Assembly (NCBI GenBank): GCA_021816695.1
Contig: JAKAXE010000001.1
Span: 67,344 to 131,343, forward strand
Direction of reading: 5' to 3'
Source: a bacterium
GTDB lineage: Bacteria > Chloroflexota > Dormibacteria > Aeolococcales > Bog-877
Length of the DNA stretch: 64,000 nucleotides
Positions within the stretch are counted from its first letter, which is position 1, and every line of letters starts with the position of its first letter. Below, piece after piece: positions 1 to 64,000 of the stretch. The notes under the pieces are model-generated. The model was given only the letters and a program-made list of their open reading frames with translations. It was not told the origin of the DNA and did no database searches. The translations under genes and the position numbers were made by a program.

Positions 1-290
1 CGGTCCCGATAACGGACTCGGAGCCAGATGCGCTCCTGGGTGCTCTCCTCCAGCACCTCGGCCTGCAGCCCCTCCCGGAACGGACTCACCTGGATGCCAG
101 CCATCTGGTAGGCGTGAAAGCGCGCCTGGACCTCGCTCAGGGCGTCCCCGGCGAGGGCCAGGCCCAGTCGGGCCAGGTTGCCGGTGGCGGCGGCCTCGTC
201 CACGATGGCCAGGGCGCGCTGCAGCTCGGCGCGGGCGCGCTCGGCCAGTTGGGGTGATGTCGGCCGCCGTCGGAGAGGATTGCTGGGCAT
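1..290 (-). CDS. Partial CDS (N-terminal ~96 aa) of a hypothetical protein; continues beyond window start
   Basis: ATG at 290-288 on minus strand opens a frame (MPSNPLRRRPTSPQLAERARAELQ...) that runs off the 5' edge. No recognisable motif. Confidence 0.3.
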   Translation of the reverse strand, partial: MPSNPLRRRPTSPQLAERARAELQRALAIVDEAAATGNLARLGLALAGDALSEVQARFHAYQMAGIQVSPFREGLQAEVLEESTQERIWLRVRYRD

Positions 291-297
291 GACTTCC

Positions 298-924
298 TCA
301 GCGCCGGCGGGGACGCAGCGGCCTCAGCACGTCGGTTGGCTCGTACGCGGTTTGCGGCGGTCCTCCCGCGTCTATGACCTGGGGTGCGCCCGGCGCCGGA
401 GTGGGATCGAGGGAGACCGGTGGCGGAGGTACCTGCACCGGGGTCTCCGCGGCCCAGTCATAGGTGGGCGCGGGGGGAGGCGGTCCGGCCGGGCTCGGTG
501 GGCGCGGGGCGGTGGGGGCTGCTTCGACCACCGCCGTGAGCCCTCGTGGAGCCGGAAGAGGCGGCCCCGACCGGCCCAGGAGCATGGCCGGAAGCGTCTC
601 GAGGGCCGGCAAGACGATCATCCCCACCGCCTCCGCCATCCAGCGGACGGTTTCCTCTGGCCACGCGGAGCCCTCAGGGATGACGAAGCAGCGTGAGGGG
701 GAGAGCCGTGAGAGCTGGCCGAGAAGGGCGAACCCAGGGAGGGCGGAGCACACCAGGGAATCCGGGCCGGAGCCCGAGTCCAGGAGAGAGCGGACGGCCT
801 CCACTGAGGTGACCGGATCCTCAAGCTCGGCCTCGGAGTCGGGTCCGAGGACTTCGAAGTTGGGCAGCAGCCGACGCACCCGCTCGGCGAGCTCTGAGCT
901 CCCCACCACCACGACCTGCCCCAT
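298..924 (-). CDS. Hypothetical protein with a Pro-rich C-terminal half
   Basis: 208-aa ORF. N-terminal region has ordinary composition (MGQVVVVGSSELAERVRRLL...). C-terminus is a PAPTAPRPPSPAGPPPP low-complexity stretch. No catalytic motif recognised. Confidence 0.35.
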   Translation of the reverse strand: MGQVVVVGSSELAERVRRLLPNFEVLGPDSEAELEDPVTSVEAVRSLLDSGSGPDSLVCSALPGFALLGQLSRLSPSRCFVIPEGSAWPEETVRWMAEAVGMIVLPALETLPAMLLGRSGPPLPAPRGLTAVVEAAPTAPRPPSPAGPPPPAPTYDWAAETPVQVPPPPVSLDPTPAPGAPQVIDAGGPPQTAYEPTDVLRPLRPRRR

Positions 925-955
925 CAGACCTGGTCCGTTCTGTTCGCCCGGTGCC

Positions 956-2083
956 TCAGGGGATCACCTCCAGATGCACCGTCGCACGATCGAAGGCGGC
1001 CTCGTCGACCACCACCCCGAGTCCGGGCCCCGTCGGGACCGGTAGAGTCCCGTGGGGGGAGAGGCGGAAGGGGGTCTCCAGGATGTCCTGGTGGTAGTAG
1101 CGGTCGCTGGCTGAAGTGTCCCCGGGCAGGGTGAAGCCGGGGAGCGAGGCCAGCGCCAGGTTGGCCGCCCGCCCGATGCCGGTCTCCAGCATCCCTCCGC
1201 ACCACACCGGCCAGCCCTCGGCAAGGCAGGCGTCGTGGATGGCCAGAGCGGGGATCAGTCCGGCCACCCGCCCCGCCTTGATGTTGAGGATCCTCCCGGA
1301 ACCCAGGCGAAACGCCGCCCGGAGGTCCGCCATCGACTCCACGCTCTCGTCCAGGCAGATCGGCGTCTCCATCTGGGCTTGCAGCTCCGCATGGTCCACC
1401 AGGTCGTCGTGCGCCAGCGGCTGCTCGATCATCATGAGTTCGAAGCGGTCCAGCTGGCGGAGCCGCTCGAGGTCGGAAAGGGTGTAGGCGCTGTTGGCAT
1501 CCAGCATCAGAGCAGTGGCGGGGAAGGCCCGCCGAACCTCGGCCGCCAGCTCGAGGTCGTATCCCGGCTTGCACTTGAGCTTGATGCGCCGGTACCCCTC
1601 GGCCAGGTACCCCTCGATCATCGCCAGGGTGGCCGGAAGGGACGGCTGGATGCCGATGCTGACCCCGCTGGGGATCTCCTCCTTGGTCCCTCCCAGGATG
1701 GCCGCCAGGCTCATGCCGGTCATCTGTCCTGCCAGGTCGAGGATGGCCATCTCCGCTGCCGCCTTGGCCATGTTGTGCCCCCGTACCCAGCTCCAGCGGG
1801 CGGCCAGCTGGACCGGGGTGGAGGGCTCGGCACCGACCACGGCGGGGAGGATGTAGCTGCGCAACGCCTCCAGGGAGGTCTCCCGGGTCTCGTACGAGTA
1901 CCCCGGCTCCACCCCCGCGGCGCACTCCCCCAAACCGCGCAGCCCCTCCCCGTACACCTCCACCAGCACCGCCTCCCTGCGAGTTTGCGTGCCGAAGCTG
2001 GTCGTGAACGGTGAGACCAGGGGGAGTGCGACCACCCGCAGGCGCGCGCCCTCCAGGCGCAGGGGTGGGAGCTCAGCGATCAC
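956..2083 (-). CDS. Enolase-superfamily MR/MLE enzyme: o-succinylbenzoate synthase / N-succinylamino-acid racemase (OSBS/NSAR) family
   Basis: KxK motif (RIKLKCKPG) is followed by LDAN, IEQP, LDES and NIKAGRVGG, the canonical OSBS/NSAR metal-ligand and base positions. Start is probably the GTG at 2083-2081, which forms a GTGA overlap with the upstream M20 stop. Confidence 0.8.
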   Translation of the reverse strand: MIAELPPLRLEGARLRVVALPLVSPFTTSFGTQTRREAVLVEVYGEGLRGLGECAAGVEPGYSYETRETSLEALRSYILPAVVGAEPSTPVQLAARWSWVRGHNMAKAAAEMAILDLAGQMTGMSLAAILGGTKEEIPSGVSIGIQPSLPATLAMIEGYLAEGYRRIKLKCKPGYDLELAAEVRRAFPATALMLDANSAYTLSDLERLRQLDRFELMMIEQPLAHDDLVDHAELQAQMETPICLDESVESMADLRAAFRLGSGRILNIKAGRVAGLIPALAIHDACLAEGWPVWCGGMLETGIGRAANLALASLPGFTLPGDTSASDRYYHQDILETPFRLSPHGTLPVPTGPGLGVVVDEAAFDRATVHLEVIP

Positions 2084-3252
2084 GAGCTCACCCGAGAGGC
2101 GCCCAGCTGCCACACACAGCCGGCGACCAGGGCAGCCCGCTCGGGGAGCGACCCGAGGTCAGCCCATTCTCCCGGGGCGTGAGCTGAGCCTCCCACGACT
2201 CCGAGCCCATCAAGAGTCCGGACTCCGAGGTCAGCGGTGAAGTTCCCATCGCTTCCGCCTCCCACCGTGACCCCCTGGATCGGAGGCAAGCCGAGCCAGC
2301 TGCCGACCTCCCGGGCCATGGCGAAGAGGCCAGCTGCGGCGGAGGTCTCCAGGGGTGGGCGGTTCGGGCCCCCGCCCAGCTCGAGGGTGGCATCCGGGTG
2401 TCTGGGCCTCAACAGGCGCAGCCCCCGGTCGACCCGCGTGGCCTCCGCTGAGGTGGCGAAGCGGACGTCCACATCCAGCTCAGCCAGCTCCGGCACCACG
2501 TTGACCCGTCCCCCGCCCCGGAACACCGTGGGGGTGACAGTGGTCCCCACCCCCGCGTCGCCGAGGTCCCCCACCGCGTCCACCAACCGCGCCAGCTCCG
2601 CCACCGCATTGACTCCCAGCTCCGGCTCCAATCCCGCGTGCGCCGCTCGGCCATGGAGCCTGAGGCGGTACGTCCCCACCCCCTTCCGGCCGACCTTGAG
2701 GGCGCCCTCGGCCGGAGGCTCGAGGACCAGCACCGCGCTGGTCTCCCGGGCGGCCTGTTCGATCGTCGGCCTGGAGGCCGTGCTTCCCACCTCCTCGTCA
2801 CCGGTGCAGAGCAAGGTCACCTTCCCCGGGGCCTTCCCGTGCTCCGCCACGGTGGCCATCGCCGCTAGCCCCACGACCACTCCCCCCTTCATGTCGAACA
2901 CCCCCGGCCCAGTCATCCGCCGGCCTTCCCTACGCAGCCCGCCGGGGAATGCCCCCACCTCCCAGACGGTGTCCAGGTGGCAGAGGAGGAGCACCGCCGC
3001 GCTGGGGTCCCCCTCCAGGGTCAGGCTCAGTTCGGGCACGCCGCCCCGCACCTCTCGGGAGACCCTCACCCCGGGAACCCAGCGGCTCGCCAGCTCGGAG
3101 ACGAGATCCCCGCATCGGCTGATGGCTCCCGGGTCACCGCTCGGGGATTCCAGTGCCACCAACTGGCCCACGGCATCCGCCCACATCTCACTGCGCTCGT
3201 TCAGCCATGAGCGGAGGCGCGCGGGCGGCAGCGGAGCTTGGATCTGGGTCAC
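2080..3252 (-). CDS. M20-family metallopeptidase / amidohydrolase (ArgE/DapE/aminoacylase-like; candidate N-acyl- or N-succinyl-amino-acid deacylase)
   Basis: Carries HLDTV, the GDEEVGS metal-binding motif and a C-terminal dimerisation region typical of M20 peptidases. Confidence 0.8.
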   Translation of the reverse strand: MTQIQAPLPPARLRSWLNERSEMWADAVGQLVALESPSGDPGAISRCGDLVSELASRWVPGVRVSREVRGGVPELSLTLEGDPSAAVLLLCHLDTVWEVGAFPGGLRREGRRMTGPGVFDMKGGVVVGLAAMATVAEHGKAPGKVTLLCTGDEEVGSTASRPTIEQAARETSAVLVLEPPAEGALKVGRKGVGTYRLRLHGRAAHAGLEPELGVNAVAELARLVDAVGDLGDAGVGTTVTPTVFRGGGRVNVVPELAELDVDVRFATSAEATRVDRGLRLLRPRHPDATLELGGGPNRPPLETSAAAGLFAMAREVGSWLGLPPIQGVTVGGGSDGNFTADLGVRTLDGLGVVGGSAHAPGEWADLGSLPERAALVAGCVWQLGASRVSS

Positions 3253-3494
3253 GGCCCGATTCTATGCCCGGGCGGTCTCCTCAGCGCCCCTGCCGCTCGC
3301 CGGCAGCACCAGGTCCCGGAGAGGGCGCGGCTCCCGGCTCGACCAGGGTCGCCACAGGCCGCTCCGGTTGCGGAGGCGGATGGCCGAACAGGGCTCCCAC
3401 CAGGATCATCAGGCCAGCCGCCTCAGAGCGGAGTCGGGACCCCCGCCAGCTCGCGCTGAGCAGCCAGCGCGCCAGCAGGCCTGAGATCACCGGG

Positions 3495-4160
3495 CTACTT
3501 GCAGACCCACTCCGACGACTCCCCGATGGAGAACATCTTGGCGGCGATGTCGGCCTGCTGGGTGGGGTTCCAGATGTCCGTGCCTCCGTGGCCGTAGAAG
3601 GTGGCGGGCATGAACTGGAAGAGGCCGCTGGCCCCGGAGTACCGATTGACGTCCGTGGGGTCAAGGCCGGACTCGCACTGTGCCACCCCGAGCAGCCAGG
3701 TGTAGGACACGTTGTACTTCTGGGCGGCGGCCCAGATGATCTGCTTGATGGTCCCGATGGGCGGCTCCGGCACCGGCTGCCAGAAGGCATTGCCATAGGG
3801 GAGGGATGGTTGGGGCGGCGGCGGCGGGGTCACCTTGGTCACGGACAGCGGCATCGTGATCTGGTAACCGGTGCTGCTGAGGAGGTTGCGGCCCTGGCCC
3901 GCGACCTGGGCCACCAGCGCCGGGGCGGGGGATTGGGGGCCGACCGCCTCTCCGGTGCTGAGCGCTCCCAGCACTGGGGCCAGCGCCGCCAGGCAGAGGG
4001 CGGCCGCTCCCCACCGCAGCCTCGAGGCCAGCCGGGGCCAAGCTCGGCGCTGCGCCGGCGCCGACGGCGCCAGCGTCAGCTCAAGCGGGGCCGTATATGA
4101 AACCCAGGTACCCTGCGCCATCCTGTATCCATCTGTAGTCGACTCGATCCCACCCGCCAC
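3495..4160 (-). CDS. Secreted lytic transglycosylase (SLT domain)
   Basis: Has the VAQCESGLDPTDVNRYSGASGLFQFMPATF SLT signature and an N-terminal signal-like segment (RLRWGAAALCLAALAPVLGALS). The true start is probably internal, because the ORF overlaps the upstream CHAP gene. Confidence 0.7.
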   Translation of the reverse strand: MAGGIESTTDGYRMAQGTWVSYTAPLELTLAPSAPAQRRAWPRLASRLRWGAAALCLAALAPVLGALSTGEAVGPQSPAPALVAQVAGQGRNLLSSTGYQITMPLSVTKVTPPPPPQPSLPYGNAFWQPVPEPPIGTIKQIIWAAAQKYNVSYTWLLGVAQCESGLDPTDVNRYSGASGLFQFMPATFYGHGGTDIWNPTQQADIAAKMFSIGESSEWVCK

Positions 4161-5049
4161 CCGGGACGCCGTAGAAGTTCATCTCCGAGACCTCGAAGGA
4201 ACCGGGCTTGACCGCCACCACGTAGGCCACGTGACCGTAGCCCCAGCTCTCGCCCGGAACGTCGATGCCCCACACCACGATCGACCCCACCTCGGGGGTC
4301 TGGCCCTCGGCATATCCCGCCGCCGCGGCGTTGGCCCACCACTGGTAGGCGTTGCCACCCCAGGTAACCTTGCGCTGGCTGGCGACCCACCAGGTGCAGT
4401 CGCCGAAGGCGAAGGACCAGCTCCCGGTGCCGACGGCCGGCTGGGGGGTGGTCAGCTCGGCCAGGAGCTGCTGGGAGCGCTGACCCAACTGCGCCTGGGC
4501 GACCATCGACTGGCTCTCGTCAGCCCGCAGTTGCGCGGTGGCGGCAGCCACAACCTGCTGGTCGTGCTTGATTGTCCCCACCAGCTGGGCGACCTGGGAG
4601 GCCACCGCCGACGGGAGGGCGGTGCTGGCCAGGAACTGGGCCAGGTTGGGCGCGGCCAGCGCCTCCGCCACCTGCTGGCTGCCGCTGCCGTCCACGTAGG
4701 CAGTGGACACCAGGTTGGTCAGCGCGACCTGATCTCCCGCCATCTGGCGCTGGAGCGTCGCTGAGGTCGCCTGGTCCGCAGCCAGCTTGGCGTTCAGCTG
4801 CTTCAAATAGCTCTGCTCCGACTCAATCTGGGTCAGGAGCGCCATCACCTGGCTCTGAGACGCCAGGTCGCCCTGGGCTCGGAGCTGGTTCAGAAGCTGG
4901 GTCAGTTGGGCCTGGTCACCGGCGAGTCCCTGCTGGGCGCTGGTGTTCGGACCTGGCCCCAGCACAGCGGAGATCCAGACCAACCCGGCCATCGCCACAG
5001 CAATCGAGACGCGCCCAATGGCTTGGGCTCCGCGCATACGTCCTCCCAC
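4081..5049 (-). CDS. Secreted CHAP-domain peptidoglycan hydrolase with N-terminal coiled-coil region
   Basis: Signal/TM (VSIAVAMAGLVWISAVLG) is followed by a Q/A/L-rich heptad-like region. C-terminal CHAP features are GDCTWWVA...GHVAYVV...LGFIYGP. Confidence 0.75.
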   Translation of the reverse strand: MGGRMRGAQAIGRVSIAVAMAGLVWISAVLGPGPNTSAQQGLAGDQAQLTQLLNQLRAQGDLASQSQVMALLTQIESEQSYLKQLNAKLAADQATSATLQRQMAGDQVALTNLVSTAYVDGSGSQQVAEALAAPNLAQFLASTALPSAVASQVAQLVGTIKHDQQVVAAATAQLRADESQSMVAQAQLGQRSQQLLAELTTPQPAVGTGSWSFAFGDCTWWVASQRKVTWGGNAYQWWANAAAAGYAEGQTPEVGSIVVWGIDVPGESWGYGHVAYVVAVKPGSFEVSEMNFYGVPGGGWDRVDYRWIQDGAGYLGFIYGPA

Positions 5050-5099
5050 ATAGCGCGTGCGTTACGGGGGGGCAAGTTAACCGATAGGTCCCGCCGCGG

Positions 5100-6155
5100 T
5101 CAAGTTGGCAGGCGGTGGCCATCCGGCCCGCGGAAATCGTGGACGAGTTCCACCAGCCGCTGGAGCTGGGACGGCTCGGTGTTGGGGAGGACGCCGTGGC
5201 CCAGGTTGAACACGTGGCCCTGACGCCCCCGCGCACGGGCCAGGACATCCTCGGCCAGCGGCCGGAGGCGCTCCCAGGGGGCCAGCAACGCTGCCGGGTC
5301 CAGGTTGCCCTGCAGGAAGTGCTCCGCACCAACCGTGTCCCAGGCGGTGTCCAGGGGCACCCTCCAGTCGACGGAGATCCCGGCGGCCCCCAGGGCGGAG
5401 AAGGCGGGGAGCAGGTGGCTGGAGGCGGTGGAGAAGTAGATGGCGGGCACCTTTCCCCGGAGCCGGCCGAAGAGGCCTTGCAGGTGGGGAAGGAGGTGCT
5501 CCCGGAACGACCTTTCGTCGAGGACGCCAACCCAGCTGTCGAAGACCTGCACGACCTCGCAGCCGGCCTCGGCCTGGGCGACCAGGTAGTCGCCGAGGTG
5601 GTCTGTGAGGGTGGCCAGCAGCTGCGCGAACACCGCGGGGTCCGTGCGCAGGAGCCCGCGGAGCGCCGGGTAGTCCCGGCTGCCATGGCCCTCGACCAGG
5701 TAGCAGGCCAGGGTGAACGGTGAGGGCCCGAACCCGATCAGGCCGGCCCGCTCTCCGAGCCGCTCGCGGGCGATGCGGATGCCCTGCAGTAGGAAGGGGT
5801 AGGCCTCCTCGGCGGCGGGGCGGCGCAGCCCCCGCACCTGCTCGGCGCTGCGGATGGGGTCATCGACCCAGGGTCCCACCTCCTCGCGAAGCTCGAAGGG
5901 CACTCCCATCCCCTCCAGGGGAAGCATGATGTCGGCGAAGAGCACGGCAGCGTCGACGCCCAGGAGCTCCACGGGCATGCAGGTGACCTCGGCGCAGAGC
6001 TCGGGCTGGTGCACCATCTCCATCAGCCCCCAGCGCCGCCGGAGCTCTCGGTAAGGGGGCAGGGACCGGCCAGCCTGGCGCATGAACCAGACCGGCGTGG
6101 CGTCGACCTGCTGGCGCTGTACGGCGGCCAGCAGCCGTGCCCGTCCGCCCCTCAC
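5100..6155 (-). CDS. hemE: Uroporphyrinogen decarboxylase
   Basis: Has the N-terminal PVWFMRQAGRSLPPYRE UroD signature and full-length similarity. Start is probably the in-frame GTG (MRGGRARLLAAVQRQQVDATPVW...); the ORF track extends to a TTG at 6194. Confidence 0.9.
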   Translation of the reverse strand: MRGGRARLLAAVQRQQVDATPVWFMRQAGRSLPPYRELRRRWGLMEMVHQPELCAEVTCMPVELLGVDAAVLFADIMLPLEGMGVPFELREEVGPWVDDPIRSAEQVRGLRRPAAEEAYPFLLQGIRIARERLGERAGLIGFGPSPFTLACYLVEGHGSRDYPALRGLLRTDPAVFAQLLATLTDHLGDYLVAQAEAGCEVVQVFDSWVGVLDERSFREHLLPHLQGLFGRLRGKVPAIYFSTASSHLLPAFSALGAAGISVDWRVPLDTAWDTVGAEHFLQGNLDPAALLAPWERLRPLAEDVLARARGRQGHVFNLGHGVLPNTEPSQLQRLVELVHDFRGPDGHRLPT

Positions 6156-6187
6156 CGCTCGCCCATTTGGTCCACCATCATGGGAGC

Positions 6188-7054
6188 ATGCCAAATCGGA
6201 GCGGGTCTCTGAGCGGCTGGGTCGCCGCCGCCCACCTGGGTCCCTCTCTGGCCTGCACCGCGTTCACCGCCCTCTCCGGATGGGCGGCCGCCCGCGCGCA
6301 GGGCGGCCGCGGGTCCCGCACCGCGGCGTTCCTGGCGTCCCTGGCGATGGCCCTGGCCCAGGTGAGCACCGGCTCGCTCAACGACGTTGCCGATCATCGG
6401 GCGGATTTGATCCACCAGCCTTATAAACCAATCCCCCGCGGCCAGGTGACGCGGCCGAGGGTCCTGGTCTTTGCCCTCGGCACCGGGGCCGGCTCGCTCC
6501 TCGTTGCCGCGCTGGCCGGACGCCGGGCGCTCAGGGTCATGGCCCTGGGGCTGGCTAGCGGCTGGACCTACGACCTCTGGCTGCGGCGCACCCCACTCTC
6601 CTGGGCTCCGTTTGCGGTCGGCATCGGGACGGTGCCGCTGCTGGGACCGGCGGCGCTGGGTTTGCCGCCCGTCCGCCCCCGCCTGCTGATGGCGATGGCG
6701 AGCCTTTTGGGGCTTGCGCTGCACCTCGCCAACGGCGGGCCGGATGCCGCCCGCGACCGGGCCGCCGGGCGTAGGAGCCTTCCCGTGCTCCTCGGGGTGC
6801 GCCGGAGTCGGCTTGGGGCTCACGCCACCCTGACCGGAGCGGCGGCGCTGAGCGTGTTGAGTTCGCCGGGTGCGGCCCGCGGATGGGCGCTACGGGGTGC
6901 GGGGGCCGGGCTGGGACTGCTCTCCGTCGACCGTGTCCTTTTGGAAGCCGAGCGCCGTCCGGGCCAGTACCCGTTCGTGCTCCCGGTCCTGGCGGCGGGG
7001 GCGATCGCGGGTGGCTGGCTGGTCGGCGCCGCGGGCACGGGAGCCGGTCGGTGA
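6188..7054 (+). CDS. UbiA-family aromatic/heme prenyltransferase (polytopic membrane)
   Basis: NDVADHRAD (NDxxDxxxD) is followed by KPIPRGQVT, with multiple TM helices. ATG at 6188; the track ORF begins at 6137. Confidence 0.75.
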   Translation: MPNRSGSLSGWVAAAHLGPSLACTAFTALSGWAAARAQGGRGSRTAAFLASLAMALAQVSTGSLNDVADHRADLIHQPYKPIPRGQVTRPRVLVFALGTGAGSLLVAALAGRRALRVMALGLASGWTYDLWLRRTPLSWAPFAVGIGTVPLLGPAALGLPPVRPRLLMAMASLLGLALHLANGGPDAARDRAAGRRSLPVLLGVRRSRLGAHATLTGAAALSVLSSPGAARGWALRGAGAGLGLLSVDRVLLEAERRPGQYPFVLPVLAAGAIAGGWLVGAAGTGAGR

Positions 7055-7620
7055 CCGGGCAGCCGGTGACCGGCACCGAGGTGCGGCTGCGCCCTTCGCC
7101 CCGAGAGCGCTGGCGGGCCGCCTGGAGTGCCGCGCGGGTCCTGGCGCTCCTGCTGATCCCCGTCGGGGTGGTCCTCGCCCTCCTGACCGGGAGCTGGGGC
7201 TGGCTCCTGGTTCTGGAGATGTGGGCGGTGCTTTCGGCTGTCCTCTCGTACGTGGGCCAGGGTCAGAACGCGGTCTACGTGGGCGAACTGGGGGTTCGGA
7301 GGATCACCAAGGGCTGCAGCGTGACCGCCACCTGGGCGGGCCTGGACGGGATCGAGGTGACCATCCCCGGCCAGCGGATCGTGGTCTTCCAAATCAACAG
7401 CAGCGACTACCGCATCGAGCGATCCGGCTGGGGCAGCCGGCGCAACCTGGAGGCCTTGCGGCGCAACCCCCCCGACGGCATCAAGCTGCGCCTGGACCGC
7501 CGGACCGCCGACACCCTGGTCACCATGGTCCGCGAGCACCGCCCTGACCTCTCAGGGGTCTCCGACTGGGATCGGACCAGCCGGCCCAGCGGTGGCGTCC
7601 AGCCGACTTCGGGGGCCTAG
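7051..7620 (+). CDS. Membrane-anchored bacterial PH-domain-like protein (hypothetical)
   Basis: GTG start at 7051 overlaps the UbiA stop (GTGA). Two TM helices (VLALLLIPVGVVLALL, LLVLEMWAVLSAVL) precede a soluble domain (ITKGCSVTATWAGLDGIEVTIPGQRIVVFQI). The track ORF 6883-7620 is over-extended upstream. Confidence 0.45.
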   Translation: MTGQPVTGTEVRLRPSPRERWRAAWSAARVLALLLIPVGVVLALLTGSWGWLLVLEMWAVLSAVLSYVGQGQNAVYVGELGVRRITKGCSVTATWAGLDGIEVTIPGQRIVVFQINSSDYRIERSGWGSRRNLEALRRNPPDGIKLRLDRRTADTLVTMVREHRPDLSGVSDWDRTSRPSGGVQPTSGA

Positions 7621-7853
7621 TCCGGGCCGTCCCGCAGCATCCCCCGAAGTATCGCCCGGGCCTCGGCCCTCTCGCTCTCCAAGAGCGCCAGCAGCTGCTG
7701 ACCGCCATCCAGAAGGGTCTCGGCCTGGCGGAGCAGCTCGGGACTCTGCGCTCCCTGGAGGCGGCTGTGCAGCCGCTCCAGTCGGCGGAGAATCGATCTC
7801 GCCTCGCTGGTGGCAGCATCCAGCTCCCGGAGGTCGCTCAGAGAGCCAGCCAT
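7617..7853 (-). CDS. Small hypothetical coiled-coil protein (78 aa)
   Basis: Ordinary composition with helical heptad-like pattern. Convergent 4-nt overlap with the preceding gene. No motif. Confidence 0.3.
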   Translation of the reverse strand: MAGSLSDLRELDAATSEARSILRRLERLHSRLQGAQSPELLRQAETLLDGGQQLLALLESERAEARAILRGMLRDGPD

Positions 7854-8007
7854 CGTCTGCCGTCCCCCACCGTGCCTGGCATGCGCGCCCTCGCAACCGA
7901 ACGTCCCGATCCATACCGGGGACCCGCCGAGGCTTGGCGTCCCCTATCCGCAGGCGGCAGCGTCCTCAGCCTCGTGGTTCCTCGGGCGCGGCCCCGCGGG
8001 CCGGCTC

Positions 8008-9261
8008 TCACGTTGACGCCTGGCCGCCGGCGGACCAGCGGCTCGGACCACGTCCAACACACGGAATCAGAAGCAGCCCAGCTCCCACGTACGAGCCGGC
8101 CATCACCCCGAAGCCGGCGGCGAAGCCGAGGTGCTGGATGATCTGGCCGATAGCCACGATCCAGAGCGACCCGACGCCGTACGAGAGCGCGAAGTAGTAG
8201 CCGAACATCCCGGCCTGGGCCGAGGTGGCGATGCTGTCGCTGACCAGGGCCTGGAGCAGCGGGTTCTCCACGTACGCCACCAGCCCGACGAGCAGAGCCA
8301 GCACCGCCAGGCCGGCGAGCGGCAGAGAGGAAGCCAGGCCGAAGGCCAGGACCGCGACCGCCGAAAGGGCGTAGGCGCCCCACAGCACCGGGATGCGTCC
8401 GAGCCGGTCCGAGAGCGGCCCGCCCAGGATCGGTCCCAGGACCGCCCCCACGAGGACCACATTGAAGATCACCCCCACCGTGGCCTCCGGGAGGTGGACC
8501 CCGTTGCGCAGGTAGAGGGGGATGAAGGCGTTGAGCGTCCCCAGCCCACGACCACCGGCAGCGACCGTGGCCGCAGCCACCCCGAAGATCGCCACCCGGG
8601 GGTTGACCAGCTGGTCACGCCGGATCCGCGGCAGGTGGGGACGCAGGCTCGGTCGGGGGACACCCTTGCCGCGGTCGCCGGGGACGGGAGGGAAGGTGAG
8701 GAGCAAGACGAGACCGAGAAGGAAGAGCGGAATGGCAAGGATGAGGAGGGTTGGCCTCCAACCCAGATCGGCGATCAGCAGGGCTGCCGGAATGGGGATT
8801 ATCAGCGAACCCACGCTCCCCCCGATGGTGGCCACGCTGAGGGCGGTTCCCCGTCGCTCGGGGTACACCCGGGCCGCCACCGAACTACCCACCGGGTGCT
8901 GCTGGCTCGATCCCAAAAGGGCCAGCCCCTGACCCGTCGCAAAGACGGGGTAGGTGGGCGCCACCGCGCCGAGGATGGCGCAGAGCCCCACCACGAGGTT
9001 CTGGCACCCGAGGATCCAGCGCGCGGCCACCCGCTGGCCGACGTACCCGGCACTGGCCTGGGTGAGGCCGCCCACCACCCCGATCACCCCTACGGCCAGC
9101 CCCAGGGTGGCGTAGTTGAGGTGGAAGTCGACCAGGATCGCCGGGTAGGTCAGCGGCAGGAGGCCCGAGTACATGTGCTGGCCGGCGTGCGAGGTCGCCA
9201 CGAGGCCGAGCGCGCGCCGCCGCGCCCGCCTGCCCGCGCCGAGTTCCGCGGCCGCCTCCAC
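8008..9261 (-). CDS. MFS transporter
   Basis: 12-TM pattern with an MFS-like N-terminus (RRALGLVATSHAGQHMYSGLLPL). The track ORF runs to 9381 through an Arg-rich read-through; true start is more likely near 9261 (GTG) or the ATG at 9174. Confidence 0.75.
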   Translation of the reverse strand: MEAAAELGAGRRARRRALGLVATSHAGQHMYSGLLPLTYPAILVDFHLNYATLGLAVGVIGVVGGLTQASAGYVGQRVAARWILGCQNLVVGLCAILGAVAPTYPVFATGQGLALLGSSQQHPVGSSVAARVYPERRGTALSVATIGGSVGSLIIPIPAALLIADLGWRPTLLILAIPLFLLGLVLLLTFPPVPGDRGKGVPRPSLRPHLPRIRRDQLVNPRVAIFGVAAATVAAGGRGLGTLNAFIPLYLRNGVHLPEATVGVIFNVVLVGAVLGPILGGPLSDRLGRIPVLWGAYALSAVAVLAFGLASSLPLAGLAVLALLVGLVAYVENPLLQALVSDSIATSAQAGMFGYYFALSYGVGSLWIVAIGQIIQHLGFAAGFGVMAGSYVGAGLLLIPCVGRGPSRWSAGGQAST

Positions 9262-9280
9262 GCTTGCAGCATACGGAGCG

Positions 9281-9961
9281 TCAGGACGGGGACGGCGGCG
9301 GTGCAGGCCCGTAGACGAACCCGAGGAGGGTCTCAGTCGGACTCCCCGTGGCCCCCGCTGCGACCCCTCTGAGGTCCACATAGGGCGGGGCGGGGCCGGG
9401 AAGCGCCCAGTTGGACTCCGCCACCGTGTACGACCCGTCCGCGCTCACCCCGACCACGAAGGCCACGTGCCCAGGGCCCCGATCTCCGAACACCGCGATC
9501 GCCCCCAGCGCCGGGGAGACGCCGACCGCGTAGCCCGCCGCCGATGCCAGCTCCAGCCACTGTCCCCCATTGCCCCCCAGGAGGCCCTGGGGCGTGTGCC
9601 AGGTGACCAGCCGGCGCGTGGCCACGTACCAGGTGCACTGACCGGTGGAGAACCCCTGGTAGTTGGCGGGGAACGGATCGGGGTGTCCGGTGCAGGCCGA
9701 CGGTTGGACCGCCAGCGCCCCGGGCTCGGGTCCGCACGGAGCCGCCCAGTTTGGAAAGGAGGGCGAACTCGCCAGCACCACCTCTCCCGGCCGCAGGACC
9801 AGCCCCCCAGGATCTGGGAGCAAGCCACCCAGAGCCGGCCACCCGGCAGCCGCCGCGCCAGCGCCCAGCAATCCCACCAGGCTGGCCCCCAGGACCGCTG
9901 GGACCAGGCAGCCCAGGGCCAGAAGGGCACCCATTCCGGACAGCCAGCGCCGGGGACTCAT
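9281..9961 (-). CDS. CHAP-domain cell-wall hydrolase, last gene of the T4SS-like operon (VirB1-like role)
   Basis: C-terminal CHAP features GQCTWYVA...GHVAFVV...LGFVYGP are paralogous to the CHAP protein at 4081-5049. Signal/TM is MGALLALGCLVPAVLGASLVGLLG. ATG at 9961-9959 overlaps the VirB4 stop (ATGA, verified as plus-strand tcat at 9958-9961). Confidence 0.75.
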   Translation of the reverse strand: MSPRRWLSGMGALLALGCLVPAVLGASLVGLLGAGAAAAGWPALGGLLPDPGGLVLRPGEVVLASSPSFPNWAAPCGPEPGALAVQPSACTGHPDPFPANYQGFSTGQCTWYVATRRLVTWHTPQGLLGGNGGQWLELASAAGYAVGVSPALGAIAVFGDRGPGHVAFVVGVSADGSYTVAESNWALPGPAPPYVDLRGVAAGATGSPTETLLGFVYGPAPPPSPS

Positions 9962-12159
9962 GGGGAGTCCGCGGCCAGTTGACCGGTGCTCAGGGCCGGC
10001 CACCACTCTCGAGGAGCGCCCCCTCGGAAGCTGGCGTGCTCATCTCCGGCCAGCACCAGCCCGCAGCCCGGCTCCGCATCTCGGAGGAGCTCGCACTCCG
10101 CGTCGGAGAGCGAGAACGCGCGCCGCACCCCGGGAAGAGCCACCGGCTCCTGGCGGAGGAGCAGCTTGGTATGGCAGTTGCGGATGACCACGTTGCCCAC
10201 GGGCGAGTTGAGGAAGTCCTCGACCACCTGCGAAACCACTAGCAGCCCGGCTCCCAGCTTGCGGATGCGCCGAGCCATGCTCTCCAGGAACCGGGCTCCA
10301 GAGGGAGAGGAGAGCAGGACCTCGGCCTCATCCACGACCACCAGGGTGGGATGCGTGTGCGGGAGCTCGAGGTCCGCCTCCAGATGCCAGAGCACCAGCT
10401 CCATGGCAGTCCCCAGGAGCTCCTCCCGGGCGTGGAGGTGGCGCAGGGAGACCACCAATGCGTCGTCGACGTCGAGTCCGCCGGCGCCGTTGAAGACGCC
10501 TGACCCGGGGCCGGCTGCCTGTCGTTGCAGCCCGGCTGCGAGCTCCCCCTGGCCCGCCTCCTCCAGCTGCTCCAGGACCTCGGAGAGGCCGGCTCTCATG
10601 GGCTGGAGCCGAAGGGCGGTCAGAGCGGCGAGCCTCAGGGCCTCCAGGGAGCTCCTCGAGGTGGCCGACCGGCTCGACGCCAGCAGCCGGCCCAGCAGAG
10701 GAAGTGCCCGGTCGACCCGCCGCTCAGGCTCCTGACCAGGTGGCCCGAGTACATTCAGCCCGCGCTCGTCGGTCGCGCCCAGTTCCAGGCACCGGGCTCC
10801 GAGCAGCGCCCCCAGCTTCAGGTACTCCCCGGCGGGGTCCAGGCACCGTAGACGGCAACCTTGTAGGAAGAGGCGGGCCGCGAGCAGTTTGGAGGTGAAG
10901 GACTTGCCCCCACCGGAGGTCCCCAGGACCAGGATGTTGCGGTTGGGATTGGACTCGGCCAGGGGATCGACGGTCACCAGCTCCCTTGTGCTGGGGCTGG
11001 GTCCGAGGAGCACCCCGTTCCGCGCGTCCAACGTGGCCCGCAGGAAGGGGATCGCCGTGGCGGTGGCTGCGGTCGTCATGTCCCGGGACCAGCCGAGGGG
11101 GTCCACACCCAGCGGCAGCGTGGATCGCCATCCGTCCGCCTGGCGGTTGAACAGCGGAATTGGGGTGCACCCGAGCTCGATGAGGGTGTTCACCACCTGC
11201 TCCCAGCCCAGCTCCATCTCTGCCTGGCTGGATCCCTCCACCGTGATGCAGGTCACCAGCCGCATGAGCCGGTCCTCCTCCAGTAGGACCCGCTCCTCGA
11301 GGGCCAGCGCGTCCTCGAGTGCGGCCCGCGTGCCGGCATCCGGGCGGCGACCCTGGCGCCGGTCCACCTCGAGCCCGGTCTCGAAGGTGCGAATCCGTCG
11401 GCGCAGGTGGCTCAGACTGTGCACCTTGGGCACCGGGTACAGGTGCTGGGCCATCCGGATGGGAGCTGGGGTGGCCAGGACCAGGGGGGCCAGCCACCCC
11501 AGCTGCAGACGGCGGGGGAAGCCGCGCACGACCAGGCTGCGGACCACCCGGTCCGAGAGCTCCAAGCGGTCCGGCCTCACTGTGGCCGTGTCTGGCGCCA
11601 GCCAGCTGGCGAAGCTGGCGGTGGGGCGGCCGCTCCGCCCCCCGGTCAGCTCCTGGAGGATGGACAGCCAATCCCCGTCCTCAAGGGGACGGGGGCGCAG
11701 CCCCGGACCGCTCAAGGCTGCCGCGACCGCTCTCCGGCGCTGGTCCAGCTCGTACGTGCCGCGAGGGCGCACTTGCCCCGGCAGCGCCCCCCGCAGGCTC
11801 GCCGGGGAGTCGTCCCAGATCACTGCCAGGTGTCGGCGAAGGTGCACCTGGCCACTGGCCATGAGCCCCGCCGAGTAGTCGGCGTCGGCGCGCCCGATCG
11901 TGGTCTGCGCCGGTTGAGCTGAGGCGGCCAGGGGCCGGGAGATGGTGTAGAGGGAGACGGGCCCGGAGAGGGTTGAGAGTGCTCGCCAGTAGCGCCTCCA
12001 GACCAACTGCCGCTCGGCGCCGGAGCGCAGCAGGAGGTTCAGGGCGGCCAGTTCCAGCCCGACCCGGCGGCGCCCGTCCCGGAGGCTGGCCACGCCGCCC
12101 TCCAGGTAGGCGACGTCGATGAGGTCCAGGGTGGATCCGACCCGCGAGGGCAGCCTCAT
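9958..12159 (-). CDS. VirB4/TrbE/TcpF-like type IV secretion ATPase
   Basis: Walker A (NILVLGTSGGGKSFTSKLL) and Walker B-like (HPTLVVVDEAEVLL) motifs, ~730 aa. Start ATG at 12159-12157 forms an ATGA with the stop of the upstream small gene. The first ~150 aa of the 883-aa track ORF are rejected as Arg/Pro-rich read-through overprinting that small gene. Confidence 0.85.
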   Translation of the reverse strand: MRLPSRVGSTLDLIDVAYLEGGVASLRDGRRRVGLELAALNLLLRSGAERQLVWRRYWRALSTLSGPVSLYTISRPLAASAQPAQTTIGRADADYSAGLMASGQVHLRRHLAVIWDDSPASLRGALPGQVRPRGTYELDQRRRAVAAALSGPGLRPRPLEDGDWLSILQELTGGRSGRPTASFASWLAPDTATVRPDRLELSDRVVRSLVVRGFPRRLQLGWLAPLVLATPAPIRMAQHLYPVPKVHSLSHLRRRIRTFETGLEVDRRQGRRPDAGTRAALEDALALEERVLLEEDRLMRLVTCITVEGSSQAEMELGWEQVVNTLIELGCTPIPLFNRQADGWRSTLPLGVDPLGWSRDMTTAATATAIPFLRATLDARNGVLLGPSPSTRELVTVDPLAESNPNRNILVLGTSGGGKSFTSKLLAARLFLQGCRLRCLDPAGEYLKLGALLGARCLELGATDERGLNVLGPPGQEPERRVDRALPLLGRLLASSRSATSRSSLEALRLAALTALRLQPMRAGLSEVLEQLEEAGQGELAAGLQRQAAGPGSGVFNGAGGLDVDDALVVSLRHLHAREELLGTAMELVLWHLEADLELPHTHPTLVVVDEAEVLLSSPSGARFLESMARRIRKLGAGLLVVSQVVEDFLNSPVGNVVIRNCHTKLLLRQEPVALPGVRRAFSLSDAECELLRDAEPGCGLVLAGDEHASFRGGAPREWWPALSTGQLAADSP

Positions 12160-12554
12160 TGGCAGGAGGTGGCTCCCGAGGGCATGGTCCAGGAGATGGG
12201 CGAGGTCTCCGCACCGTCGACGTCGCGGAACTCCGCACGCGAACTCACCAGGTCCGGATGGCTCAGCCGCCTGCGCTGGGCCCGGAACCGCGCCGCGTCC
12301 AGGAGGTAGGCATCGAGCCGGCGGCCTCGGCGGCTGCCGAAGCCCAGAACGACGCAGCCGGCCGCCCACGGCACGGCCCCGGTCAGGGTGGCGTCCAGGC
12401 CGCAATGGGCGTGGATCAGGATCATCGGCAGGACGGCCGCTCCGCTGAGCCAGCCCAGCTGTGGGGTGGTCAGCCCGCCCCAGCGGCTGGGCACGTCGGA
12501 GATGGGTTGCGGTACTTCGGCCTCCATCATGTTCGCCTGGTTTGGTCCCGCCAA
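12156..12554 (-). CDS. VirB3/PrgI/TcpE-like small membrane protein (candidate)
   Basis: 132 aa with two adjacent TM helices (LGWLSGAAVLPMILIHAHCGL, TGAVPWAAGCVVLGF). Sits immediately upstream of, and ATGA-coupled to, the VirB4-like gene, which is the canonical VirB3 position in T4SS operons. Confidence 0.5.
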   Translation of the reverse strand: MAGPNQANMMEAEVPQPISDVPSRWGGLTTPQLGWLSGAAVLPMILIHAHCGLDATLTGAVPWAAGCVVLGFGSRRGRRLDAYLLDAARFRAQRRRLSHPDLVSSRAEFRDVDGAETSPISWTMPSGATSCQ

Positions 12555-14650
12555 CGGCCGGGCTGGGGCTGAAGCCTGCCGCGGCGCAGGGAGTTGAGGT
12601 AGGCCACATCCAGGCTATGGACCGCCGGACCTCCCGCGGCGGCGTACCTGGTGCCGAGGTCGTGGAGGGCCTCTCCCAACTCCGGGCCTTCGGCCAGGGA
12701 CTTGATCGCCGCGAGGTCTCTGGGGGTGAGCCCGGTCAGCCGGACGAGCTCCCGCTGGCGTCCCCCATCCCACAGGAGCTGGCGGCCGAGAAACTGCTCT
12801 CTCGTCTCCCGTCCGTCGACCGCCGGCCACCCACCGCCGGCTCCTGGGACCGCACTCTCGAGCCTGGTGGCGAGGTCCTCCTCTGGCCTCCCGGGCAGTC
12901 CCAGGGCGTGGGCGGCCCGCCCACCCCAGCGGGAGCCATAGCGCCGAGCCTGGGGGATGGCGGTGGTGGCCGCCAGAAGTGAGCCGCCGAGCACCGTACC
13001 CACAGACAGCTCAGCCAGGGCTCTTACCCGGCGGGTGGTGGACATCTCGCCCCGGCTGATTCGTCCCGGCACCTCGACCATGAGGAAGACCGTCACGGCG
13101 GCCAGCAGACACTTGGCGAACTGGTCCCCGGGGTTCCCGCTCCCCACCTCGGCCAGCAGGCCGCCCTGGGCCGCGGCGCAGCTCGAGTGCGTGGTGGGGG
13201 AGATGAAGGGGCAGGACCCGTGGGCAGCCACCGGGGCCAAGCCGGACACGGTGGAGACCACCGCCACGAACGCCAGGAAGATGAGGGTCTGGACCACCAC
13301 CACGGCCGAGAGCGACGCGACCGTGGCCCAGTAGCGGTTGAAGAGGGTGCGGCCCCCCGGCAGCGCCAGCGCCACGAAGGCCAGGCTGGAGCAGGCGGCC
13401 AGGAGCGAGAGGACGATGAATCGGGCCAGGTAGGTCAGCGCCAGCCACAGGCCGAGCCCGGTGAGGGCGGTGAAGGCCACCATCCCCATCAGCCCATCGG
13501 GGACGTCGTAGCCGTTGCGCCCGTGGGGCCCGACCCCGGCCCAGACGTCGGTGAAGGTGGGCGTCGTCCCCCAGTAGATGTCCGCATAGCGGCAATCGGC
13601 AGGGCTCTGGCCGTCTCCCGCCCGAGGCTCACCCGGTAGGGGAAGGACCCCCAACTGGAGGGACCCGATGGTGGAGCTGCCGCTGCCCTCCAGGCAGTTC
13701 TGGCCCTGGTTGTTGTTGACCTGGTTGTCGGTGTTGGTGCAGAGGGGCTGGCCGGGGGATGCATCGCCGCGGTCGCAGTTGGCGTCATGGAGCGGGGGGC
13801 CGAAATAGTTCTCGCTGCGGTCCAGGACCTCCTTGGTGAAGTCGGGGCTGGACACCCCGATGCAGTGCGACTGCGTGAAGGACCGGTCCATCCAGGGGTC
13901 GACCAGGACCTGCTGGCGCGGGCTCGGGCCCGGGAGCGAGAGATGGATGCCCGGGTGGATGATGGGACTGTCCTCCGGGCAGTAAGCGGTGACTGCGAGG
14001 ACGGTCATCATGTCCAGCGGGGCGGTCCCCGAGCCGCCCAGCCGGTGGAAGGTGGCCTCCAGAATGCCCTGGGACACCCAGCTCCCCATGTCGATGACGC
14101 GTCCCGCCAGGTGCAGTGGGAGCCCGGCCCCCAGGACTGCAGCGGCGATCAGGCAGGGCACGATGCCGGCTCTGAGATTCAGCTGCTGCCCGGCCATGAA
14201 GAGCGACACCTGGAGAGCGAAGGCGACCACGATCAGCGCCAGGGACAGCGGCTCAAGGACCGCGTTCATCTCCTGGACCCAGGGGATGCACCCGGCAGGA
14301 CCGCACTGGTGCGCCGGCTCACCCAGGCTCCCGTCGTAGTTGTCCACCACCGGGTTGGTGCCCACCAGGGTGGTGATCAGGTGCCAGGGGCCCGAGGTCA
14401 CCGCCCCGGTCAGGGGGTCGATGTGGGCCGGGTCAGGACTCCCGTCGAGGCTGCCCATGATGGCCACCGGCCCGGAGACGAACGCATCGATCACGTAGCA
14501 GAAGGGATCCGTGATCCCCCCGCACTGCTGGCTGTCGCTCCCGGCGGAGGCTGCCGCCGCGGGGGGAGTCGGGGTGGGCTGGGCGAGGGTTGCCGGAGCG
14601 CTCCCGGCGGAGAGCAGGTGCCCGGCCAGGACGACCACGGCAGCGGACGG
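12527..14650 (-). CDS. VirB6/TrbL/TcpH-like polytopic T4SS membrane protein with Cys-rich extracytoplasmic regions (candidate)
   Basis: Signal-like start (AAVVVLAGHLLSAGSAPATLA) and at least 6 TM helices. Cys pairs sit in predicted external loops (QQCGGITDPFCYV, HQCGPAGCIPW, NCDRGD...PLCTNT). The track ORF runs to 15103, but that N-terminus overprints the pilin-like gene and is rejected. Exact start near 14650 is unresolved (GTG at 14638?). Confidence 0.5.
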   Translation of the reverse strand, partial: PSAAVVVLAGHLLSAGSAPATLAQPTPTPPAAAASAGSDSQQCGGITDPFCYVIDAFVSGPVAIMGSLDGSPDPAHIDPLTGAVTSGPWHLITTLVGTNPVVDNYDGSLGEPAHQCGPAGCIPWVQEMNAVLEPLSLALIVVAFALQVSLFMAGQQLNLRAGIVPCLIAAAVLGAGLPLHLAGRVIDMGSWVSQGILEATFHRLGGSGTAPLDMMTVLAVTAYCPEDSPIIHPGIHLSLPGPSPRQQVLVDPWMDRSFTQSHCIGVSSPDFTKEVLDRSENYFGPPLHDANCDRGDASPGQPLCTNTDNQVNNNQGQNCLEGSGSSTIGSLQLGVLPLPGEPRAGDGQSPADCRYADIYWGTTPTFTDVWAGVGPHGRNGYDVPDGLMGMVAFTALTGLGLWLALTYLARFIVLSLLAACSSLAFVALALPGGRTLFNRYWATVASLSAVVVVQTLIFLAFVAVVSTVSGLAPVAAHGSCPFISPTTHSSCAAAQGGLLAEVGSGNPGDQFAKCLLAAVTVFLMVEVPGRISRGEMSTTRRVRALAELSVGTVLGGSLLAATTAIPQARRYGSRWGGRAAHALGLPGRPEEDLATRLESAVPGAGGGWPAVDGRETREQFLGRQLLWDGGRQRELVRLTGLTPRDLAAIKSLAEGPELGEALHDLGTRYAAAGGPAVHSLDVAYLNSLRRGRLQPQPGRWRDQTRRT

Positions 14651-14655
14651 CCGCC

Positions 14656-14943
14656 TCAGGGGCCGCTCGCGGAACAGGTGGCGGTGGCACAGGCGGTGTT
14701 GCTGCCGGTCAGCCCCTCGACGAAGGTCAGGATGGCTCCTTCGTTCACCAGCAGGAGCACGCCCAGGAGGACGGTCACCAGGCCCTGGATGGCGGCCGCC
14801 CGGCGCTGGCTGTTGTCTAGCGAGGTCATGTAGCGGATAGCCGCGAAGCTGAGGCACAGGACCGCTACCGCCCCCAGGGCCAGGGTGGTGACCGTGTGGA
14901 TGAGGTTGTTGAGCCCGGTCGCGAAGGTCGCCAGCTCCGTCAA
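14656..14943 (-). CDS. VirB2/TrbC-like pilin candidate (95 aa, two-TM hairpin)
   Basis: TTG start at 14943-14941. Two hydrophobic helices (HTVTTLALGAVAVLCLSFAAI, IQGLVTVLLGVLLLV) and a short Cys-containing tail. Sits between VirD4 and VirB6-like genes, with its stop at 14658-14656 directly abutting the VirB6-like start. Confidence 0.45.
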   Translation of the reverse strand: MTELATFATGLNNLIHTVTTLALGAVAVLCLSFAAIRYMTSLDNSQRRAAAIQGLVTVLLGVLLLVNEGAILTFVEGLTGSNTACATATCSASGP

Positions 14944-16493
14944 CGAAGCTCACCCCGGGGCTGAGCCCAGGCGATCGGACGCGGCCCATCTGCGATGGCG
15001 ATGGGCCGCCCCTTGGCCGGTCGGGGCATGCGCTCAAGGTCCGCCCCTGCGCCGGCCGCCGCTCGCATCCTGCGGTCGCCATACCAGGGAAGCTGGCGAA
15101 CAAGTGCCGGGTGGTCGCTGCCCCGAAGGATCAGGGCTCGCCCGCGCCGGAGGCGCCTGATCTCATCCGGCGGCAGATGCGGGTGGGCCTGTACGGGGTG
15201 GCCGCCCCCCGCGGAGTGCAGGGTGGCCGAGCCAACCAGACGGCTGGCCCGTTCCAGCAGGTCTACCTCCGAGATGCCGGGCAGGAGGAGCTTCGTCCGG
15301 CAGTTGGCCCAGAGTGCGGTCACGGCGTCGGCCCCGTAGAGGGTCGAGATGGACGCGACGTCTTGGGCCAGCAGCACCAGTCGCACCCCCTGGGTGCGGC
15401 CCAGCTGCACCAACGACGGCAGCTCGGGCAGGGTCGTCAGCTGGGCGAACTCGTCCAGGACGAAGAGCACGGGGAGCGCCGGCGGGCTGGCATACACCGC
15501 CCGCCAGCAGGCGGAAAGCAAGGCGCTCAGCAGTCCCCGCACCAGGGGAGCGTCGGTGGGGCTGACCACGCAGTAGAGGCTGTTCAGCTGACCGCTCGCC
15601 AAAGAGCGCGGATCGAAGGTGCTCCGGGAGGTGGTCCGAGCCACCTGATCGCTGCCGAACACCCCCAATTTAGACACCAGGGTGGCGACCACCCCCATGG
15701 CCGTGCGGTCCCCGCCGCTCAGTGCGCCCTGGACCAGCTGCCGGGCCAGCGGATGGCTGAGCTCCTCGACCACCTCCTCCGCCGGGACTTGCTGCAGTAG
15801 GGCCAGGAGGTCACTCAGGGTCAGACCTGAAGCGGCGGCCTCCACCAGCAGCCCGTGCAGCAGCTGAAGCGCCAGGTCGTGCCAGAACGGTTCACGCTCC
15901 GGCGGGCGGCCGAGAAGGAAGCCGGCGCTGCGCAGCGCGTCGTCCGAGCTGGAGATGGCGCTGATGGGGTTCCAGCCATCCCCGGGCTCCATGAGGGGGG
16001 CGAAGACGGCGGCTCGGCCTCGCCGCTCCCGGGCCATCAGGGTCCGGGCCAGCAGCTCCCCCTTGGGGTCCGTGACCACCACCGGGCCGGGCCACTCGAG
16101 GATCGCGGGAATCGCCAGCGCGCTGGACTTCCCCGACCCGGTGGGGCCCAGCACCAACAGATGCTCGTCCTCCGGCAGTCGGACCGTCACCGGCCCGATC
16201 CGTCCCAAGCGGACGCGTGCCCCACCCCCATGCCAGAGCCGGCGGAGCTCAAGGAGGCGGGCGGTGCGTGCCCCCCCCAGCGTCCCGGGGCGAAGGGAGG
16301 AGCGTGGACGGCCGAGCCAGATGAGCGCCGCAGCGGCCAACACCACCCCGAGGGTGGCAGCCAGGCCGGTCAGCCGCGTCCCCGTTGGTGGGCCGCCCAT
16401 GACCCCCTCGCGCATCGCGCCGGCCACCACCGCCGCTCCCACCACCGCGGCCGGCAGCAGCAGCCAGAGCAACTCCTCCTGCCTCTTCTCCAC
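14940..16493 (-). CDS. VirD4/TraG/TraD-family type IV coupling protein (T4CP)
   Basis: Two N-terminal TM helices are followed by Walker A (HLLVLGPTGSGKSS), VTDPKGE and Walker B (VLFVLDEFAQL) motifs, 517 aa. Confidence 0.85.
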   Translation of the reverse strand: MEKRQEELLWLLLPAAVVGAAVVAGAMREGVMGGPPTGTRLTGLAATLGVVLAAAALIWLGRPRSSLRPGTLGGARTARLLELRRLWHGGGARVRLGRIGPVTVRLPEDEHLLVLGPTGSGKSSALAIPAILEWPGPVVVTDPKGELLARTLMARERRGRAAVFAPLMEPGDGWNPISAISSSDDALRSAGFLLGRPPEREPFWHDLALQLLHGLLVEAAASGLTLSDLLALLQQVPAEEVVEELSHPLARQLVQGALSGGDRTAMGVVATLVSKLGVFGSDQVARTTSRSTFDPRSLASGQLNSLYCVVSPTDAPLVRGLLSALLSACWRAVYASPPALPVLFVLDEFAQLTTLPELPSLVQLGRTQGVRLVLLAQDVASISTLYGADAVTALWANCRTKLLLPGISEVDLLERASRLVGSATLHSAGGGHPVQAHPHLPPDEIRRLRRGRALILRGSDHPALVRQLPWYGDRRMRAAAGAGADLERMPRPAKGRPIAIADGPRPIAWAQPRGELR

Positions 16494-16577
16494 CGCCCGG
16501 TGAGTCCGGTCAGCTCCCTCCGGGGGGCGCAGCTCGGGTCTGCGACGGTGCCGTCGCCAGGTGCGCCCGGGCCGTTA

Positions 16578-16645
16578 CAGGAATTTGCCGGACTGCTTCA
16601 GGAACTTGCACAAGCGGGCCCACTCCGGGACCTAGACTGCGCCAG
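16578..16645. promoter_or_regulatory. Divergent promoter region with two AGGAAyTTGC direct repeats and a TAGACT -10-like box 7 nt upstream of a leaderless-looking ATG
   Basis: CAGGAATTTGC at 16578-16588 and CAGGAACTTGC at 16599-16609 are 10/11 identical and spaced 21 bp. TAGACT lies at 16633-16638 and the receiver-gene ATG at 16646. The region is locally AT-richer than its surroundings. Confidence 0.3.
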
Positions 16646-17119
16646 ATGCCCCGTTCTCCCCTCGCCCCCACCCGTCACCAGGGGGCGAGGACCATTCTGG
16701 TCGCTGACCGAGACCTCCGGTCCCGCACCGCCACGTCCGCGATCTTGCGCCGTCTGGGATTCGAGGTGGCCGAGGCGGAGTCGCCCCGCTCGGCACTCGC
16801 CCAGGCCCGCTCCGGACCCTACTCCTGCGCCATCCTTGACCTGAACATCTCGGAGGCCGGCGCCTTCGATCTCTGCCGCCGGCTGCTCTCGGCTCCGGGC
16901 TGGAGCTGGACCCCGGTGATCTTCACCAGCTCGCGCCCCCCCGAGCCCGAGCAGAGGGACACGCTCCAGCAGGGCGGATTCACGTTCCTGCTCAAGCCGT
17001 TCCGCTCCGGGCAGCTCCTCTCAGCCGTGGGCGATGCCCTGGCCGCCACCACGCCGTTGCGTGAATCCCGGCCCGATCGGAGGCGGGCGCTCTCCACCGT
17101 CGAGGCCGCCACCGCCTGA
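16646..17119 (+). CDS. Single-domain CheY-like response-regulator receiver protein
   Basis: ILVADRD (acidic pocket), phospho-acceptor context AILDLN, conserved T/S and LLKPF lysine. There is no output domain. Confidence 0.75.
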   Translation: MPRSPLAPTRHQGARTILVADRDLRSRTATSAILRRLGFEVAEAESPRSALAQARSGPYSCAILDLNISEAGAFDLCRRLLSAPGWSWTPVIFTSSRPPEPEQRDTLQQGGFTFLLKPFRSGQLLSAVGDALAATTPLRESRPDRRRALSTVEAATA

Positions 17120-17131
17120 GCGGACCGGTGC

Positions 17132-19276
17132 CTAGCCCCCCGGGCCCGGTGCCTGAGGCGACCCCGATGGCGACGGCACGGATGACGGGGATGGGGAGGG
17201 AGATGCCGATGGGGTCGCGGGCGCGCTGGGGGTGACGACCGGGGTGGGGGTCGGGGTAGGCGACGGCGTCACGCTGCCTCCCCCGAGCACCTTGGTCGAC
17301 GGTCCGGTCCCTGGCAGGTAGTAGTCAACCTCACCGTTCACGGTGCGGCTCACCAGGCCCTGAGGGGGTGTGTACCAATGGTTCGGTACCCCCGCCAGAG
17401 CGGCCTCCATGAACTGGTTCCAGAGGGAGGCGGCTCCGCTGATGCCATTCAGCCCGCCACCGTACATGGGGGCGTCGTTGGCGTTCCCCACCCAGTCTGC
17501 CCCCACCAGCTGAGGCGTCCAGCCCACGGCCAGGTTGTCGCGGTAGCTGTTGGAGGTCCCGGTCTTGATCGCCGCCGTGTGCCCCGGCAGGATCAGGGGG
17601 GTGTTCGGTCCGAAGGCCAGGAGCCGGTTGGAGTTGCGGGAGAGGATGGTGTTCATGATGTAGGCGACCTGGGGGGATAGCACTTGGGTGGCGGCGGTCG
17701 GCGCCTGGTAGAGGATCTGCCCCGTCTGACTCTCCACCGTGTTCACGAAGTGGGCCGGGTGCAGCACCCCTTGGGAGGCGAAGACCGACCCCGCCTGGGC
17801 CAGTTCCCAGAGGGGAATCGGATAGGCCCCCAAGGTCATGCTCGGCCCGTACGAGGAGTCCGGTCCGTTCAGGGTTGTCACCCCCATCGCCCGGGCGGTG
17901 GTGAGGATCTGCGGGATGCCGGTGGCGAGCTCGACCCGGACGGCCGGCACGTTGAGCGAATTGCCCAAGGCGACCTGGATCGGCACCACCCCGGCGTAGG
18001 TTCCCTCGTAGTCGTGGACCACGAAGGGCCCGCCGCCCGGCCCGCCGGTGGGGAGGCTGTAGGGGCTGTCCAGAACCGGGGTGGTCATGGTGACCTGGTG
18101 GTCCGCGATGGCGGTGGAGTAGGTGAAGAGCTTGAACGTCGACCCCGGCTGCCGGGCCACCGCCGCCATGTCGATCTCGCCCCCCGGCACATTGGGCCCG
18201 GCACCGCCGACCCAGACCTCGATCTGCCCGGTGGCGGGATCCTCAGCCACCAGGGCACCGTCGGTCATGTGCATCGCCTGGTGCCTGGCGATGTCGGCCG
18301 TCACCAGCTGCTGTGCCTTCTGGTTCAGCGCCACGTTGAGGCTGGTGTAGACCCGCAGCCCCATGGTGGCGTAGCCCGAGCCGAAGTGCTGCTGCAGCCA
18401 GACGCGCACCTGGTCGACGAAGTAGGGCGCGTTGTCCACCGGGGCCTCGCTTCCCGAGCCCAGAGCGGGCGGCTTGGCCAGAACCGCCGCCGCCTCCCGG
18501 GCGGGAAGCTCCCCGTACTTGACCATGGCGGCCACCACTGCCTGCTGGCGAAGGCGCGCCCCCGCCATGTTGCTGAAGGGGTCGAGGTAGGACGGTGCGG
18601 GCAGGAGGCCGGCGAGCAGGGTGGCCTCGGGGAGGGTGAGCTGCGCGGCGCTCACCCCGAAGTAGGTCTCGGCGGCGGCCTGGATCCCGGTCGCTCCCTG
18701 TCCGAAGTAGACGTCATTCAGGTAGTCGTCCAGGATCTGGCTGCGGCTGAGGTGCGAGGTCAGCTCGTTTCCGTAGAGGATCTCCTTCACCTTGTAGGTG
18801 ATCGACTTGTTGTCGGTGAGGTAGAGGAGCTTGGCCACCTGCTCCGGGATCGTGCTGGCGCCCTGGGCGGCGCTGTGATGAATCAGGTCGTAGACCCCGG
18901 CCTCGACGATCCGCCCCACGTCGAAGCTCGGCGCCGTCCAGAAGCTGTGGTCCTCGATGGCGACCACCGCCTTCTGCATCGCCGGGGCGATCTGGTTAAG
19001 CGGCACCGGGATCCGGCTGGTGCCGGAGGGATGGAGGTCCGCCACCAGCTGGTTGCCCTGGCCGTACACCACAGTGTCTGTGGGGAGTTGCCGGGGAGGC
19101 GGCAGCGAGCTGTAGGCACGGGCCAGCGCCGTCGTGGGCACCGCCAGCGCAACCACCGCCACCAGCACGCCCATTAGTGCCAGGCCCACGATCTGCCGGC
19201 CGTGGGGAGCTGCGGCGCCACCACGCCGGCGGCCCCGGCGCGGTCGCTGGCGGGACTCGGGATTCAGTTCACGCAT
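17132..19276 (-). CDS. Class A penicillin-binding protein (bifunctional transglycosylase/transpeptidase, PBP1A-type)
   Basis: N-terminal TM segment. GT51 motif AIEDHSFW. Transpeptidase motifs STFKLF (SxxK), SNS (SxN) and KTGTS (KTG). Pro/Ser/Thr-rich C-terminal tail. Confidence 0.9.
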   Translation of the reverse strand: MRELNPESRQRPRRGRRRGGAAAPHGRQIVGLALMGVLVAVVALAVPTTALARAYSSLPPPRQLPTDTVVYGQGNQLVADLHPSGTSRIPVPLNQIAPAMQKAVVAIEDHSFWTAPSFDVGRIVEAGVYDLIHHSAAQGASTIPEQVAKLLYLTDNKSITYKVKEILYGNELTSHLSRSQILDDYLNDVYFGQGATGIQAAAETYFGVSAAQLTLPEATLLAGLLPAPSYLDPFSNMAGARLRQQAVVAAMVKYGELPAREAAAVLAKPPALGSGSEAPVDNAPYFVDQVRVWLQQHFGSGYATMGLRVYTSLNVALNQKAQQLVTADIARHQAMHMTDGALVAEDPATGQIEVWVGGAGPNVPGGEIDMAAVARQPGSTFKLFTYSTAIADHQVTMTTPVLDSPYSLPTGGPGGGPFVVHDYEGTYAGVVPIQVALGNSLNVPAVRVELATGIPQILTTARAMGVTTLNGPDSSYGPSMTLGAYPIPLWELAQAGSVFASQGVLHPAHFVNTVESQTGQILYQAPTAATQVLSPQVAYIMNTILSRNSNRLLAFGPNTPLILPGHTAAIKTGTSNSYRDNLAVGWTPQLVGADWVGNANDAPMYGGGLNGISGAASLWNQFMEAALAGVPNHWYTPPQGLVSRTVNGEVDYYLPGTGPSTKVLGGGSVTPSPTPTPTPVVTPSAPATPSASPSPSPSSVPSPSGSPQAPGPGG

Positions 19277-19489
19277 GATGTCGGTTGGGCGCGGCGCGGG
19301 GCCAGGGTCCCCGGGTTCTTGCCGGGGCCGGCCAGGCGGGGGAGGCGCACTTCACGCGCCGCGCCCACCTCTGCAACGCCCACCGGAGCGGTTTGGTTTC
19401 CATCACCGGCTCCGGCGACCCGGCGACCCAGGCCCGTCTGAGTTGGGGACCGACGTCGGGACAGGGTCCCCGGGACTCCCCAGCCGAAT

Positions 19490-19966
19490 TCACCCGATCA
19501 GGTGCCCGGAGGATCCATAGGCTCTCGCCAACCGGGAGCCTCGCCCTTCTGTCGCCGCCGTGTCGCCGCGGTTGTAGAGGCGACAGCGGCGCAGCGACAG
19601 GCAGCCGCACCCGACGCAGCCGGTGAGGTCGTCGCGGAGACGCTCTAGAGCCGCGATTCTGAGGTCAAGCTGGCTGCGCCACCCCACGGAGAGCTCCTGC
19701 CAGTCCGCGCGGGTGGGGGTTCGTTGGTCCGGGAGCCTGGCCAGGGCGGCGCGGATCTCCTCCAGTGTCAGTCCGACCATCTGGGCCGCTGAGATGAACG
19801 CGAGTCGACGCAGGGTGGCGCGGGGAAACAGGCGCTGGCCGCCCGGCGAGCGCTCAGAGGTGAGCAAACCCCTGGCTTCGTAGAAGCGGATCGCGGAAGC
19901 GGCCACTCCACTTCGGCCGGAGAGCTCGCCGATGGAGAGGCGGGTCGGCAGGACGGGCACGGCCAA
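19490..19966 (-). CDS. soxR: SoxR-type MerR-family redox-sensing regulator ([2Fe-2S])
   Basis: MerR-type HTH (LSIGELSGRSGVAASAIRFYEARGLL) and the C-terminal CVGCGCLSLRRCRL cluster, matching the SoxR CIGCGCLSxxxC Fe-S ligand motif. Confidence 0.85.
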   Translation of the reverse strand: MAVPVLPTRLSIGELSGRSGVAASAIRFYEARGLLTSERSPGGQRLFPRATLRRLAFISAAQMVGLTLEEIRAALARLPDQRTPTRADWQELSVGWRSQLDLRIAALERLRDDLTGCVGCGCLSLRRCRLYNRGDTAATEGRGSRLARAYGSSGHLIG

Positions 19967-19985
19967 ATGTTCCTCACGAAGATCC

Positions 19986-20016
19986 TTGACATCAACTTAA
20001 CATTAAGTATTAGCCT
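19986..20016 (+). promoter_or_regulatory. Candidate SoxR-controlled promoter: TTGACA -35, ACTTAA-ca-TTAAGT dyad centred in a 19-bp spacer, TAGCCT -10, ATG 7 nt downstream
   Basis: TTGACA at 19986-19991, dyad at 19995-20008 and TANNNT box at 20011-20016, with the transketolase ATG at 20023. This is the only AT-rich patch between divergent soxR and tkt. Over-long spacers with a central dyad are the hallmark of MerR/SoxR promoters. Confidence 0.5.
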
Positions 20017-20022
20017 GCTGCC

Positions 20023-20763
20023 ATGACAACAGTGCTCCCTAACGCTGCGACGGTTCCTGCCTCAGTCCCGTCCCGGATCGTGGGCTATGAAGGGTTGGGC
20101 GGCCTTCTGGACCTGATTTCGGGGGACGGGAAGCACTCCTCGGCGTCCACCTCGACCCTCGACGTCTTGTGGGTTCTTTATGACCGCATCCTCGAGGTCG
20201 GACCGCAGACCGTCGGCGATCCTTCTCGGGATCGGTTCATTCTCTCCAAGGGCCACGGCCCAGCCGGCTACTACGCAGTCCTGGCTGCCAAGGGCTTTAT
20301 CTCCGCGGAGCTCTTGGCGGAGTTCGGATCGTTCAACTCGCCATTGGGCCATCACCCTGATCGTCTGCTGGTCCCAGGGGTCGAGGTCTCCAGCGGATCA
20401 CTCGGCCACGGCCTGGCGATTGCGGTAGGCGTGGCCGCGGGGCTTCGCATCCAGGGTCGGCTGAAGCCGCGGGTCATCTGCCTGCTGGGCGACGGTGAGT
20501 TGGAGGAGGGGTCCAACCACGAGGCGCTCTGGCTGGCCTCGATCCACCGGCTCTCATCGCTGACGGCCATCGTGGTCGACAATCGCAGCTCGGAGCTGGG
20601 CTGGCCGGGCGGCGTGGACGCCCCCTTCGCCGCGGCGAGATGGCAGGTGGAGCGCGTCGGGGCACATGACCAGGCCGCTCTGGAAGTGGCCCTCCGGCGT
20701 CGATGTGAGACGGGCCCCAACCTGGTGGTCGCCGCCACCTACCCTGGCCCGGTTCCGGAATGA
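20023..20763 (+). CDS. Transketolase, N-terminal (TPP-binding) subunit of a split transketolase
   Basis: Carries GHGPAGYYA, GSLGHGLAIAVG and LLGDGELEEGSNHEAL TPP-binding signatures. Ends with a 4-nt overlap to the next gene. Confidence 0.85.
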   Translation: MTTVLPNAATVPASVPSRIVGYEGLGGLLDLISGDGKHSSASTSTLDVLWVLYDRILEVGPQTVGDPSRDRFILSKGHGPAGYYAVLAAKGFISAELLAEFGSFNSPLGHHPDRLLVPGVEVSSGSLGHGLAIAVGVAAGLRIQGRLKPRVICLLGDGELEEGSNHEALWLASIHRLSSLTAIVVDNRSSELGWPGGVDAPFAAARWQVERVGAHDQAALEVALRRRCETGPNLVVAATYPGPVPE

Positions 20764-21662
20764 GGCAGCGGGTTGCCGACGAGCTGGGGCGAATGCTGGA
20801 CCGCGACGACCGGCTGGTGGTGGTCCTCGCGGCCATCTCCACTGGCCAGTTCGCCTCCGCCCGGGCCAGACATCCGCAGCGCGTAATAGACGTGGGAATC
20901 CGGGAGCAGGCGCTCATCGGGGTCGCAGCCGGGTTGGCCCACGCGGGGCTGCGCCCGGTGGCCCACACCTTTGCACCCTTTTTGTTGGAACGCCCCTTCG
21001 AGCAATTGAAGATGGATCTATGCCAGCAAGGGCTGGGCGCCATCCTCGTCAGCATCGGCGCCTCCTACGACTTCCCCGAGTACGGCACCTCACACTTTTG
21101 TCCGGAGGACGTGGCTCTGCTGGATACCTTGCCGGGGATCGAGGTCCACGTTCCCGGCCATGCGGACGAGGCGGTCACTTTCCTCCGGAAGATGGTGCCC
21201 GAGGACGGGATCGGCTATCTGCGGCTATCCGAGGCCACCAATGCCCGCGCCGAGCCCACACCCCCCGGGGGTATGCGTGTGCTCCGAAGTGGCGCCGCTG
21301 GGTCGGTGTTGGCCGTCGGGCCGATGCTGGATCCCGTGGTGGCGGCGGTGGAGGGCCTGGACGTGACCCTCATTTACGCGAACACCGTGAGGCCCCTGGA
21401 TGAGGCAACCGTCCTGGCCTCCCTCGGCCGGCCCGCGGTGGCGGTGGTGGAGCCGTACCTCGCGGGCACCTCGGTGGGGGTGATCAGCCAGAGTCTGGGC
21501 CACATCCCCCATCGGATCCTCGGTGTGGGAGTCACGCGGCGCGACCTGCGTCGCTACGGCAGTCGCCGCGAGCATGATCTGGCGCACGGGCTGGATCCGG
21601 CGTCCTTGCGCCGTACCCTCCTGGACTTTCTCGTGACCGCTGGGCCGACTCCGGGTGCGTGA
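20760..21662 (+). CDS. Transketolase, C-terminal (pyrimidine-binding/C-terminal domain) subunit
   Basis: Has the transketolase Pyr-domain pattern (VIDVGIREQALIGVAAGLA, FAPFL) plus a C-terminal domain. ATGA-coupled to the N-terminal subunit gene. Confidence 0.85.
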   Translation: MRQRVADELGRMLDRDDRLVVVLAAISTGQFASARARHPQRVIDVGIREQALIGVAAGLAHAGLRPVAHTFAPFLLERPFEQLKMDLCQQGLGAILVSIGASYDFPEYGTSHFCPEDVALLDTLPGIEVHVPGHADEAVTFLRKMVPEDGIGYLRLSEATNARAEPTPPGGMRVLRSGAAGSVLAVGPMLDPVVAAVEGLDVTLIYANTVRPLDEATVLASLGRPAVAVVEPYLAGTSVGVISQSLGHIPHRILGVGVTRRDLRRYGSRREHDLAHGLDPASLRRTLLDFLVTAGPTPGA

Positions 21663-21965
21663 TAGCCCCCCACCAGCTGGGAATGGTGCAGGTGGCGCTG
21701 GTGTTCGGTCCCAGCCGAGCGGTTGACTGGTTGGGACGTCGTCACCGGCCCCGGTCTGCCGGTGCCATGAGTGTGTCTCCCAGCGGGCCCGGACGGTCAA
21801 CGGATTTGGGTGATCGCTCGGACGAAAACGTGCAGTGCGCGGGGACCGGCGGTTGAGTGAGGTTAGGGATCTCGCGGCGGTTGGCCCGCTCCACCACTCC
21901 CAGCGGCGCCTCCGCTCCTCGCCGGCAGACGCCCGCCCGGTGGATCTGCCAGTCTAGAGGCTCGG

Positions 21966-22510
21966 TAATGAGCAGCATGCCGCCTTTCGAGGAGCGCCGG
22001 GAGCTCCCGGTAGAGCCCTCCCAGATGCCTTACCTCCGGCCGCCCACCCCACGGGCGAACTGGAGGTTCACCGGGCTGGCGCTCGGGGGGCTAGGCCTGC
22101 TGGCCGTCCTCCGGTTGGTCGTCTCCCACCCGGCGCCCGCCCCCTCCCATGCCTCGCCGCAGGCTGCGGTCGCCGGCTACCTCAATGCCGCCGTCGCCGG
22201 CTCCCAGGCCGGTCTGGAGTCGTACCTGGCCCCCAGCGACCGTCAGGGGGCCGCTGCCATGCTCAGCGCTCTCCGCGCCGACCGGGTGCGGCTGGTCTCC
22301 CCCTCGATCGGTCCGACAAGCGTCGAGGGGGCCACCGCCCAGGTGGAGGTGGCGCTGGAGGTCTGCTATCGGAAATCCTCCTCGGCCCCGTACACCTGCG
22401 AGCTTCTGAGCCACGAGCCGCTGGGACTCTCCTCGGAGATCCTGTGCCAGGACCTCGCCGGGCGCTGGTACGTAACGACCCTTCTGAAGCCGTCGCCGCT
22501 GACCGGCTAA
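21966..22510 (+). CDS. Hypothetical membrane-anchored protein
   Basis: ATG at 21966 (MSSMPPFEE...), a single TM (FTGLALGGLGLLAVLRLVV) and a soluble domain of ordinary composition. The track ORF starts earlier at 21857. Confidence 0.4.
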
Positions 22511-22521
22511 GGAGGCGGCAC

Positions 22522-23937
22522 CTATCCGGCCGCGGGAGCCTCCAGGGAGGGCACCACCTGCCGTTCGGGGTCGAGCAGCCGGGTGAGCTCGTCCTCGGAT
22601 AGGGAGGTGCGCTGGCGGGCCACCTCGCGCACCGTGGCCCCGGTCTCGAAGGCCTCGTGGGCGATGGCCGCCGCGGCGTCATAGCCGATCGCCGGCACCA
22701 GACCGGTGCAGATTGCGAGTCCGCGCTCCAGCATCTCCGGTCCGCGCTCGGTGGCCACCAGGCCGTCCACTGCCCGCTGCGCGAAGTTGTCCACCGCCCG
22801 GGCCAGAAGCTCCATCTCGGTGAGCAGGTTGTGGGCCGCCACCGGGAGCATCACGTTGAGTTCCAGGATGGAGCCGGCGGTGCCGGCGAAGCTCACCGTG
22901 GCGTCGCACCCCAGCACCTGGGCCACCACCATCAGCAGGGCCTCGCAGATCACCGGGTTGACCTTGCCGGGCATGATCGAGGATCCCGGCTGGACCGCGG
23001 GGAGGCTCAGCTCGCCGATCCCCGCCCGCGGTCCGCAGGAGAGGAGACGGATGTCGCTGGCGATCTTGTAGGCGCTGATGGCCGCCGACCGCACCGCCGC
23101 CGAGGCGAAGACGACAGCATCGAGGGTCGACTGAGCCTGGAAATGGTTGTCGGTCTCGCGCAGCTGGGGGTCGTAGATGGGACGGAGGCGCTCCACCACC
23201 CGGGCCGCGAACTCGGGGTGCCGACCGATCCCCGTCCCGACCGCCGTGCCTCCGAGAGCGACCTCGGTCAGCTGGACCCGTGCCGCTTCCAGCCGCTGCA
23301 GCGCTCGCTCCACCTGGCCTCGGTAGCCTTCGAACTCCTGTCCGAGCCGGATGGGGGTGGCATCCTGGAGGTGGGTCCGCCCGGTCTTGATCACCGGCCA
23401 CAGCGCCTCCCGCTGCGCCGCCAGGCTGTTGGCCAACCGCTCCATGGCCGGTCGGAGCTGGTCGCGCAGGGTGGCCAGCGCCGCCAGGTGGATGGCGGTG
23501 GGGAAGACGTCGTTGCTGGACTGCCCGAGGTTGACGTGGTCGTTGGGATGCACCAGCCCGCGGTCGCCACGGTCCGCTCCCAGCAGCTCCAAGGCCCGGT
23601 TGGCGATCACCTCGTTGGCGTTCATATTGGACGAGGTGCCGCTGCCGGTCTGGAAGATGTCGACGACGAACTCGCCGTCGAAGCTCCCCTCGGCCACCTC
23701 GCCGGCGGCGGCGGCGATCGCCCGGGCCCGCTCCTCGGCCAGCAGGCCGAGGTCCAGGTTGACCAGCGCGGCCTCGCGCTTGATCGCCCCCAAGGCGGCG
23801 ATCAGGGCCCGGGGCAGGCGCAGGGTGGAGATGGGGAAGTTCTCCACCGCGCGCTGGGTCGAGGCGCCGTAATAAGCGCGGGCCGGCACCGCCAGCTCGC
23901 CCATGGAATCGCGCTCCAGCCGAACTTCTGCGTCCAC
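22522..23937 (-). CDS. fumC: Class II fumarate hydratase (fumarase/aspartase family)
   Basis: GSSIMPGKVNP signature and QTGSGTSSNMNANEVIANRA, 471 aa. The fumarase-versus-aspartase assignment leans to fumarase but is not decisive from sequence alone. Confidence 0.8.
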   Translation of the reverse strand: MDAEVRLERDSMGELAVPARAYYGASTQRAVENFPISTLRLPRALIAALGAIKREAALVNLDLGLLAEERARAIAAAAGEVAEGSFDGEFVVDIFQTGSGTSSNMNANEVIANRALELLGADRGDRGLVHPNDHVNLGQSSNDVFPTAIHLAALATLRDQLRPAMERLANSLAAQREALWPVIKTGRTHLQDATPIRLGQEFEGYRGQVERALQRLEAARVQLTEVALGGTAVGTGIGRHPEFAARVVERLRPIYDPQLRETDNHFQAQSTLDAVVFASAAVRSAAISAYKIASDIRLLSCGPRAGIGELSLPAVQPGSSIMPGKVNPVICEALLMVVAQVLGCDATVSFAGTAGSILELNVMLPVAAHNLLTEMELLARAVDNFAQRAVDGLVATERGPEMLERGLAICTGLVPAIGYDAAAAIAHEAFETGATVREVARQRTSLSEDELTRLLDPERQVVPSLEAPAAG

Positions 23938-23939
23938 GG

Positions 23940-24605
23940 TTACGAGTTTAGGCCCTGTTCAGGTTGGGGGCCGGGGCGCCAGTCGTCGACCAGCCGGCGC
24001 TTCCAGTCGTCCTGGGGATCGCGCCGGCCCGGCGGCCAGAGACGGTAGCCCTCGAAGCGGCGCAGGAGCAGGCAGAGCAGCACCCCGACGGCCGTGATCG
24101 GGTAGGCGCGCGGGTCGCGGCTGGCCGCCAGCACCACCGGCAGGCTGAGGTAGCCCATGAGCACTCCGAGGCCACTCCGCCGCATCCCCCCGCCCACCGC
24201 CAGCAGGGCGAGCAGGCACACCAGGCCGATCCAGGACCAGAGGGCGATGGCCCCGGTGGCGGTGGCCACCCCCCGGCCGCCGTTGTAGCGGAAGTAGAAC
24301 GGCCACCCGTTGCCGATCACCGCCGCCAGCCCGGCGCCCGCCGCGACCCAGCTGGGACCGTGGAGGAGGTCGGCTGCCAGCACCGGCGAGAGCCCCTGGG
24401 CGAACTGGAGCGGCCCCACCACGGCCGCCGGAGCCAGTCCCACCGTCCGATAGAGGTTGCTGGTGCCGATCTTCCCGGTACCGACCCGGCGGAGGTCCAC
24501 CCCGGCCGCGCGCCCCACCAGCCATCCCACCGGCACTCCTCCCAGGAGGTAGGCCCCGCAGAACAGGGCGGTAACCCCCGCCGGGGCGCTCAGCGGGCCG
24601 GTCAT
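23940..24605 (-). CDS. plsY: Glycerol-3-phosphate acyltransferase PlsY
   Basis: Polytopic protein with a GTGKIGTSNLYRTVG motif (PlsY G-x-G-N/K-x-G-x-T-N). ATGA overlap with the degV stop (tcat at 24602-24605). Confidence 0.8.
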   Translation of the reverse strand: MTGPLSAPAGVTALFCGAYLLGGVPVGWLVGRAAGVDLRRVGTGKIGTSNLYRTVGLAPAAVVGPLQFAQGLSPVLAADLLHGPSWVAAGAGLAAVIGNGWPFYFRYNGGRGVATATGAIALWSWIGLVCLLALLAVGGGMRRSGLGVLMGYLSLPVVLAASRDPRAYPITAVGVLLCLLLRRFEGYRLWPPGRRDPQDDWKRRLVDDWRPGPQPEQGLNS

Positions 24606-25483
24606 TCCGGCAGAGGCAAGTCGCAGATGGCCGCCGCCCCGAAGAGGCCGGGGCCGGTGTGGAGGGCGATCACCGGGGTGAGGCTCAGCTGCTCCACCCC
24701 GTCCACCCCGAACCGCCCGCGCAACGCCTCCACCAGCGGCTCCATGGTGGAGGCGGCATCCCCGCAGAAGGCGGCCAGCCGCAACGGAACCTCACGCGGC
24801 ATCTGCTCATAGAGAGAGTCGACCACTGTCCGCAGGGCGCGCCTCGTGCCCTGGACCAGGCCGAGCCGGCGGACATCGCCGCCGACGAAGGCGAAGACCG
24901 GGCGAACGCGCAGCAGGTCACTGCCCCTGCCCGCCAGCGCCGGCACCCTCCCGGACCGCACCAAAAAGCGCATCGTCTCCAGCGCGGCGATGACCCGGGC
25001 CGAGGCCGCCAGGCGGGCCACGTGGCCCACCACCTGCTCCAGCTCCAGGCCGGCCGCGCAGCCGGCGGCGGCGGCCTCGGCGACCAGGGTGAACCCGGCG
25101 GCGGCGGTGCCGGTGTCCATCACCTCCACCCGCCTATCCGGCTGCTCCTCGCGCAGCATCTCCGCCGCCACCCGGGCCGAGCGCTCCATGGTCGAGAAGC
25201 CACCGGGGATTGTGAGACAGAGCACGCTGTCCCCCGCCGCCGCCCGAAAGGCCTTGAGGTAGTCGCCGGGGCTCGGGGAGCTGCTGGTGGGGAGTGGTCC
25301 CGCCGCCCGCAGCATGGTGTACAGCTCCTCGCTGGAGATGTCCACACCATCGCGGAGGCTGCGTCCGTCCACCGTGATGGACATGGGCACGACCGTCACC
25401 TGGGGAGCCCGCGCCAGCTCCGGGGGCAGGCAGGCGCCGCTATCCACCACCAGAGCGGTCCTCGAGGTCCTCCCGGCGGTCAC
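24602..25483 (-). CDS. DegV-family fatty-acid-binding protein
   Basis: DegV pattern (LVVDSGACLP...VTVVPMSITVDG...). Probable GTG start at 25483-25481 giving a GTGA overlap with the upstream glycosyltransferase stop. The track ORF extends to 25519. Confidence 0.75.
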   Translation of the reverse strand: MTAGRTSRTALVVDSGACLPPELARAPQVTVVPMSITVDGRSLRDGVDISSEELYTMLRAAGPLPTSSSPSPGDYLKAFRAAAGDSVLCLTIPGGFSTMERSARVAAEMLREEQPDRRVEVMDTGTAAAGFTLVAEAAAAGCAAGLELEQVVGHVARLAASARVIAALETMRFLVRSGRVPALAGRGSDLLRVRPVFAFVGGDVRRLGLVQGTRRALRTVVDSLYEQMPREVPLRLAAFCGDAASTMEPLVEALRGRFGVDGVEQLSLTPVIALHTGPGLFGAAAICDLPLPE

Positions 25484-26661
25484 TCGCTCCCCGGCGGCGT
25501 TTCCAGCTCCCTCATGCAATCTCGATAGATTGCCAGAAGGCGCTCGATCATCGGTTCCATGCCGTGACGCTGGAGAGCCCGCTGGCGGGCCGCTTCCCCC
25601 AGGGTGGCGGCCCGCCCCGGATCCGATGCCAGCTGGCCGAGCTGCTCCCCCACTGAAGCCGCCAGGCGACTGGGGTCGATCGCTATCCCCCCTTCAGCCG
25701 CCACCTCCAGCCCACCCTCCGGAGTGGCGAGCACGGCGCAGCCGCTGGCCATGGCCTCCAGCAGCGAGATAGACAGACCCTCCGCGGTGGAGGGCAGGCA
25801 GAAGACATCGACCTCCTGCCAGAAGGCCACTCGGGCGTCGGCGCCCACCAGCTGGCCGCGGTAGCTGACCCGGGGGTCGAGGGCCGCCGCCCTTCGGACC
25901 AGCGGCGACAGGGTGCCGGATCCGGCGATCACCAACCGGGCACCCGGCGCCAGGGGGGCCGCGGTGAAACCCTCCAGCAGCGCACCTATCCCCTTCTCCG
26001 GGTCCAGACGGCCCAGGTAGCCGACGACCAGCTCGCCCGGCGAGCGGCGCTGACGACCTCCCTGGGGAGGGTGGAAGACGTCCACATCCACGGCGTTGGG
26101 CACGACCACGACCCGCTCGGTCCCGGCCCCCAGCCGCAGCAGCCGCTGCCGGTGCCCCTCGCTGAACACCACCAGCCGCTGGTAGGCGCCGAGCCGAGAG
26201 AGCCAGAAACGGTGCAGCTGGCGCATCACCCAGCCCCGGGCGGTGCCCTCAGCAGCGAAGGGCAGGTGGAAGGTGGCCACGGTGGCGGAGCCGTGCCGGC
26301 GGGCCAGGCGACCCACCCAGCCGTCCGCGAGGGTGAAGCTCAAGGAGCAGTGGGTCACCTGAGGCCGCTGGAGGGCGATGGCCTCCGCCATCCGGCGGCG
26401 GAAGCCCGGACGGGGGATGGTGACGGTCTTGAAGCGCAGGGTGGGCCAGGATGTCGCCATCTGTGGATCCACCGGCACCTGGGGGCCGTCCTCGGCGGCG
26501 TGGTGCAGGTAGACGGTGCAGCCCCGGCGCTGCAACCCCTGGGCCACCTGTTCGCTGTAGCTGCTGAGGCCGTCCGCCCGCCGCCCTGCGGCATGCCCGA
26601 GGAGGGCTACCCGCAGCCCGCCCTCAGGCTGGTCCGAGGTCACGCAGGCGCCCCCTCTCAA
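25480..26661 (-). CDS. GT4-family glycosyltransferase (PimA-like mannosyltransferase candidate)
   Basis: GT-B fold with the EX7E motif region (EGLSISLLEAMASGCAVLATPEGG). Gene order after a PatA/HtrB-like acyltransferase matches the actinobacterial acyltransferase-pimA arrangement. Confidence 0.75.
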   Translation of the reverse strand: MRGGACVTSDQPEGGLRVALLGHAAGRRADGLSSYSEQVAQGLQRRGCTVYLHHAAEDGPQVPVDPQMATSWPTLRFKTVTIPRPGFRRRMAEAIALQRPQVTHCSLSFTLADGWVGRLARRHGSATVATFHLPFAAEGTARGWVMRQLHRFWLSRLGAYQRLVVFSEGHRQRLLRLGAGTERVVVVPNAVDVDVFHPPQGGRQRRSPGELVVGYLGRLDPEKGIGALLEGFTAAPLAPGARLVIAGSGTLSPLVRRAAALDPRVSYRGQLVGADARVAFWQEVDVFCLPSTAEGLSISLLEAMASGCAVLATPEGGLEVAAEGGIAIDPSRLAASVGEQLGQLASDPGRAATLGEAARQRALQRHGMEPMIERLLAIYRDCMRELETPPGSE

Positions 26662-27574
26662 AGGGGTACCACTGCTCGGGCCAGCGGAGCACGGCGCGCT
26701 CGAAGGCCTCGATCACCGGGCGGAGTGCCCTCTGGGGATCGGCCCCGGGCGCCACGAGCACGGGATCGTGCACCTCGATGAAGTAGCCGCCGGCCGGGCT
26801 GCGCACCGCCACCACGGGGATGAGGGGGCAGCCGGTGTGTTGCGCCAGCCGGTAGGGGAGGTCCGAGATCTTCGTCAGGTGGCCGAGGAACTCCACCTCC
26901 ATGGAGGGGGTGTCACCCGGGATGTCGGCGACCAGCGCCACCACCTCCCCCCGGCGCAACGCCGCCAGGACGGCGCGAGGGGACCGCGATGCCAGCACGG
27001 TGTGCATCCCCATCTCGGAGCGTGCCCACACCACCAGGTCGCGGATGGCGGCCGAGCCCTCGTCCGCCATCACCACCGTGAGTGGCAGGCCGATCGCGGT
27101 GGCGTAGGCCCCACCGGCGTCCCAGGTTCCCAGGTGGAAGAGAACGAGTACCGCTCCCTGTCCGCTGAGCCGGAGGTCCAGAAGCCTCTCCGCCCCGAAC
27201 GCCGTGAAGGTCGACAGGAGGCGGGGGCGCGACAGTCGGTGGACGTAAACGAAGTCCAGCGCGGTTCTGGCGTACTCCCGATAGCTGCGGGCGGCCAGCC
27301 GGCGGGCTCCGCGGCGGTCCAGCCCCGGCAGCACCTTCCGGAAGTTGGCGGCGGTGATGGCTCGCCGTCGGGGCTGGAGGGCGAAGGCAAGGTTGGCCAT
27401 CGCGTCCGCAAGCCGGTACCTGTGGTCCCCCAGGAGGTGCAGGAGACCGGCGGTGACGTTCAGGCCCGCTCGCAGGGAGGCGTGGGGCAAGGGCCGTTCC
27501 GCCTGGGGCACCTCTGGATTGTCGCATCGGGCGACTCTCGGGCTGCGACTCGGGCGCCACGCGCAGCCGCCCAC
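26624..27574 (-). CDS. LPLAT/HtrB-family lipid acyltransferase (PIM acyltransferase-like)
   Basis: Lauroyl/myristoyl acyltransferase family features, with no TM-rich region and about 316 aa. It is in the position of the actinobacterial acyltransferase that precedes pimA. Confidence 0.7.
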   Translation of the reverse strand: MGGCAWRPSRSPRVARCDNPEVPQAERPLPHASLRAGLNVTAGLLHLLGDHRYRLADAMANLAFALQPRRRAITAANFRKVLPGLDRRGARRLAARSYREYARTALDFVYVHRLSRPRLLSTFTAFGAERLLDLRLSGQGAVLVLFHLGTWDAGGAYATAIGLPLTVVMADEGSAAIRDLVVWARSEMGMHTVLASRSPRAVLAALRRGEVVALVADIPGDTPSMEVEFLGHLTKISDLPYRLAQHTGCPLIPVVAVRSPAGGYFIEVHDPVLVAPGADPQRALRPVIEAFERAVLRWPEQWYPFERGRLRDLGPA

Positions 27575-27828
27575 CCACCTCAGCTCCCGACCTTCCCCGA
27601 CCCGACCGCCTTGCTCTCAGCAAGCCTGTACTTCGACCTGAAGCAGGTCAGCCGGCGGCCGCCCGGGCTCTGAGCTCGTCCCCCGGAGGCGGCCCGTTCG
27701 GCGTCTCGGCTCGTCGCTCAAGGGCTGCTGGACGCGGGCGGTGGTGCCGACTGAGCCAGGCGATGCGTGTTTTGCACAGCCGAGATGGTGTAAACTCCAG
27801 CGCCGGTGGGCAGCCCCCGCCAGTGGCC

Positions 27829-30800
27829 ATGGTCCGCGTGCGAAGGCCTGGCAGGGTGCGAGTCCGATGGTCGATGGTGGGCCAGGCAGGGGGTAGAAGA
27901 TTGGCTGACCGCTCTGGGCCGCTACTGGCCGCCCACCAGTTCTTTCGCCAAGGGCAACCGTCGGCCGAAGGTTGGAGCCAGCTGGTGGCGAAGGGGCGGG
28001 AGTGGGAGGCGTTCTATCGCGATCGGTGGCAGCACGACAAGGTGGTGCGTTCCACCCACGGTGTCAACTGCACTGGTTCTTGCTCTTGGAATGTCTACGT
28101 CAAGGATGGCCTGATCACCTGGGAAAACCAGGCAGTTGACTACCCCTCGCTGGGACCCACCATGCCGGAGTACGAGCCGAGGGGATGCCCCCGCGGTGCC
28201 TCCTTTTCCTGGTACACGTACTCGCCCTTGCGGGTCCGCTATCCGTATGTCCGAGGGAGCCTTCTGATGCTATTCCGGGCAGCGAAGGAGCGGCAGCACG
28301 ATCCGGTGGCCGCATGGGCGTCGGTCGTGGAGGATCCGGAGGCGGCCAGCCTCTACAAGTCCCACCGGGGCAAGGGGGGGTTCGTGCGCGCCTCTTGGGA
28401 CGAGGCCGTGGAGATGATCGCAGCGGCGCACGTCTACACGATCAAGACATATGGGCCCGATCGGGTGGCGGGCTTCTCGCCGATCCCAGCTATGTCGCAG
28501 GTCTCGTATGCGGCTGGGACCCGCTTCCTCTCCTTGATCGGGGGTGTGATCCTCAGCTTTTACGACTGGTACGCCGACCTCCCACCTGCTTCACCTCAGG
28601 TCTTCGGGGACCAGACCGATGTCCCGGAATCTGGCGACTGGTGGAACGCCGGGTATCTGATGATCTGGGGCACCAACCTTCCCATCACGCGGACCCCGGA
28701 CGCCCACTTCATGACTGAGGCCCGGTACCGCGGCCAGAAGGTGGTTGTGGTCTCCCCGGATTACTCAGACCACGTCAAGTTCGCTGACCACTGGCTGCCC
28801 GCTCAGCCCGGCACCGATGCGGCGCTTGCTATGGCCATGGGCCACGTGATCGTGAAGGAGTTCTACGTGGATCGCCAGGTCCCCTACTTCCAGGACTACG
28901 CCCGTCGCTTCACCGACCTGCCCCTGCTCGTGACCCTGGACCAGCAGGAGGAGGGGACGGTCCCGGGGCGGTTCTTGCGGGCCTCGGACTTGGAGGGAGG
29001 CGGAGGAGAAGAGCTCCCCGAGTGGAAGCTCGTGGTTCTCGACGAGGCCACCGGGAACCCAGCCGTGCCCCCCGGCTCAGTGGGGCACCGCTACCAGACG
29101 ACCGAAGGCCAGTGGAATCTGGAGTTGGGGGACCTGCGTCCGGCACTCACCGTCCTCGACCGGGCTGCCGAGCGTCTTGAGGTGAGGCTGCCTCGGTTCG
29201 ATCTCGGGGGCGGTGAGGGAGGCTCGGAGCTCATTCGGGGGGTCCCGGCGATCCGGGTCGGGGGCCACCTGGTGACCACGGTCTACGATCTCATGCTGGC
29301 TCAGTACGGTGTTGTCAGACCTGGCCTGCCGGGGAACTGGCCTAGAGGGTACGACGATCCGGAGCCATGCACCCCGGCCTGGCAGGAGGAGATCACCTCA
29401 GTCGGGGCGCAGCTGGCCACCCGCATCGCCCGGGAGTTTGCCCGCAACGCTGAGGTCACCGAAGGCCGCTCCATGATCGCCATGGGGGCCGGGACCAACC
29501 ACTGGTTTCACTCCGATCTCATTTACCGAGCGTTCCTCTCACTGCTGCTCCTCTGCGGTTGTGAGGGACGGAACGGTGGCGGGTGGGCCCACTATGTCGG
29601 GCAGGAGAAGGTGAGGCCCCTGACCGGCTGGCAGACGATGGCCTTCGCTCTGGATTGGGTGCGGCCACCCCGGCACCAGTCCGCCACTCCGTACCTCTAC
29701 CTGGCAACCGACCAGTGGCGCTACGAGGGGTACGGCGCCGAGGAGCTGGCCTCGTCCCTGGGCAAAGGTCTCTTTCGGGGCCGCCAATTCGCGGACTGCT
29801 ACGTCCAGGCGAGTCGACTGGGCTGGCTGCCAGCCTATCCCAGCTTCGATCGCAGTCCTCTGGATGTCGTCGACGACGCTCGGCGGATGGGTCGGGAGCC
29901 CGCGGACCATGTCATCCAGGAACTCACCGATGGGCGCCTGCATTTCGCCGCCGAGGACCCCGACGCGCCCCAGAACTTCCCCCGGGTGCTGACGGTCTGG
30001 CGGGCCAACCTGCTCGGGTCGTCGGGAAAGGGGCACGAATACTTCCTGAAACACCTGCTGGGCACCAGCGACCCCGCCGTGCGGGCCGAGGAGAGTCCGC
30101 CAGAGCTGCGACCCCAGGAAGTCCGCTGGCATGATGCACCGCCGCGAGGCAAGCTGGACCTGCTCACGACCATCGACTTCCGGATGACCTCGAACTGCCT
30201 CTTCTCGGACGTGGTGCTCCCGGCCGCCACCTGGTACGAGAAGTACGACATCTCGTCGACCGACATGCACCCCTTCGTGCACAGCTTCAACCAGGCGATC
30301 CCCCCTCCCTGGGAGGCCAAGACCGACTGGGACGCGTTCAACCGCATCGCTGCCGCCTTCTCGGAACTGGCAGAACGCCACCTCGGAGTCCGCGAGGACC
30401 TGGTCTGTGCACCGCTGCTTCACGACACCCCAGACGAGATCTCGCAGCCGCTCGGGCAGGTGCTGGACTGGGCCCGCGGGGACTGTTCGCCGGTCCCCGG
30501 GCGCACCATGCCCAAGCTGCTGGTCGTGGAGCGCGACTACCCCGCCGTGGCCGAGAAGATGAAGGCCATCGGGCCGCTGCTGGAGGAGCTGGGCAGCCAG
30601 ACCAAGGGGGCGCATTGGAAGCCGGCGCTCGAGATTGAGGAATTACGGGCCAGCAACGGCACGGTGCAGGGCGGGGTGGCCGACGGACGGCCCCGGCTTG
30701 AGCGAGCCGAGCATGTTGCCGACGCCATCCTGGCGCTCTCCGGGACCTGCAATGGCCGCCTCGCGGTCGAGGGCTTCCGCTCCCTGGAGGGACGCTGCGG

Positions 30801-31566
30801 GGTGCCGCTCGCCGATCTAGCCGCATCGCGCGAGGCGGACCGAATCACCTTCAAGGACACCCAGGTCCAGCCCCGCACGGTGATCACCTCGCCGGAGTGG
30901 TCGGGGAGCGAGGCTCACGATCGGCGCTACGCGCCTTTCACCATCAACGTCGAGAGGGCCAAGCCCTGGCATACCCTGAGCGGTCGGCAGCACTTCTACC
31001 TCGATCACGAGTGGATGCTGGAACTAGGGGAAGGTCTGGCGGTCTTCAAACCACCGCTCAACTACCGCCTCCACTTCGGCGACCAGCAGATCGGGCAGGC
31101 CGGGAGGCTGGAGGTGACGGTGCGCTACCTGACGCCGCACTCCAAGTGGTCGATTCACTCCGAGTACCAGGACAACCTCTTCATGCTGACCCTCTTCCGG
31201 GGCGGCCCGGTGATCTGGATAAGCGAGGACGACGCCGCGGCCATCGACGTGCGTGACAACGACTGGATCGAGGCCTACAACCGCAACGGGGTGATCACCT
31301 GCCGGGCGGCGGTGACCCACCGTCTGCCCCGAGGGGTGTGCCTCATGTACCACGCCAAGGACCGTCATGTGAACGTGCCCCTCAGCGAGCTGCACGGCAA
31401 CCGGGGTGGGGTCGACAACTCCCTGACCAGGGTCGTCTGGAAGCCAACTCACCTCATCGGCGGGTACGCCCAGCTCTCCTTCGGATTCAACTACTTCGGC
31501 CCCACCGGCTCGCAGCGCGATGAGATCACCGTGCTCAGCAAGCGTCAGTCGGAGGTGGTGTACTGA
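27829..31566 (+). CDS. narG: Respiratory nitrate reductase alpha subunit
   Basis: N-terminal FS0 region RWQHDKVVRSTHGVNCTGSCSW and molybdopterin oxidoreductase length. Start is either ATG 27829 or ATG 27874; the track starts at 27763. Confidence 0.95.
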   Translation: MVRVRRPGRVRVRWSMVGQAGGRRLADRSGPLLAAHQFFRQGQPSAEGWSQLVAKGREWEAFYRDRWQHDKVVRSTHGVNCTGSCSWNVYVKDGLITWENQAVDYPSLGPTMPEYEPRGCPRGASFSWYTYSPLRVRYPYVRGSLLMLFRAAKERQHDPVAAWASVVEDPEAASLYKSHRGKGGFVRASWDEAVEMIAAAHVYTIKTYGPDRVAGFSPIPAMSQVSYAAGTRFLSLIGGVILSFYDWYADLPPASPQVFGDQTDVPESGDWWNAGYLMIWGTNLPITRTPDAHFMTEARYRGQKVVVVSPDYSDHVKFADHWLPAQPGTDAALAMAMGHVIVKEFYVDRQVPYFQDYARRFTDLPLLVTLDQQEEGTVPGRFLRASDLEGGGGEELPEWKLVVLDEATGNPAVPPGSVGHRYQTTEGQWNLELGDLRPALTVLDRAAERLEVRLPRFDLGGGEGGSELIRGVPAIRVGGHLVTTVYDLMLAQYGVVRPGLPGNWPRGYDDPEPCTPAWQEEITSVGAQLATRIAREFARNAEVTEGRSMIAMGAGTNHWFHSDLIYRAFLSLLLLCGCEGRNGGGWAHYVGQEKVRPLTGWQTMAFALDWVRPPRHQSATPYLYLATDQWRYEGYGAEELASSLGKGLFRGRQFADCYVQASRLGWLPAYPSFDRSPLDVVDDARRMGREPADHVIQELTDGRLHFAAEDPDAPQNFPRVLTVWRANLLGSSGKGHEYFLKHLLGTSDPAVRAEESPPELRPQEVRWHDAPPRGKLDLLTTIDFRMTSNCLFSDVVLPAATWYEKYDISSTDMHPFVHSFNQAIPPPWEAKTDWDAFNRIAAAFSELAERHLGVREDLVCAPLLHDTPDEISQPLGQVLDWARGDCSPVPGRTMPKLLVVERDYPAVAEKMKAIGPLLEELGSQTKGAHWKPALEIEELRASNGTVQGGVADGRPRLERAEHVADAILALSGTCNGRLAVEGFRSLEGRCGVPLADLAASREADRITFKDTQVQPRTVITSPEWSGSEAHDRRYAPFTINVERAKPWHTLSGRQHFYLDHEWMLELGEGLAVFKPPLNYRLHFGDQQIGQAGRLEVTVRYLTPHSKWSIHSEYQDNLFMLTLFRGGPVIWISEDDAAAIDVRDNDWIEAYNRNGVITCRAAVTHRLPRGVCLMYHAKDRHVNVPLSELHGNRGGVDNSLTRVVWKPTHLIGGYAQLSFGFNYFGPTGSQRDEITVLSKRQSEVVY

Positions 31567-33149
31567 TGAAGGTCCGCGCCCAGGTCGGGATGGTGATGAA
31601 CCTGGACAAGTGCATCGGGTGTCACACTTGCAGTGTCACCTGCAAGCAGGTGTGGACCAACCGGCCCGGGACCGAGTACGTCTGGTTCAACAACGTGGAG
31701 ACCAAGCCTGGCCTCGGCTTTCCACGCCGTTGGGAGGACAACCAGACGTGGCAGGGAGGCTGGAAGCTCGACCGCCGGGGCCGGCTGCGGCTTCGGGCCG
31801 GCGGGCAGCTGCGCAAGCTGCTAACGATCTTCTGGAACCCCGACCTCCCCACCATCGACGACTACTACGAGCCCTGGACCTACGACTACCACACCCTGAT
31901 CGACGCTCCTCTCTCCGAGCGTGACCCGGTGGCTAGGCCGCAATCGCAACTCACGGGCCGGCGGATGGATGTCAAGTGGGGCCCCAACTGGGACGACATG
32001 CTGGCGGGTGCTCCCGAGACGGCCTCCCGAGACCCTGATCTGGCCGGTCTGCAGGAGCAGGTCAAGCTGACCTACGAGCGTACGTTCATGTTCTACCTGC
32101 CCCGGATCTGTGAGCACTGCCTCAACCCCTCGTGCGTCGCCTCCTGTCCCTCGGGGGCCATGTACAAGCGCGAGGAGGACGGCATAGTCCTGGTCGACCA
32201 GGAGAAGTGCCGGGGCTGGCGCTTCTGCGTGTCCGGCTGTCCCTACAAGAAGGTCTACTTCAACCACCACACCGGCAAGGCGGAGAAGTGCACCCTCTGC
32301 TACCCCCGGATCGAGCTCGGGCTGCCCACCGTGTGCTCCGAGACCTGCGTCGGCCGGATCCGCTACCTGGGCCTCGTTTTGTACGACGCCGACCGGGTCA
32401 GAGAGGCGGCCTCAGTGCCGGACGAGAAGCGCCTCCTGGACGCGCAGCTGAAGGTATTCCTCGACCCCGCGGACCCGGCGGTGCAGCGGCAGGCGCGGGC
32501 CGACGGCATCCCCGACGACTGGATCGAATACGCCCAGCGCTCCCCGGTGTACGCCTTGGCGCACCGCTGGCGGGTTGCCCTCCCACTGCACCCCGAGTAC
32601 CGCACCTTGCCCATGGTCTGGTACGTTCCCCCGCTTTCTCCGGTCGTGAACGCCATGGAGGCGGACGGCTACGAGGCTGACCCCGACCAGCTGTTCCCGG
32701 CCATCGACGCCATGCGCATCCCCCTGGACTACCTGGCCAACATCCTGGCCGCCGGCGACCGGGAGGTGGTCCGGCTGGCTTTGCGCCGCCTCGCGGGCAT
32801 GCGCAGCTACATGCGCAAGCTGGAGGTCCTGGGAGTTCGCGACCACCAGGCCGCAACGGCAGCTTCCCTGGAGCCTTCTGAGATCGAGGCGATGTACCGC
32901 TTGCTGGCGGTCGCCAAGTACGAGGACCGCTACGTCGTACCCCAGGCCCACAGTGAGCAGGCACAGCGGCTGGCCGAGTTGCCGGGGAGCTGCGGACTGG
33001 ACTTTGATGGCGGTCCAGGCAACTGTGGGGCGCTGCCACGACCCGCTCAGGGCCTCAACGAGACCTTCATGGTCCAAGACCGGAAGGTCGGAGGTCACCG
33101 GTTCGTGCCGCTGCCTGTGGTGAACCCGGGGCCTGGGCACGGCGAGTGA
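31566..33149 (+). CDS. narH: Respiratory nitrate reductase beta subunit (Fe-S)
   Basis: CIGCHTCSVTCK plus further Cys clusters (CEHCLNPSCVASCP, CRGWRFCVSGCP). TGATG overlap with narG. Confidence 0.95.
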   Translation: MKVRAQVGMVMNLDKCIGCHTCSVTCKQVWTNRPGTEYVWFNNVETKPGLGFPRRWEDNQTWQGGWKLDRRGRLRLRAGGQLRKLLTIFWNPDLPTIDDYYEPWTYDYHTLIDAPLSERDPVARPQSQLTGRRMDVKWGPNWDDMLAGAPETASRDPDLAGLQEQVKLTYERTFMFYLPRICEHCLNPSCVASCPSGAMYKREEDGIVLVDQEKCRGWRFCVSGCPYKKVYFNHHTGKAEKCTLCYPRIELGLPTVCSETCVGRIRYLGLVLYDADRVREAASVPDEKRLLDAQLKVFLDPADPAVQRQARADGIPDDWIEYAQRSPVYALAHRWRVALPLHPEYRTLPMVWYVPPLSPVVNAMEADGYEADPDQLFPAIDAMRIPLDYLANILAAGDREVVRLALRRLAGMRSYMRKLEVLGVRDHQAATAASLEPSEIEAMYRLLAVAKYEDRYVVPQAHSEQAQRLAELPGSCGLDFDGGPGNCGALPRPAQGLNETFMVQDRKVGGHRFVPLPVVNPGPGHGE

Positions 33150-33781
33150 TGCCGGGTTTCGGGCACAGGGCCCCCTACAAGCTGCTCTCGGTCCTCCTCC
33201 AGTATCCCGGAGATGAGGTAGAGCAGGCTCATCCCGAGCTGGTGGCGGCATTCGGGCGATGTGCGCCCGGTGTGCAGCGGGAGATCTCCAACTTCTTTCG
33301 CTACTGGGAGGTTACCCCCTGGCCGCGGGTGCGCGAGGAGTACGTCGAGACCTTCGACCTCCAGCGACGGTGCAGCCTCTTTCTCACCTTCTTCACCCAT
33401 GGCGACACCCGCAGGCGGGGTCAGGAGCTGCTCCGGCTCAAGTGGCTGTACCGGGCCGCCGGGCTCGAGCTGGAGGGCTCAGAGCTGCCGGACTACCTTC
33501 CGGTAATGCTGGAGTTCGCCGCCCTGGCGCCTGACGCCGCTGGCCGGGAGCTGTTGCAGGAGCACCGCCCCGGGCTGGAGCTGCTGTGGCTGCGATTGAA
33601 CGAGCTGGAGAGCCCCTACGCGTGCCTGGTCCAGCTAATCCGCCGGAGTCTACGACCACTTGCCGCGTCCCAGTTGGAGGTGGTGCGCAGGCTGGTCCAG
33701 GAAGGCCCGCCCGCCGAGGCGGTCGGCCTGCAGCCGTTCGCCCCACCGGAGGTGATGCCGTGGTCGGAGGTGCACCGGTGA
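33146..33781 (+). CDS. narJ: Nitrate reductase molybdenum-cofactor assembly chaperone
   Basis: NarJ/TorD-like ~210-aa protein between narH and narI. GTGA overlap with the narH stop. Confidence 0.85.
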   Translation: MMPGFGHRAPYKLLSVLLQYPGDEVEQAHPELVAAFGRCAPGVQREISNFFRYWEVTPWPRVREEYVETFDLQRRCSLFLTFFTHGDTRRRGQELLRLKWLYRAAGLELEGSELPDYLPVMLEFAALAPDAAGRELLQEHRPGLELLWLRLNELESPYACLVQLIRRSLRPLAASQLEVVRRLVQEGPPAEAVGLQPFAPPEVMPWSEVHR

Positions 33782-34473
33782 CCGTGGAGGAGGCGCTGCT
33801 GTTCGTGGCCCTGCCCTATTCCTCCATCACCCTCTTTGTGGCCGGGCACATCTGGCGCTATCGGCACGACAAGTTCGGGTGGACCAGCCGCTCCACCCAG
33901 CTACTGGAGCGGCGCTGGCTGGCCTGGGGCAGCAACCTCTTCCACTACGGGGCCCTGGCCGCCATCGGGGGCCACGTAGTCGGGCTCCTGATCCCCGAGC
34001 AACTGACCCATGCTGTGGGCATAAGCGAAGGCGCCTACCACCTGTTCGCGGCCGCTGCCGGCACCGTCGCCGGCCTCGCCTGCATCGCCGGGTTCGTCAT
34101 CCTGGTGGGGCGGCGCGCCTACTTCCCGCGGATCCGGCGCACGACCACCTGGACGGATGTCGTGGTCTACCTGGTGCTGGCGGGCATCATCGTCCTCGGG
34201 CTGATCGAGACCATCGGCTTCAACACCCTGGGCACCGGTTACAACTACCGCCCCACCGTCGGGGTGTGGTTCCGCAGCCTGCTGTGGCTGCACCCCGAGC
34301 CCCAGCTCATCGCGGGGGCTCCGCTGGTGTATCAGCTCCATGCCACCCTGCCGTGGATCCTCTACGCGGTCTGGCCCTTTAGCCGCCTGGTTCACGCCTG
34401 GAGCCTGCCCTGGCAGTACCTGGGCCGACCCTACATCCTTTATCGCCGTCGCTACGGCCTGGCCCGGCGCTGA
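33778..34473 (+). CDS. narI: Respiratory nitrate reductase gamma subunit (cytochrome b)
   Basis: GTG at 33778 overlaps the narJ stop (GTGA). Five TM helices with the conserved His-containing helices (ITLFVAGHIWRY, HYGALAAIGGHVVG). Confidence 0.85.
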   Translation: MTVEEALLFVALPYSSITLFVAGHIWRYRHDKFGWTSRSTQLLERRWLAWGSNLFHYGALAAIGGHVVGLLIPEQLTHAVGISEGAYHLFAAAAGTVAGLACIAGFVILVGRRAYFPRIRRTTTWTDVVVYLVLAGIIVLGLIETIGFNTLGTGYNYRPTVGVWFRSLLWLHPEPQLIAGAPLVYQLHATLPWILYAVWPFSRLVHAWSLPWQYLGRPYILYRRRYGLARR

Positions 34474-34512
34474 TGGTAGGCGGGGGTGGCGCAAGCAGAC
34501 TGAGAGCGGAGC

Positions 34513-34977
34513 GTGGTTGAGCTTCGCTTCCGCGGCCGCCTGGAACTGGATTTCGACAGGGTGCGAGCCGTCCTCCAGGGTCCGGCCGAACGCTGGCTGC
34601 CCGGGCGCCGGCAGGCCGATGGGACCTTCCTGGTGAGGCTCCGCGCCGGCGAGCCTCCCCTTGGGCTGAAGCGGGAGGCACGGGTCTCCGTCGCTTCCGC
34701 GCAGCCCTTCGGTTGGGGGCTTGTCGTCCCGCTGGAGTGGCGGGCGGCGGTGCATCCCAGCCTCTACCCCGTACTCCTCGGGTATCTCAGAGTAGAGCCT
34801 GTCCCGGAGGGGGGTACCCGTCTGCGCTTTGACGCGCGCTACACTCCTCCGGGGGGCGGGGTCGGGAACGCCGCCGACCGCGCTTTATTGCACCGGCTGG
34901 CCCGGACGACGGTGGAGAGGTTCTTCGCGGAGGTCACATCAGGGTTGCGGGATGCGGCCAGCGGCGGGGTTGCCTAG
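34513..34977 (+). CDS. Hypothetical protein (possibly SRPBCC-like)
   Basis: 154-aa ORF of ordinary composition. No decisive motif. Confidence 0.3.
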   Translation: MVELRFRGRLELDFDRVRAVLQGPAERWLPGRRQADGTFLVRLRAGEPPLGLKREARVSVASAQPFGWGLVVPLEWRAAVHPSLYPVLLGYLRVEPVPEGGTRLRFDARYTPPGGGVGNAADRALLHRLARTTVERFFAEVTSGLRDAASGGVA

Positions 34978-35001
34978 CTGTCTTCGCTGAGCCGGGCTGG
35001 G

Positions 35002-35961
35002 TTGAGTCCGGGCCTGGCGTCGATGGTCAAGGGGCTAGTACCCCCCGCCTCTGGTGCCGTGGTGATGGGGACCGGGATCGTTGCCATCGGGCTGGGGCTC
35101 GACCACCAGCCGCTCTTCTCGCGTCTAGTCTTGGCCCTGGCAGGAGCCGTCTGGGGCCTCCTCGGTGGAGTCCTCATTGCGAGGCTGCTCACAGGTCGTG
35201 AGGGGTTGGAGGTGGAGGCGCGCTCCCCGGCCGCCCTCACGGGAGTCGCCGGCAGCGCGGTCCTCGGGACCGCTCTTACGCTCATCGGCTGGGTCTGGGC
35301 GGGCGGGGCTCTTCTAGCCGTCAGCACCGGCCTATGGCTGATTCTCGTCGGACCGGTAGCAGGGCACTGGACCGTACCCACGGTGGGAGTCTCCTTCATG
35401 ATCACCGTGGCGACCGAAGCGCTCGCGGTGCTGGCGGCCACCCTGGCGGCAGCTACCGGGTCAGCTTGGTTGGCGGTGGCCGCCGCTGTTCCCTGGCTCC
35501 TGGGCCTTCTCGCCTACGTCCTGGTCCTCTCTCGCTTCGACCTCTGCCAGCTGGCCACGGGGCGGGGGGACCACTGGGTTTCCGGCGGGGCCCTGGCCAT
35601 AAGCGCCCTGGCGTCTGGGCGGTTGACTCTGGCGGCCTCCGCCCTGGGCTGGCCCCATCAGCTGGTACGGGACCTGGCGCTGGTGGCTTTCGGGGTCTGG
35701 GTCGCCGCTGTGGCCTGGCTGCCGGCACTGCTTCTGGCGGAGGCACTCCGTCCCCGGCTGGGCTACGACCTGCGCCGGTGGGCGACCGTTTTCCCGGTGG
35801 GGATGTACGCCGCCTGCAGCTTCGTCGTGGGCCGCGCCGCCCGCATGACGGCGCTGGAGATGTTCGCCGCGGTGTGGGTGTGGGCAGGGGTCCTGGTCTG
35901 GGTGCTGGTACTGGTTCCGACCCTGCGGCGCACTGCAAGTTCGGTTCGGGCCCTGCTCTGA
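35002..35961 (+). CDS. TDT-family (TehA/Mae1/SLAC1-like) anion transporter
   Basis: About 10 TM helices, 319 aa. Pattern typical of tellurite-resistance/dicarboxylate transporter family proteins. Located immediately after narI. Confidence 0.65.
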   Translation: MSPGLASMVKGLVPPASGAVVMGTGIVAIGLGLDHQPLFSRLVLALAGAVWGLLGGVLIARLLTGREGLEVEARSPAALTGVAGSAVLGTALTLIGWVWAGGALLAVSTGLWLILVGPVAGHWTVPTVGVSFMITVATEALAVLAATLAAATGSAWLAVAAAVPWLLGLLAYVLVLSRFDLCQLATGRGDHWVSGGALAISALASGRLTLAASALGWPHQLVRDLALVAFGVWVAAVAWLPALLLAEALRPRLGYDLRRWATVFPVGMYAACSFVVGRAARMTALEMFAAVWVWAGVLVWVLVLVPTLRRTASSVRALL

Positions 35962-35990
35962 CCGTCCCCGCTCGGCTCACGAACCTTCGG

Positions 35991-36293
35991 TCAGGTGCTG
36001 GGAGTTGCGGAGGGATCGATCAGACAGGAGCACAGGCCGAACTCCCAGAGGGAAGAACACACCGATATCCGCCGGAGGAACTCTCGCCAGTCTCCCTCCT
36101 CAAGAGCCACCCGGCAGGCCTCCTCGCCCAGCCTCAAGCCGCGCCACACGAGGTCGCCCAAGCAGCCCGTCGGTAGCCGCTCGGCATCTCTCCGCATCTG
36201 TGCCACAAGCTGCCGTCGCTCCGGGTCGACCGCCACCGACTCGAGATCGCCCAGCCGAAGGGAGAGTTCCCCAGACAGATACTGCCTGGTCAC
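35991..36293 (-). CDS. Hypothetical small protein (100 aa)
   Basis: ORF with ordinary composition. No motif. Could be non-coding. Confidence 0.2.
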   Translation of the reverse strand: MTRQYLSGELSLRLGDLESVAVDPERRQLVAQMRRDAERLPTGCLGDLVWRGLRLGEEACRVALEEGDWREFLRRISVCSSLWEFGLCSCLIDPSATPST

Positions 36294-36389
36294 TTCCGCC
36301 CATCTCCAGCGGTACCGCGCGCCATCACCGTGCCGCCCGCCCCGGTCCGGCAGGGCTGGTGCTGCCCTCCGAGGAGGGCAGCACCCCGC

Positions 36390-38525
36390 TCACTCCACCT
36401 GGCCGAAGGCCTTGATCTCCTCCGCCTCTTCCGCACTGAGCTCCCGCGGGGCCTGGCCACTGCTCAGCTTCTGGCTCTGGACGTGGTGCCGAATGTCGTC
36501 GACGATCTCGGGATTCGCCAGGGTGGTCGTGTCCCCAACGTCGGTGAAGTTGGAGATGCCCGCGATCACCCGGCGCATGATCTTGCCGGAGCGGGTCTTG
36601 GGCATGTCCGGAACGATCCAGACGTTCTTGGGGCGGGCGATCTTCCCGATTTCCGTTTCGATGGCCATCGAGACCTTCTCCTCCACCTCCTTGCTGGCCA
36701 CGATCCCCGGCTTCAAGGAGACATACATCTCCACCGCTCGCCCTCGGAGCTCGTCCACGACCGGCACCGCCGCCGCCTCCGCCACCTCCGGCACGGTGAT
36801 GGTGGCCGACTCCAACTCCTTGGTCCCCAGGCGGTGGCCGGCTACGTTGATCACGTCATCGACGCGCCCGAGGATGCGAAAGTAGCCGTCGGCCGCCTGG
36901 ACCGCTCCGTCTCCGGAGAAGTAGGGCCAGTCGCGCCAGTCGGTGCTCTTGGGGTTCCGGCAGTACTTCTGGTAGTAGATCTGGACGAACCGCTCCGGCT
37001 GGCCCCAGATAGTCTGGAAGATCCCCGGCCACGGGTTGCGGATGCACATATTGCCCGCCCGACCGCTGCCCGCCTCCACGACCTCTCGGTTCTCGTCGTA
37101 GATGACCGGGTAGACGCCCAACACACCTGGGCCGCAGCTCCCTGGCTTCATCGCTTGGAGGGCTGGGAGGGTGCTCCCCAGGAAGCCCCCGTTCTCGGTC
37201 TGCCACCAGGTGTCGACGATCACCGCCTCGCCCTTGCCCACCACCTCGTGGTACCAGCGCCAGACCTCGGGCTCTATCGGCTCACCGACCGTGGTCATGT
37301 GCTTGAAGTGGTAGTTGTACTTCCGAGGCTCGTCTGGACCGACCTTGCGCAGCATCCGGATGGTGGTGGGGGCGGTGTGGAAGATGTTCACCCCCAGCCG
37401 TTCAGCGATGCGCCAGGGGCGTCCGGGGTCGGGATAGGTGGGAACCCCCTCGTACATCACCGATGTGGCCCCCAGCGCCAACGGGCCGTAGACGATGTAG
37501 GAGTGGCCGGTGATCCACCCGATGTCGGCGAAGCACCAGTAGGTGTCTTCGGGATGGATGTCCTGGTAGTACTTGGAAGTTCCCGTGACGTAGGCGAGGT
37601 AGCCTCCGGTGCTGTGCTGGGCCCCCTTGGGCCGGCCGGTCGTGCCGCTGGTGTACATCAGGAACAAGGGCGCTTCGGCCGGCATCGAAACCGGCTCGAC
37701 CACTGCCCCCCGGTAGCGGGGGAGCAGCTCGTCGATGAAGAAGTCGCGGCCCTCCACCATCGGGCTCTTGGACGCGTACTGCCCGGGATGGCGGAGCCAG
37801 ACCAGGACCTTGTCGACCTCCTGGCCGTCCTGGCGGGCTCGATCCAGCGCCTGGTCGGCCTTCACCTTGTGGTCGCCGAGCTCGCCATTGCGGTAGTACC
37901 CGTCCATGGTGATCAGGATCCGGCTGCCGGAGTCCGCGATCCTATCCCCGCAGGCGGCGCCGCTGAAGCCCCCGAACACCTCCGAGTGGATCACCCCGAG
38001 TCGGGCCAGGGCCAGCATGGTCACGGGCAGCTCGGGGGTCATCGGCAGGTGCAGGGTGACCCGGTCACCGGTCTTGACCCCGGCGAAGTCCCGCAGCAGG
38101 GCGGCCATCTCGTTCACCTGCCGGTACAGCTCCTGGTAGGTGATGGCCCGGGTCTCCTGCTCCTCCGGCTCCGGGACCCAGATGATGGCTGCCTTGTTGC
38201 GCATCGTGGGGAGATGCCGGTCCACGCAGTTGTAGCAGGCGTTGAGCTTGCCCCCCACGAACCACTTCCAGAAGGGCGGGTTGCTGGTGTCCAGGGTGGT
38301 GTGCCAGTAGGAGTCCCAGCTCAGTAGGTCGGCGTACTCCTTGAAGCACTCCGGGAAGTGCTCCTCCTTGAACCTTTCCAGGATCGCCGGGTCGGCTGCG
38401 TTGGCCTGCCCGATGAACCGGGCGGGGGGCTGGATGTACTCCTCCTCCCGCCAGTGGACGGCGATCTGAGCCTCCGATACCTGAGCTGTGTCCTCTTCCA
38501 CTGCCATGGTGCCCCTCCGGCGCAA
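36390..38525 (-). CDS. acs: Acetyl-CoA synthetase (AMP-forming)
   Basis: Full-length Acs pattern: N-terminal ACAS domain, YTSGTTGRPKG AMP-binding motif and the C-terminal lysine region PKTRSGKIMRR. Confidence 0.95.
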   Translation of the reverse strand: MRRRGTMAVEEDTAQVSEAQIAVHWREEEYIQPPARFIGQANAADPAILERFKEEHFPECFKEYADLLSWDSYWHTTLDTSNPPFWKWFVGGKLNACYNCVDRHLPTMRNKAAIIWVPEPEEQETRAITYQELYRQVNEMAALLRDFAGVKTGDRVTLHLPMTPELPVTMLALARLGVIHSEVFGGFSGAACGDRIADSGSRILITMDGYYRNGELGDHKVKADQALDRARQDGQEVDKVLVWLRHPGQYASKSPMVEGRDFFIDELLPRYRGAVVEPVSMPAEAPLFLMYTSGTTGRPKGAQHSTGGYLAYVTGTSKYYQDIHPEDTYWCFADIGWITGHSYIVYGPLALGATSVMYEGVPTYPDPGRPWRIAERLGVNIFHTAPTTIRMLRKVGPDEPRKYNYHFKHMTTVGEPIEPEVWRWYHEVVGKGEAVIVDTWWQTENGGFLGSTLPALQAMKPGSCGPGVLGVYPVIYDENREVVEAGSGRAGNMCIRNPWPGIFQTIWGQPERFVQIYYQKYCRNPKSTDWRDWPYFSGDGAVQAADGYFRILGRVDDVINVAGHRLGTKELESATITVPEVAEAAAVPVVDELRGRAVEMYVSLKPGIVASKEVEEKVSMAIETEIGKIARPKNVWIVPDMPKTRSGKIMRRVIAGISNFTDVGDTTTLANPEIVDDIRHHVQSQKLSSGQAPRELSAEEAEEIKAFGQVE

Positions 38526-38532
38526 ACGCCGA

Positions 38533-39234
38533 CTACCCCTTATGAGCCATGAGTCTACCCAACTTCTCGGTTGGGTGTCGAGGGTTGTCGTCCTCGGGAC
38601 GCTCCCGTCTTACCCTGGAGTCGGTGCCGGGAGAGGAGGTGGGCGGGTCTGCGGACACTGGAGGAAGACCGTAGACCAGGGCCTCACCCACGACGACCAC
38701 GCCCGCGGTGGGGACGTGGGGGCTCAGGTGCCCACGATGATCGAGATGCAGGACGGGGACTTTCCCCACCAGCACTACATAATCCGCGAGGAGGCGCCGG
38801 TGACAGCGCCACCAGAGAGTTTCAGCGCACATGACCGCGGTGGTCCGCTCGCGCGCCCCCTCCAGCAGCCTCTCCACGGACGCGACGAAGGCCGGCGTCT
38901 CCATGTAATCGGCGTAGGAGCGGAACGCCGGATGGCGGAGGCCGAGGTGGGCTGAGGTGGGCTTTCCCCGCCGGAATCCACCGAGGCCGGTGTCCCATCG
39001 GTAGCCTACCCCGGCGCGCGGCACCCACTCCTCCAGGGCCTGGCGGGCAAATTGTGGGTTGTGTCGGCTGCCGGGGACGCTCCGTATGTCAACCAGGGCT
39101 TGGATCCCGGCCCCCTTCACCATCTTGAGGAACTCGGCCTGCGTTGCGGTTCCGTGGCCCACAGTGAGCAGCGCAGGGGGGACATCTGGGGTCCTCTCCA
39201 CCGTCGGCGCGTCACCCCGGAACTGGCTCGCCAT
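38533..39234 (-). CDS. DUF488-family protein
   Basis: LLTVGHGT...MCAETLWWRCHRRLLADY pattern characteristic of DUF488. Confidence 0.65.
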   Translation of the reverse strand: MASQFRGDAPTVERTPDVPPALLTVGHGTATQAEFLKMVKGAGIQALVDIRSVPGSRHNPQFARQALEEWVPRAGVGYRWDTGLGGFRRGKPTSAHLGLRHPAFRSYADYMETPAFVASVERLLEGARERTTAVMCAETLWWRCHRRLLADYVVLVGKVPVLHLDHRGHLSPHVPTAGVVVVGEALVYGLPPVSADPPTSSPGTDSRVRRERPEDDNPRHPTEKLGRLMAHKG

Positions 39235-39252
39235 CCGCCGGCCCTGGGTAGG

Positions 39253-39915
39253 TCATCCGGCAGCCCCACGCCCGCCACGCCGTACTTCGTACGCGTCCAG
39301 GTACTCCATGACCCGGGCGACCTCCCTGCTGAACTCAGGCTCGAAGCCCGCCCTCTCGAGAAGGTGGAAGCCCAGCTCCATGCCTGAGCTTATCCCCGCC
39401 GCGGTCACGATCCGCCCGGCATCCACGACCCGGTCCCGGCTGATGACCGTCCGGGGAGCCAGCCGTGCCAGGCGGTCAATCGGGACCATGCCACGAGCGC
39501 TGAGTTCCTGGGGGTCCCCTTCCTTGCGAGCCGTGGCGGCCAGCCCGTCGAGCAGGCCCATCTGGGCATAGACCCATGGCCCGGTGCACAGAGCGGCCAG
39601 GATGGTGGTTTCGGGAAGGGCACGGATGAACTGATGCAGATGACGGTTGTACATCTCCTGGCGCGTCCCGGCCCCACCCGGGATGAGGAAGGCATCCATC
39701 GCGGGGTCGTCGGCAAAACAGTAGTTGGGCAGCACGGTGAACCCCGCCTGCGCTACGACTGGTCGCATCGACTCGGCGATGAGGAAGACGTCCAGGCTCG
39801 GCTCCCAGCGCCTGGCCACCGAGAAGACCCCGAAGGGAGCGGTGAAGTCGACGATCTCCGCCTCCTCGAAGACGTAGATGCCGAGCCGGAAGCCCTTGGG
39901 GTCCTTGTCAGCCAT
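39253..39915 (-). CDS. DJ-1/PfpI-family protein (class I glutamine amidotransferase-like fold)
   Basis: Nucleophile-elbow cysteine context (ILAALCTGPW) and 220 aa. Confidence 0.75.
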   Translation of the reverse strand: MADKDPKGFRLGIYVFEEAEIVDFTAPFGVFSVARRWEPSLDVFLIAESMRPVVAQAGFTVLPNYCFADDPAMDAFLIPGGAGTRQEMYNRHLHQFIRALPETTILAALCTGPWVYAQMGLLDGLAATARKEGDPQELSARGMVPIDRLARLAPRTVISRDRVVDAGRIVTAAGISSGMELGFHLLERAGFEPEFSREVARVMEYLDAYEVRRGGRGAAG

Positions 39916-39981
39916 TGGCCGGCCTCACCCCGTGTTGGGGGTCCCGGCCCGCACCCGGCGGGCACGACGGTGCCGCAGGTC

Positions 39982-40647
39982 TCACGGCCCCGCCAAGGCC
40001 GAGCGGCCACACAAGGCCAGGAACTCGCGGCGGAGGCCCGGGTCCTGGTCGTAGCTCCCGCGCCAGAAGGTGGTCTTGGTGCTCGACTGAAGCTCGCGCA
40101 CTCCTCTCATCTGAGTGCACATGTGGGTGCCCTCGAGGTATACCGCGATCCCGTGCGCCCCCAGCGTCGTGTCCAGGAAGTCGACTATCTCCTGGCCCAG
40201 TCGCTCCTGCACCGTGAAACGGCGAGCGTACAGCCGGACCACCCTGGTCAGCTTGGAGAGCCCGATGATGTCCTGGTGGGCGATGTAGCCCACGTGCGCC
40301 CGCCCGTAGAAGGGCAAGGCGTGATGCTCGCAGAGCGAGAAGTAGGGGATCGGTCCCTCCACCACCTGGGCGATGCGGCAGTCCGGCCCGCCCCGGCACT
40401 CGGTCGGGAAGGTGGTGATGAGCTTCGGGTCTCCGTCGTACCCACTGGTGGCGTCGTGAATCGCGGCCAGAAACCGTTCCGGGGTGCGGCGGGTTCCGGG
40501 CCGGTCCGGGGGCAACCCCAGGGCTTCGAAGATCTCCGCGAGGTAGCCCTGGAAGCGTTCCTTCTGTGCCGGGGTCAGCCGCCCGTGGCGGCTCCCCTTT
40601 GGCTCCGCCTGGCCCCCCACGCTGGCCGTCTCAGGCCGCAGTGCCAT
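39982..40647 (-). CDS. folE: GTP cyclohydrolase I
   Basis: FSLCEHHALPFYG zinc/active-site motif and 221 aa. Confidence 0.9.
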   Translation of the reverse strand: MALRPETASVGGQAEPKGSRHGRLTPAQKERFQGYLAEIFEALGLPPDRPGTRRTPERFLAAIHDATSGYDGDPKLITTFPTECRGGPDCRIAQVVEGPIPYFSLCEHHALPFYGRAHVGYIAHQDIIGLSKLTRVVRLYARRFTVQERLGQEIVDFLDTTLGAHGIAVYLEGTHMCTQMRGVRELQSSTKTTFWRGSYDQDPGLRREFLALCGRSALAGP

Positions 40648-41323
40648 CGGCTCCGTCCTCTTCGAGAGTCTCCAGGCTGAAGACGCAGCCTCCGGCGTGG
40701 CAACGGAAGGGGGTGACGTGGCCGCGGAGGGGGCTTCCCGCGAGCACCCCCTCGATCAGGCCGGCATGGAGGTTCGGCACCAGGGCTGGCTCGGCCGCGC
40801 AGGCGTCTCTGAAGGCGCACCGCTCGACCACCACCTGTCCGGGTGGGTCCAGGTGGAGCCGGTCACCCAGCGTGACCAGGGGCTCGAGCCATTCGCCCGG
40901 TGAGCCCTCGGTACGTGCCAGAGATCTTCCCAGCCGGACGGCACTATCGCGGGCGGCCGCCTGGCCCCGAGCTCCGAACTCCCGGACGGTCTCGGAGAGC
41001 ACGCGCAAGGCGGTGAGCAGGCCGTGGGCCGGGGGCTCGTTGGGAGGAGGCTCGGGGGCCAGCCGGTATGTCTTGGTGGGCCGTCCGCGGGTGCCGCGGC
41101 GCAGCCCGGTGGCCAGGTAGCCCAGGCCGACCAGCTTCTCCAGGTGGGCGTAGGCCACAGAGCGGTGCACCCCGGCCAAGGTCACCACCTGGTCCACCGT
41201 CCGAGGCCGCGGATCGCTGTAGAAGGAGAACAGGATCCCCTTTCGGGTGGGGTCTTGGAGTGCGAGGACCATCCGCTCGGTCGCCTCTCGAGGTTCCACA
41301 GCGGTAGTATACTGCTCTTCCAC
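40631..41323 (-). CDS. Winged-HTH (ArsR/TrmB-like) transcriptional regulator with C-terminal Cys/His domain
   Basis: GTG start at 41323. wHTH region is TVDQVVTLAGVHRSVAYAHLEKLVGLGYLA. C-terminal domain motif is ERCAFRDAC...HAGLIEGVL...RCHAGGC. Paralogous to the regulator at 58390-59073. Confidence 0.6.
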   Translation of the reverse strand: MEEQYTTAVEPREATERMVLALQDPTRKGILFSFYSDPRPRTVDQVVTLAGVHRSVAYAHLEKLVGLGYLATGLRRGTRGRPTKTYRLAPEPPPNEPPAHGLLTALRVLSETVREFGARGQAAARDSAVRLGRSLARTEGSPGEWLEPLVTLGDRLHLDPPGQVVVERCAFRDACAAEPALVPNLHAGLIEGVLAGSPLRGHVTPFRCHAGGCVFSLETLEEDGADGTAA

Positions 41324-41387
41324 GATATGAATGGTGTAAAAGCTATCAATCAGCCCGGGGGTTCACCCCGGCTGGCCAGGGGTTGCC

Positions 41388-42281
41388 GTGGCTGAGCCGT
41401 GGTTCGACCGGCTGGTCCGGAGCCAGAGCTGGCTCGACCCGGTGGGGGGATTGGTCCAGGCCTCGCTCAAGAGCACCTTCACGGCTCTCGGCCCGCCGGG
41501 CGGCTTGGTCCGCGACCTGCTGCATGGTTCCAAGGGGTTGGGGCACCCGCTCCACCCCGCTCTCACAGACCTTCCGCTAGGCGCCTGGGGGGCCGGAGTG
41601 GCTCTGGACTACACCGCCCACTTCGACCCGAAGCTGGGCACACAAGCCGGCGACGCGGCCCTGGCGGTGGGCCTCCTGGTGGGAGTGGCGGCCGCCATCA
41701 CGGGCTTGACCGACTCGCAGGACACCTTCGGGCAGGAGTTGCGGGTCAACATGCTGCACGGCCTGACCATGGCGACAGCGCTCCTGCTTATGGCCGCTTC
41801 CCTGGGCCTGCGGTGGTGGTCCTCCTTCGCCTGGCATCCCTTGGCGCTGGGACTGTCGACGGCCGGCCTGGCGGTGGCCATGGCCGGCATGTACGCGGGC
41901 GGCCACCTCACCTTCGGTCTCGGGACCATGGTCAACCGAAGTGCCTTCCTGAGCGGGCCGACCAGCTTCACCAGCCTCGGCATGAGCAGCGACTTCCCTG
42001 AAGGGGAGCTGTGCCCTGTTGAGGCCGACGGGATGCGGGTGGTGGTGGCCCGGGTCCAGGGGCAGCTGTGTGCCCTGAGCGCCGTCTGTTCCCACGCGGG
42101 AGGGCCCCTCGCCGAGGGGAGGCTTCAGGGGAGTGTGGTCACCTGCCCCTGGCATGGCTCCCAATTCGACCTGAAGGACGGAAGGGTGCTGCGGGGACCT
42201 GCCACCTTCCCCCAGCCGCGGTTGGTGATTCAGGAGCGGGACGGCATCGTCGAGGGGCGTCTGGCACACCCGGTGCCATAG
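41388..42281 (+). CDS. Membrane-anchored Rieske [2Fe-2S] protein
   Basis: N-terminal 4-5 TM region followed by a Rieske domain with CSHAGGPL ... CPWHGSQF (CxH...CxxH). Confidence 0.75.
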   Translation: MAEPWFDRLVRSQSWLDPVGGLVQASLKSTFTALGPPGGLVRDLLHGSKGLGHPLHPALTDLPLGAWGAGVALDYTAHFDPKLGTQAGDAALAVGLLVGVAAAITGLTDSQDTFGQELRVNMLHGLTMATALLLMAASLGLRWWSSFAWHPLALGLSTAGLAVAMAGMYAGGHLTFGLGTMVNRSAFLSGPTSFTSLGMSSDFPEGELCPVEADGMRVVVARVQGQLCALSAVCSHAGGPLAEGRLQGSVVTCPWHGSQFDLKDGRVLRGPATFPQPRLVIQERDGIVEGRLAHPVP

Positions 42282-42301
42282 GCGGCGAAGGAGGACTGGG
42301 G

Positions 42302-42481
42302 ATGAGTGAACGTGTGCAGCCACATGCGGTGGAGGGAGCGGCGCATGTGGTGGTCGACCAGGGGATGCGACGCTGGTATGAGTCCTGCCCCTGCTGCCTG
42401 AGCGCCGCCTACCCGGAGGTGAAGCGGACCCTCGACCTCGAGCGAGCGGACCGCCGGGAGAGGACGGATGGCCACGGCTAG
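42302..42481 (+). CDS. Small hypothetical Cys-containing protein (about 59 aa)
   Basis: ATG at 42302 (MSERVQPHAV...WYESCPCCLSAAYPEV). Sits directly after the Rieske gene. Could be spurious. Confidence 0.2.
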   Translation: MSERVQPHAVEGAAHVVVDQGMRRWYESCPCCLSAAYPEVKRTLDLERADRRERTDGHG

Positions 42482-43592
42482 GGCTGTGCCCGTGGGCCGG
42501 GCAGTCCGGCCGCTGGACTGGGTGCGCCGAGCCGGGCAGTCGCTCTGGCTGGACAACCTGGACCGAACCCAACTCCGGAACGGGACGCTGGCCAGATGGG
42601 TGGAGGATCTCGGGCTGAGCGGCCTGACGTCCAACCCCTCGATCCTGGCCCGGGCCCTCACCGAGGGTCAGGCGCACGACGGCTCGATGATGATCTTCCT
42701 GAGGCGACAGGTCACCGACCCCCAGGAACTCGTCTATGCGGTGGCCTCGGAGGACCTGCTCGGGGCCGCCACGCTCTTCCTCCCCATCCACCAGCGCAGC
42801 CGCGGTGGGGACGGGTACGTCTCCCTGGAGATCCCTCCCGACCTCGCTCACGACTACCAGAAGACCCTGGCCTGGGGCCGACGACTCTCCGAGCAGGCCG
42901 GGATCCCGAACCTCCTGATCAAAGTGCCGGGCACCAGTGCCGGACTTGCGGCCGCCGAGGAGCTGATGGCTGGCGGGGTAGGGGTCAACCTGACCCTTTT
43001 GTTCTCGGAGACCCATTACCTGGGGGCAGCGGGCGCTCATCTCCGAGCCCTGGAGAGACGCAGGGTAGCGGGGCTCCCGCTTAACGTGCCCTCGGTGGCC
43101 TCCCTCTTCGTGTCCCGCTGGGATGGCGCAGCCGACACCCAGCTGCCGGAACGGCTCCAGCATCAGCTCGGCCTGGCGATGGCCCGTAGGGTTCTGGCCG
43201 CCTATCGATCGATCCTAGCCAGCCAGCGTTGGACGGAGCTGGCGGCCCTGGGTGCACTGCCCCAGCGGCTGCTGTGGGCTTCCACCTCCACCAAGGACGG
43301 CCGGCTGCCGGCGACGTACTATGCGGCCGCGCTGGTGGCGGGAGGCACGATCGACACCATGCCGGAGGTGACTCTCCTCGCCCTGGCCTCCGGCCCGGAG
43401 GGCTCCCCCATGGAGGAGCCCACCTCCGGAGCCGACCGGGTGATTGGGGAGGTGGAGGCCTGCGGGCTCGATGTCGACACCCTCGGCGAGTCCCTGCAGG
43501 CCCAGGGAGTCGAGCGTTTCGCCCGAGACTGGAAGACTCTGCTGGACGCCGTCGGCGAGAAGGCGGCCCAGCTGCGCTCGAGCCTACCTTGA
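42468..43592 (+). CDS. tal: Transaldolase (long actinobacterial type)
   Basis: SLWLDNLDR and TSNPSILARAL signatures, plus the catalytic Lys region (LIKVPGTSAG), 374 aa. Confidence 0.9.
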   Translation: MATARAVPVGRAVRPLDWVRRAGQSLWLDNLDRTQLRNGTLARWVEDLGLSGLTSNPSILARALTEGQAHDGSMMIFLRRQVTDPQELVYAVASEDLLGAATLFLPIHQRSRGGDGYVSLEIPPDLAHDYQKTLAWGRRLSEQAGIPNLLIKVPGTSAGLAAAEELMAGGVGVNLTLLFSETHYLGAAGAHLRALERRRVAGLPLNVPSVASLFVSRWDGAADTQLPERLQHQLGLAMARRVLAAYRSILASQRWTELAALGALPQRLLWASTSTKDGRLPATYYAAALVAGGTIDTMPEVTLLALASGPEGSPMEEPTSGADRVIGEVEACGLDVDTLGESLQAQGVERFARDWKTLLDAVGEKAAQLRSSLP

Positions 43593-43789
43593 CGGCCACA
43601 GGAAGGCCGCCGGGGGAGTCCCTCCGCCCGCCGTCGCAGAGCGGTCGGGACCACGAGGCCTCCTCGCCTGCGGCGGACGCGGCGGACGAGGCCGGCGACC
43701 CCGCCTGCTGGGCCGGGCTGCTCTGCCCCGACTGCGGGGCGGTGCTGAGAGAAGGCCACCAACCGGGGTGTGCCAGTTGGGAGTCGGGA

Positions 43790-44301
43790 TGAACGGCGAG
43801 GAGATCGCCCACGACCAAAGGGCTGCCGCTCAGTCCCGGGCCGGACAGCCGGCGCGCCTCGACTACTCGAAGGTGTTGCCGGCGGCGGTGCAGGCGATGG
43901 CCGGCCTGGAGCAGGTGGTGCACTCCTCGACCCTGGAGCCGGAGCTGCTCGAACTGGTCAAGGTGCGAGCGTCCCAGATCAATAGCTGCGGCTACTGCCT
44001 GGACATGCACACCAAGGACGCGGCGGCGCTGGGGATTGAGCCCCAGCGGCTGCACCTGGTGGCCGCCTGGCAGGAGGCGCCCATCTACTCAGATCGCGAG
44101 CGGGCAGCCCTCCTTTGGTGTGAGGCGCTCACGCTGCTGCCGGGATCGGGGGCTCCGGACCCGGCCTACCGGGAGGTGGCGGCCAACTTCTCGCCTGAGG
44201 AGGTGATCTCGCTCACCCTCGCCATCGTGGCCATCAACGGCTGGAACCGCCTGGCGGTGGGGTTCCGCACCCCCGTGGGCAGTTACCAGCGCAGGGGATG
44301 A
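43790..44301 (+). CDS. Carboxymuconolactone decarboxylase-family (AhpD-like) protein
   Basis: ATG at 43790 (MNGEEIAH...). AhpD-like motif region INSCGYCLDMHT (CxxC...H). Confidence 0.8.
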
Positions 44302-44304
44302 CCG

Positions 44305-45351
44305 GTGCCAACTCTCCCGGGTGCCGGGACGGCCGGCCTGCGCATCGGGACGGAGGAAGCTTCCTCCTGGCGCTGGCGGACCACTGGCCCGGGGTCGGCC
44401 ACGACCCTCATCGAGCTGCCTGAGAAGGCCCCGTTCCGGCTCGACCTCACCGTTTGGACCTTGAGGCGCCGCGGGCACAACCAGGTCGATCAGTACGACG
44501 GGACCTGGTACCGGCGGCTCCTGGCTGTCGACGGAGCCGCGGTGGGCGTGGCGGTGCGCCAGCTCGGCCCCAGGCTCGAGATAGTCGCGCGAGGTGAGCC
44601 CCAGGCGGTTTCTCCGGAAGCCCTCCACCTGGTGGGCGTCACCCTGGTGGACATACTGGGGCTCGGCAAGGAGCTTGCCGGCTTCTACCGGGTGCGGAAG
44701 GAGCCATGGCTGGAAGAGCTGGCCCGACGCTTCCGGGGCATGCGCCCACCGCGCTTTCCCAGTGTCTTCGAGGCCGCGGTGAATGCCGTGGTCTGCCAGC
44801 AGCTCAGCCTTGTCGTCGGCATTCACCTGCTCAACCGGCTCGCCGCCCGGTTTGGCACCCGGCCGCCACGGGCCATAGACGGCTGGGGTCCCGGGGCACC
44901 GGAGATGGGACGCATCGCCGGTGCCGACTGGCAGTCGCTGCGGGAGCTCGGCTTGAGCGGCTCCAAGTCAAGGTCTCTGGTGGCCATCGCTCAGGCTCTG
45001 AGCGGTGCGGACTTCGCCTCCGAGGCCCTGGCGGCGATGCCGGACCAACAGCTGGAGGAGAGGCTCCGCTCCCTGCCGGGGATCGGGCGCTGGAGCGCCC
45101 AGTATGTGATGCTCCGCGGGCTGGGTCGCTGGTCGATCCTCCCCGGCGACGACGTGGGTGCCCAGAACGCTCTGCGCCGGCGCTTCCAGCTTCCGGGACG
45201 GCCCGGGTACGAGGAGGTCCAGGAGCTCGCCCAAGCCTGGCGCCCGTACGCGGGTCTGGTCTACTTCCACCTTCTCCTCGCGGGACTCGAGATGGGCGAG
45301 TCAGGGCGGCTGAGCCGGGAGGAGACGGAAGCCGGGGTGGCGGGGCGGTGA
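44305..45351 (+). CDS. HhH-GPD DNA glycosylase, AlkA-like (DNA-3-methyladenine glycosylase II)
   Basis: N-terminal AlkA-like domain. HhH-GPD region LRSLPGIGRWSAQYVMLRGLG with the catalytic Asp context (PGDDVG). Confidence 0.7.
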   Translation: MPTLPGAGTAGLRIGTEEASSWRWRTTGPGSATTLIELPEKAPFRLDLTVWTLRRRGHNQVDQYDGTWYRRLLAVDGAAVGVAVRQLGPRLEIVARGEPQAVSPEALHLVGVTLVDILGLGKELAGFYRVRKEPWLEELARRFRGMRPPRFPSVFEAAVNAVVCQQLSLVVGIHLLNRLAARFGTRPPRAIDGWGPGAPEMGRIAGADWQSLRELGLSGSKSRSLVAIAQALSGADFASEALAAMPDQQLEERLRSLPGIGRWSAQYVMLRGLGRWSILPGDDVGAQNALRRRFQLPGRPGYEEVQELAQAWRPYAGLVYFHLLLAGLEMGESGRLSREETEAGVAGR

Positions 45352-48206
45352 CCGACGTCTTCAACTCGGAGTCAGAGCTCACGGTGGGTGGGCGGCGTTA
45401 CCGGATCAGCCGGCTGGCGTCGCTGCGAGACCTTGCGGATCTCGACGTCCTGCCCTACAGCATCAAGATCCTGCTGGAGAACCTGCTCCGTCACCAGCGG
45501 GACGGGGAGGTCTCTTCCGAGGCGGTGGCTGCCCTGGCCAGGTGGGCCCGGGGGGGCGGTCAATCCCTGGAGCTCCCCTTCCACCCCGAGCGGGTCCTGC
45601 TTCAGGACTTCACCGGGGTGCCTGCGGTAGTGGACCTGGTGGCACTCCGGGACGCCCTCTCCGAGCTGGGCGGTGACAGCGTCCAGGTGAACCCCAAGGT
45701 CCCGGTGGAGCTGATCGTGGATCACTCGGTGATCGTGGATGAATGGCGCGGATCGGCTGCCTTCGACGTCAACCGTACGCTCGAGTTCTCCCGCAACCGG
45801 GAACGCTACCGTCTGCTGCGCTGGGCTCAGCAGGGCTTCCGCCAGTTCGCAGTGGTGCCTCCGGACACTGGGATCTGTCACCAGGTCAACTTGGAGCACC
45901 TCGCCCGGGTGGTGTTCGCCACCGAGGAGGGGGAAGCGTATCCCGACACCTTGGTGGGCACCGACTCTCACACCCCGATGGTCAACGGAATCGGTGTCCT
46001 GGGGTGGGGAGTGGGGGGCATCGAAGCGGAGGCGGCGATGCTGGGACACCCGGTTCCTGTCCCCATGCCCGTGGTGGTCGGGGTATACCTGGAGGGGGAG
46101 CTGCCCCCCACGGCCACCGCCACGGACCTCGTCCTGACGCTGACCCAGTTGCTCCGTCAGCACGGGGTGGTGGGCAAGTTCGTGGAGTTCACCGGCCCCG
46201 GCCTCAGCCGGCTGCGGGTCGAGCACCGCGCCACCCTGGGCAACATGGCGCCTGAATACGGGGCCACCTGTGCCATCAGCCCGATCGACCAGGCCACCCT
46301 GGACTACCTGCGCCTCACCGGCCGGCCAGGTTCCCACGTGGAGCTAGTGGAAGCCTATGCCCGGGAGCAGGGGCTGTTCTTTGACCCCGGCAACCCCCTC
46401 CCGCAATTCTCCGAGCTGGTGCACCTGGACCTCTCCAAAGTGGAGACGTCTTTGGCCGGCCCGGCCCGCCCTCAGGATCGAGTGGCGCTGTCACTCGTGC
46501 CCCAGTCCTTCCGCAGCCACCTCGGGGCACTGGCGCCCGAGACCATGGACTCCGGCACTTTGGCTCCGACCTGGACCCCACCTCCGCTCGTGGATGGGTC
46601 CTGTGAGCAGGCCTCGGCAGACTCCTTCCCCGCCAGCGACCCCCCGGCGTCGAACTGCGCGGGAGCCGCGCACGGCGAGCCCGGTGCTGATCGACCGGAG
46701 GCCGCCAGCCCTCCCGCTCTGCCCAAGGAGCTGTCGGGCAGGCGCAGGCGCGTCGTCGAGGTGGAGCTAGATGGACAGGTGGTGCCGATCGACGACGGCC
46801 ACGTGGTCATCGCCGCCATCACCAGCTGCACCAACACCTCCAACCCCGAGGTGATGGTGGCCGCCGGGCTGATGGCCCGGCGGGCGGTTGACCTCGGGCT
46901 GCGCCGCAAGCCCTGGGTGAAGACCTCGCTGGCACCGGGGTCGAGGGTGGTGATGCGCTACCTTCGCCGGGCGGGCCTGGACCGGCCGCTCGCCGAACTT
47001 GGCTTCAACCTGGTCGGGTACGGATGCACCACCTGCATCGGCAACTCGGGGCCGCTGATCCCGGAGGTGTCCGCGGCGGCGCGGGAGAAGGGGCTCGTAG
47101 TGGCTGCGGTCCTCTCCGGTAACCGCAACTTCGAAGGCCGGATCCACCCCGAGGTGCGCCTCAACTACCTGGCCTCGCCCCCGCTGGTGGTGGCGTATGC
47201 GCTGGCAGGCTCCCTCGACTTCGACTTCGGAGCTCAGCCCTTGGGGACCTCCTCGGATGGCCGTCCTGTCTGGCTCCGGGACCTCTGGCCCGGCGCGCAG
47301 GAGATCGGCGATGTCGTGTCGCAGGTGCTGACCAGCGAGCAGTTCCGGGATGAGTACCGGACCGTCTTCCAGGGGGATGAACTCTGGGAGCGGCTGTTAC
47401 CTCAGGACGCCGCCCGGTTTGTCTGGGAGCCCGAATCGACCTACGTGCGGCGGCCCCCCTTCCTCACCGGGGTGGCGAGGGCGGCCGTTCCGCCTGGGGA
47501 CATCCAGGGGGCTCGTTGCCTAGCGCTGCTTGGGGACAGCGTCACCACCGACCACATCTCTCCGGCTGGCGCGATCAGTCCCGACGGGCCGGCCGGCTCG
47601 TACCTCAGGGGGCACGGGGTGGCCGTACCTGATTTCAACTCCTTCGGCTCGCGGCGGGGCAACCACGAGGTGATGATCAGGGGCACCTTCGCCAACCCGC
47701 GGCTTAGGAACCAGCTTGTGCCCGGCGTAGAGGGGGGGTACACCCGGCATCATCCCAGTGGCCGCACCATGACTATCTACGACGCCTCCTGCCTGTACCA
47801 GGAGGCGGGGACTCCGCTGCTGGTCGTGGCCGGCCGCGACTACGGCTCGGGCTCCTCGCGCGACTGGGCCGCCAAGGGCACGCGGTTGCTGGGCGTGCGC
47901 GCGGTAGTGGCCCAGAGCTTCGAGAGGATTCACCGCTCGAACCTGGTGGGCATGGGCGTGCTCCCCATCGAGTTCTGGAACGGCGCCAGCGCGGCTCAGC
48001 TCGAGCTGACCGGAGAGGAGACCTTCGATCTGCTGGGGATCGCAGACTTGCTCGAGGGGGACCTGGCTGCACTGAGGCTGATAGCCGACGGGCGGGAGCT
48101 CCCGGTGCGGGCGCGGCTCGACTCCCCGACCGAGATCGACCAATTCCGGCACGGGGGCATCCTGCCCCTGACCTTGCGCCAGCTCCTGGGGACGGCCCCA
48201 CTTTGA
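45347..48206 (+). CDS. acnA: Aconitate hydratase A
   Basis: GTG at 45347 overlaps the alkA-like stop (GTGA). Full-length aconitase features include IKILLENLLR, the Fe-S ligand cysteines (ITSCTNTSNP, GYGCTTCIGNSG) and the swivel domain. The 1166-aa track ORF from 44706 is an out-of-frame extension into the glycosylase gene and is rejected. Confidence 0.95.
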
Positions 48207-48310
48207 GCCGGGCCCAGGGACCTCCCACGGGTGGGCCCGGTTCGAAGGATCCGAAGCCCCGGGGTGGGACCGGGACGGACGCGCGTGAGAGAACCGGGTG
48301 GGCCTCCGGC

Positions 48311-48733
48311 ATGTTCAGTTGTCCCCGCTGCCGCAGGCAGTTTCACCGCAGCTTCCTTGAGCGCTTCTGGTCCGAATGGCAGGTGGTCTGCTGGGTCCCG
48401 GACGGGCGGAGCTACCACCTGGACTGCCCGCTGCTCTCGGCCCCACCTCCTGCAGATGCCCTCGATGCGCCCGAAGAGAGCCCCTCACCGCCGCGTTCCA
48501 GTGGCGACCCCCCGGGGGCTACTCAGGTTCTCGGCGCCTGCCTGGGCGACTGCGCCCTCTGCGGCGACCACGCCCGGCTTGCGGTGGTCACCAGCGGTGG
48601 GGTCCTCAGCCGCTGCCTGCGCTGCCGTGACGAGAAGGGGCTCGATGCCCCTCCGCCATTCTGTGCCCGGGCCGGAGCCATTTCGCATCGGGCCGCCCGG
48701 CGCCCGCCCACCACCGGGGCGGAGCGCGGATGA
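48311..48733 (+). CDS. Hypothetical Cys-rich (zinc-ribbon-like) protein
   Basis: MFSCPRCRRQF...CLGDCALCGD...CLRCRDEKG, i.e. several CxxC pairs. Coding status uncertain in this GC-rich context. Confidence 0.3.
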   Translation: MFSCPRCRRQFHRSFLERFWSEWQVVCWVPDGRSYHLDCPLLSAPPPADALDAPEESPSPPRSSGDPPGATQVLGACLGDCALCGDHARLAVVTSGGVLSRCLRCRDEKGLDAPPPFCARAGAISHRAARRPPTTGAERG

Positions 48734-48978
48734 GGCAGCACGACCCGGGGGCGAGGGTCACGGCCGGGCGGCTCCCCACCACGGGCCGAGCGGATCAGGC
48801 CGCTCCGGCGCTCGTAGGCGGGGCACGCCGGTCCCCTTCTCGACCGTCACCTCCGGGGCGCGCACCCAATCGCCAGCCCGGCCACGGCCTAGGCCAAGAG
48901 CACCGGAGGAAGGCTGATAGGGCAGGTGAGTATCGGCTGGGGTGGATCGGGCGGGAGGAGCCACACCGGGGTGCCCGG

Positions 48979-49719
48979 GTGCCACCCGCCCAGTACGAGC
49001 TTCCCTTCCGGGTCGCCGGCAAGCTAAGGCTCAACCTTCGCACCGTGGAGCTCCGGCTGGCGCCACTCGCCCGGCGGCTGGGCTTCGTCCCCGGTCAGTA
49101 CCTCCTGCTGTCGGACCCAGACGGGCAGGTCGAGCCACGCTCGTATTCGATCGCCAATCGCCCCCGCCCCGATGGCACCCTCACCCTGCTCGTGACTCAG
49201 GTGCCGCAGGGCCAGTGCAGCAGCTGGGTCTTAGGGACGCTGGCGGTTGGCGCCGAGGTGCTCGTGGACGGGCCCTTCGGGGACTTCTTCCCCGGCCCAG
49301 AGGACTTCGAGGCCACGGTGTACCTGGCCGGGGGGGTTGGGATGGCCCCGATTCTGGCCCTGCTCGCGGAGGCGCTCGCCTCCTCGGGGGGTGCCGACCT
49401 GCACCTCCTCGGCTCTTTCCGAAGTGAGGACGACTTCCTGGGGCGGGAGCAGGTGCGGAGGTGGCAGAGGCGGCATCCACGCTTCCACTTCACGCGGACT
49501 CTGACCAGGAGCTCGGAGCAGTTGCCGCTGGGCAGGCTGCCCCCGCTCCTGCCGGAGCTGCTCGGGTCGCTGGAAAAGGTCTCCAACTTCGTCGCCGGGC
49601 CGGAGGGATTCGTCGACAGCTGCGCGGCCACCTTGCTGTCTCTTGGAGCCGACCCCTCCCGCCTCCACACTGAGGCCTTCTTCCCCAATCCCAGCCCTTG
49701 GGGGGCAGCTCCACTGTGA
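48979..49719 (+). CDS. FNR-family FAD/NAD(P)-binding oxidoreductase (ferredoxin-NADP reductase-like)
   Basis: GTG at 48979. FAD-binding RSYSIANRP and the NAD-binding VYLAGGVGMAPILAL motif. The track ORF from 48730 is an Arg/Pro-rich upstream extension. Confidence 0.7.
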   Translation: MPPAQYELPFRVAGKLRLNLRTVELRLAPLARRLGFVPGQYLLLSDPDGQVEPRSYSIANRPRPDGTLTLLVTQVPQGQCSSWVLGTLAVGAEVLVDGPFGDFFPGPEDFEATVYLAGGVGMAPILALLAEALASSGGADLHLLGSFRSEDDFLGREQVRRWQRRHPRFHFTRTLTRSSEQLPLGRLPPLLPELLGSLEKVSNFVAGPEGFVDSCAATLLSLGADPSRLHTEAFFPNPSPWGAAPL

Positions 49720-50267
49720 GCCGGGTCTACACACGGCTGGGAGATGACGGCACCACGGGGCTCCTGTTCGGAGGCCGGGTCTCCAAGGCGGACGGACTGA
49801 TCGCCACTCTGGGCGCCATCGACGAGGCGGTGGCCACCCTCGGGGTCGCCCGGGCGGCCGGACCGCCCGGGGAGCTGGGCGACCTCATCTTGGACTTACA
49901 GCGGGAACTCTTTGTGGTGGCTGCCGACCTGGCCTGCAACCCCCGCCAGCGCCGGCGCCTTCGCACGCGGCTGACCCGGGTGAGCTCGGAGATGGTCACC
50001 GGGCTGGAGGCCCGCATCGACGGGCTCGTCGCCCAGCATCCGCTGCGGCCGGTCTTCGTGGTGAGCGGTGCCAACCTGGAGTCGGCCCTCCTGGACCTCG
50101 CCCGAGTCGCTGTACGCCGTGCGGAGCATCACGCGGTCGGCCTTGCGGCAGCGGGGCGGACGGTGTCACCACAGGTCGGCACCTACCTCAACCGGCTCTC
50201 CGATCTTCTCTACGTCATGGCGAGGACAGCCGCCGGGGAAGAGGCCGAGCCGGTCAGCCACCAATGA
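49716..50267 (+). CDS. PduO-type ATP:cob(I)alamin adenosyltransferase
   Basis: VYTRLGDDGTTGL N-terminal signature. The GTG at 49716 forms a GTGA overlap with the FNR-like stop (49717-49719). The track ORF starts at the TTG at 49698. Confidence 0.85.
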   Translation: MSRVYTRLGDDGTTGLLFGGRVSKADGLIATLGAIDEAVATLGVARAAGPPGELGDLILDLQRELFVVAADLACNPRQRRRLRTRLTRVSSEMVTGLEARIDGLVAQHPLRPVFVVSGANLESALLDLARVAVRRAEHHAVGLAAAGRTVSPQVGTYLNRLSDLLYVMARTAAGEEAEPVSHQ

Positions 50268-50436
50268 GCCATCAGGATGCCTTCTCGGCGTGTTGTGGAG
50301 TGGTTGGCCTTGGGCCAGGGCCCCTTGAGCTCCACCCCGCCTGGCCGGTGAGAGCGAGGCGGCCCTGGCGGGACGGGCTCGTACCGGGCGGCGTCACTGC
50401 CCGCGCCCGGGGAACGCGCCGGTTCCGGGCCTCAGG

Positions 50437-51603
50437 ATGACGAAGACTTCGGGCCGAGCAGGGCCCGGCAAGCCCCGCTTCTCGCGCTCCGCCCCGGTGG
50501 TCATAGTCGTGGGGGGAGGTGACGCCGGGTTGGCGGCCGCCCTTCACCTGTCCGCGGCCGGCGTGCGGGTCCGGCTCGTGACCGAGGGGGGGAAGGCCGG
50601 GTACCTGCCCGGCGTGCCCGACGTCATCCTGGGTCGGGCTCGGGCGAGCCGATTCCGCGTCCCGCTGAACCTGCCGCAGATCGAGGTCGTCGCGGGCCGG
50701 GCGCGGGAGGTGCGGCCCAAAGGGGTGCGCATTGGCGGCGATTGGATGCCGGCAGATGCGGTGGTGGCGGCACCAGGGCTGACGCTGGCCCGCCAGCGGG
50801 CCGACCCGGCGGCGGGTCCCCTGCCCTGCTGGGACCTGCCGTCGGCCGCCCGGACGACGGCGCGGTTGCTCGACCTCGAGCGGGGGACGGTAGCCATCGT
50901 CATTGCCTCCCTCCCCTACCGCTGCCCGCCCGCACCATTCGGCCTGGCCATGCGGCTGTCCCGACACCTTCGCGAGCGAGGGAGAGGAGTCAGGGTAGTG
51001 CTGACGACCCCCGAGGCGCATCCGTTGGAGGCCTTGGGGCCGGAGCCCGGCACCCACCTGCTGCAGGCCTGTGCCAGCGTCGGGGTGGAGGTCCGTCTGG
51101 GCTGGGCCCCGGCCCGGGAGGCGCTGGCGAGGGGGCGGCTGGTGGGGGAGGATGGCAAGCCGCTGGCCGCTGAGCTGGTGCTCCTGGTACCGGCCCACCG
51201 CCCCAGCCCTCTGCTGGCACCGCTGGCGGGGGAAGGGCCGCTGGTCCCGGTGAATCATCAGTTCGAGACCCACTGGGCGGGACTGTTCGTGGCTGGCGAC
51301 GCGGCCGCCAGCCCATATCCTCGCGCGTCGGGAGCGGCCATCGCGTCGGGCAAGTCCGCCGCTCAGGGGGTGCTGGCGCGGCTCGGCCTGTCGGAGAAGG
51401 AAGAGGGCAGCCTGCCTCAGCTCGACTGCTACGTCGGCCACGGCGGCGATATCTACAGCCGGCTGAGCGTGCGCTATCCCGAGGGCCCGCCTCCCGTGGG
51501 CCACCCCCAGGTGCTCATCGACGGACCGTCCGCCGACCTCGGCACCGAGTTCGGGGAGGGATTCCTGCGCTGGCTTCGTGCCAGGCAGCCCGGCGCCCGG
51601 TAG
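50437..51603 (+). CDS. FAD-dependent pyridine-nucleotide-disulfide oxidoreductase, sulfide:quinone oxidoreductase-like
   Basis: Rossmann VVIVVGGGDAGLAAALHL and a second dinucleotide fold (GLFVAGDAA). SQR-like Cys context (YRCPPAPFG). The antisense track ORF 50272-51504 is rejected as an artefact. Confidence 0.65.
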   Translation: MTKTSGRAGPGKPRFSRSAPVVIVVGGGDAGLAAALHLSAAGVRVRLVTEGGKAGYLPGVPDVILGRARASRFRVPLNLPQIEVVAGRAREVRPKGVRIGGDWMPADAVVAAPGLTLARQRADPAAGPLPCWDLPSAARTTARLLDLERGTVAIVIASLPYRCPPAPFGLAMRLSRHLRERGRGVRVVLTTPEAHPLEALGPEPGTHLLQACASVGVEVRLGWAPAREALARGRLVGEDGKPLAAELVLLVPAHRPSPLLAPLAGEGPLVPVNHQFETHWAGLFVAGDAAASPYPRASGAAIASGKSAAQGVLARLGLSEKEEGSLPQLDCYVGHGGDIYSRLSVRYPEGPPPVGHPQVLIDGPSADLGTEFGEGFLRWLRARQPGAR

Positions 51604-51708
51604 CAGGTGGACCCGCCACCGCGAGGGGTGGTCCGGCCCCGGCGAGGGCGGCGACCAGTGCCGCCGGGCGCGCTACAAGCGGGAAGGCCCGGGCGGGGCA
51701 TCAGGATA

Positions 51709-51731
51709 ATTACACTATATGCGTCGTGTTA
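51709..51731 (+). promoter_or_regulatory. Operator-like dyad TTACAC-N10-GTGTTA in an AT-rich patch 12 nt upstream of the NnrS-like gene start
   Basis: Seen directly. Same core and spacing as the dyad at 59083-59104. Confidence 0.4.
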
Positions 51732-51742
51732 AAGGTTAGGGG

Positions 51743-53062
51743 ATGATCCGCCCGCAGCGAAGCCCCGAGATCGGCCTGCCTCTGCGCTACCTGGCGACAG
51801 GGATGGGGGCCTGGCTGCTGGCGGCCGTGGCGGTGCCCGTGCTGGCCTCCCACCTCACCTCGGGATTCGACGACCCGGAGGTCTTCGCCCTGACCCATCT
51901 CGTGGTGCTGGGCTGGGTGACCATGACACTCATGGGGGCCCTCTTCCAGCTCTTCCCGGTGGCCCTCCAGGCCACCCTTGCCGCACCGCGCCTGGTCCGA
52001 TGGAACTACTTCGTCTACACGGCTGGGGTGGCCGGCTTTGTGCCCAGCTTCTACTTCAACTGGACCCCGGGCGTGGCCGGCTTCGGGAGCCTTGCGGTTC
52101 TCGGGATCCTGGTCTTCGCCGCGGTGCTGGCCGTCAGCTACCGGACCGTCCGCACCCGGCACCCCATGGGGCTGTTCGTCCTCTGCGGGCTCGCCTGGCT
52201 CCTGGTCACTATCGGCTTCGGGCTGACCTGGGCCCTGGACTGGCAGTTCCAGTGGTTCGCGATCACCCCCAACATGCTCGCCGCCCACGTCCACGCCGGG
52301 CTGGCGGGTTGGTTGGGATGCACTCTGATCGGAGTCTCGTACAAGCTCATGGAGCTGTTCGCGCTGGCGCACCGCCGCAGCTGGCGGGCGGCCCACATCC
52401 TGCTGGTCCTCTGGAACGGCTCTCTGGCGGCGCTGGTGCTGGGTCTTCTGCTCTGGCCCGGCAGCATCGAGGTCAGGGTGGCGTCCACCGCGCTCGCTGG
52501 AGCGGTGCTCCTGTTCGCGGCCGACCTCTTCCAGATGTGGCGAGGGCGACGCCGTCGCCGGGTCTCCGTGGAGCAGGGCCACGTGGCCGTCAGCCTCACC
52601 TCGCTGCTGATGGCGGCAGGCCTGGGGGTCCTGCTCAGCGCCGGGGTCGATTTCCCCCCGCGGGCCTTCGTCGCCTACGGCTACGCCGCCATCATGGGAG
52701 GATTCGGCTTCGCCATCGCCGGCCGGTACCAGAAGATCCTCCCCTTCCTCACCTGGGTCCATCGCTACTCTCGGGGCCCCGGGCCAACTCCGCCTCCGTT
52801 GCTCCAGGACCTCGTGGATGAGCGCCTGGGATGGATCAGCCTGCTTGTCCTCACCGCGGGATACGCCACCACTTTGGGAGGCCTCCTTGCTGGTTCGCCG
52901 GTGGCGGTCCTGGGAGGTGGTGCGGTGTACGCCGCCGGGGCGGTGCTGGGGCTGGGGGCGGTGCGCCTCACCCTCCTTCCGGCCCGTGCCGCCCGGCGGT
53001 CGTCCCCTGCTGCTGCCCTGCCAGGATCACGGACCGGGACCTCGGCGCCCCCCTCCCCCTGA
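51743..53062 (+). CDS. Polytopic (about 12 TM) membrane protein, possibly NnrS-like heme-copper protein
   Basis: 439 aa with about 12 hydrophobic helices and conserved-looking His residues in helices (THLVVLGW, HVHAGLAGW, HRRSWRAAH). The assignment rests on topology and genomic context and is uncertain. Confidence 0.45.
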   Translation: MIRPQRSPEIGLPLRYLATGMGAWLLAAVAVPVLASHLTSGFDDPEVFALTHLVVLGWVTMTLMGALFQLFPVALQATLAAPRLVRWNYFVYTAGVAGFVPSFYFNWTPGVAGFGSLAVLGILVFAAVLAVSYRTVRTRHPMGLFVLCGLAWLLVTIGFGLTWALDWQFQWFAITPNMLAAHVHAGLAGWLGCTLIGVSYKLMELFALAHRRSWRAAHILLVLWNGSLAALVLGLLLWPGSIEVRVASTALAGAVLLFAADLFQMWRGRRRRRVSVEQGHVAVSLTSLLMAAGLGVLLSAGVDFPPRAFVAYGYAAIMGGFGFAIAGRYQKILPFLTWVHRYSRGPGPTPPPLLQDLVDERLGWISLLVLTAGYATTLGGLLAGSPVAVLGGGAVYAAGAVLGLGAVRLTLLPARAARRSSPAAALPGSRTGTSAPPSP

Positions 53063-53067
53063 GCAGG

Positions 53068-54332
53068 TGGTGAAGGCTACTCCAACTCGGAAACCGCCGC
53101 CCACCGTGGTGGTGATCGGGGCGGGGTTCGCCGGTCTGGCCGCGATGGCGGATCTCGCCAGGCTGGGCTGGGACGCCTGGCTGGTGGAACGGCAGCCCTA
53201 CACGACCTTCCAGCCGCTTCTCTACCAGGTGGCGACCGGGGGCCTGAATCTGGAGGATGTCGCCTTCCCCATCCGCAGCCTGCTGCGCCGGATGGGTCGC
53301 GGAAGATTCGTGCAGGGCGTCGCGGCCTCCGTCGACTGGGACCTGAGACAGGTGACCCTGGAAGGTGGGCAGACCCTCTCTTACGACCACCTGCTGCTGG
53401 CCACGGGAGCCGCACCCAAGTTCTTCGGTGTGCCCAGCGCGGCCGAGTTGGGGCTTCCCCTCCACACCCTGGTGGACGCGGCCCGGCTGCGAACTCGGCT
53501 CGTTGCGGTGCTGGAGCGGGCCGCCGCCGACCACACCCAGCACCGGGTGCACCTGGTGGTGGTGGGAGGAGGGCCGACCGGGGTGGAGACGGCCGGGGCG
53601 CTGGCGGAGCTCCGGGACCTTTTGGCGGGGAGGGACTATCCGGAACTGGGCCGGGATGACATCAGCATCGAGCTCCTGGAGGCGGCTCCGCGGCTGCTCC
53701 CCAGCTTTCACCCGGAGCTGTCCCGCTACGCTCGCCGGGAGCTGGAACGGCGCTCTGTGGTCGTTTTAACCGGCAGCGCAGTCCGGCAGGTGCAGGAAGG
53801 GGCGGTCCTTCTCGACTCCGGGCTGAGGCCTACGGACCTTTTGGTCTGGTCGGCCGGAGTGGAGGTGGCCGACTCCCCCTTGCTGCGCGGCCTGGCCCGG
53901 ACCGCGTCGGGGCGGCTGGACGTCACCCCTTCCCTGCAACTGCCAGGTCACCCAGAGGCCTTTGCCCTGGGGGACTGTGCCGGCGCGCGAGCCGGCACGG
54001 CTGAACTGCCGCAGCTGGCTCAGCCAGCGATCCAGGCCGGTCGGCATGCGGTGCGGCAGCTGCGCCGGATTCGCTCCGGTCAGGAGCCCCTGCCCTTCCG
54101 GTATCGCGACCGGGGGACCATGGCCACCATCGGCAGGCGGGCGGCGGTGGCCCAGCTTCGAGGCGGGCTCAGGCTCACCGGAACGGCCGCCTGGCTCGCC
54201 TGGCTGGGGCTACACCTAGTGGAGCTCCTCGGGGTCCGCAACCGAGCCTCGGTCCTGCTCAATTGGACCTGGCACTACCTGGCCTGGCGGCAGGCCGCGG
54301 GACTGATCCCACCAGCACCTGGCCCCGGATAG
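53068..54332 (+). CDS. ndh: Type II NADH:quinone oxidoreductase (NDH-2)
   Basis: VVVIGAGFAGL and VVVGGGPTGVE dinucleotide-binding motifs. GTG start near 53068. The track ORF from 52818 overlaps the preceding gene in another frame. Confidence 0.8.
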
Positions 54333-54348
54333 CCAGGCCCCGGACTCC

Positions 54349-54741
54349 TCAGGGTCCGGGGAGGACGGCGAGAGCCGCTCCCAGTCCGAGAATGGCAATC
54401 GAGCCGATCAGGGTCATGCCCGCCAGAAGCCGGGTGCGGTGCCGAGGCAACCGATGCGCCACCAGGCCGTGGACCGCCGCCAGGGCGAAGACAGCTCCCA
54501 CGAGCGCCGCCTTCACCAAAAGGACCCTTCCGAAGGCAGTGGTGGTGAGGTTGCCGAGGCGCACCCCGTTCAGGGCGGCCAGGGCGATCCCGCTGGCCAC
54601 CAGCACCGGCAGAAGCACCCAGTTGGTGACCGTCGCGAAGCGCCGTCCCGTAGAACTCGCCAGCTCCCGCACCAGCTGCGGTGACCCGCCGCTGCGCAGC
54701 ACGGGCATGACCACCACGACAAGCATGAGCTGGCCCCCCAC
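54349..54741 (-). CDS. Small hypothetical membrane protein (about 130 aa)
   Basis: Four short hydrophobic helices. The frame extends upstream without a clear start (GTG in WVGG or the ATG). The 219-aa track ORF 54275-54934 in another frame is Arg/Pro-rich and rejected. Confidence 0.35.
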   Translation of the reverse strand: MGGQLMLVVVVMPVLRSGGSPQLVRELASSTGRRFATVTNWVLLPVLVASGIALAALNGVRLGNLTTTAFGRVLLVKAALVGAVFALAAVHGLVAHRLPRHRTRLLAGMTLIGSIAILGLGAALAVLPGP

Positions 54742-54834
54742 CCAGAAGCTGGCGGCCAGGACATGAACCAGGACGAGGAGTGTCCACAGCAGCGGGCTCA
54801 GCGCATGTTCTCCGGCTACCGGAGGGGGCGCGGA

Positions 54835-55386
54835 TCAGCCGCCAACTAGCTGCTCCATCCGTTCCCAAAGCTCTGTCCGAGCGTGGGAGTCCAGGGGCGG
54901 TCGGCCCAGGACGAGCACGGTCGGCTCGTCCCACCCGAGATCCCAGGATGCGCTGAGCCGTCCCGAATCCGGTTCTGTGGACTCCACGGTCATGGAGAAG
55001 GGCGTCCTCAGCATCCGCAGGGTCTCCTCAAGCTCGCGGAGGGGAAGGATCCCGGTGGCGGAAAAGCGCAGCTCTAGACCATCCGCCTGGTCGGCCCGGG
55101 CCGTGCAGCTGGTCTCGTCGGCGACCGCAGCTGCCAACCGGTGGGCGATGAGGTGCGCCCGCGTGGTGGTCTGGGAGTCGAGCAGCTCCCCCTGGATCTG
55201 CTTCCACGAGGCGCCCTGGGTCAGGCGCTCCATGGCGTGGAGGGCTGAGGTCACCTCACGCGGCTCCATCGGGCCGATGGAAAGGGAGACCTCGAGGAGT
55301 GCCCCGCACCCCTGGCTCCGACCTCGCTCTGGGGAAAGCCCGGCCACCACCTCCACGGCTTCGCCGGGCGCCGTCCGAGATGCCAA
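54835..55386 (-). CDS. Hypothetical protein, last gene of the redox operon
   Basis: 183 aa of ordinary composition, 3 nt downstream of fdxA. No motif. Confidence 0.4.
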   Translation of the reverse strand: MASRTAPGEAVEVVAGLSPERGRSQGCGALLEVSLSIGPMEPREVTSALHAMERLTQGASWKQIQGELLDSQTTTRAHLIAHRLAAAVADETSCTARADQADGLELRFSATGILPLRELEETLRMLRTPFSMTVESTEPDSGRLSASWDLGWDEPTVLVLGRPPLDSHARTELWERMEQLVGG

Positions 55387-55388
55387 CC

Positions 55389-55694
55389 TCAGGCCCCCTG
55401 CACCACCCGCGGCTTGAGCTCCTCAACCCGGGCCCGGGCTGCGGCCGGATCCTTGAAGTACTGCTCATTGATCTCCGTGTACTGGTTCCACTGCGGCGGC
55501 AGGTCCTCCTCCGCGTAGATGGCGTCCACCGGACAGGGGTCCACACACGCCCCACAGTCGATGCACTCCAGAGGGTTGATGTAGAGCATGCGATCCTCGT
55601 CGGTCCCGATGATGCAATCGACCGGGCACACCTCGACGCAGGCCTTGTCCTTCACATCGACACAAGTCTCTCCGATCACGTAGGTCAACGCCAT
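55389..55694 (-). CDS. fdxA: 7Fe ferredoxin ([3Fe-4S][4Fe-4S], FdxA type)
   Basis: TYVIGETCVDVKDKACVEVCPVDCI ... CIDCGACVDPCPVDAI Cys pattern, 101 aa. Confidence 0.9.
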   Translation of the reverse strand: MALTYVIGETCVDVKDKACVEVCPVDCIIGTDEDRMLYINPLECIDCGACVDPCPVDAIYAEEDLPPQWNQYTEINEQYFKDPAAARARVEELKPRVVQGA

Positions 55695-55728
55695 TCCTCC
55701 TCAGGGCTAGGTCGAGCCCCCATGCAGG

Positions 55729-56040
55729 TCACCGCTCCACCTCGATTACGACCTCGTCGTGCTCCCGAAGGGTGGGATACGTCTGCAGCGGGAGCACCGC
55801 CGGAAGGTTGAGCACGTCCCCAGTGGCGAGGTCGAAGCACGACCCGTGGCAGGGGCATTCCACGGCCTCCCCCTCCAGCGCCCCCGCACTGAGCGAGCAG
55901 TCCTCGTGGGTACAGGTGTCATCCACCGTGTACCAGCCACCACTCTCGGTGTGGGCCAGGCAGAGGACCTTCTCGCCGAGCTCGAGGCGAAGAAGTCCTG
56001 GCCGCGGTAGCGTGGCCACCGGGATTCGGACGGTCGCCAC
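55729..56040 (-). CDS. Soluble Rieske [2Fe-2S] ferredoxin-like protein (NirD/oxygenase-ferredoxin type)
   Basis: CTHEDCSL ... CPCHGSCF (CxH...CxxH). Start is probably the GTG near 56040 (VATVRIP...). The track ORF extends to 56199. Confidence 0.7.
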   Translation of the reverse strand: MATVRIPVATLPRPGLLRLELGEKVLCLAHTESGGWYTVDDTCTHEDCSLSAGALEGEAVECPCHGSCFDLATGDVLNLPAVLPLQTYPTLREHDEVVIEVER

Positions 56041-56041
56041 C

Positions 56042-56284
56042 TCAGCTGGCGCGGACACGACTACCCCCTTGCGGCCGCCGGCAGGTGAGGTGATGGAGGG
56101 TCCCGGTGAAGCGCTCGGCAGCCGCTGGGTCCCACTTCTCCAAGAGGGCGTAGGCGGAAGCCGCCATCCGGCAGGCGCTCTCCACCTGGCCGGCATCACC
56201 GAGCTCCCGCAGGGCCTGGTCCAGGATCCTGGCCAGCCTGCCTGTGGCGGTCACTGCGAGCGGCGCCCGATCCGGACCTTCCAT
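56042..56284 (-). CDS. Small hypothetical protein (80 aa)
   Basis: ORF of ordinary composition bridging the OsmC-fusion and Rieske genes. Overlaps the OsmC-fusion C-terminus by 34 nt, so coding status is uncertain. Confidence 0.25.
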   Translation of the reverse strand: MEGPDRAPLAVTATGRLARILDQALRELGDAGQVESACRMAASAYALLEKWDPAAAERFTGTLHHLTCRRPQGGSRVRAS

Positions 56285-56925
56285 GTCTTCGGGCCCTGCT
56301 CCAGGTATTCCCAGCTGAACTCCTCGCCCCTGGTGGCCTCGAGCTGGTAGCGCAGGGGCAGAGGATCATGGTCGTTCACCAGGGTTAGGTTCCTGCCGGC
56401 CTCCAGCCGGTCGATGGTGGAGAAGATCAGCTGATGGCGCTGGGCAGGGGCCAGGGAGCGGACGTCCAGTTCCTCCTGCGCCGCTTCGGGGGCTCGGACC
56501 GACACCCGGCCCACCCGGTACTCCACCTCGCTCCGCAGGTGCTTGCCGATGAAGCAGTGCTCCCGGGCCAGGTTGGCCGCAGACTGGTAGGCGTCATGGC
56601 GCGTGGGATCTCCGCCCAGCACCTCTGGGGTCACCAGGAGCTCAGAGATCCGCAGCGGCTGGCCCTCCACCCGCTGTCGCATCCTCACCTGGACCTTATC
56701 CCAGGGGAGGCCGTCTCGGTTCAGGAGTGAACTGAGGGTGCCGGTGTAACAGGTGGCGACCGCGCTGGCCAGGAGCTCCTCCGGGCTGCTCCCCTCGCCC
56801 CGCCCGCCCATCCCGGCGGGGACGGACCAGGCCAGGACCTGGTCCCCGGTCTCGACTGTGCCGAGCGCGTCCCGGCCGACTCCGGACCACCGGGTGGTCA
56901 CCTCGAACGTCAGCTCATTCATCAT
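56251..56925 (-). CDS. OsmC/Ohr-family domain fused to a C-terminal DUF2249-like domain
   Basis: N-terminal OsmC-like region TRWSGVGRD...SPEELLASAVATCY. C-terminal LDVRSLAPAQRHQLIFSTIDRLEAGRNLTLVNDHDPLPLRYQLE, which resembles the stand-alone DUF2249-like protein at 57815-58051. Confidence 0.6.
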   Translation of the reverse strand: MMNELTFEVTTRWSGVGRDALGTVETGDQVLAWSVPAGMGGRGEGSSPEELLASAVATCYTGTLSSLLNRDGLPWDKVQVRMRQRVEGQPLRISELLVTPEVLGGDPTRHDAYQSAANLAREHCFIGKHLRSEVEYRVGRVSVRAPEAAQEELDVRSLAPAQRHQLIFSTIDRLEAGRNLTLVNDHDPLPLRYQLEATRGEEFSWEYLEQGPKTWKVRIGRRSQ

Positions 56926-57822
56926 TCATCTCCCTTCTTCCCCATCGCCCTTCCCTGCCTCTTGCTGAGGCATGGGCTCCTCCGGATGGCCTCCCGTCAG
57001 GCTCTGCACCATTGCCTCCCGCTCATCCGGGCCGAGCCGGGAGAGCAGGGGAAGGTACAGCTCCTCCTCCTTGTCGAAGTGCAGCTGGACCGTCGTCGCC
57101 AGCTGCTGGAGCAGCGCGCGCACCTCCTCCGAGCGCCCCGCGGCAGCCGCTCGCTCCAGATCCCCTGCCAACCGCTCGATGCGGCGGTGGTCGTACTCCA
57201 TGGTGGCGGTCGCCTTGGCTTCAGCCCTGAGCACCCGGCCTACCTGGGGGTAGATGAGGCGCTCCTCGGCTCGCGCGTGCGGGAGGAGTTCATTCTCCAG
57301 GAACTCGATCGCGGTCTGGATCTCTCCGTCAAGCTGATCGACGTCGCCTCTCGAAAGTCGCTGGGCGAGAAGGCCCAGGTGGGCCACCCCGTTGATCAGC
57401 TCCCGGTGCTCGGAGCGGATGACGGCTGCCGGGTCCGGGCCCGGGGGCCGCACCGGCCAGGCCACCGACTCATCTCCCAGGTGGTCGCCCGCACCGGGTG
57501 GAGGGGACACGATGGCCAGCGCCACGAGCCGCCCGGCAGGGCAACGCACTCCCCGAGCGACACCGGCTGGTACGGTGGCCACCTCCCCCGCCAGGAGCCA
57601 CCGAGTCGTGTCGCCGGTGAGCAGTTCGGCCGTTCCCTGAAGGACGCAGAGGACCAGCCCGCTGGTCGGGCGGTGAGGTGGCAGCTCCCGCCCGGGCGTC
57701 AGCTCCAGCAGGAGCACCCGGTGCGAGGGCGCATCGCTCAGGGTTCGAGCGATCGGACCCCCACTGGATCGGACCTTATCAGAATGGATCACCTCGACTT
57801 CGGTGGCCGCTGCCTCACCCAT
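56926..57822 (-). CDS. Cupin domain fused to hemerythrin-like (HHE cation-binding) domain
   Basis: N-terminal cupin beta-barrel pattern (LLELTPGRELPPHRPTSGLVLCVLQG). C-terminal His/Glu/Asp pattern HRELINGVAHL...EFLENELLPHARAEE...MEYDHRRIE...LHFDKEEELYLPLL. Confidence 0.7.
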   Translation of the reverse strand: MGEAAATEVEVIHSDKVRSSGGPIARTLSDAPSHRVLLLELTPGRELPPHRPTSGLVLCVLQGTAELLTGDTTRWLLAGEVATVPAGVARGVRCPAGRLVALAIVSPPPGAGDHLGDESVAWPVRPPGPDPAAVIRSEHRELINGVAHLGLLAQRLSRGDVDQLDGEIQTAIEFLENELLPHARAEERLIYPQVGRVLRAEAKATATMEYDHRRIERLAGDLERAAAAGRSEEVRALLQQLATTVQLHFDKEEELYLPLLSRLGPDEREAMVQSLTGGHPEEPMPQQEAGKGDGEEGR

Positions 57823-58051
57823 CGCGCCGCGCCTCCAGTGGGCTGAAGACCACCAGGAAGTCTCCCTCGCCCAGGTCCTCCGTCTCGTGGCCGTATCCCC
57901 GGGACTCCATCACCGAGTAGAGAGGAACCGGGTCGAGGGGCGCCACGAGCTCGAGCGGTTCTCCAGGGGAGAGGGCGGAGACCGCCGCCATGATCGCCGC
58001 GAAGGGCTCTTCTCCTCTGGCCATCAGCCCCCGGACATCCAGATGGGCCAT
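57815..58051 (-). CDS. DUF2249-like small protein (78 aa)
   Basis: LDVRGL...PFAAIMAAVSALSPGEPLELVAPLDPVPLYSVMESRGYGHE matches the DUF2249 pattern seen fused in the neighbouring gene. Confidence 0.5.
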   Translation of the reverse strand: MAHLDVRGLMARGEEPFAAIMAAVSALSPGEPLELVAPLDPVPLYSVMESRGYGHETEDLGEGDFLVVFSPLEARRDG

Positions 58052-58057
58052 CCGACC

Positions 58058-58393
58058 TCAGCTCCAGCCCAGGGCTTGCTTGGCGGCGGGACTCATCATG
58101 TCCGGCTCCCAAGGTGGCTGCCACACCAGCTCCACCGCCACCTCACGGACTCCTGGGATCGTCTCCAGGCGGAACCGGACCTGATCTGGGATGCTGCCCC
58201 CCATTGGGCAGCCCGGGGTGGTCAGGGTCATCGCTACCAGCAGAGCACCTTCGTGGACCTCGAGTCCGTACACCAGCCCCAGGTTCACGAGGTCGATGCC
58301 CAGCTCGGGATCGTAGACCTCCAGGAGGCGCTGCCAGGCTTCCTGCTCGATCGCTGGGTCGCCCAGGGTGTCCGCCAGCGGTGGTGTCATCAC
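58058..58393 (-). CDS. DUF59 / SufT-like Fe-S cluster assembly protein (MIP18 family)
   Basis: YDPELGIDLVNLGLVY ... TPGCPMG motif, 111 aa. Confidence 0.75.
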   Translation of the reverse strand: MMTPPLADTLGDPAIEQEAWQRLLEVYDPELGIDLVNLGLVYGLEVHEGALLVAMTLTTPGCPMGGSIPDQVRFRLETIPGVREVAVELVWQPPWEPDMMSPAAKQALGWS

Positions 58394-59073
58394 TCACCCG
58401 CGCTGGTGACCGCATCCCTGCCGGCGAGATCGGCGACGCAGAGGTTCGGCTCGACCAGCGGGTGGAGCTCGGAGACGGTGACCCCGGCCCCGACCTCTGC
58501 CAGCGCCCCGCGCAGCAAGCCCAGGTGCGCTGAGCAGATGAGCTGGCGGTTCCCGGCGGCCACTTCCAGGAACGGGCAGCGGTGAAGGTTGATTCGCGAC
58601 CGCCCCTGAACCTCTTCGAGCTCCGGGCTGAACCCCAGGTCCGCCAGCATCCCGAGGACCCGGGGTAGCCCCCCTCCGCTCTCGGCAGCGTCCGCACGCG
58701 CGAGCTCGGCACCCCACCGGGTTCCGAGCTCCAGGCCCGTCCTCTCAGCACTGGGGGACGAGGTCGAGAGATAGCCGGACAGCACCTCGGCCAGCATCCG
58801 GTATCCGGCCTCTGGCCCTGCATTCACCACTGCATGCCAGATCCGCCGGGGCCGGCCCCGGCGCAACCGACGCTCCGTCTCCGAGGCGACCAAGCCTGCG
58901 CGCGCCAGCACCTCGAGATGGAATCGCACCGTGTTCACATGTATCCCCGCCCGCTCCGCGAGCTCCTGGGCGTCCAGCGGCGCCGGGGCCCTGCGAAGCT
59001 CCTCGAGCAGGGCGACCCGGGTCCAGTCCGAGAGGGCCCGGTGGGCCCGTAGGGAGGTCTCAGGTGTGCTCAT
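58390..59073 (-). CDS. ArsR-like winged-HTH regulator with C-terminal Cys/His domain; first gene of the redox operon
   Basis: ATG at 59073-59071 (MSTPETS...). wHTH region [32 protein letters not shown]-terminal motif HRCPFLE...[15 protein letters not shown]. The 378-aa track ORF from 59526 is an upstream over-extension. Confidence 0.7.
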
Positions 59074-59082
59074 GCCGATATT

Positions 59083-59138
59083 ATACACAACAGATATTGT
59101 GTCAATCATGCGACGACAGATACACGTCTGTGTCCGCA
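59083..59138. promoter_or_regulatory. AT-rich operator-like region: ATACAC-N10-GTGTCA dyad plus a second ACAGATACACGTCTGTGTC dyad between the divergent ArsR-like regulator and yyaL-like gene
   Basis: First dyad at 59083-59104 and second at 59117-59138, in a conspicuous AT-rich 70-bp intergenic patch. The same ACAC-N10-GTGT core and spacing recurs at 51710-51731. Confidence 0.4.
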
Positions 59139-59145
59139 GTACCTT

Positions 59146-61161
59146 GTGGCGATGAACCGCCTCGCCCAGGAGTCCAGCCTCTATCTCCGCCAGCATCAGG
59201 AGAACCCGGTCGACTGGTACCCCTGGGGTGAGGAGGCGTTCACCGTCGCCCGGGCAGAGGACAAGCCGGTGCTGCTGAGCGTGGGCTACTCCACCTGCCA
59301 CTGGTGCCACGTGATGGCCCACGAGTCCTTCTCCGACCCCGAGGTTGCCGAGCTCCAGAACCGCCTCTTCGTCTCCATCAAGGTGGATCGGGAGGAGCGC
59401 CCCGGGGTCGACCGGATCTACATGGAGGCGCTGCTTGCCTTCACCGGGTCCGGCGGCTGGCCCATGACCGTCTTCCTCCTCCCGGATGGGCGGCCCTACT
59501 TCGCCGGAACGTACTTCCCACCCCAAGATCGTGGCGGCCTTCCTGCCTTCCGCCGGGTGCTGCTGGCGGCCGCGGCAGCCTACCGGGACCGGCGCCCGGA
59601 TCTCGAGGCGACCTCCCGCGAGCTGGCACGGGCGCTGGCGCCCTCAAGGGTCGGCGGGACCGGGTCGGCTCCCTCGCAGGAGGACCTCGCCGCCGCCTCG
59701 GAGCGCGTCCTCGCCGGCTGGGACAAGGACCACGGGGGGCTGCGCGGTGCGCCCAAGTTCCCCCAGGCTCCCCTCCTGGAGTTCCTCCAGGCGCGCTGGG
59801 CACTGCGCGGGGACCAGGACGCCGGGCGGGCCGTGGGACTGACCCTCCGACGCATGGCGGAGGGCGGGATTCACGATCAGTTGGGAGGTGGATTCCACCG
59901 CTACTCGGTGGATGACCGTTGGGGGGTACCCCACTTCGAGAAGATGCTCTATGACCAGGCCCAGCTGATCCCCCTCTACCTCCATCACTGGCAGATGCAG
60001 CGAGATGAGGGGGCGCTCGGGGTGGCCGTCCAGACCGCGGAATTCATAGTCAGCGGACTCGGGCTGCCTTCGGGAGGGTTCGCCGCTGCCGTCGACGCCG
60101 ACTCCGCCGGCCGGGAGGGGCTCACCTACCTCTGGACCCGGGAGCAGCTGGAGAGCGCCGGGGGGGAGGGCTGGCGGGAGTTCTGGAGGCTGGATCCCGG
60201 CGCCCGGGTGGACGGTGACTTCGTGCTCCAGGCCGCGCTCCCCTGGGGGCGCCTTCCGCCTGGGGCCGCGGAGGTGCGCTCGCGGCTCCTGGCGGAGCGG
60301 GCGGAGCGCCCCCAGCCCCAGCGGGACGACAAGGTCGTGGTGGCGTGGAACGCTCAGGCGGCCAGCGCGCTCGCGGAGCTGGGGCTCCTGCTTTCGGATG
60401 ACCGATTCCTCACCCCGGCGCTGCGGTGTGCCCTCTTGCTCTGGGAGAGCGCGCGTGACTCCGAGGGCGGGCTCACCCATCTCCTGTACGGCTCGAGCTC
60501 CCGCCTTCCGGCCACCCTTGAGGACCGGGCGGCGCTCGGCCTGTGCGGCCTTTGGATGCACGAGCTCACCGGCGACGGGGTGTGGGTGGAGCGGTCCTTG
60601 GATTTGGCGGAGTCGGCCGAGCGGCTCCATCGGGACGGGGCGGGGCTATGGCACGAGACGGCCGCCGGAGCTGACCCCCTGCTGCCGGCTCGGCCGACCG
60701 TGGTTGACGACGGGGCCACGCGCTCCGGGATCTCCCAGATGGCCTCCCTCTGCTGGCGGCTCTGGCAGCTCACCGGGGAGGCGTCGTGGTCGGAGCGGGC
60801 CGAGGCGGCCGCGTCGCGTCTCGGCCGGGGCGCGACCGGCCAGCCCCTGGCCTTCGGAGGGCTCCTGGCCGACCTCGAGTCCATGAACGCTGGGGGGACC
60901 CAGCTGGCCATAGCAGCTGCACCAGGGGAACATCTCGAGCTCCTCCGCCGGGCTCGCTCCCACTTCTTGCCGACCCTGGTGGTGGCAGTGGGCACCGGGT
61001 CGGAGTCGGATCCGCCACTCGCCGCCGGGCGGCCGGCCCTGGGCGGCATCCCTACGGCACACGTCTGCCGTGACTTCACCTGCCGGATGCCCACCACGCT
61101 GGTAGACGACCTCGAGGCGCAGCTTTCCGCCGCGCGATCCGCGGGGAGCATGGGAGGATAG
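59146..61161 (+). CDS. Thioredoxin-domain protein of the YyaL/DUF255 family (N-terminal thioredoxin-like fold plus six-hairpin-glycosidase-like domain)
   Basis: N-terminal [13 protein letters not shown]...[20 protein letters not shown] signature, 671 aa. Confidence 0.9.
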
Positions 61162-61164
61162 CGG

Positions 61165-61914
61165 ATGGTGAACGGGAAGCAGGGGCGCCCACTGGCGGTG
61201 GTCACCGGGGCCAGCTCGGGGATCGGCGAGGCGGTGGCGCGCCGGCTCCACCGGGAGGGATTCGACCTGCTCCTGGGAGCGCGCCGCGATGGACTCCTGG
61301 AGCCGCTGGCCGCCGAGCTGGGCGTCAGTTGGCGGCACCTGGACGTGGCCGACCAGGCGAGTGTCGAGCAATTCTGCGAGGGGGTTGAGCAGCTGGCGGT
61401 TCTGGTCAACAACGCCGGCGGCGCCCGGGGACTGGACCCGGTCGAGGCCGCCCCGCTCGAGGACTGGCGCTGGATGTGGGAGGTCAACGTCCTGGGGCTG
61501 GTGGCGATGACCCGGCAGCTCATCCCGGCCCTGGAGCGCTCCGGCCGGGGCATTGTGGTGAACATCTCCTCCACCGCCGCCTTCGAGGTGTACGAGGGCG
61601 GGGCCGGCTACACCGCCGCCAAGCACGCCGTCCACGCCATCTCCCGGACCCTCCGACTGGAGCTGGCGGGGCGCCCCATCCGGGTCACCGAGGTCTGCCC
61701 GGGGATGGTGGAGACGGACTTCTCCGTGAACCGCTTCCGGGGGGACGCCGGGCGTGCCGCTCAGGTGTATCGAGGTGTCGAGGCGCTCACGGCGGCCGAT
61801 GTCGCGGACGTGGTGGCCTTCGCCGCCACCCGTCCCCCGCACGTGGACCTCGACCAGATCGTGATGCGCCCGGTCCAGCAGGCCGCGAGCCACAAGGTGG
61901 TGCGGAGGGAATAG
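61165..61914 (+). CDS. SDR-family short-chain dehydrogenase/reductase
   Basis: VVTGASSGIG Rossmann motif, NNAG, and YTAAK (YxxxK), 249 aa. Confidence 0.85.
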   Translation: MVNGKQGRPLAVVTGASSGIGEAVARRLHREGFDLLLGARRDGLLEPLAAELGVSWRHLDVADQASVEQFCEGVEQLAVLVNNAGGARGLDPVEAAPLEDWRWMWEVNVLGLVAMTRQLIPALERSGRGIVVNISSTAAFEVYEGGAGYTAAKHAVHAISRTLRLELAGRPIRVTEVCPGMVETDFSVNRFRGDAGRAAQVYRGVEALTAADVADVVAFAATRPPHVDLDQIVMRPVQQAASHKVVRRE

Positions 61915-61920
61915 GGCGGC

Positions 61921-62757
61921 TCAGCCGGCCATCGGATTCCGCACCGGGCGGCCGGGGTCCGCCGCCCACTCGCTCCAGGAGCCCGGGTAGAGCTGTCCCG
62001 GATGGCCTCCGGCCACCTCCAGGGCGAGGAGCACCGCGCAGGAGGTGACCCCGGACCCGCAGTAGACCACGACCGGACGGTCATCCGCACCGGATTCTCC
62101 GAGCAGGTGCCGCAGCTCGGCCGCGGGGCGGAGCCGACCCCGGTCGAAGAGGTCGGTCCAGGGGAGGCTGACCGCCCCCGGGAGGTGCCCGGGCCGGGGG
62201 TCCAGTGGGTTTGGCTGCCCCAGGTAGCGCGCCCTGGCCCGCGCGTCCACTACGACGCTGCCCCGATCCCGGCACGTCTCGAGGCTATCCGCACCCACCC
62301 AGCCCTCGAACCCCTCGGCCTGGAAGTCGCCGGACCGTGGGGCCGGCCGCTCACCGGTGAGCCTCCCCCCTGCCTCCAGATAGGCCCGGAGGCCGCCGTC
62401 CAGGACCGCCACCCGGCGGTGGCCGGCGGCCCGGAGCATCCACCAGGCCCGGGCCGCTGCCCCGGTGACCTCGTCGTACACCACCACCTGGCTGCCGGCG
62501 TTGACCCCGTGGCGGCGCATGCTGGCGACAAAGCTCTCCACCGGCGGAAGGGGGTGGCGGCCCTGCGGGCCCGCCGGTCCTGCGAGCTCCAGGTCAAGGT
62601 CCACGAACTCCGCCCCGGGGATGTGGCCGGCGAGATAGGCCTCGCGTTCGGCACCCAGCTCCAGCGACCAGCGCACGTCCAGGACCACCAGATCCGGCGC
62701 GCCCAGCTGCCGGATCAGGTGGTCGGGCTGCACCAGGGGCTGGGGCCTATCCGGCAT
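61921..62757 (-). CDS. Tandem-rhodanese sulfurtransferase (thiosulfate/3-mercaptopyruvate sulfurtransferase-like)
   Basis: Two rhodanese domains with active-site loop CGSGVTSCAV in the C-terminal domain. ATG at 62757 (MPDRPQ...). The track ORF extends to 62835. Confidence 0.85.
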   Translation of the reverse strand: MPDRPQPLVQPDHLIRQLGAPDLVVLDVRWSLELGAEREAYLAGHIPGAEFVDLDLELAGPAGPQGRHPLPPVESFVASMRRHGVNAGSQVVVYDEVTGAAARAWWMLRAAGHRRVAVLDGGLRAYLEAGGRLTGERPAPRSGDFQAEGFEGWVGADSLETCRDRGSVVVDARARARYLGQPNPLDPRPGHLPGAVSLPWTDLFDRGRLRPAAELRHLLGESGADDRPVVVYCGSGVTSCAVLLALEVAGGHPGQLYPGSWSEWAADPGRPVRNPMAG

Positions 62758-62842
62758 GGCGACATAATGCCGGAAGTGGGCCGTACGCAAGGATTCAGCC
62801 GGAGGGGGGCGCGACCCTCCCCCCTCGGAGGCCACCGTCTGA

Positions 62843-63829
62843 ATGGGTCAGCCCGTGAGCCCTGAGCTGAGATGCCTGGTGGTCGGGCGCAGCCCGACCC
62901 CGGATCCGGGCGTGCTGGCCGGGCTGGACCGGGGCCTGGAGCTGGTCGGGCCCGGGGCCGGGGTGGGCGAGGGACGCTTCGACTGCATCTGGCGGCTCTT
63001 CGGGGGGCGCCTCGAGGGAGCGACCGAGGACCCCCTTGAGGCAGGGCTCGAGGCTCACCCCGAAGTGCGCTGGGTGCACACGGTGAGTGCCGGGATCGAC
63101 CACCTGCGCCCGCTGCTGGAGCGATACCCCGGGGTCACCCTCACGACCTCCGCCGGGGTGGTGGCGGTTCCCATCGCCGAGTTCGTGCTCGCCTGCCTAC
63201 TGCACCACTGCAAGCGGCTGGCCGACCTGGATGAGCTGCAGCGCCAGCGCCGCTTCGAGGCGGTTCCTCTGAGGGAGCTGGGGGACTTGAGGGTGGTGCT
63301 GGTCGGCCTGGGGGCGATCGGCAACGAGGTGGCTCGGAGAGCCCTCGCCATGGGGGCGCAGGTGGTCGCCGTGCGCCGCCGCCCCGAGTTGGGGGGTGGC
63401 CCGCACGGGTTGCCGGTCATTGGCCCGGAGGGGCTCCCCGAGGCCTGCCGCGGGGCTGACGCCCTGGTGCTGGCGGCCCCGCTGACCGGAAGCAGCCGGG
63501 GGATGATCGGGGATCGGGAGCTGCGGCTCATGGGCGAGGGATCGGCGCTGGTCAACATCGCCCGGGGCGGGCTCGTGGACGAGCCGGCGCTGCTCCGGGC
63601 GCTCACCCACGGACCCCTGGCCGCCGCCTACCTGGACGCCTTCGAGGAGGAGCCGCTGCCGGACTCGTCTCCGCTTTGGACCGCCCCCGGCGTCCACCTG
63701 AGCCCCCACGTGAGCTGGAACTCTCCCCACTTCGCCCGGCGAAGCACCGAGCTCTTCCTGAACCAGCTCAACCGCTTTCGCCAAGGGCTGCCCTTGGCGA
63801 ACGTCGCCGATGTCGCCCAGGGCTACTGA
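62843..63829 (+). CDS. D-isomer-specific 2-hydroxyacid dehydrogenase (NAD-binding)
   Basis: NAD-binding VVLVGLGAIGNEVARR. Catalytic Arg/Glu/His context (NIARGGLVDE...SPHVS), 328 aa. Confidence 0.85.
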   Translation: MGQPVSPELRCLVVGRSPTPDPGVLAGLDRGLELVGPGAGVGEGRFDCIWRLFGGRLEGATEDPLEAGLEAHPEVRWVHTVSAGIDHLRPLLERYPGVTLTTSAGVVAVPIAEFVLACLLHHCKRLADLDELQRQRRFEAVPLRELGDLRVVLVGLGAIGNEVARRALAMGAQVVAVRRRPELGGGPHGLPVIGPEGLPEACRGADALVLAAPLTGSSRGMIGDRELRLMGEGSALVNIARGGLVDEPALLRALTHGPLAAAYLDAFEEEPLPDSSPLWTAPGVHLSPHVSWNSPHFARRSTELFLNQLNRFRQGLPLANVADVAQGY

Positions 63830-63830
63830 C

Positions 63831-64000
63831 TCATTCCGGGATGTAGTCGGAGCGGAGCCCCAGGAGCTCGGGGGCGTGGAGCTGGACCAGCTTGGAGGCC
63901 ACCCCTGGCGGCGGGCCGGGGCGGAGCAGGGAGCCCAGGACCATGGTGGCGAAGGCCAGCGGCACGGTGACGATCGCCGGCTGAGCCAGGATCACGGCCA
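63831..64000 (-). CDS. Partial CDS (C-terminal about 56 aa) of a hydrophobic, probably membrane, protein
   Basis: A minus-strand frame ends with ...SDYIPE* at the stop at 63833-63831 and runs off the 3' edge of the window. Hydrophobic, helix-like. Confidence 0.3.
   Translation of the reverse strand, partial: AVILAQPAIVTVPLAFATMVLGSLLRPGPPPGVASKLVQLHAPELLGLRSDYIPE

Follow-up and report, generated by a model that had tools for sequence, protein, structure and literature searches.

A minimal type IV secretion system, probably domesticated, at a fixed chromosomal site in Candidatus Dormibacterota

The locus at positions 9281-16493, whose host is Candidatus Dormibacterota, was analysed within a stretch of 64,000 nucleotides, referred to here as the window. 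It comprises six consecutive minus-strand genes, listed from the first of the operon to the last:

14940 to 16493, minus strand: VirD4 coupling ATPase (GTG start, 517 aa)
14656 to 14943, minus strand: VirB2-like pilin (TTG start, 95 aa)
12527 to 14638, minus strand: VirB6/TrbL-like polytopic membrane protein (GTG start, 703 aa, 15 Cys)
12156 to 12530, minus strand: PrgI/VirB3-like small membrane protein (ATG start, 124 aa)
9958 to 12159, minus strand: VirB4 ATPase (733 aa)
9281 to 9961, minus strand: CHAP peptidoglycan hydrolase (226 aa)

On reading the junctions directly from the sequence, we found a TTGA overlap between VirD4 and the pilin (14943-14940), a gap of 18 nt between the pilin and the VirB6-like gene, and ATGA overlaps between the VirB6-like and PrgI-like genes (12530-12527), between the PrgI-like gene and VirB4 (12159-12156) and between VirB4 and CHAP (9961-9958). 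The PrgI-like gene is thus ATGA-overlapped at both ends; the alternative start that the ORF list gives for it, a TTG at 12554, is less likely than the ATG. The six genes form one translationally coupled operon that encodes a minimal monoderm-type (MPF-FATA-like) T4SS, with, apart from the pilin, the same minimal parts list as the 'minimal' Gram-positive T4SS model/type-IVC systems of Streptococcus. Scans for sigma-70 promoters and intrinsic terminators across the operon gave no match. A preliminary description of this DNA had proposed the six ORFs, all of which are present where it placed them, and their tight linkage, which is visible in the letters both at 12156-12159 and 9958-9961 and in the VirD4/pilin overlap. 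The gene identities it proposed were borne out by searches with Pfam, NCBIfam and PDB profiles and with hhalign. Its flanks, hemE and PBP1A, do mark a housekeeping neighbourhood, but hemE is not directly adjacent, being separated from CHAP by an MFS gene, a 78-aa ORF and UbiA; on the other side, a divergent response-regulator gene intervenes between VirD4 and PBP1A.

VirD4 matched Pfam T4SS-DNA_transf (6.5e-41), TrwB_AAD_bind (2.9e-27) and TraG-D_C (6.1e-20) as well as the CD1115-type family of NCBIfam (2.9e-35). It carries Walker A (GPTGSGKS, residue 116) and Walker B (LFVLDE, residue 343) motifs behind two N-terminal TM helices, the anchor expected of a VirD4/TraG-type coupling protein of a monoderm T4SS. 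Its median identity across distant Dormibacterota is 62%, with dN/dS of 0.11-0.28. In the pilin, a basic loop connects two TM helices, the first of which is preceded by only about 12 residues, and the tail at the C-terminus is C-x4-C. Its match to Pfam T4SS_pilin (PF18895; 3.5e-5) lies at 24.2 bits, slightly below the cut-off of 26.6, and precomputed PF18895 matches exist for many of its orthologues; Pfam TrbC (0.031) and the NCBIfam Mbov_0395 pilin-like family (1.7e-4) were also hit, and hhalign matched it weakly to an Actinomadura pilin (42.6%). An AF2 model gave a helix-loop-helix hairpin (H2-40/H45-78, pLDDT 69), with which a Foldseek search returned no match. With a median identity of 85% across the phylum and dN/dS of 0-0.09, it is the most conserved of all the genes in the neighbourhood.

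The 703-aa VirB6-like protein gave no match in Pfam or NCBIfam, and a homologue search recovered it from Dormibacterota only. Its assignment comes from a profile-profile match rather than from a direct Pfam hit: hhalign aligned residues 364-559, the TM3-TM6 core, with an Actinomadura TrbL_3 (VirB6-family) protein at 95.6% and E 1.3e-8, which places it in the VirB6/TrbL/PrgH-like class of monoderm T4SSs. The protein has about six TM helices. Of its two large ectodomains, both rich in Cys, one spans residues 36-122 and the other 183-381, and the C-terminal domain (about 601-695) is helical and cytoplasmic. Twelve cysteines are invariant among 27 sequences, and the ectodomains (0.84-0.85) are better conserved than the cytoplasmic tail (0.57-0.59). 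The median identity in distant genomes is 67%, with dN/dS of 0.11-0.22. The structure model was poor (pLDDT 49), and fold searches gave no match.

The PrgI-like protein scored 1.3e-5 and 26.1 bits against Pfam PrgI (cut-off 27). Its orthologue alignment matched Patescibacteria PrgI by hhalign at 91.7% (E 7.8e-7), with an N-terminal VPQxIS motif common to both, and matched Actinomadura PrgI at 75.9%; in all loci compared it stands directly upstream of VirB4, as the VirB3/PrgI component of a monoderm T4SS. VirB4 matched the CD1110 family (1.3e-48) and VirB4_CagE (1.4e-15) of NCBIfam, P-loop_TraG/AAA_10 of Pfam and, by profile, the VirB4 C-terminal domain in PDB 4AG5 (3.9e-40). Its Walker A (GTSGGGKS, 413) and Walker B (LVVVDE, 606) motifs are those of a monoderm T4SS VirB4, full-length alignment shows that the N-terminal domain belongs to VirB4 itself in Dormibacterota, and homologues with 46-94% identity carry Dormibacteria names (dN/dS 0.14-0.37). 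The hydrolase matched Pfam CHAP (1.5e-16), with catalytic Cys108 and His165 and a hydrophobic N-terminus, a signal or anchor; it is predicted to be a secreted or membrane-anchored VirB1 analogue. Its median identity is 66% and its dN/dS 0.07-0.15, and the hydrolase function usual in monoderm T4SSs (CHAP and/or SLT) is represented by this CHAP protein alone. No VirB8-like component (PrgL/TcpC/TraM) was found by Pfam or NCBIfam in the six proteins or the flanking ORFs. A second CHAP gene (4081-5061) and an SLT gene (3495-4178) were considered as members of the system, but the former is PcsB-like, and hemE and UbiA intervene; both are treated as housekeeping wall enzymes and conserved neighbours. 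The MFS gene is not core either, because about half of the loci lack it there, and we rejected it as a seventh operon gene.

Upstream of the operon lie two further features:

16494 to 16645, unstranded: divergent control region between VirD4 and the response-regulator gene
16646 to 17119, plus strand: stand-alone receiver-domain response regulator (Pfam Response_reg 2.5e-15, no output domain)

Alignment of 33 orthologous intergenic regions revealed two non-coding motifs in the control region that are conserved across the phylum. The first reads CAGTCTAG on the minus strand at 16639-16632; its plus-strand form, CTAGACTG, looks like a -10 element (TAnnnT type) and stands just 5' of the ATG of the response regulator. 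The second, TTCCTG-N-GTCCGGCAA-N-CTGTAAC, lies at 16604-16574, 80-110 nt 5' of the VirD4 start. Neither the sigma-70 consensus nor Rfam was matched in the region, and the two motifs are putative promoter/operator elements. The response regulator, which is transcribed divergently from the T4SS operon, adjoins VirD4 in 32/36 genome loci and in every metagenome locus that was informative, and shows a dN/dS of 0.04 among close relatives. It may be a regulator of the operon.

The six genes were found in one order and one neighbourhood (PlsY-fumC-hyp-PBP1A-response regulator-[T4SS]-(MFS)-UbiA-hemE-PcsB-like CHAP-SLT) in 36/36 species-representative Dormibacterota genomes with VirB4 identities of 41-94%, a set retrieved through VirB4, so that the presence of VirB4 there is given and universality across the phylum rests on a smaller sample anchored on PBP1A. 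In that search, which is independent of the T4SS, the cluster was present in 16/16 informative orthologous metagenome loci; 11 of them show all six genes, and none of the 16 is an empty site. Gene order and flanks also hold in the still more divergent lineage L079. The GC3 of the T4SS genes (0.82-0.86) equals that of their neighbours, without a GC anomaly. The dN/dS over all six genes is 0-0.46, compared with 0.04-0.22 for the neighbours, whose median identities in distant genomes are 76% (fumC), 65% (PBP1A) and 59% (hemE), and T4SS-gene divergence across loci runs parallel to that of the flanking housekeeping genes. The T4SS genes are thus under purifying selection comparable to that on housekeeping genes.

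The preliminary description had reported no relaxase, Rep, integrase, tRNA or repeat boundary in 64 kb, and Pfam, tRNA and repeat searches agreed. Relaxase, integrase and Rep domains were absent from every Pfam-scanned ORF of the window, about ten ORFs of which have no Pfam match; no tRNA was found in it, and a search for att direct repeats gave only short, imperfect, chance-level matches inside coding sequence. The Replic_Relax proteins of related elements matched nothing in the window, nor in 40 Dormibacterota loci. Two readings had been offered on this basis, an element, unusual for an ICE, with its DNA-processing module located elsewhere, and a domesticated T4SS. The gene set does correspond to conjugative MPF-FATA modules (CD1110/CD1115 of Clostridioides CTn elements; Mycoplasma ICE families), and the nearest relatives outside Dormibacterota sit in elements with Replic_Relax and FtsK genes, as would be expected if this were the mating-pore module of an ICE, or a recent remnant of one, with its relaxase, oriT and integrase outside the window. 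Against such an element stand the identical site and flanks in the 36 genomes and the 16 PBP1A-anchored loci, the host-like composition, the housekeeping-like selection, divergence in step with the flanks, the lack of att repeats, tRNA and integrase, and the monophyly of Dormibacterota VirB4 (100/100 bootstraps); the synteny comparison that had been suggested showed the same site throughout and no variable presence, so the ICE framing is unsupported. It is largely refuted and, in our judgement, very improbable. A decaying, non-functional relic, which the missing relaxase and the missing recognisable VirB8-like component might call to mind, is refuted by the selection data. Dozens of genomes that have diverged to synonymous-site saturation retain all six ORFs intact, dN/dS is well below 1, the Walker and CHAP catalytic motifs are intact, and the coupled junctions and upstream motifs are conserved. 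Its probability is negligible. The fixed site, host composition and purifying selection favour the other reading, and we consider it highly probable that the cluster is a domesticated T4SS, a fixed and vertically inherited chromosomal locus of Candidatus Dormibacterota rather than a conjugative element. Since it occupies the same site in every genome examined, the lineage has apparently turned a conjugation-type machine to a use of its own.

The position of the system among its relatives was assessed by NJ bootstraps on 529 ATPase-domain columns of 163 VirB4 sequences, in 20-state and Dayhoff-6 coding. All 100 replicates recovered Dormibacterota VirB4 as monophyletic. As its sister group, P0269 received 47-61% and an Actinomycetota group 31-34% support, while grouping with Patescibacteria received 1-2%; since the trees did not resolve a sister group, we claim an origin from neither Patescibacteria nor Actinomycetota. 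The best full-length VirB4 HMM match outside Dormibacterota is a Patescibacteria protein (378 bits), located in a PrgI-VirB4-M23 cluster adjoining dnaA. In related T4SS clusters of Actinomadura and of one unassigned metagenome contig, a Replic_Relax gene adjoins VirB4.

From the established roles of these families, a working scheme can be proposed. CHAP would open the peptidoglycan locally, and the PrgI/VirB3-like protein, VirB4 and the VirB6-like protein would make up a membrane translocon, which the disulfide-rich VirB6-like ectodomains might carry through the wall. VirB4 would power the extraction of the VirB2-like pilin and its polymerisation to give a pilus or conduit, and VirD4 would pick up a cytoplasmic substrate and pass it outward. 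What the sequences show directly is the identity of the genes, the operon structure, fixation at one locus, purifying selection and the intact catalytic motifs; assembly, direction of transport and substrate are deduced from family roles. The cluster has no linked relaxase, so a cognate mobile element is probably not what it transports, and our best guess is relaxase-independent transfer of macromolecules between Dormibacterota cells. The surface-exposed parts, namely the pilin and the VirB6-like ectodomains, are unusually conserved, for which a conserved partner (self or kin) is a better fit than an arms race with prey or hosts. That the coupling protein is conserved points to export of a substrate from the cytoplasm, and fits DNA and protein alike. 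By analogy with archaeal Ced/Ted, an analogy weakened by the lack of VirD4 in the known DNA-import T4SSs (ComB, Ced), the cargo could well be DNA exchanged among kin; that it is protein or something else has a somewhat lesser, still real, chance.

Two specific alternatives bear on this. A protein or other non-DNA translocator, engaged in contact-dependent effector delivery or in uptake from neighbouring cells as proposed for the essential T4SS of epibiotic Patescibacteria or for the bacteria-killing Xanthomonas T4SS, would explain why the parts are those of the Patescibacteria set (PrgI, VirB4, VirB6, a VirB2-like pilin, a hydrolase 3' of virB4, no relaxase; PMC12102498), why the best VirB4 match and the PrgI N-terminal motif point to that group, and why a coupling protein is present, as effector translocators employ them. 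It sits poorly with a neighbourhood of conserved housekeeping genes that holds no effector- or immunity-like variable genes, with a pilin and ectodomains that are extremely conserved next to Patescibacteria pilin arrays averaging 25% identity (PMC12102498), with the description of Dormibacterota as free-living soil bacteria (PMC10608941), and with NJ trees in which Dormibacterota VirB4 does not fall with that of Patescibacteria; we regard it as unlikely. A DNA-uptake (competence) machine like Helicobacter ComB or archaeal Ced/Ted, in which the pilus captures DNA that VirB4 and VirB6 import, is improbable to a greater degree. The locus is chromosomal, relaxase-less and lineage-conserved and holds VirB2/VirB6/VirB4, the triad by which Ced/Ted are defined (Beltran et al. 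2023, PMC9905601), and NCBIfam similarity to CedB (0.0054, VirD4) and CedD (4.3e-8, P-loop region of VirB4) can be detected, but these matches are weak and partial and do not amount to sequence-level membership in the Ced families. Moreover, ComB (PMC12857230) and Ced/Ted (PMC9905601) work without VirD4, whereas the operon described here opens with VirD4, which is coupled in translation to the pilin and conserved like PBP1A. Returning to relaxase-independent transfer between Dormibacterota cells, its most far-reaching version would make the locus a bacterial counterpart of Ced/Ted, a lineage-wide pilus-forming T4SS for exchange of chromosomal DNA among kin in nutrient-poor soils, with ancestry possibly in common with the Patescibacteria T4SS; this remains speculative and, as a whole, distinctly improbable. 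If ancestry were shared, CPR would have their machine by inheritance from a free-living ancestor within Terrabacteria (Chloroflexota/Dormibacterota/CPR) and not by acquisition for epibiosis.

Our literature searches on T4SS, conjugation and relaxase in Dormibacterota found no description of such a system. T4SSs of monoderms are seen almost exclusively as machines by which mobile elements conjugate. A 2025 review presents Patescibacteria as unique among monoderms in their T4SS dependence and possible VirB2 pili (PMC12857230). The Dormibacterota locus would reveal a second bacterial lineage in whose core chromosome a compact T4SS with a pilin and no relaxase is fixed, and be a new concrete case of host adoption of conjugation machinery. 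It hints at an unstudied cell-to-cell or cell-envelope process in a free-living, soil-abundant phylum that has never been cultured, and makes the epibiosis-centred explanation of the Patescibacteria T4SS testable by comparison. With a single invariant pilin and a disulfide-rich VirB6-like ectodomain, the six-gene set also recommends itself as a minimal system for structural studies.

Among known systems, the conjugative MPF-FATA machines (C. difficile CTn CD1110/CD1115; pCF10 Prg/Pcf; pIP501) share VirD4, VirB4, VirB6-like and VirB3/PrgI-like proteins, a CHAP-containing VirB1 analogue and the lack of an outer-membrane core, and CD1110 and CD1115 are the best NCBIfam matches of the Dormibacterota ATPases. 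They are plasmid- or ICE-borne, variably present and equipped with relaxase and oriT, whereas the Dormibacterota system is fixed in the chromosome, with no relaxase in the window; they also normally have a VirB8-like protein (PrgL/TcpC) and no VirB2 pilin (PMC12857230), the reverse of what we found. In Actinomycetota, the Actinomadura sp. SCN-SB locus (L083) combines TrbC/T4SS_pilin, TrbL_3 (VirB6), PrgI, VirB4, a T4CP-like ATPase and a wall hydrolase. The clusters of that phylum show the highest ATPase-domain identity to Dormibacterota VirB4 (36%) and a detectably homologous VirB6 TM core, but they have a Replic_Relax gene and a DNA methylase of their own, which gives them the look of mobile elements, and their VirB4 lacks the N-terminal ~170 residues of the Dormibacterota protein. 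Their hydrolase is NlpC/P60 rather than CHAP, and their gene order differs.

Archaeal Ced/Ted are likewise domesticated conjugation machines, chromosomal in a whole lineage and relaxase-less; they combine a VirB4-like ATPase with a pilin resembling VirB2 and a channel resembling VirB6. In Ced the pilin is apparently not processed, and the Dormibacterota pilin is similar in its short N-terminus. They import DNA and have neither a VirD4 coupling protein nor a wall hydrolase, and the resemblance is functional and architectural only. The Patescibacteria/CPR T4SS, which is chromosomal, lineage-wide and without an associated relaxase (Quinonero-Coronel et al. 2025, PMC12102498), and, according to PMC12857230, essential in Southlakia epibionticum, matches the locus in composition: both are monoderm-type and MPF-FATA-related, with PrgI/VirB3, VirB4, VirB6, VirB2-like pilins (PF18895/PF04956) and a wall hydrolase downstream of virB4, and a divergent Dormibacterota lineage even has the VirB4-M23 peptidase order of the Patescibacteria locus. 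In Patescibacteria, however, t4cp is usually far from virB4 (near it in 148/5,713), and pilins occur in divergent arrays, whereas Dormibacterota have VirD4 within the operon, one almost invariant pilin gene and a VirB6-like protein with lineage-specific Cys-rich ectodomains. The hosts differ as well, the one a reduced epibiont and the other a free-living soil lineage.

Six consecutive genes had been placed on the minus strand at 9281-16493 in the preliminary description, and both the ORF list and direct reading of the junctions bore this out:

14940-16493, minus strand: VirD4, GTG start
14656-14943, minus strand: pilin-like protein, TTG start within a TTGA overlap with the VirD4 stop
12527-14638, minus strand: VirB6-like protein, 703 aa, GTG start 18 nt past the pilin stop
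12156-12530, minus strand: PrgI-like protein, 124 aa, ATG start in an ATGA overlap
9958-12159, minus strand: VirB4, 733 aa, start in an ATGA overlap
9281-9961, minus strand: CHAP protein, 226 aa, start in an ATGA overlap

The ATGA overlaps reported at PrgI/VirB4 and VirB4/CHAP, and that between VirD4 and pilin (TTGA), were seen in the sequence. Profile searches against Pfam and NCBIfam upheld the gene identifications. VirD4 matched T4SS-DNA_transf (6.5e-41), TrwB_AAD_bind (2.9e-27) and the CD1115 family (2.9e-35), VirB4 matched the CD1110 family (1.3e-48) and the solved VirB4 C-terminal domain 4AG5 (3.9e-40), and the CHAP protein carried a CHAP domain (1.5e-16). The pilin (T4SS_pilin, 3.5e-5) and the PrgI-like protein (PrgI, 1.3e-5) scored slightly under the curated cut-offs, and the 703-aa VirB6-like protein, whose homologues are confined to the Dormibacterota lineage, had no Pfam or NCBIfam match. 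The weaker PrgI-like and VirB6-like calls were strengthened by profile-profile comparison: the former aligned with a Patescibacteria PrgI protein at 91.7% probability, an N-terminal VPQxIS motif being common to both, and the TM3-TM6 core of the latter aligned with an Actinomadura TrbL_3 (VirB6-family) protein (95.6%, E 1.3e-8). The Walker A and B motifs of VirD4 and VirB4 and the CHAP Cys/His pair are intact, and the VirD4 N-terminus has the classical two TM helices. Its predicted TM helices and a structure model show the pilin as a hairpin of two helices around a basic loop, ending in a C-x4-C tail.

The cluster shows no GC anomaly within the window (66-73%), and the GC3 of its genes (0.82-0.86) is the same as that of their neighbours. 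On one side lie an MFS transporter, UbiA prenyltransferase, hemE, a PcsB-like CHAP protein, an SLT/Rpf-like protein, an M20 peptidase and an enolase-superfamily enzyme; on the other lie a divergent stand-alone response regulator, PBP1A, MerR, a split transketolase, fumC, PlsY, DegV and PIM-type glycosyl- and acyl-transferases. Since the CHAP2/SLT pair is on one side and PBP1A on the other, the T4SS sits inside a conserved cell-wall gene neighbourhood. This pair, a coiled-coil plus CHAP protein (4081-5061) adjoining the SLT/Rpf-like transglycosylase (3495-4178) on the minus strand, is three genes downstream of the T4SS and is kept in nearly all loci; between CHAP2 and the T4SS CHAP protein, CHAP-domain identity is 40-44%. 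The PIM-type pair (a GT4 glycosyltransferase and a lipid-A-type acyltransferase homologue, 25480-27616) is kept upstream of the block in metagenome loci, and a NarGHJ respiratory nitrate reductase operon follows (27457-33781). The remainder of the window is metabolic, with acetyl-CoA synthetase, aconitase, transaldolase and others. MerR and the separate genes for the N- and C-terminal transketolase halves (19490-21662), between PBP1A and a conserved hypothetical gene (21857-22510), had no tblastn hits at this position in 36/36 related genome loci, and the segment appears to be a 2.3-kb insertion, specific to the strain or lineage, that abuts the conserved block. The longest MFS ORF (8008-9381) runs about 100 nt into the 3' end of the CHAP gene; a GTG near 9261 may be its true start in the window, and the overlap of MFS start and CHAP stop is 4 nt in L079, a locus of a still more divergent Dormibacterota-like lineage.

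Two readings of such a cluster had been raised, a domesticated T4SS or an element with its DNA-processing module elsewhere, and synteny with related genomes decided for the first. VirB4 homologues at 46-94% identity were all labelled Candidatus Dormibacteria/Dormibacterota, the next-best matches being at most 36% identical. A VirB4-alignment scan with one genome per GTDB species yielded 36 Dormibacterota loci (41-94% identity), across which tblastn with the window proteins found a constant gene order: PlsY-fumC-hyp-PBP1A-RR(divergent)-[VirD4-pilin-VirB6-PrgI-VirB4-CHAP]-(MFS)-UbiA-hemE-CHAP2-SLT-M20-enolase-like. The still more divergent lineage P0125 (41% identity) retains PrgI-VirB4-(M23)-CHAP-MFS...hemE-RR-CHAP2-SLT-M20. 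Because loci found through VirB4 are unable to reveal empty sites, metagenome contigs were also scanned independently, with the flanking PBP1A as anchor, and 19 contigs with the orthologous fumC-hyp-PBP1A context were recovered. The response regulator and VirD4 follow in 16/16 of those with at least 1.5 kb downstream, the complete six-gene cluster is present in 11/11 with 9-10 kb or more, and no empty site was found among the 16 informative contigs. The variable presence expected of an ICE was thus contradicted, the cluster occupying the same site in all 36 genome loci and in every informative contig. The window itself had been described as free of a relaxase, Rep, integrase, tRNA or repeat boundary, and the cluster as having housekeeping flanks (hemE, PBP1A); Pfam scans of the window's ORFs detected no relaxase, integrase or Rep domain, tRNA and att-like repeat searches over the 64 kb were negative, and the flanks stand, with MFS and UbiA preceding hemE and the response regulator preceding PBP1A. 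Given the same order in 36 loci, the complete PBP1A-anchored loci and the lack of any empty site, the cluster is no ICE but belongs to the Dormibacterota chromosome, where it is fixed and passed on vertically.

Some loci show further features. Roughly half of the Dormibacterota loci lack the MFS gene at this position (19/36 with good coverage), and in L030 and L103/L104 VirB4 and CHAP stand about 0.6-0.8 kb further apart. Three loci with full Dormibacterota synteny are labelled Acidiferrales (L021), Micrarchaeaceae archaeon (L033) and Nanopelagicaceae (L034), probably through mis-binning or mis-classification of MAG contigs. In a complete 2.49-Mb chromosome (L017, OY969577.1) the T4SS locus lies at 91-114 kb, about 100 kb from the record start; it would be origin-proximal if the record begins at dnaA, a placement reported in Patescibacteria for many T4SS loci.

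An exhaustive HMM search returned 9,514 VirB4 relatives. Dormibacterota representatives scored 1200, 802 and 708 bits, followed at 378 bits by a Patescibacteria protein from a PrgI-VirB4-M23 cluster beside dnaN and dnaA, an arrangement that matches the described CPR T4SS (PMC12102498). Over the ATPase domain only, Actinomycetota are closer (36% identity vs 27%). Dormibacterota VirB4 was monophyletic in 100/100 neighbour-joining bootstrap replicates, with P0269 (an unassigned metagenome contig) supported as sister group at 47-61%, the Actinomycetota group at 31-34% and Patescibacteria at 1-2%. A Replic_Relax gene lies beside VirB4 in both the Actinomadura and P0269 clusters, and neither the window nor any of 40 Dormibacterota loci matched these proteins; within that sample, the contrast would fit a DNA-processing module that was lost on domestication. 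The order VirB4 then M23 is common to L079, where a Peptidase_M23 gene (3086-3718) is inserted between VirB4 and CHAP, and to a Patescibacteria locus (L081), where a large M23 protein (9846-12518) directly follows VirB4. Some 40 species genomes of Altiarchaeota, with a few from other archaea (L038-L078), carry a VirB4 relative at 24-29% identity sharing the scan motifs SQVVEDFL / VLGTSGxGK-type exactly, an indication that a T4SS/Ced-like ATPase, possibly chromosomal, is widespread in Altiarchaeota.

Two motifs in the divergent VirD4/response-regulator intergenic region are conserved across the phylum in an orthologous alignment: CAGTCTAG at 16639-16632, which abuts the regulator start, and a block of roughly 30 nt at 16604-16574, 80-110 nt upstream of VirD4. 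Both may be promoter or operator elements; standard sigma-70 promoter, terminator and Rfam scans gave no match. The invariant CTAGACTG (16632-16639) lies about 7 nt upstream of the regulator ATG (16646) and includes a TAGACT hexamer of the TAnnnT type, as in -10 consensus sequences. This arrangement would fit a leaderless transcript. Leaderless transcripts are common in Actinobacteria.

In distant genomes, median amino acid identity was 85% for the pilin, 67% for the VirB6-like protein, 66% for CHAP, 62% for VirD4, 47% for VirB4 and 43% for PrgI, and 76% for fumC, 65% for PBP1A, 59% for hemE and 49% for UbiA among the neighbours. Pairwise dN/dS between the window and the six closest genomes was 0-0.09 for the pilin, 0.07-0.28 for CHAP, VirB6 and VirD4, 0.14-0.37 for VirB4, 0.22-0.46 for PrgI and 0.04-0.22 for neighbour genes. 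Twelve invariant cysteines lie in the two predicted ectodomains of the VirB6-like protein; conservation of these ectodomains is 0.84-0.85, vs 0.57-0.59 for its cytoplasmic tail. Such a near-invariant exposed pilin and ectodomains suggest a conserved partner (self or kin) or tight structural constraint, and not an arms race.

Going by the known functions of these families, the CHAP hydrolase would open the cell wall, PrgI/VirB3, VirB4 and VirB6 would form the membrane translocon, VirB4 would power extraction and polymerisation of the pilin, and VirD4 would recruit a cytoplasmic substrate. The strong conservation of VirD4 and its place inside the operon argue for the export of something from the cytoplasm; its presence argues against a pure uptake machine, since ComB and Ced/Ted have no VirD4 (PMC12857230, PMC9905601). 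Relaxase-independent DNA exchange among kin ranks first, at slightly under an even chance, on account of the conserved in-operon VirD4 and the near-invariant exposed pilin and ectodomains. Protein or other cargo ranks second, and would be a credible but rather doubtful substrate.

Judged from its sequence, the cluster is a genuine T4SS that looks functional and is fixed in its lineage, a free-living uncultured phylum. Full-text literature searches turned up no account of a Dormibacterota T4SS, and a December 2025 review regards Patescibacteria as unique among monoderms in T4SS dependence and possible VirB2 pili (PMC12857230). The cluster has the same parts list as the minimal Gram-positive T4SS, but adds a VirB2-like pilin and has no recognisable VirB8-like protein. 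The closest described systems are the domesticated archaeal Ced/Ted systems and the chromosomal, relaxase-less T4SS of Patescibacteria, whose hypervariable pilin arrays (PMC12102498) contrast with the near-invariant pilin and ectodomains of Dormibacterota.

Follow-up and report, generated by a model that had tools for sequence, protein, structure and literature searches.

Organization of the operon

The window is a 64,000-nucleotide stretch of bacterial DNA. Its minus strand carries a six-gene type IV secretion system (T4SS) operon in the order VirD4, VirB2-like pilin, VirB6-like, PrgI-like, VirB4, and CHAP hydrolase. We examined the fourth gene, which lies directly upstream of VirB4. The features are as follows, with their evidence in parentheses.

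9281..9961, minus strand: CHAP-domain peptidoglycan hydrolase gene, 226 aa, VirB1-like in role (Pfam CHAP, 1.3e-16)
9958..12159, minus strand: VirB4-family ATPase gene, 733 aa (Pfam, NCBIfam, ortholog N termini and lengths)
12156..12159, minus strand: ATGA overlap of the PrgI-like stop and the VirB4 start, a probable translational-coupling junction (sequence)
12156..12530, minus strand: PrgI-family (VirB3-like) gene, 124 aa (GC3, dN/dS, called orthologs, Pfam PrgI, hhalign, AlphaFold2 model)
12160..12609, minus strand: spurious 150-codon N-terminal extension of an 883-aa ORF in the ORF track, noncoding (GC, dN/dS, start lost in relatives, stops)
12527..12530, minus strand: ATGA overlap of the VirB6-like stop and the PrgI-like start (sequence)
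12527..14638, minus strand: gene for a VirB6-like polytopic membrane protein, about 703 aa, with a Cys-rich loop (position and topology only)
14656..14943, minus strand: VirB2-like pilin gene, 95 aa (Pfam, NCBIfam, GC3)
14940..16493, minus strand: VirD4/TraG-type coupling protein gene, 517 aa (Pfam, junction)

Four of the five junctions in the operon are 4-nt overlaps. The VirD4 stop and the pilin start share TTGA, and the VirB4 stop and the CHAP start share ATGA. VirD4 matched Pfam T4SS-DNA_transf (6.5e-41), TrwB_AAD_bind, and TraG-D_C. The pilin matched Pfam T4SS_pilin and NCBIfam Mbov_0395 pilin-like (E, 3.5e-5 and 1.7e-4, both below cut-off), and its frame has a GC3 of 0.92 versus 0.63 for the overlapping extension. 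This gene, 2 kb upstream of the PrgI-like gene, is likewise hidden in the ORF track by an over-extended ORF, in this case of 858 aa (12527..15103). The VirB6-like protein has about six hydrophobic segments and matched no Pfam or NCBIfam family and no VirB6 HMM. Its start is approximate, with relatives called at 655 to 707 aa, and its place upstream of the PrgI-like gene is conserved in relatives.

VirB4 matched Pfam P-loop_TraG, AAA_10, and DUF87, all above the Pfam cut-offs, and NCBIfam CD1110-type VirB4 (E, 1.3e-48), the latter match falling short of the 325-bit equivalog cut-off. It carries the P-loop ATPase domains of the VirB4/TraC type together with an N terminus conserved among orthologs. 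The orthologs called in the phylum are all 717 to 770 aa long, some are named VirB4 family by NCBI, and their N termini align with ATG 12159.

Coding status of the two overlapping frames

The ORF track holds an 883-aa ORF (9958..12609, minus strand) and, in a different frame, a 132-aa ORF (12156..12554, minus strand). A preliminary description of this DNA held that the smaller ORF is a real gene overlapped by an over-extended VirB4 ORF, and it named GC3 beforehand as the refutation test. We found that GC3 favored the small frame, at 0.87 versus 0.61. The small frame has a frame-specific composition (GC1/2/3, 0.68/0.59/0.87) resembling that of the securely established operon genes, such as the VirB4 body (0.75/0.52/0.87). 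The values for the long frame over positions 12160 to 12609 are 0.83/0.71/0.61. In comparisons with five orthologs, substitutions clustered at the third positions of the small frame. Its dN/dS was 0.27 to 0.40, that of the other frames exceeded 1, and the long frame gave 1.5 to 2.5. Purifying selection is confined to the small frame, where a dN/dS of 0.3 to 0.4 represents moderate constraint only.

The long frame also fared poorly in related genomes. Its ATG at 12609 reads ACG in relatives, and in 15 of 21 related genomes the VirB4 frame is closed by a stop 18 to 70 codons upstream of the conserved VirB4 N terminus; one of these genomes has a VirB4 that is 89% identical. In the window, 192 codons of the long frame precede ATG 12159 without a stop. 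The frame is also open in the closest relatives, over 181 to 279 codons in the six closest genomes, and therefore openness alone cannot discriminate. Openness was uninformative in the six closest genomes and decisive only in more distant ones. As described earlier, the 883-aa ORF opens with about 150 residues rich in Arg, Pro, and Gly (14.7%, 16.7%, and 14.7%). This shadow frame, 12160..12609, covers the PrgI-like gene together with the final 27 codons of its VirB6-like neighbor. We concluded that the 883-aa ORF is not a gene product and that its opening 150 codons represent an alternative frame, poor in stops, of coding DNA that is 70% GC.

The boundaries of the small gene were set by comparison with relatives. 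At its 3' end, TCAT at positions 12156 to 12159 of the plus strand is ATGA on the minus strand, and the TGA of the small ORF shares bases with the ATG of the VirB4 body, just as the preliminary description had it. An NTGA start at this 4-nt overlap is present in 17 of the 21 related genomes; in the remaining four, a TAG stop is combined with a candidate VirB4 start that overlaps by 10 nt. VirB4 is called from the overlap at 730 to 733 aa in close relatives, and at one locus (L005) it starts 9 nt after the small-gene stop. At the 5' end, we rejected TTG 12554 as the start codon. It is TTC in close relatives, and ATG 12530 (or its neighbor ATG 12527) is the start conserved among the relatives compared, at an ATGA or TGATG overlap; TGATG, a 1-nt overlap, occurs in distant relatives where the window has the ATGA of the VirB6-like and PrgI-like genes. 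Because the conserved start is ATG 12530 and not TTG 12554, the gene is 12156..12530 and encodes 124 aa (the small-frame peptide reads MMEAEVPQPISDVPSR...). Every element of the preliminary description is present in the sequence, and its interpretation is supported with the one correction that the gene has 124 codons and not 132; positions 12555 to 12609 form the 3' terminus of the VirB6-like gene.

Orthologs of the small gene are called at 123 to 124 aa in public assemblies. The public gene calls for exactly this sequence already hold the 124-aa and 733-aa proteins, the former as a "hypothetical protein," and contain neither the 132-aa nor the 883-aa version. The gene had been called hidden, which is true of the naive ORF track but not of the public calls. 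Because public assemblies already call the 124-aa and 733-aa proteins, we regard the 883-aa ORF as an artifact of that track. Standard gene callers already resolve the small gene and the over-long ORF, and the finding is correct but ordinary. Taken together, the frame statistics and the ortholog comparison indicate that 12156..12530 on the minus strand is a genuine protein-coding gene with these boundaries.

Assignment to the PrgI family

We compared the 124-aa protein and its family with profile libraries. The window protein matched Pfam PF12666 (PrgI) over model positions 2 to 88 of 91 at 26.3 bits (E, 1.1e-5), 0.7 bit under the gathering threshold of 27 bits. All nine close family members matched PF12666 at an E value of ≤0.01, as did 13 of 18 phylum-wide members at ≤1e-4 (best, 4.4e-9), and orthologs exceeded the threshold. 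A search of 1.8 billion representatives with the family profile retrieved P0017 (E, 9e-4), a bona fide PrgI-domain protein that scores 67 bits against PF12666. By hhalign, the family aligned with a probability of 96.2% to P0017, of 91.7% to a PGAP-annotated "PrgI family protein" encoded one gene ahead of the nearest plasmid-borne VirB4, and of 90.9% to the N terminus of a natural PrgI-VirB4 fusion. The matched region includes the nonhydrophobic N-terminal T..Q motif and the G(R/l).LD..l motif that follows the transmembrane (TM) segments of the PrgI model. The orthologs and the family profile are thus recognizably PrgI.

Other profiles contributed little. In the Pfam scan of the window protein at an E value of ≤1, PrgI was the only match, with neither proteobacterial VirB3 nor TcpE (PF12648) found. 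NCBIfam SCO6880_fam gave a weak N-terminal match (E, 0.0026), and the family profile found only chance matches (E ≥ 1) among PDB sequences, with no sequence match to a solved structure. Of the three profiles that had been proposed for comparison, PrgI was borne out (Pfam, and hhalign probabilities of 92 to 96%), and VirB3 and TcpE were not. The VirB3-like label of the 124-aa protein holds at the level of the PrgI family, the monoderm counterpart of VirB3, and within this known family the protein is a routine addition. The link to proteobacterial VirB3 and TcpE runs through analogy and the PrgI family only.

Predicted architecture and proposed function

Hydropathy analysis gave two adjacent hydrophobic stretches, at residues ~20 to 42 and ~46 to 65. 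An AlphaFold2 model built from 9 close sequences was unusable (pLDDT, 53); a usable core came from a 16-sequence alignment, with helices predicted at residues 22 to 40, 45 to 64, and 72 to 84 and a pLDDT of 86 to 92 over residues 21 to 80. The two adjacent TM helices read from the sequence earlier agree with both. The conserved N-terminal motif AEVPQPIS..P.RWGG.T..QLGW precedes the hairpin, a GRR.GRRLD motif follows the two predicted TM helices ahead of the third helix, and the C-terminal tail (~30 residues) is variable. A Foldseek search of the PDB with the model gave a best E value of 1.5 and no T4SS, VirB3, or TrwM chain among 31 weak matches, a comparison of low power for a 60-residue helical hairpin.

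VirB3 homologs have been defined as proteins of 10 to 15 kDa with two TM helices and a C-terminal helix, encoded next to and partly overlapping virB4 with virB6 upstream (PMC12857230). The protein studied here has 124 aa, two predicted TM helices, and a modeled C-terminal helix. Its gene has an ATGA overlap on both sides, and the gene order is the same in 21/21 related genomes. This anatomy and gene placement fit the published description, and the position directly upstream of VirB4 that had been called canonical is found throughout this set.

The analogy to VirB3/TrwM and to the PrgI-PrgJ model makes a helical hairpin the most likely form in which the protein enters the membrane. VirB3-like proteins bind the VirB4 N-terminal domain 1:1 (PMC12857230), and by the same analogy the 124-aa protein most likely binds that domain and would tether the ATPase to the membrane translocon; the fusion of homologous domains to VirB4 in P0098 and P0103 supports such binding indirectly. 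Because the start of the small gene overlaps the VirB6-like stop and its stop overlaps the VirB4 ATG, ribosomes finishing one cistron probably re-initiate on the next. Such re-initiation would keep the amounts of membrane anchor and ATPase at a constant ratio. We infer the translational coupling, the membrane topology, and the binding to VirB4 from these features.

Alternative explanations

We weighed three other readings of the locus. If the 883-aa ORF were the true VirB4, with a disordered Arg/Pro/Gly-rich N terminus, the 132-aa ORF would be a chance frame of high-GC DNA. Chance ORFs of such size are abundant in high-GC windows, and the 192 open codons upstream of ATG 12159, together with the open frame in the closest relatives, fit this idea. 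We rejected it on the GC content of the frame (GC3, 0.61; GC2, 0.71), its dN/dS, and its stops in 15 of the 21 genomes. The start codon lost in relatives, the coincident N termini of orthologs no longer than 770 aa, and the conserved homologs and Pfam match of the small frame also argue against it, and we consider it extremely improbable. Both frames might instead be translated, through true overprinting or through a programmed frameshift yielding a PrgI-VirB4 fusion. Natural PrgI-VirB4 fusions exist in metagenomes (P0098 and P0103), and VirB3-VirB4 fusions have been described in some systems (PMC12102498). The reading frames of the two genes are also offset identically in 21/21 genomes, but this constant offset follows directly from the NTGA overlap. 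We found no slippery heptamer at the PrgI-like/VirB4 junction CTGCCAATGAGG; the long frame shows no separate constraint, stops break it in most relatives, and four relatives have the TAG stop with a different overlap. Frameshifting or fusion was rejected on the missing slippery site and the unconstrained frame, and we find translation of both frames very unlikely.

It could also be that the small gene is real but encodes an unrelated two-TM protein, such as an accessory or assembly factor particular to the lineage, that resembles PrgI only by hydrophobic composition. Composition can inflate matches of TM segments, the window protein scores just under the Pfam threshold, and neither a VirB3 or TcpE match (Pfam, E ≤ 1) nor a fold match (Foldseek against the PDB) was obtained. 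Against this, the match spans the whole PrgI model, including its T..Q and G(R/l).LD..l motifs, orthologs score above the threshold, and the profile pulls the 67-bit PrgI protein from 1.8 billion sequences. The place between the VirB6-like gene and VirB4 is canonical (PMC12857230), and homologous domains are fused to VirB4 elsewhere (P0098 and P0103). We judge a chance resemblance improbable. All of these data taken together make it very probable that the locus is best explained by a gene for a PrgI-family inner membrane protein coupled to VirB4, with the 883-aa ORF not being a product.

Comparison with known systems

One close counterpart is PrgI of Enterococcus faecalis pCF10, the VirB3 counterpart of the MPF-FATA class (PF12666). 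It has 117 aa, compared with 124 here, and two TM helices followed by a further helix, as is predicted here; its gene lies between prgH (VirB6-like) and prgJ (virB4) and partly overlaps virB4 (PMC12857230). The HMM match spans the whole family model, yet the window protein is very divergent in sequence, with a score 0.7 bit below the Pfam cut-off. Unlike pCF10 PrgI, the Dormibacterota protein has a lineage-specific tail of ~35 residues after the third helix, and its operon lies on the chromosome and not on a conjugative plasmid, in a conserved housekeeping setting where no relaxase was seen close by.

The long PrgI proteins of actinomycetes (WP_331738713.1 of an Embleya plasmid, the SCO6880 family, and P0017) align with the family over their N-terminal 90 to 100 residues (hhalign probability, 91.7 to 96.2%). 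The Embleya gene also lies upstream of a VirB4, the nearest plasmid-borne relative of the window VirB4 (39% identity). These proteins differ in having 350 to 480 aa with a large extra C-terminal region, whereas the protein here is a minimal 124-aa domain. A replication-relaxation (relaxase-like) gene is present in their clusters, where the T4CP lies downstream of VirB4, a gene order different from that of the operon studied here. Proteobacterial VirB3 (Agrobacterium VirB3 and R388 TrwM) and pCW3 TcpE share with the window protein a small two-TM inner membrane design, a gene next to virB4, and, by analogy, the role proposed here. Some systems fuse this subunit to VirB4, as P0098 and P0103 do. 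In contrast, these proteins show no detectable Pfam similarity to it at an E value of ≤1, and solved T4SS structures gave no Foldseek match to its model.

The T4SS of Patescibacteria (CPR), such as that of "Ca. Southlakia epibionticum," has the same kinds of parts: a monoderm-type VirB4, PrgI/VirB3, VirB6, a VirB2-like pilin (PF18895), VirD4, and a cell wall hydrolase. It is also chromosomal and generally lacks an adjacent relaxase (PMC12102498). It differs in having arrays of pilin paralogs, compared with one pilin gene here, and we saw no TrsD-like gene.

Conservation and significance in Candidatus Dormibacterota

The small ORF lies directly upstream of VirB4 in 21/21 Dormibacterota genomes (hmmsearch E, 1e-26 to 1e-79). 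The same housekeeping genes flank the operon in each of the 21 Candidatus Dormibacterota genomes recovered, with VirB4 identity down to 46%. Pilin identity is 82 to 100% across the phylum, far more conserved than the ATPase. No relaxase was seen near the operon. The nearest VirB4 relatives outside the phylum in our search were from Actinomycetota (31 to 37%). The nearest plasmid-borne VirB4 was at most 39% identical over 59% of the query, and therefore the operon is not a recent acquisition from a plasmid or an integrative and conjugative element (ICE). A literature search for a Dormibacterota T4SS found no description, the phylum being mentioned only incidentally in a Patescibacteria paper.

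For annotation, the result has modest value: VirB4 is 733 aa and not 883 aa, and a publicly "hypothetical protein" can now be labeled a PrgI/VirB3-like subunit. With this label, the inventory of the inner membrane translocon parts of the operon is complete. The locus is also a textbook case of longest-ORF tracks absorbing small upstream genes in 70%-GC DNA, with the pilin gene hidden by the same artifact.

The wider context of the operon could matter more than the annotation of the gene itself. Dormibacterota, an uncultured phylum of soil bacteria, has its place beside Patescibacteria, and its members are regarded as free-living and not as epibionts. We suggest, tentatively and as a possibility that we hold to be rather less than even, that the PrgI-like gene is part of a vertically inherited, chromosomal, relaxase-less T4SS that is a core feature of Candidatus Dormibacterota. 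In that case, the apparatus would work for the host in some way other than the conjugation of plasmids or ICEs; taking up or releasing DNA, mediating cell-cell contact, and exporting proteins would be examples. Dormibacterota being a neighboring Terrabacteria lineage of Patescibacteria (PMC12102498), the system would then correspond, in free-living bacteria, to the essential T4SS encoded on the chromosome of the latter, and it would bear on whether that T4SS arose by horizontal acquisition or by inheritance from a common Terrabacteria ancestor. A T4SS that is syntenic across Dormibacterota and apparently has no relaxase would give a point of comparison for both the origin and the function of the Patescibacteria T4SS.

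Codon statistics favor the small frame upstream of VirB4

The window has a G+C content of 70%, and the mechanical ORF list contains two ORFs in different frames at the start of VirB4:

9958..12609 (-), 883-aa ORF running into the VirB4 body
12156..12554 (-), 132-aa ORF

The preliminary description proposed that the small ORF is a VirB3-like gene with two adjacent transmembrane (TM) helices, hidden under a VirB4 ORF that had been extended too far. As it had stated, the start of the 883-aa ORF is rich in Pro (16.7%), Gly (14.7%), and Arg (14.7%) over residues 1 to 150. We also confirmed the junction with the VirB4 body. Positions 12156-12159 of the + strand are TCAT, which reads ATGA on the - strand, and the TGA of the small ORF overlaps the ATG that opens "MRLPSRVGSTLDLIDVAYLEGG...".

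In this genome, the reference genes (the VirB4 body and VirD4) have GC1/GC2/GC3 values of about 0.75/0.52/0.87. We found values of 0.68/0.59/0.87 for the small ORF and 0.83/0.71/0.61 for the long ORF across 12160-12609, and the latter pattern is typical of a real gene being read out of frame. GC3, which had been named beforehand as the refutation test, favored the small frame (0.87 versus 0.61). We then aligned the codons of the small gene with those of five orthologs (protein identity, 94 to 60%). Most substitutions fell at third positions of the small-gene frame, with a dN/dS of 0.27 to 0.40, while the identical DNA read in the long-ORF frame gave 1.5 to 2.5.

We searched species-representative genomes with the VirB4 protein and obtained 21 loci, labeled Candidatus Dormibacterota/Dormibacteria or unclassified metagenome-assembled genomes (MAGs), with VirB4 identities of 46 to 94%. 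The VirB4 frame is stopped inside the small gene, 18 to 70 codons upstream of the conserved N terminus, in 15 of these loci, including one whose VirB4 is 89% identical to that of the window. In the six closest loci the long frame stays open, as expected because high-GC DNA is stop-poor; the ATG at 12609 is ACG in close relatives, even where the long frame is open. VirB4 orthologs in the protein collection are 717 to 770 aa long, and their N termini align at ATG 12159. These ortholog lengths and N termini, together with the codon-position GC, the dN/dS values, and the stops, exclude a true 883-aa VirB4. Dual coding of the region or a programmed frameshift is likewise unsupported: no slippery site is present, and the long frame shows no constraint and is broken in relatives.

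The small gene starts at ATG 12530 and is resolved in public gene calls

TTG 12554 was rejected as the start of the small gene; it is TTC in close relatives. The conserved start is ATG 12530, which is directly followed by another ATG (12527). The start at 12530 and the TGA that ends the upstream gene share a further ATGA, and in more distant relatives this junction is TGATG. The small gene is 12156..12530 and encodes 124 aa rather than 132.

In public gene calls, the orthologs are genes of 123 to 124 aa, and VirB4 of the closest relatives is 733 aa long and starts at the overlap. Called genes with exactly the 124-aa and 733-aa sequences of the window are already on public record, from an NCBI contig of 162 kb, and the 132-aa and 883-aa versions are absent from these records. 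Thus, the small gene was swallowed by the longest-ORF track and is "hidden" only there. NCBI names a member of its 90%-identity cluster "hypothetical protein."

The small protein resembles PrgI

The sole Pfam family found for the small protein was PrgI (PF12666), which aligned over model positions 2 to 88 of 91 (E, 1.1e-5) with a score of 26.3 bits, 0.7 bit below the curated cutoff. All nine close homologs match PrgI, as do 13 of 18 phylum-wide members at an E of ≤1e-4 (best, 4.4e-9). We searched a profile of the close homologs against 1.84 billion representative proteins and obtained nine proteins in all, six of which match PrgI below threshold. The search also retrieved a 439-aa protein (P0017) that scores 67 bits on PF12666. 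By hhalign, the phylum-wide alignment matched P0017 with 96.2% probability and an Embleya plasmid protein, annotated by PGAP as "PrgI family protein," with 91.7%. The plasmid-borne VirB4 nearest to that of the window is encoded one gene downstream of the gene for this Embleya protein.

Among the distant homologs of the window's VirB4, two proteins from metagenome contigs, P0098 (960 aa) and P0103 (1079 aa), have an N-terminal PrgI domain fused to the VirB4 homolog (precomputed PF12666 plus P-loop_TraG). The family alignment matched their PrgI parts at 73.8% and 90.9%. These monoderm-type analogs of known VirB3-VirB4 fusions support a functional link between PrgI and VirB4.

Predictions agreed with two adjacent TM helices: hydropathy gave two hydrophobic stretches side by side, and an AlphaFold2 model (16 sequences) had helices at residues 22-40, 45-64, and 72-84, with a pLDDT of 86 to 92 over residues 21-80. 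Working criteria for VirB3 homologs are a mass of 10 to 15 kDa, a pair of TM helices, and a helix at the C terminus, with the gene adjoining and partly overlapping virB4 and virB6 upstream (PMC12857230); the features of the small gene and its protein agree with these. In prgH-prgI-prgJ of pCF10, a virB6-type gene is likewise upstream (PMC12857230).

We found no Pfam match to proteobacterial VirB3 or TcpE at an E of ≤1, no sequence match to solved structures, and no significant Foldseek match with the model. Because these searches were all negative, we set aside membership in the proteobacterial VirB3 family and filed the protein as a divergent PrgI-family member that would work like VirB3. The VirB3-like reading holds as far as the PrgI family. 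There is a small possibility that this is an unrelated two-TM protein, given its score slightly under the Pfam cutoff; against this, the PrgI match takes in non-hydrophobic motifs flanking the hairpin on both sides.

The gene lies within a six-gene T4SS operon

The operon reads, in order of transcription:

14940..16493 (-), VirD4-type coupling protein
14656..14943 (-), VirB2-like pilin, 95 aa (Pfam T4SS_pilin; E, 3.5e-5; GC3, 0.92)
12527..14638 (-), VirB6-like protein, about 703 aa, with a start near 14638, about six hydrophobic segments, and a Cys-rich loop
12156..12530 (-), PrgI-like gene, 124 aa
9958..12159 (-), VirB4
9281..9961 (-), CHAP hydrolase

At four of the five junctions, the stop and start codons overlap by 4 nt. 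For the PrgI/VirB4 pair, this overlap contains an in-frame start codon in 17 of 21 genomes, and the other 4 have a candidate start overlapping by 10 nt. Such an arrangement may allow termination-reinitiation coupling, and the anchor protein and the ATPase would then be made in stoichiometric amounts. TrwM-TrwK and the PrgI-PrgJ model (PMC12857230) suggest, by analogy, that the small protein would form a membrane hairpin binding the N-terminal domain of VirB4.

The pilin region, 2 kb upstream, contains a second longest-ORF artifact. An 858-aa track ORF (12527..15103, - strand) is over-extended by 155 codons (GC3, 0.63) across the real pilin gene and the 3' end of VirD4.

The operon is in a conserved housekeeping neighborhood

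All 21 Candidatus Dormibacterota genomes obtained (L011-L031) have the operon (9281..16493, - strand) in one and the same housekeeping neighborhood, down to 46% VirB4 identity. The block order (PBP1, response regulator, six T4SS genes, [MFS], 189-aa gene, UbiA, hemE) is identical in every locus spanning it; the short loci L017 and L025 cover only part. Beyond hemE are a second CHAP gene and an SLT gene, where the locus extends that far. Among the called genes of the 10-kb flanks on both sides, none had a relaxase domain. The conserved synteny and lack of a nearby relaxase suggest a vertically inherited chromosomal T4SS rather than a mobile element. The nearest VirB4 outside the phylum is from Actinomycetota (31 to 37%), and the nearest plasmid-borne VirB4 is 39% identical at most.

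Identity to the window is 82 to 100% for the pilin, 62 to 97% for CHAP, 46 to 94% for VirB4, 40 to 94% for the PrgI-like protein, and 65 to 96% for the VirB6-like protein (48% for a fragment at the end of L025). The pilin-like protein remains 82 to 100% identical where VirB4 is only 46 to 54% and the PrgI-like protein 40 to 48% identical, which is an unusual constraint ranking for T4SS parts.

A stand-alone response-regulator receiver gene (16646..17119, + strand), divergent from the VirD4 gene and kept in all related loci reaching that far, may regulate the operon. The second CHAP-domain gene and the SLT transglycosylase gene, which encode 305 and 159 aa, respectively, lie some 4 kb beyond the operon on its downstream side (3495..4998, - strand). 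They keep their position in the related genomes with loci long enough to include them and may work with the T4SS in cell wall remodeling or be unrelated to it. L026 (DATLTJ010000047.1) and L031 (DATKSV010000050.1) are from MAGs labeled Candidatus Acidiferrales and Candidatus Nanopelagicaceae, respectively; because they have full synteny with the Dormibacterota loci, the two labels seem to be errors of binning or taxonomy.

The Dormibacterota system recalls the T4SS of Patescibacteria, which is chromosomal and mostly relaxase-less (PMC12102498); that lineage has been placed beside Chloroflexota and Dormibacterota (PMC12102498). We found no described T4SS of this kind in Dormibacterota in the literature searched. 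Apart from the start codon, which had to be corrected, the small-gene finding is right and was soundly argued. It is also ordinary: a longest-ORF artifact that standard gene callers resolve, in a known family at its canonical position. What deserves attention of its own is the phylum-wide chromosomal T4SS.

Follow-up and report, generated by a model that had tools for sequence, protein, structure and literature searches.

The closest described counterparts of the gene reported here are the VirB2-like pilins of the PF18895 family, which belong to the chromosomal T4SSs of Patescibacteria/CPR (PMC12102498). These proteins combine two hydrophobic helices with a basic loop that carries a Y-x-T motif, typically after a leader of about 40 residues, and their genes adjoin other T4SS genes on the chromosome, in clusters that have no relaxase close by. 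A 2025 review states that Gram-positive T4SSs lack VirB2 subunits, with Patescibacteria as the sole exception (PMC12857230). The VirB2/TrbC/TraA pilins of diderm systems (PF04956) are small helix-loop-helix proteins with a long signal peptide, encoded within T4SS operons, and have a predicted cytoplasmic or lumen-facing basic loop. Small pilin-like proteins of another family, NF045849 (Mbov_0395 family), are part of T4SSs on mobile ICEs of Mycoplasma, in wall-less or monoderm bacteria. Outside mobile elements, the archaeal Ced/Ted DNA-import systems are chromosomal T4SS-derived machines that include a VirB2-like subunit, a VirB6-like membrane protein and a VirB4-family ATPase (PMC9905601). Dormibacteria have been placed together with Chloroflexi and CPR in a monoderm clade (10.1101/2021.05.31.446380).

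In the window (the whole stretch of DNA analysed, 64,000 nt) a 95-aa ORF follows directly after a VirD4-type gene. We consider it very probable that this is a real gene encoding an inner-membrane helical hairpin of the PF18895 (VirB2-type) family, the second of six genes in a monoderm-type T4SS operon that is fixed in Candidatus Dormibacteria chromosomes (Table 1). The gene order is VirD4, 95-aa pilin-like protein, 703-aa membrane protein, PrgI-like protein, VirB4 and CHAP hydrolase, and the operon is joined by four consecutive 4-nt gene overlaps. Features of monoderm-type (MPF-FA/FATA-like) machinery are present in the VirB4-family ATPase, the VirD4-type coupling protein and the CHAP hydrolase (VirB1 role), next to the PrgI-like protein; in contrast to the diderm VirB2/TrbC/TraA systems, no VirB7, VirB9 or VirB10 was found among the called genes around the operon.

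Table 1. Features of the T4SS operon, in window coordinates.
Feature	Coordinates	Strand	Characteristics
VirD4-type coupling protein (T4CP), 517 aa	14940..16493	-	PF02534 E 6.5e-41, PF10412, PF12696; stop overlaps pilin-like start
95-aa pilin-like gene (PF18895-type)	14656..14943	-	TTG start, two hydrophobic helices, basic loop, Cys-containing C-terminal tail
Spurious N-terminal extension of 858-aa ORF	14639..15103	-	Non-coding in that frame; covers VirD4 3' end and entire pilin-like gene
Polytopic membrane protein, ~703 aa	12527..14638	-	Cys-rich extracytoplasmic region; VirB6 position; start GTG 14638 or alternatively ATG 14458, uncertain
PrgI-like (VirB3-like) protein, 124 aa	12156..12530	-	Under 883-aa ORF N-terminus; ATGA overlaps on both sides
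VirB4-family ATPase, 733 aa	9958..12159	-	PF19044, PF12846, NF045971 E 1.3e-48; junction ATGA
CHAP-domain cell-wall hydrolase, 226 aa	9281..9961	-	VirB1-like role; PF05257 E 1.5e-16; start overlaps VirB4 stop (ATGA)

The sequence-only reading of this DNA had proposed a two-helix hydrophobic protein with a TTG start overlapping the VirD4 stop, and the ORF is indeed organized in this way. The TTG (14943-14941) overlaps the TGA stop of VirD4 (14942-14940) in the 4 nt TTGA, in a junction that reads ...GCTTCG TTGA CGG.... As an in-frame TGA (14952-14950) lies two codons upstream, this TTG is the sole canonical start before residue 39 of the ORF. Hydropathy peaks at residues ~19-36 and ~53-75, on either side of the basic loop RYMTSLDNSQRRAAA, which contains three Arg and one Asp; the tails are without basic residues. 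The ORF was also said to end against the hydrophobic segment of a VirB6-like protein, and its stop (14658-14656) does lie 17 nt upstream of the GTG at 14638 that opens the hydrophobic segment VVVLAGHLLSAGSAPATLA of the downstream membrane protein, but the VirB6-like identity of that protein found no match in sequence or fold. The gene is a single copy, with no paralogue within the window. It is hidden, as it had been described, only when the longest ORF is read: standard gene callers already find it, and the identical 95-aa protein is present in the public gene calls of 55 blocks of assemblies.

The 95-aa ORF is a true gene, and a strongly conserved one. GC content at codon positions 1/2/3 is 0.60/0.52/0.92 in its frame and 0.76/0.54/0.86 in VirD4, a real gene of the window taken for comparison, versus 0.93/0.61/0.53 when the same bases are read in the frame of an overlapping 858-aa ORF; the frame-specific GC3 check that the sequence-only reading had suggested thus separates the two frames. 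Across 32 homologous loci, all from Candidatus Dormibacteria MAGs, codon positions 1/2/3 of the 95-aa frame carry 317/113/1007 substitutions, with dN/dS of 0-0.3 and 70-100% identity between loci. Since the frame is kept under purifying selection in 32 independent loci, the ORF is far beyond chance. Homologues of the protein (n = 38) are 69-99% identical. A start codon is found at the aligned position or at most two codons away in all 37 loci where VirD4 and the downstream gene accompany the 95-aa gene, so that the products are 94-101 aa long. Most of the variation falls in the tails predicted to be exposed (residues 1-10 and 81-95).

The surroundings of the gene are equally stable. Every locus with sufficient flanking sequence has the same gene order (PBP, response regulator, VirD4, 95-aa gene, membrane protein, PrgI-like, VirB4, CHAP), and in 32/32 loci the 95-aa gene is flanked by VirD4 and the 703-aa membrane protein, two genes from VirB4 (VirB4 itself being seen in the 28/32 whose contigs reach far enough). 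Complete Dormibacteria chromosomes with this locus are OY969577.1 and CAWDQV010000001.1. Of all operon products the 95-aa protein is the best conserved, at 70-91% identity versus 40-65% for the ATPases and 40-73% for the other T4SS proteins. Such very high conservation would suit a subunit buried in the translocon no less than one that builds a filament.

For the 703-aa protein, alignments with distant loci begin at residues 2-37 of the form that starts at GTG 14638. Its 57 homologues, all named ones from Dormibacteria/Dormibacterota, include none with a Pfam domain; no match was obtained in Pfam at E <= 10 (whole protein and two fragments) and nothing in the PDB by profile search, and NCBIfam gave nothing relevant. 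The AF2 model is poor (pLDDT 49.8) but has several long hydrophobic helices, and Foldseek with this model returned no match; the VirB6-like label of the protein is one of position and topology. The 124-aa protein scores 26.1 bits (E 1.3e-5) against PF12666, for which the cut-off is 27, and GC3 is 0.87 in its frame versus 0.59 in that of the 883-aa ORF; in public assemblies the gene is called and flagged as PrgI (weak). It is masked by the 883-aa ORF in the same way as the 95-aa gene is by the 858-aa ORF. The true start of VirB4 is that of the 733-aa form, not of the 883-aa ORF. Homologues of VirB4 carry the NCBI name VirB4 family, and its nearest relatives named outside Dormibacteria (below ~40% identity) are from Actinomycetota, at 31-37%, in a word-index-limited and composition-biased search that is too limited to decide the relationship to the Patescibacteria VirB4. 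The CHAP hydrolase, encoded directly after VirB4 and present in public gene calls, has a hydrophobic N-terminus. No relaxase or integrase was found among the genes called up to 10 kb to each side of the T4SS, which are of housekeeping families only, and the 20 larger ORFs elsewhere in the window encode NarGHJI, aconitase, Acs, transaldolase and similar proteins, with no relaxase; this screen comprised the called genes and those 20 larger ORFs, as read from their Pfam matches. A scan of 14300-17200 for sigma-70 promoters and intrinsic terminators gave nothing and is uninformative at such GC content.

The assignment of the 95-aa protein as pilin-like is supported by profile comparisons. It matches Pfam PF18895 (T4SS_pilin) with 24.2 bits (E 3.5e-5), 2.4 bits short of the gathering score of 26.6, and PF18895 is the top match for 28/28 of its relatives (E <= 0.01; best E 1.2e-6); in precomputed annotation, 14/38 homologue clusters carry PF18895.6. 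When the family profile was run against 1.84 billion proteins it recovered small proteins, of which 10/10 tested exceed the PF18895 gathering score (36-75 bits), though several multi-stretch matches in this search may partly reflect biased hydrophobic composition. Aligned by hhalign to nine proteins that pass PF18895 (35.7-53.8 bits), themselves drawn from the matches of the 95-aa family profile, this profile reaches 98.5% probability (E 2.6e-15) over 87 columns. Both sides have a motif in common, A-I-R-Y-M-T here and G-I-Q-Y-I-T in the PF18895 relatives. The sequence-only reading had named VirB2/TrbC-like pilins: the VirB2-like part of this proposal stands through PF18895, but PF04956 (TrbC/VirB2) gives only 14.9 bits (E 0.031; cut-off 27.9) and comes up at E <= 0.01 in only 6/28 relatives. 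Judged by these profiles, the closest family is PF18895 and not the classical TrbC/VirB2 family. NF045849 matches weakly over nearly its full length (21 bits, cut-off 40; E 1.7e-4; residues 4-76 to profile positions 2-77 of 80), and the locus differs from the mobile ICEs of that family in being chromosomal, with no relaxase or integrase seen. A profile search of the PDB with the 95-aa protein yielded nothing meaningful (a chance match to the uncharacterised 5yed, E 0.19). The AF2 model is a helical hairpin (H2-40 and H46-81, pLDDT 68.7), for which a Foldseek search of the PDB gave no T4SS pilin and only generic helical hairpins (best E 1.9); with so simple a fold and a model of only moderate quality, this search is uninformative.

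With the PF18895 pilins of Patescibacteria the protein thus shares its helices, the basic loop and its Y-x-T motif, and the chromosomal T4SS setting with no relaxase nearby, but there are also differences. The nearest relatives stand in tandem arrays of 4-6 divergent genes, in contrast to the one highly conserved copy here, and the T4CP of Patescibacteria is usually encoded far from virB4 (PMC12102498), whereas here the pilin-like gene directly follows the T4CP gene. Unlike typical PF18895 members and the VirB2/TrbC/TraA pilins, the 95-aa protein lacks a leader or signal peptide at its N-terminus, before the mature part, as seen from the stop two codons upstream of the TTG, and in the hhalign comparison approximately the first 40 template columns are without counterpart. 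We rejected the leaderless architecture as a new variant: PF18895 array members of 94 and 99 aa likewise lack a hydrophobic leader, so that short leaderless members occur in ordinary arrays. No evidence was found for cyclisation or acetylation partners of the protein.

The protein could be a real T4SS part and yet a non-polymerising membrane subunit, such as one that assists assembly or lines the cytoplasmic-membrane translocon, instead of the building block of a pilus. We regard this as possible but rather unlikely. The exceptional conservation within the operon points in this direction, in contrast to the Patescibacteria pilin arrays with their average identity of 25% (PMC12102498), as do the single copy, the missing leader and the reported absence of VirB2 subunits from Gram-positive T4SSs outside Patescibacteria (PMC12857230). 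The homology to PF18895, however, spans the whole mature pilin region, variation falls at both termini, as expected of exposed pilin ends, and the small PrgI/VirB3-like subunit already has its own gene. High conservation is also possible in small subunits of filaments when every face makes contacts, as in the F-like TraA, which counts against a non-polymerising subunit.

It is improbable that the similarity to pilins is a compositional artefact, the protein being a real two-TM protein with an unrelated role, for example as a holin-like partner of the CHAP hydrolase. Scores of the single sequence do all remain below the curated cut-offs, the fold search was non-specific, and hydrophobic hairpins weakly match many families (here also Imp-YgjV, DUF202 and Wzy_C). 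Nevertheless, PF18895 is the top match throughout the relatives, the reciprocal profile search returned only PF18895 members among the small-protein matches tested, and the common polar loop motif (Y-x-T...Q/K-R) is more than hydrophobicity; a holin-like role is further contradicted by the fixed position of the gene, which is flanked by VirD4 and the membrane protein and lies four genes from the CHAP gene.

Translation of the 858-aa ORF in full, with the 95-aa frame as a chance open frame in 70% GC DNA, has next to no probability: its frame stays open over the full stretch both in the window and in the four relatives closest to it, and out-of-frame tblastn still gives 41-83% identity, but codon-position GC, dN/dS well above 1 and stops in 13/32 loci refute it, together with an extension that would overlap VirD4 by 160 nt and is impossible in 22/37 loci because the downstream gene there shares the 95-aa frame. 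The aberrant composition noticed in the sequence-only reading is borne out, as G, P, R and H make up 54% of the first 155 residues versus 27% of the other 703. Coding-type GC3 (~0.9) is reached in the 858-aa frame only from ~14650 downward, the upstream openness of the frame varies between loci from none to 565 nt, and full-length homologues of the downstream protein (n = 48, E < 1e-280) have called lengths of 680-734 aa, with none close to 858. That reading had set a conserved extension with an unconserved 95-aa frame against its own proposal, and the loci show the reverse. The 155-residue N-terminal arm is a GC-driven open frame, not protein. In DNA of 70% GC a real upstream gene can be swallowed by the longest ORF, and out-of-frame BLAST identities of this size can pass for protein conservation; codon-position statistics and stop-codon patterns among relatives settle such cases of overlapping frames.

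Taking the 95-aa gene as a PF18895-type T4SS subunit, translation from its TTG may be coupled to the termination of VirD4 through the TTGA overlap. By the positive-inside rule, the protein would reside in the cytoplasmic membrane with its two ends on the outer side and its Arg-rich loop on the cytoplasmic side, and its insertion is probably of the YidC type, as it has no cleavable leader. In analogy with the VirB2/TraA pilins, VirB4, together with the large membrane protein, could extract the subunits and assemble them in a stack, as a pilus or short conduit across the cell wall, which the CHAP hydrolase would open. Both the formation of a filament and the substrate of the system are inferred. 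The Ced/Ted systems may plausibly be functional analogues; matches of CedB and CedD to the ATPases of the operon are only weak.

Beside Patescibacteria, the sole exception named in the review (PMC12857230), a monoderm-type T4SS of Dormibacteria contains a PF18895-type pilin-like gene, fixed and strongly constrained, which widens the set of monoderm lineages in which to look for a T4SS pilus or conduit. As a single-copy and highly conserved subunit, the 95-aa protein is also a simpler comparator to the divergent Patescibacteria arrays. A bolder reading, to which we give only a slim chance, is that this relaxase-less chromosomal T4SS, with one leaderless VirB2-type pilin and a fixed locus beside a class A PBP, is vertically inherited and shares its ancestry with the T4SS of the sister lineage Patescibacteria, which bears pilins and is essential for growth. 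If this kinship were true, pilus-bearing monoderm T4SSs would predate Patescibacteria and would not be a one-off acquisition by epibionts, and they would serve housekeeping instead of conjugation, for example in the uptake of DNA or nutrients or in exchange between cells.

The 95-aa pilin-like gene is real, and the 155-residue N-terminal arm of the 858-aa ORF that overlaps it is an artefact. The sequence-only reading had described this N-terminus as compositionally aberrant, and indeed G, P, R and H make up 54% of residues 1-155 vs 27% of the remainder. It had also noted that the 95-aa ORF starts at a TTG overlapping the VirD4 stop; at the junction GCTTCG-TTGA-CGG, this TTG and the TGA that ends the 517-aa ORF form a 4-nt overlap. 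An in-frame TGA lies two codons 5' of the TTG, so that a longer form of the protein is impossible in the window. The window has a GC content of 70%, and the GC3 of its real genes is approximately 0.86-0.90. The frame-specific comparison proposed earlier separates the two frames on the same bases, with GC1/2/3 of 0.60/0.52/0.92 for the 95-aa frame vs 0.93/0.61/0.53 for the 858-aa frame. In a sliding GC analysis the coding signal follows the VirD4 frame to ~14940, the 95-aa frame over 14943-14656, and the 858-aa frame only from ~14650 downward.

Features of the T4SS operon and overlapping reading frames (window positions). Identity ranges leave out the five loci (L001-L004, L035-L037) with at least 89% identity to the window over their whole extent.
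Feature	Operon gene	Coordinates	Strand	Profile match or remark	Identity to window
PBP					58-82%
VirD4, 517 aa	1	14940-16493	-	PF02534, E 6.5e-41	54-65%
Pilin-like ORF, 95 aa	2	14656-14943	-	TTG start	70-91%
858-aa ORF		12527-15103	-	overlaps both 517-aa and 95-aa ORFs	
Membrane protein, ~703 aa	3	12527-14638	-		52-73%
PrgI-like (PrgI/VirB3-like), 124 aa	4	12156-12530	-	PF12666, 26.1 bits	38-49%
VirB4, 733 aa	5	true start 12159	-	NF045971, E 1.3e-48	40-55%
CHAP hydrolase	6		-	PF05257, E 1.5e-16	

The comparison between loci leads to the same gene model. At cluster level, 38 homologues of the 95-aa protein were retrieved (69-99% identity), most of the named ones from Candidatus Dormibacteria/Dormibacterota; nearly all measure 93-105 aa, the exceptions being a fragment of 60 aa and a small number of gene calls at 113-126 aa. 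A genome scan yielded 32 loci, for which substitutions were analyzed over an ungapped 243-nt block with the window as reference. Counted by codon position (1/2/3) in the 95-aa frame, the differences amount to 317/113/1007, and in the four closest loci pN and pS for this frame are 0-0.006 and 0.13-0.25. The gene is under strong purifying selection. Conservation of the extension at the expense of the 95-aa frame would have told against the gene, and the opposite was found: dN/dS is 0-0.30 in the 95-aa frame vs 3 to >30 in the 858-aa frame, and stops within the block are absent from the former and present in 13 of 32 loci in the latter. BLAST identity alone would have misled here, as out-of-frame tblastn of the locus DNA still gives 41-83% identity in this GC-rich DNA.

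In each of the 37 loci with VirD4, the 95-aa gene and its downstream neighbour, a start codon coincides with the aligned position or lies at most two codons from it, giving products of 94-101 aa. In 22 of the 37, the downstream gene shares the frame of the 95-aa gene and the pilin stop forms the 5' boundary of the downstream ORF, so that an N-terminal extension cannot exist there; in the remaining loci the open stretch 5' of the downstream gene measures 58-565 nt. Full-length homologues of the downstream membrane protein (E < 1e-280, n=48) are called at 680-734 aa, and entries shorter than 680 aa are partial or on short contigs. Public assemblies contain the identical 95-aa protein as a called gene in 55 blocks, with a gene of 643-686 aa next to it on the downstream side; ordinary gene callers already find it.

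The best Pfam match of the 95-aa protein is PF18895 (T4SS_pilin; E 3.5e-5, 24.2 bits, cut-off 26.6), matched by 28/28 aligned relatives at E <= 0.01, and in NCBIfam the Mbov_0395 family of pilin-like conjugal transfer proteins is matched weakly over the full length. A search of 1.84 billion representative proteins with the family profile recovered the family itself as a single 50%-identity cluster, and small proteins (105-170 aa) and multi-repeat proteins at E 1e-4 to 1e-6. Ten of the small proteins were scored with PF18895, and every one exceeds its gathering score (36-75 bits). Alignment of the 95-aa family with PF18895 relatives taken from these hits by hhalign (probability 98.5%, E 2.6e-15) pairs residues 2-88 of the 95-aa protein with the mature pilin part, while ~40 template columns at the N-terminal end, which hold leader and linker, have no counterpart. 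A polar motif is common to both, A-I-R-Y-M-T-S-L-D-N-S-Q-R-R in the 95-aa protein and G-I-Q-Y-I-T-S-x-G-D-x-x-K-x-x-x-A-K/R-Q in the relatives. On two unrelated contigs, PF18895 arrays also include members (94 and 99 aa) that have no hydrophobic leader, so leaderlessness is not unique to the 95-aa protein. Although the score of the single protein lies at the PF18895 threshold, homology at the level of sequence profiles is strong, and these comparisons establish its affinity to PF18895-type T4SS pilin-like proteins. The earlier assignment as VirB2/TrbC-like holds for the pilin family, but the classical PF04956 (TrbC/VirB2) profile matches weakly (14.9 bits). Two further proteins, P0039 (385 aa) and P0040 (471 aa), each consist of 4-5 tandem pilin-like hairpin repeats in one polypeptide, every repeat bearing a G-x-x-Y-x-T-[SA] loop motif, and look like fused pilin arrays.

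The two helices proposed from the sequence recur in the AlphaFold2 prediction (pLDDT 68.7) at residues 2-40 and 46-81, with a loop between them and a disordered, Cys-containing tail after the second. With three Arg in the loop and no basic residue in either tail, the predicted topology is N-out/C-out, loop-in. VirB2/TraA pilins have an N-out/C-out, loop-in topology. Variation in the family is mostly terminal, with a mean column identity of 0.60 for residues 1-10, 0.72 for residues 81-95 and 0.93 for the core. The C-terminal tail (14656-14700, -; family alignment residues 83-92) retains a T-x-C-x-(T/S)-x-x-C motif. Its C85 and the C30 of helix 1 are invariant, and at least 90% of the sequences have C90. 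The tail could form an extracellular disulphide loop.

Start and stop codons overlap by 4 nt at four junctions of the operon (9958-14943, -), as TTGA for VirD4/pilin and as ATGA for membrane protein/PrgI, PrgI/VirB4 and VirB4/CHAP, which suggests tight translational coupling. In the region 12156-12609 (-), the first 150 residues of an 883-aa VirB4 ORF are spurious and conceal the PrgI-like gene (GC3 of 0.87 in the PrgI-like frame vs 0.59 in the 883-aa frame), in the same manner as the 858-aa ORF conceals the pilin-like gene. We infer that the operon functions as a T4SS, in which the 95-aa protein would assemble into a pilus or conduit.

The downstream neighbour had been regarded as VirB6-like. 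The position of the ~703-aa protein agrees with this, but Pfam, PDB and Foldseek searches gave no family, PDB or fold match, and the name is a positional one. Homologues are confined to the same set of MAGs, the named ones all being Dormibacteria/Dormibacterota, and the protein may be a lineage-specific VirB6 replacement or fusion. Its large extracytoplasmic region holds numerous Cys and His/Asp residues that are invariant; the model is confident in a C-terminal domain of ~120 residues (pLDDT ~90) and poor in the remainder.

Comparison of loci L001-L037 with window positions 8008-19276 shows a conserved chromosomal operon. A class A PBP, a divergent response regulator, VirD4, the 95-aa gene, the membrane protein, PrgI-like, VirB4 and CHAP occur in the same order in every locus with sufficient flank, and an MFS transporter follows CHAP in about half of those with enough flank. 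Having the highest identity, the 95-aa protein is the most constrained product. Housekeeping functions (DegV, PlsY, fumarase, MFS, UbiA, URO-D, NarGHJI, Acs, aconitase, transaldolase) are encoded in the flanks and elsewhere in the window, and neither a relaxase nor an integrase family was seen among the genes scanned. As the neighbourhood remains syntenic while PBP identity drops to 58%, the T4SS has the appearance of a core locus passed on vertically and not of a mobile element. Among VirB4 relatives that share less than ~40% identity and are named to a non-Dormibacteria lineage, the nearest are actinobacterial (31-37%). Several MAGs with a Dormibacteria-type locus (L020, L023, L024, L029, L030; all SMAG_U series) carry the labels Verrucomicrobiia, Acidiferrales, Micrarchaeaceae/Micrarchaeia archaeon or Nanopelagicaceae, and are probably mislabelled or mis-binned. 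A second CHAP-domain gene (~318-322 aa; 4081-5049, -) lies ~5 kb past the operon, after MFS, UbiA and URO-D, the domain annotation coming from the gene calls at L035 (19907-20288), a near-identical locus.

The two nearest non-Dormibacteria relatives examined by contig lie in tandem arrays of PF18895 genes, six in L038 (6477-8943) and four in L039 (6327-8227), on contigs of 41-48% GC. Their members measure 94-240 aa, some without a leader, and one array adjoins a 1144-aa TrbL_3 protein. In arrangement, the arrays resemble those described for Patescibacteria. In contrast to these relatives, the Dormibacteria gene is single-copy, highly conserved and located directly after the T4CP. In Patescibacteria, PF18895 and PF04956 are the profiles that detect VirB2-like pilins, in T4SSs that are chromosomal, mostly relaxase-less and MPF-FATA-related (PMC12102498). 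According to a 2025 review, VirB2 has not been found in Gram-positive T4SSs apart from those of Patescibacteria (PMC12857230), and Dormibacteraeota, Chloroflexi and CPR have been placed in one monoderm clade (10.1101/2021.05.31.446380). Our literature search found no paper on a Dormibacteria T4SS. Both the observation of a hidden gene and its interpretation are supported, and some value for specialists lies in the presence, outside Patescibacteria, of a monoderm-type and apparently non-mobile T4SS that has a pilin-like subunit.
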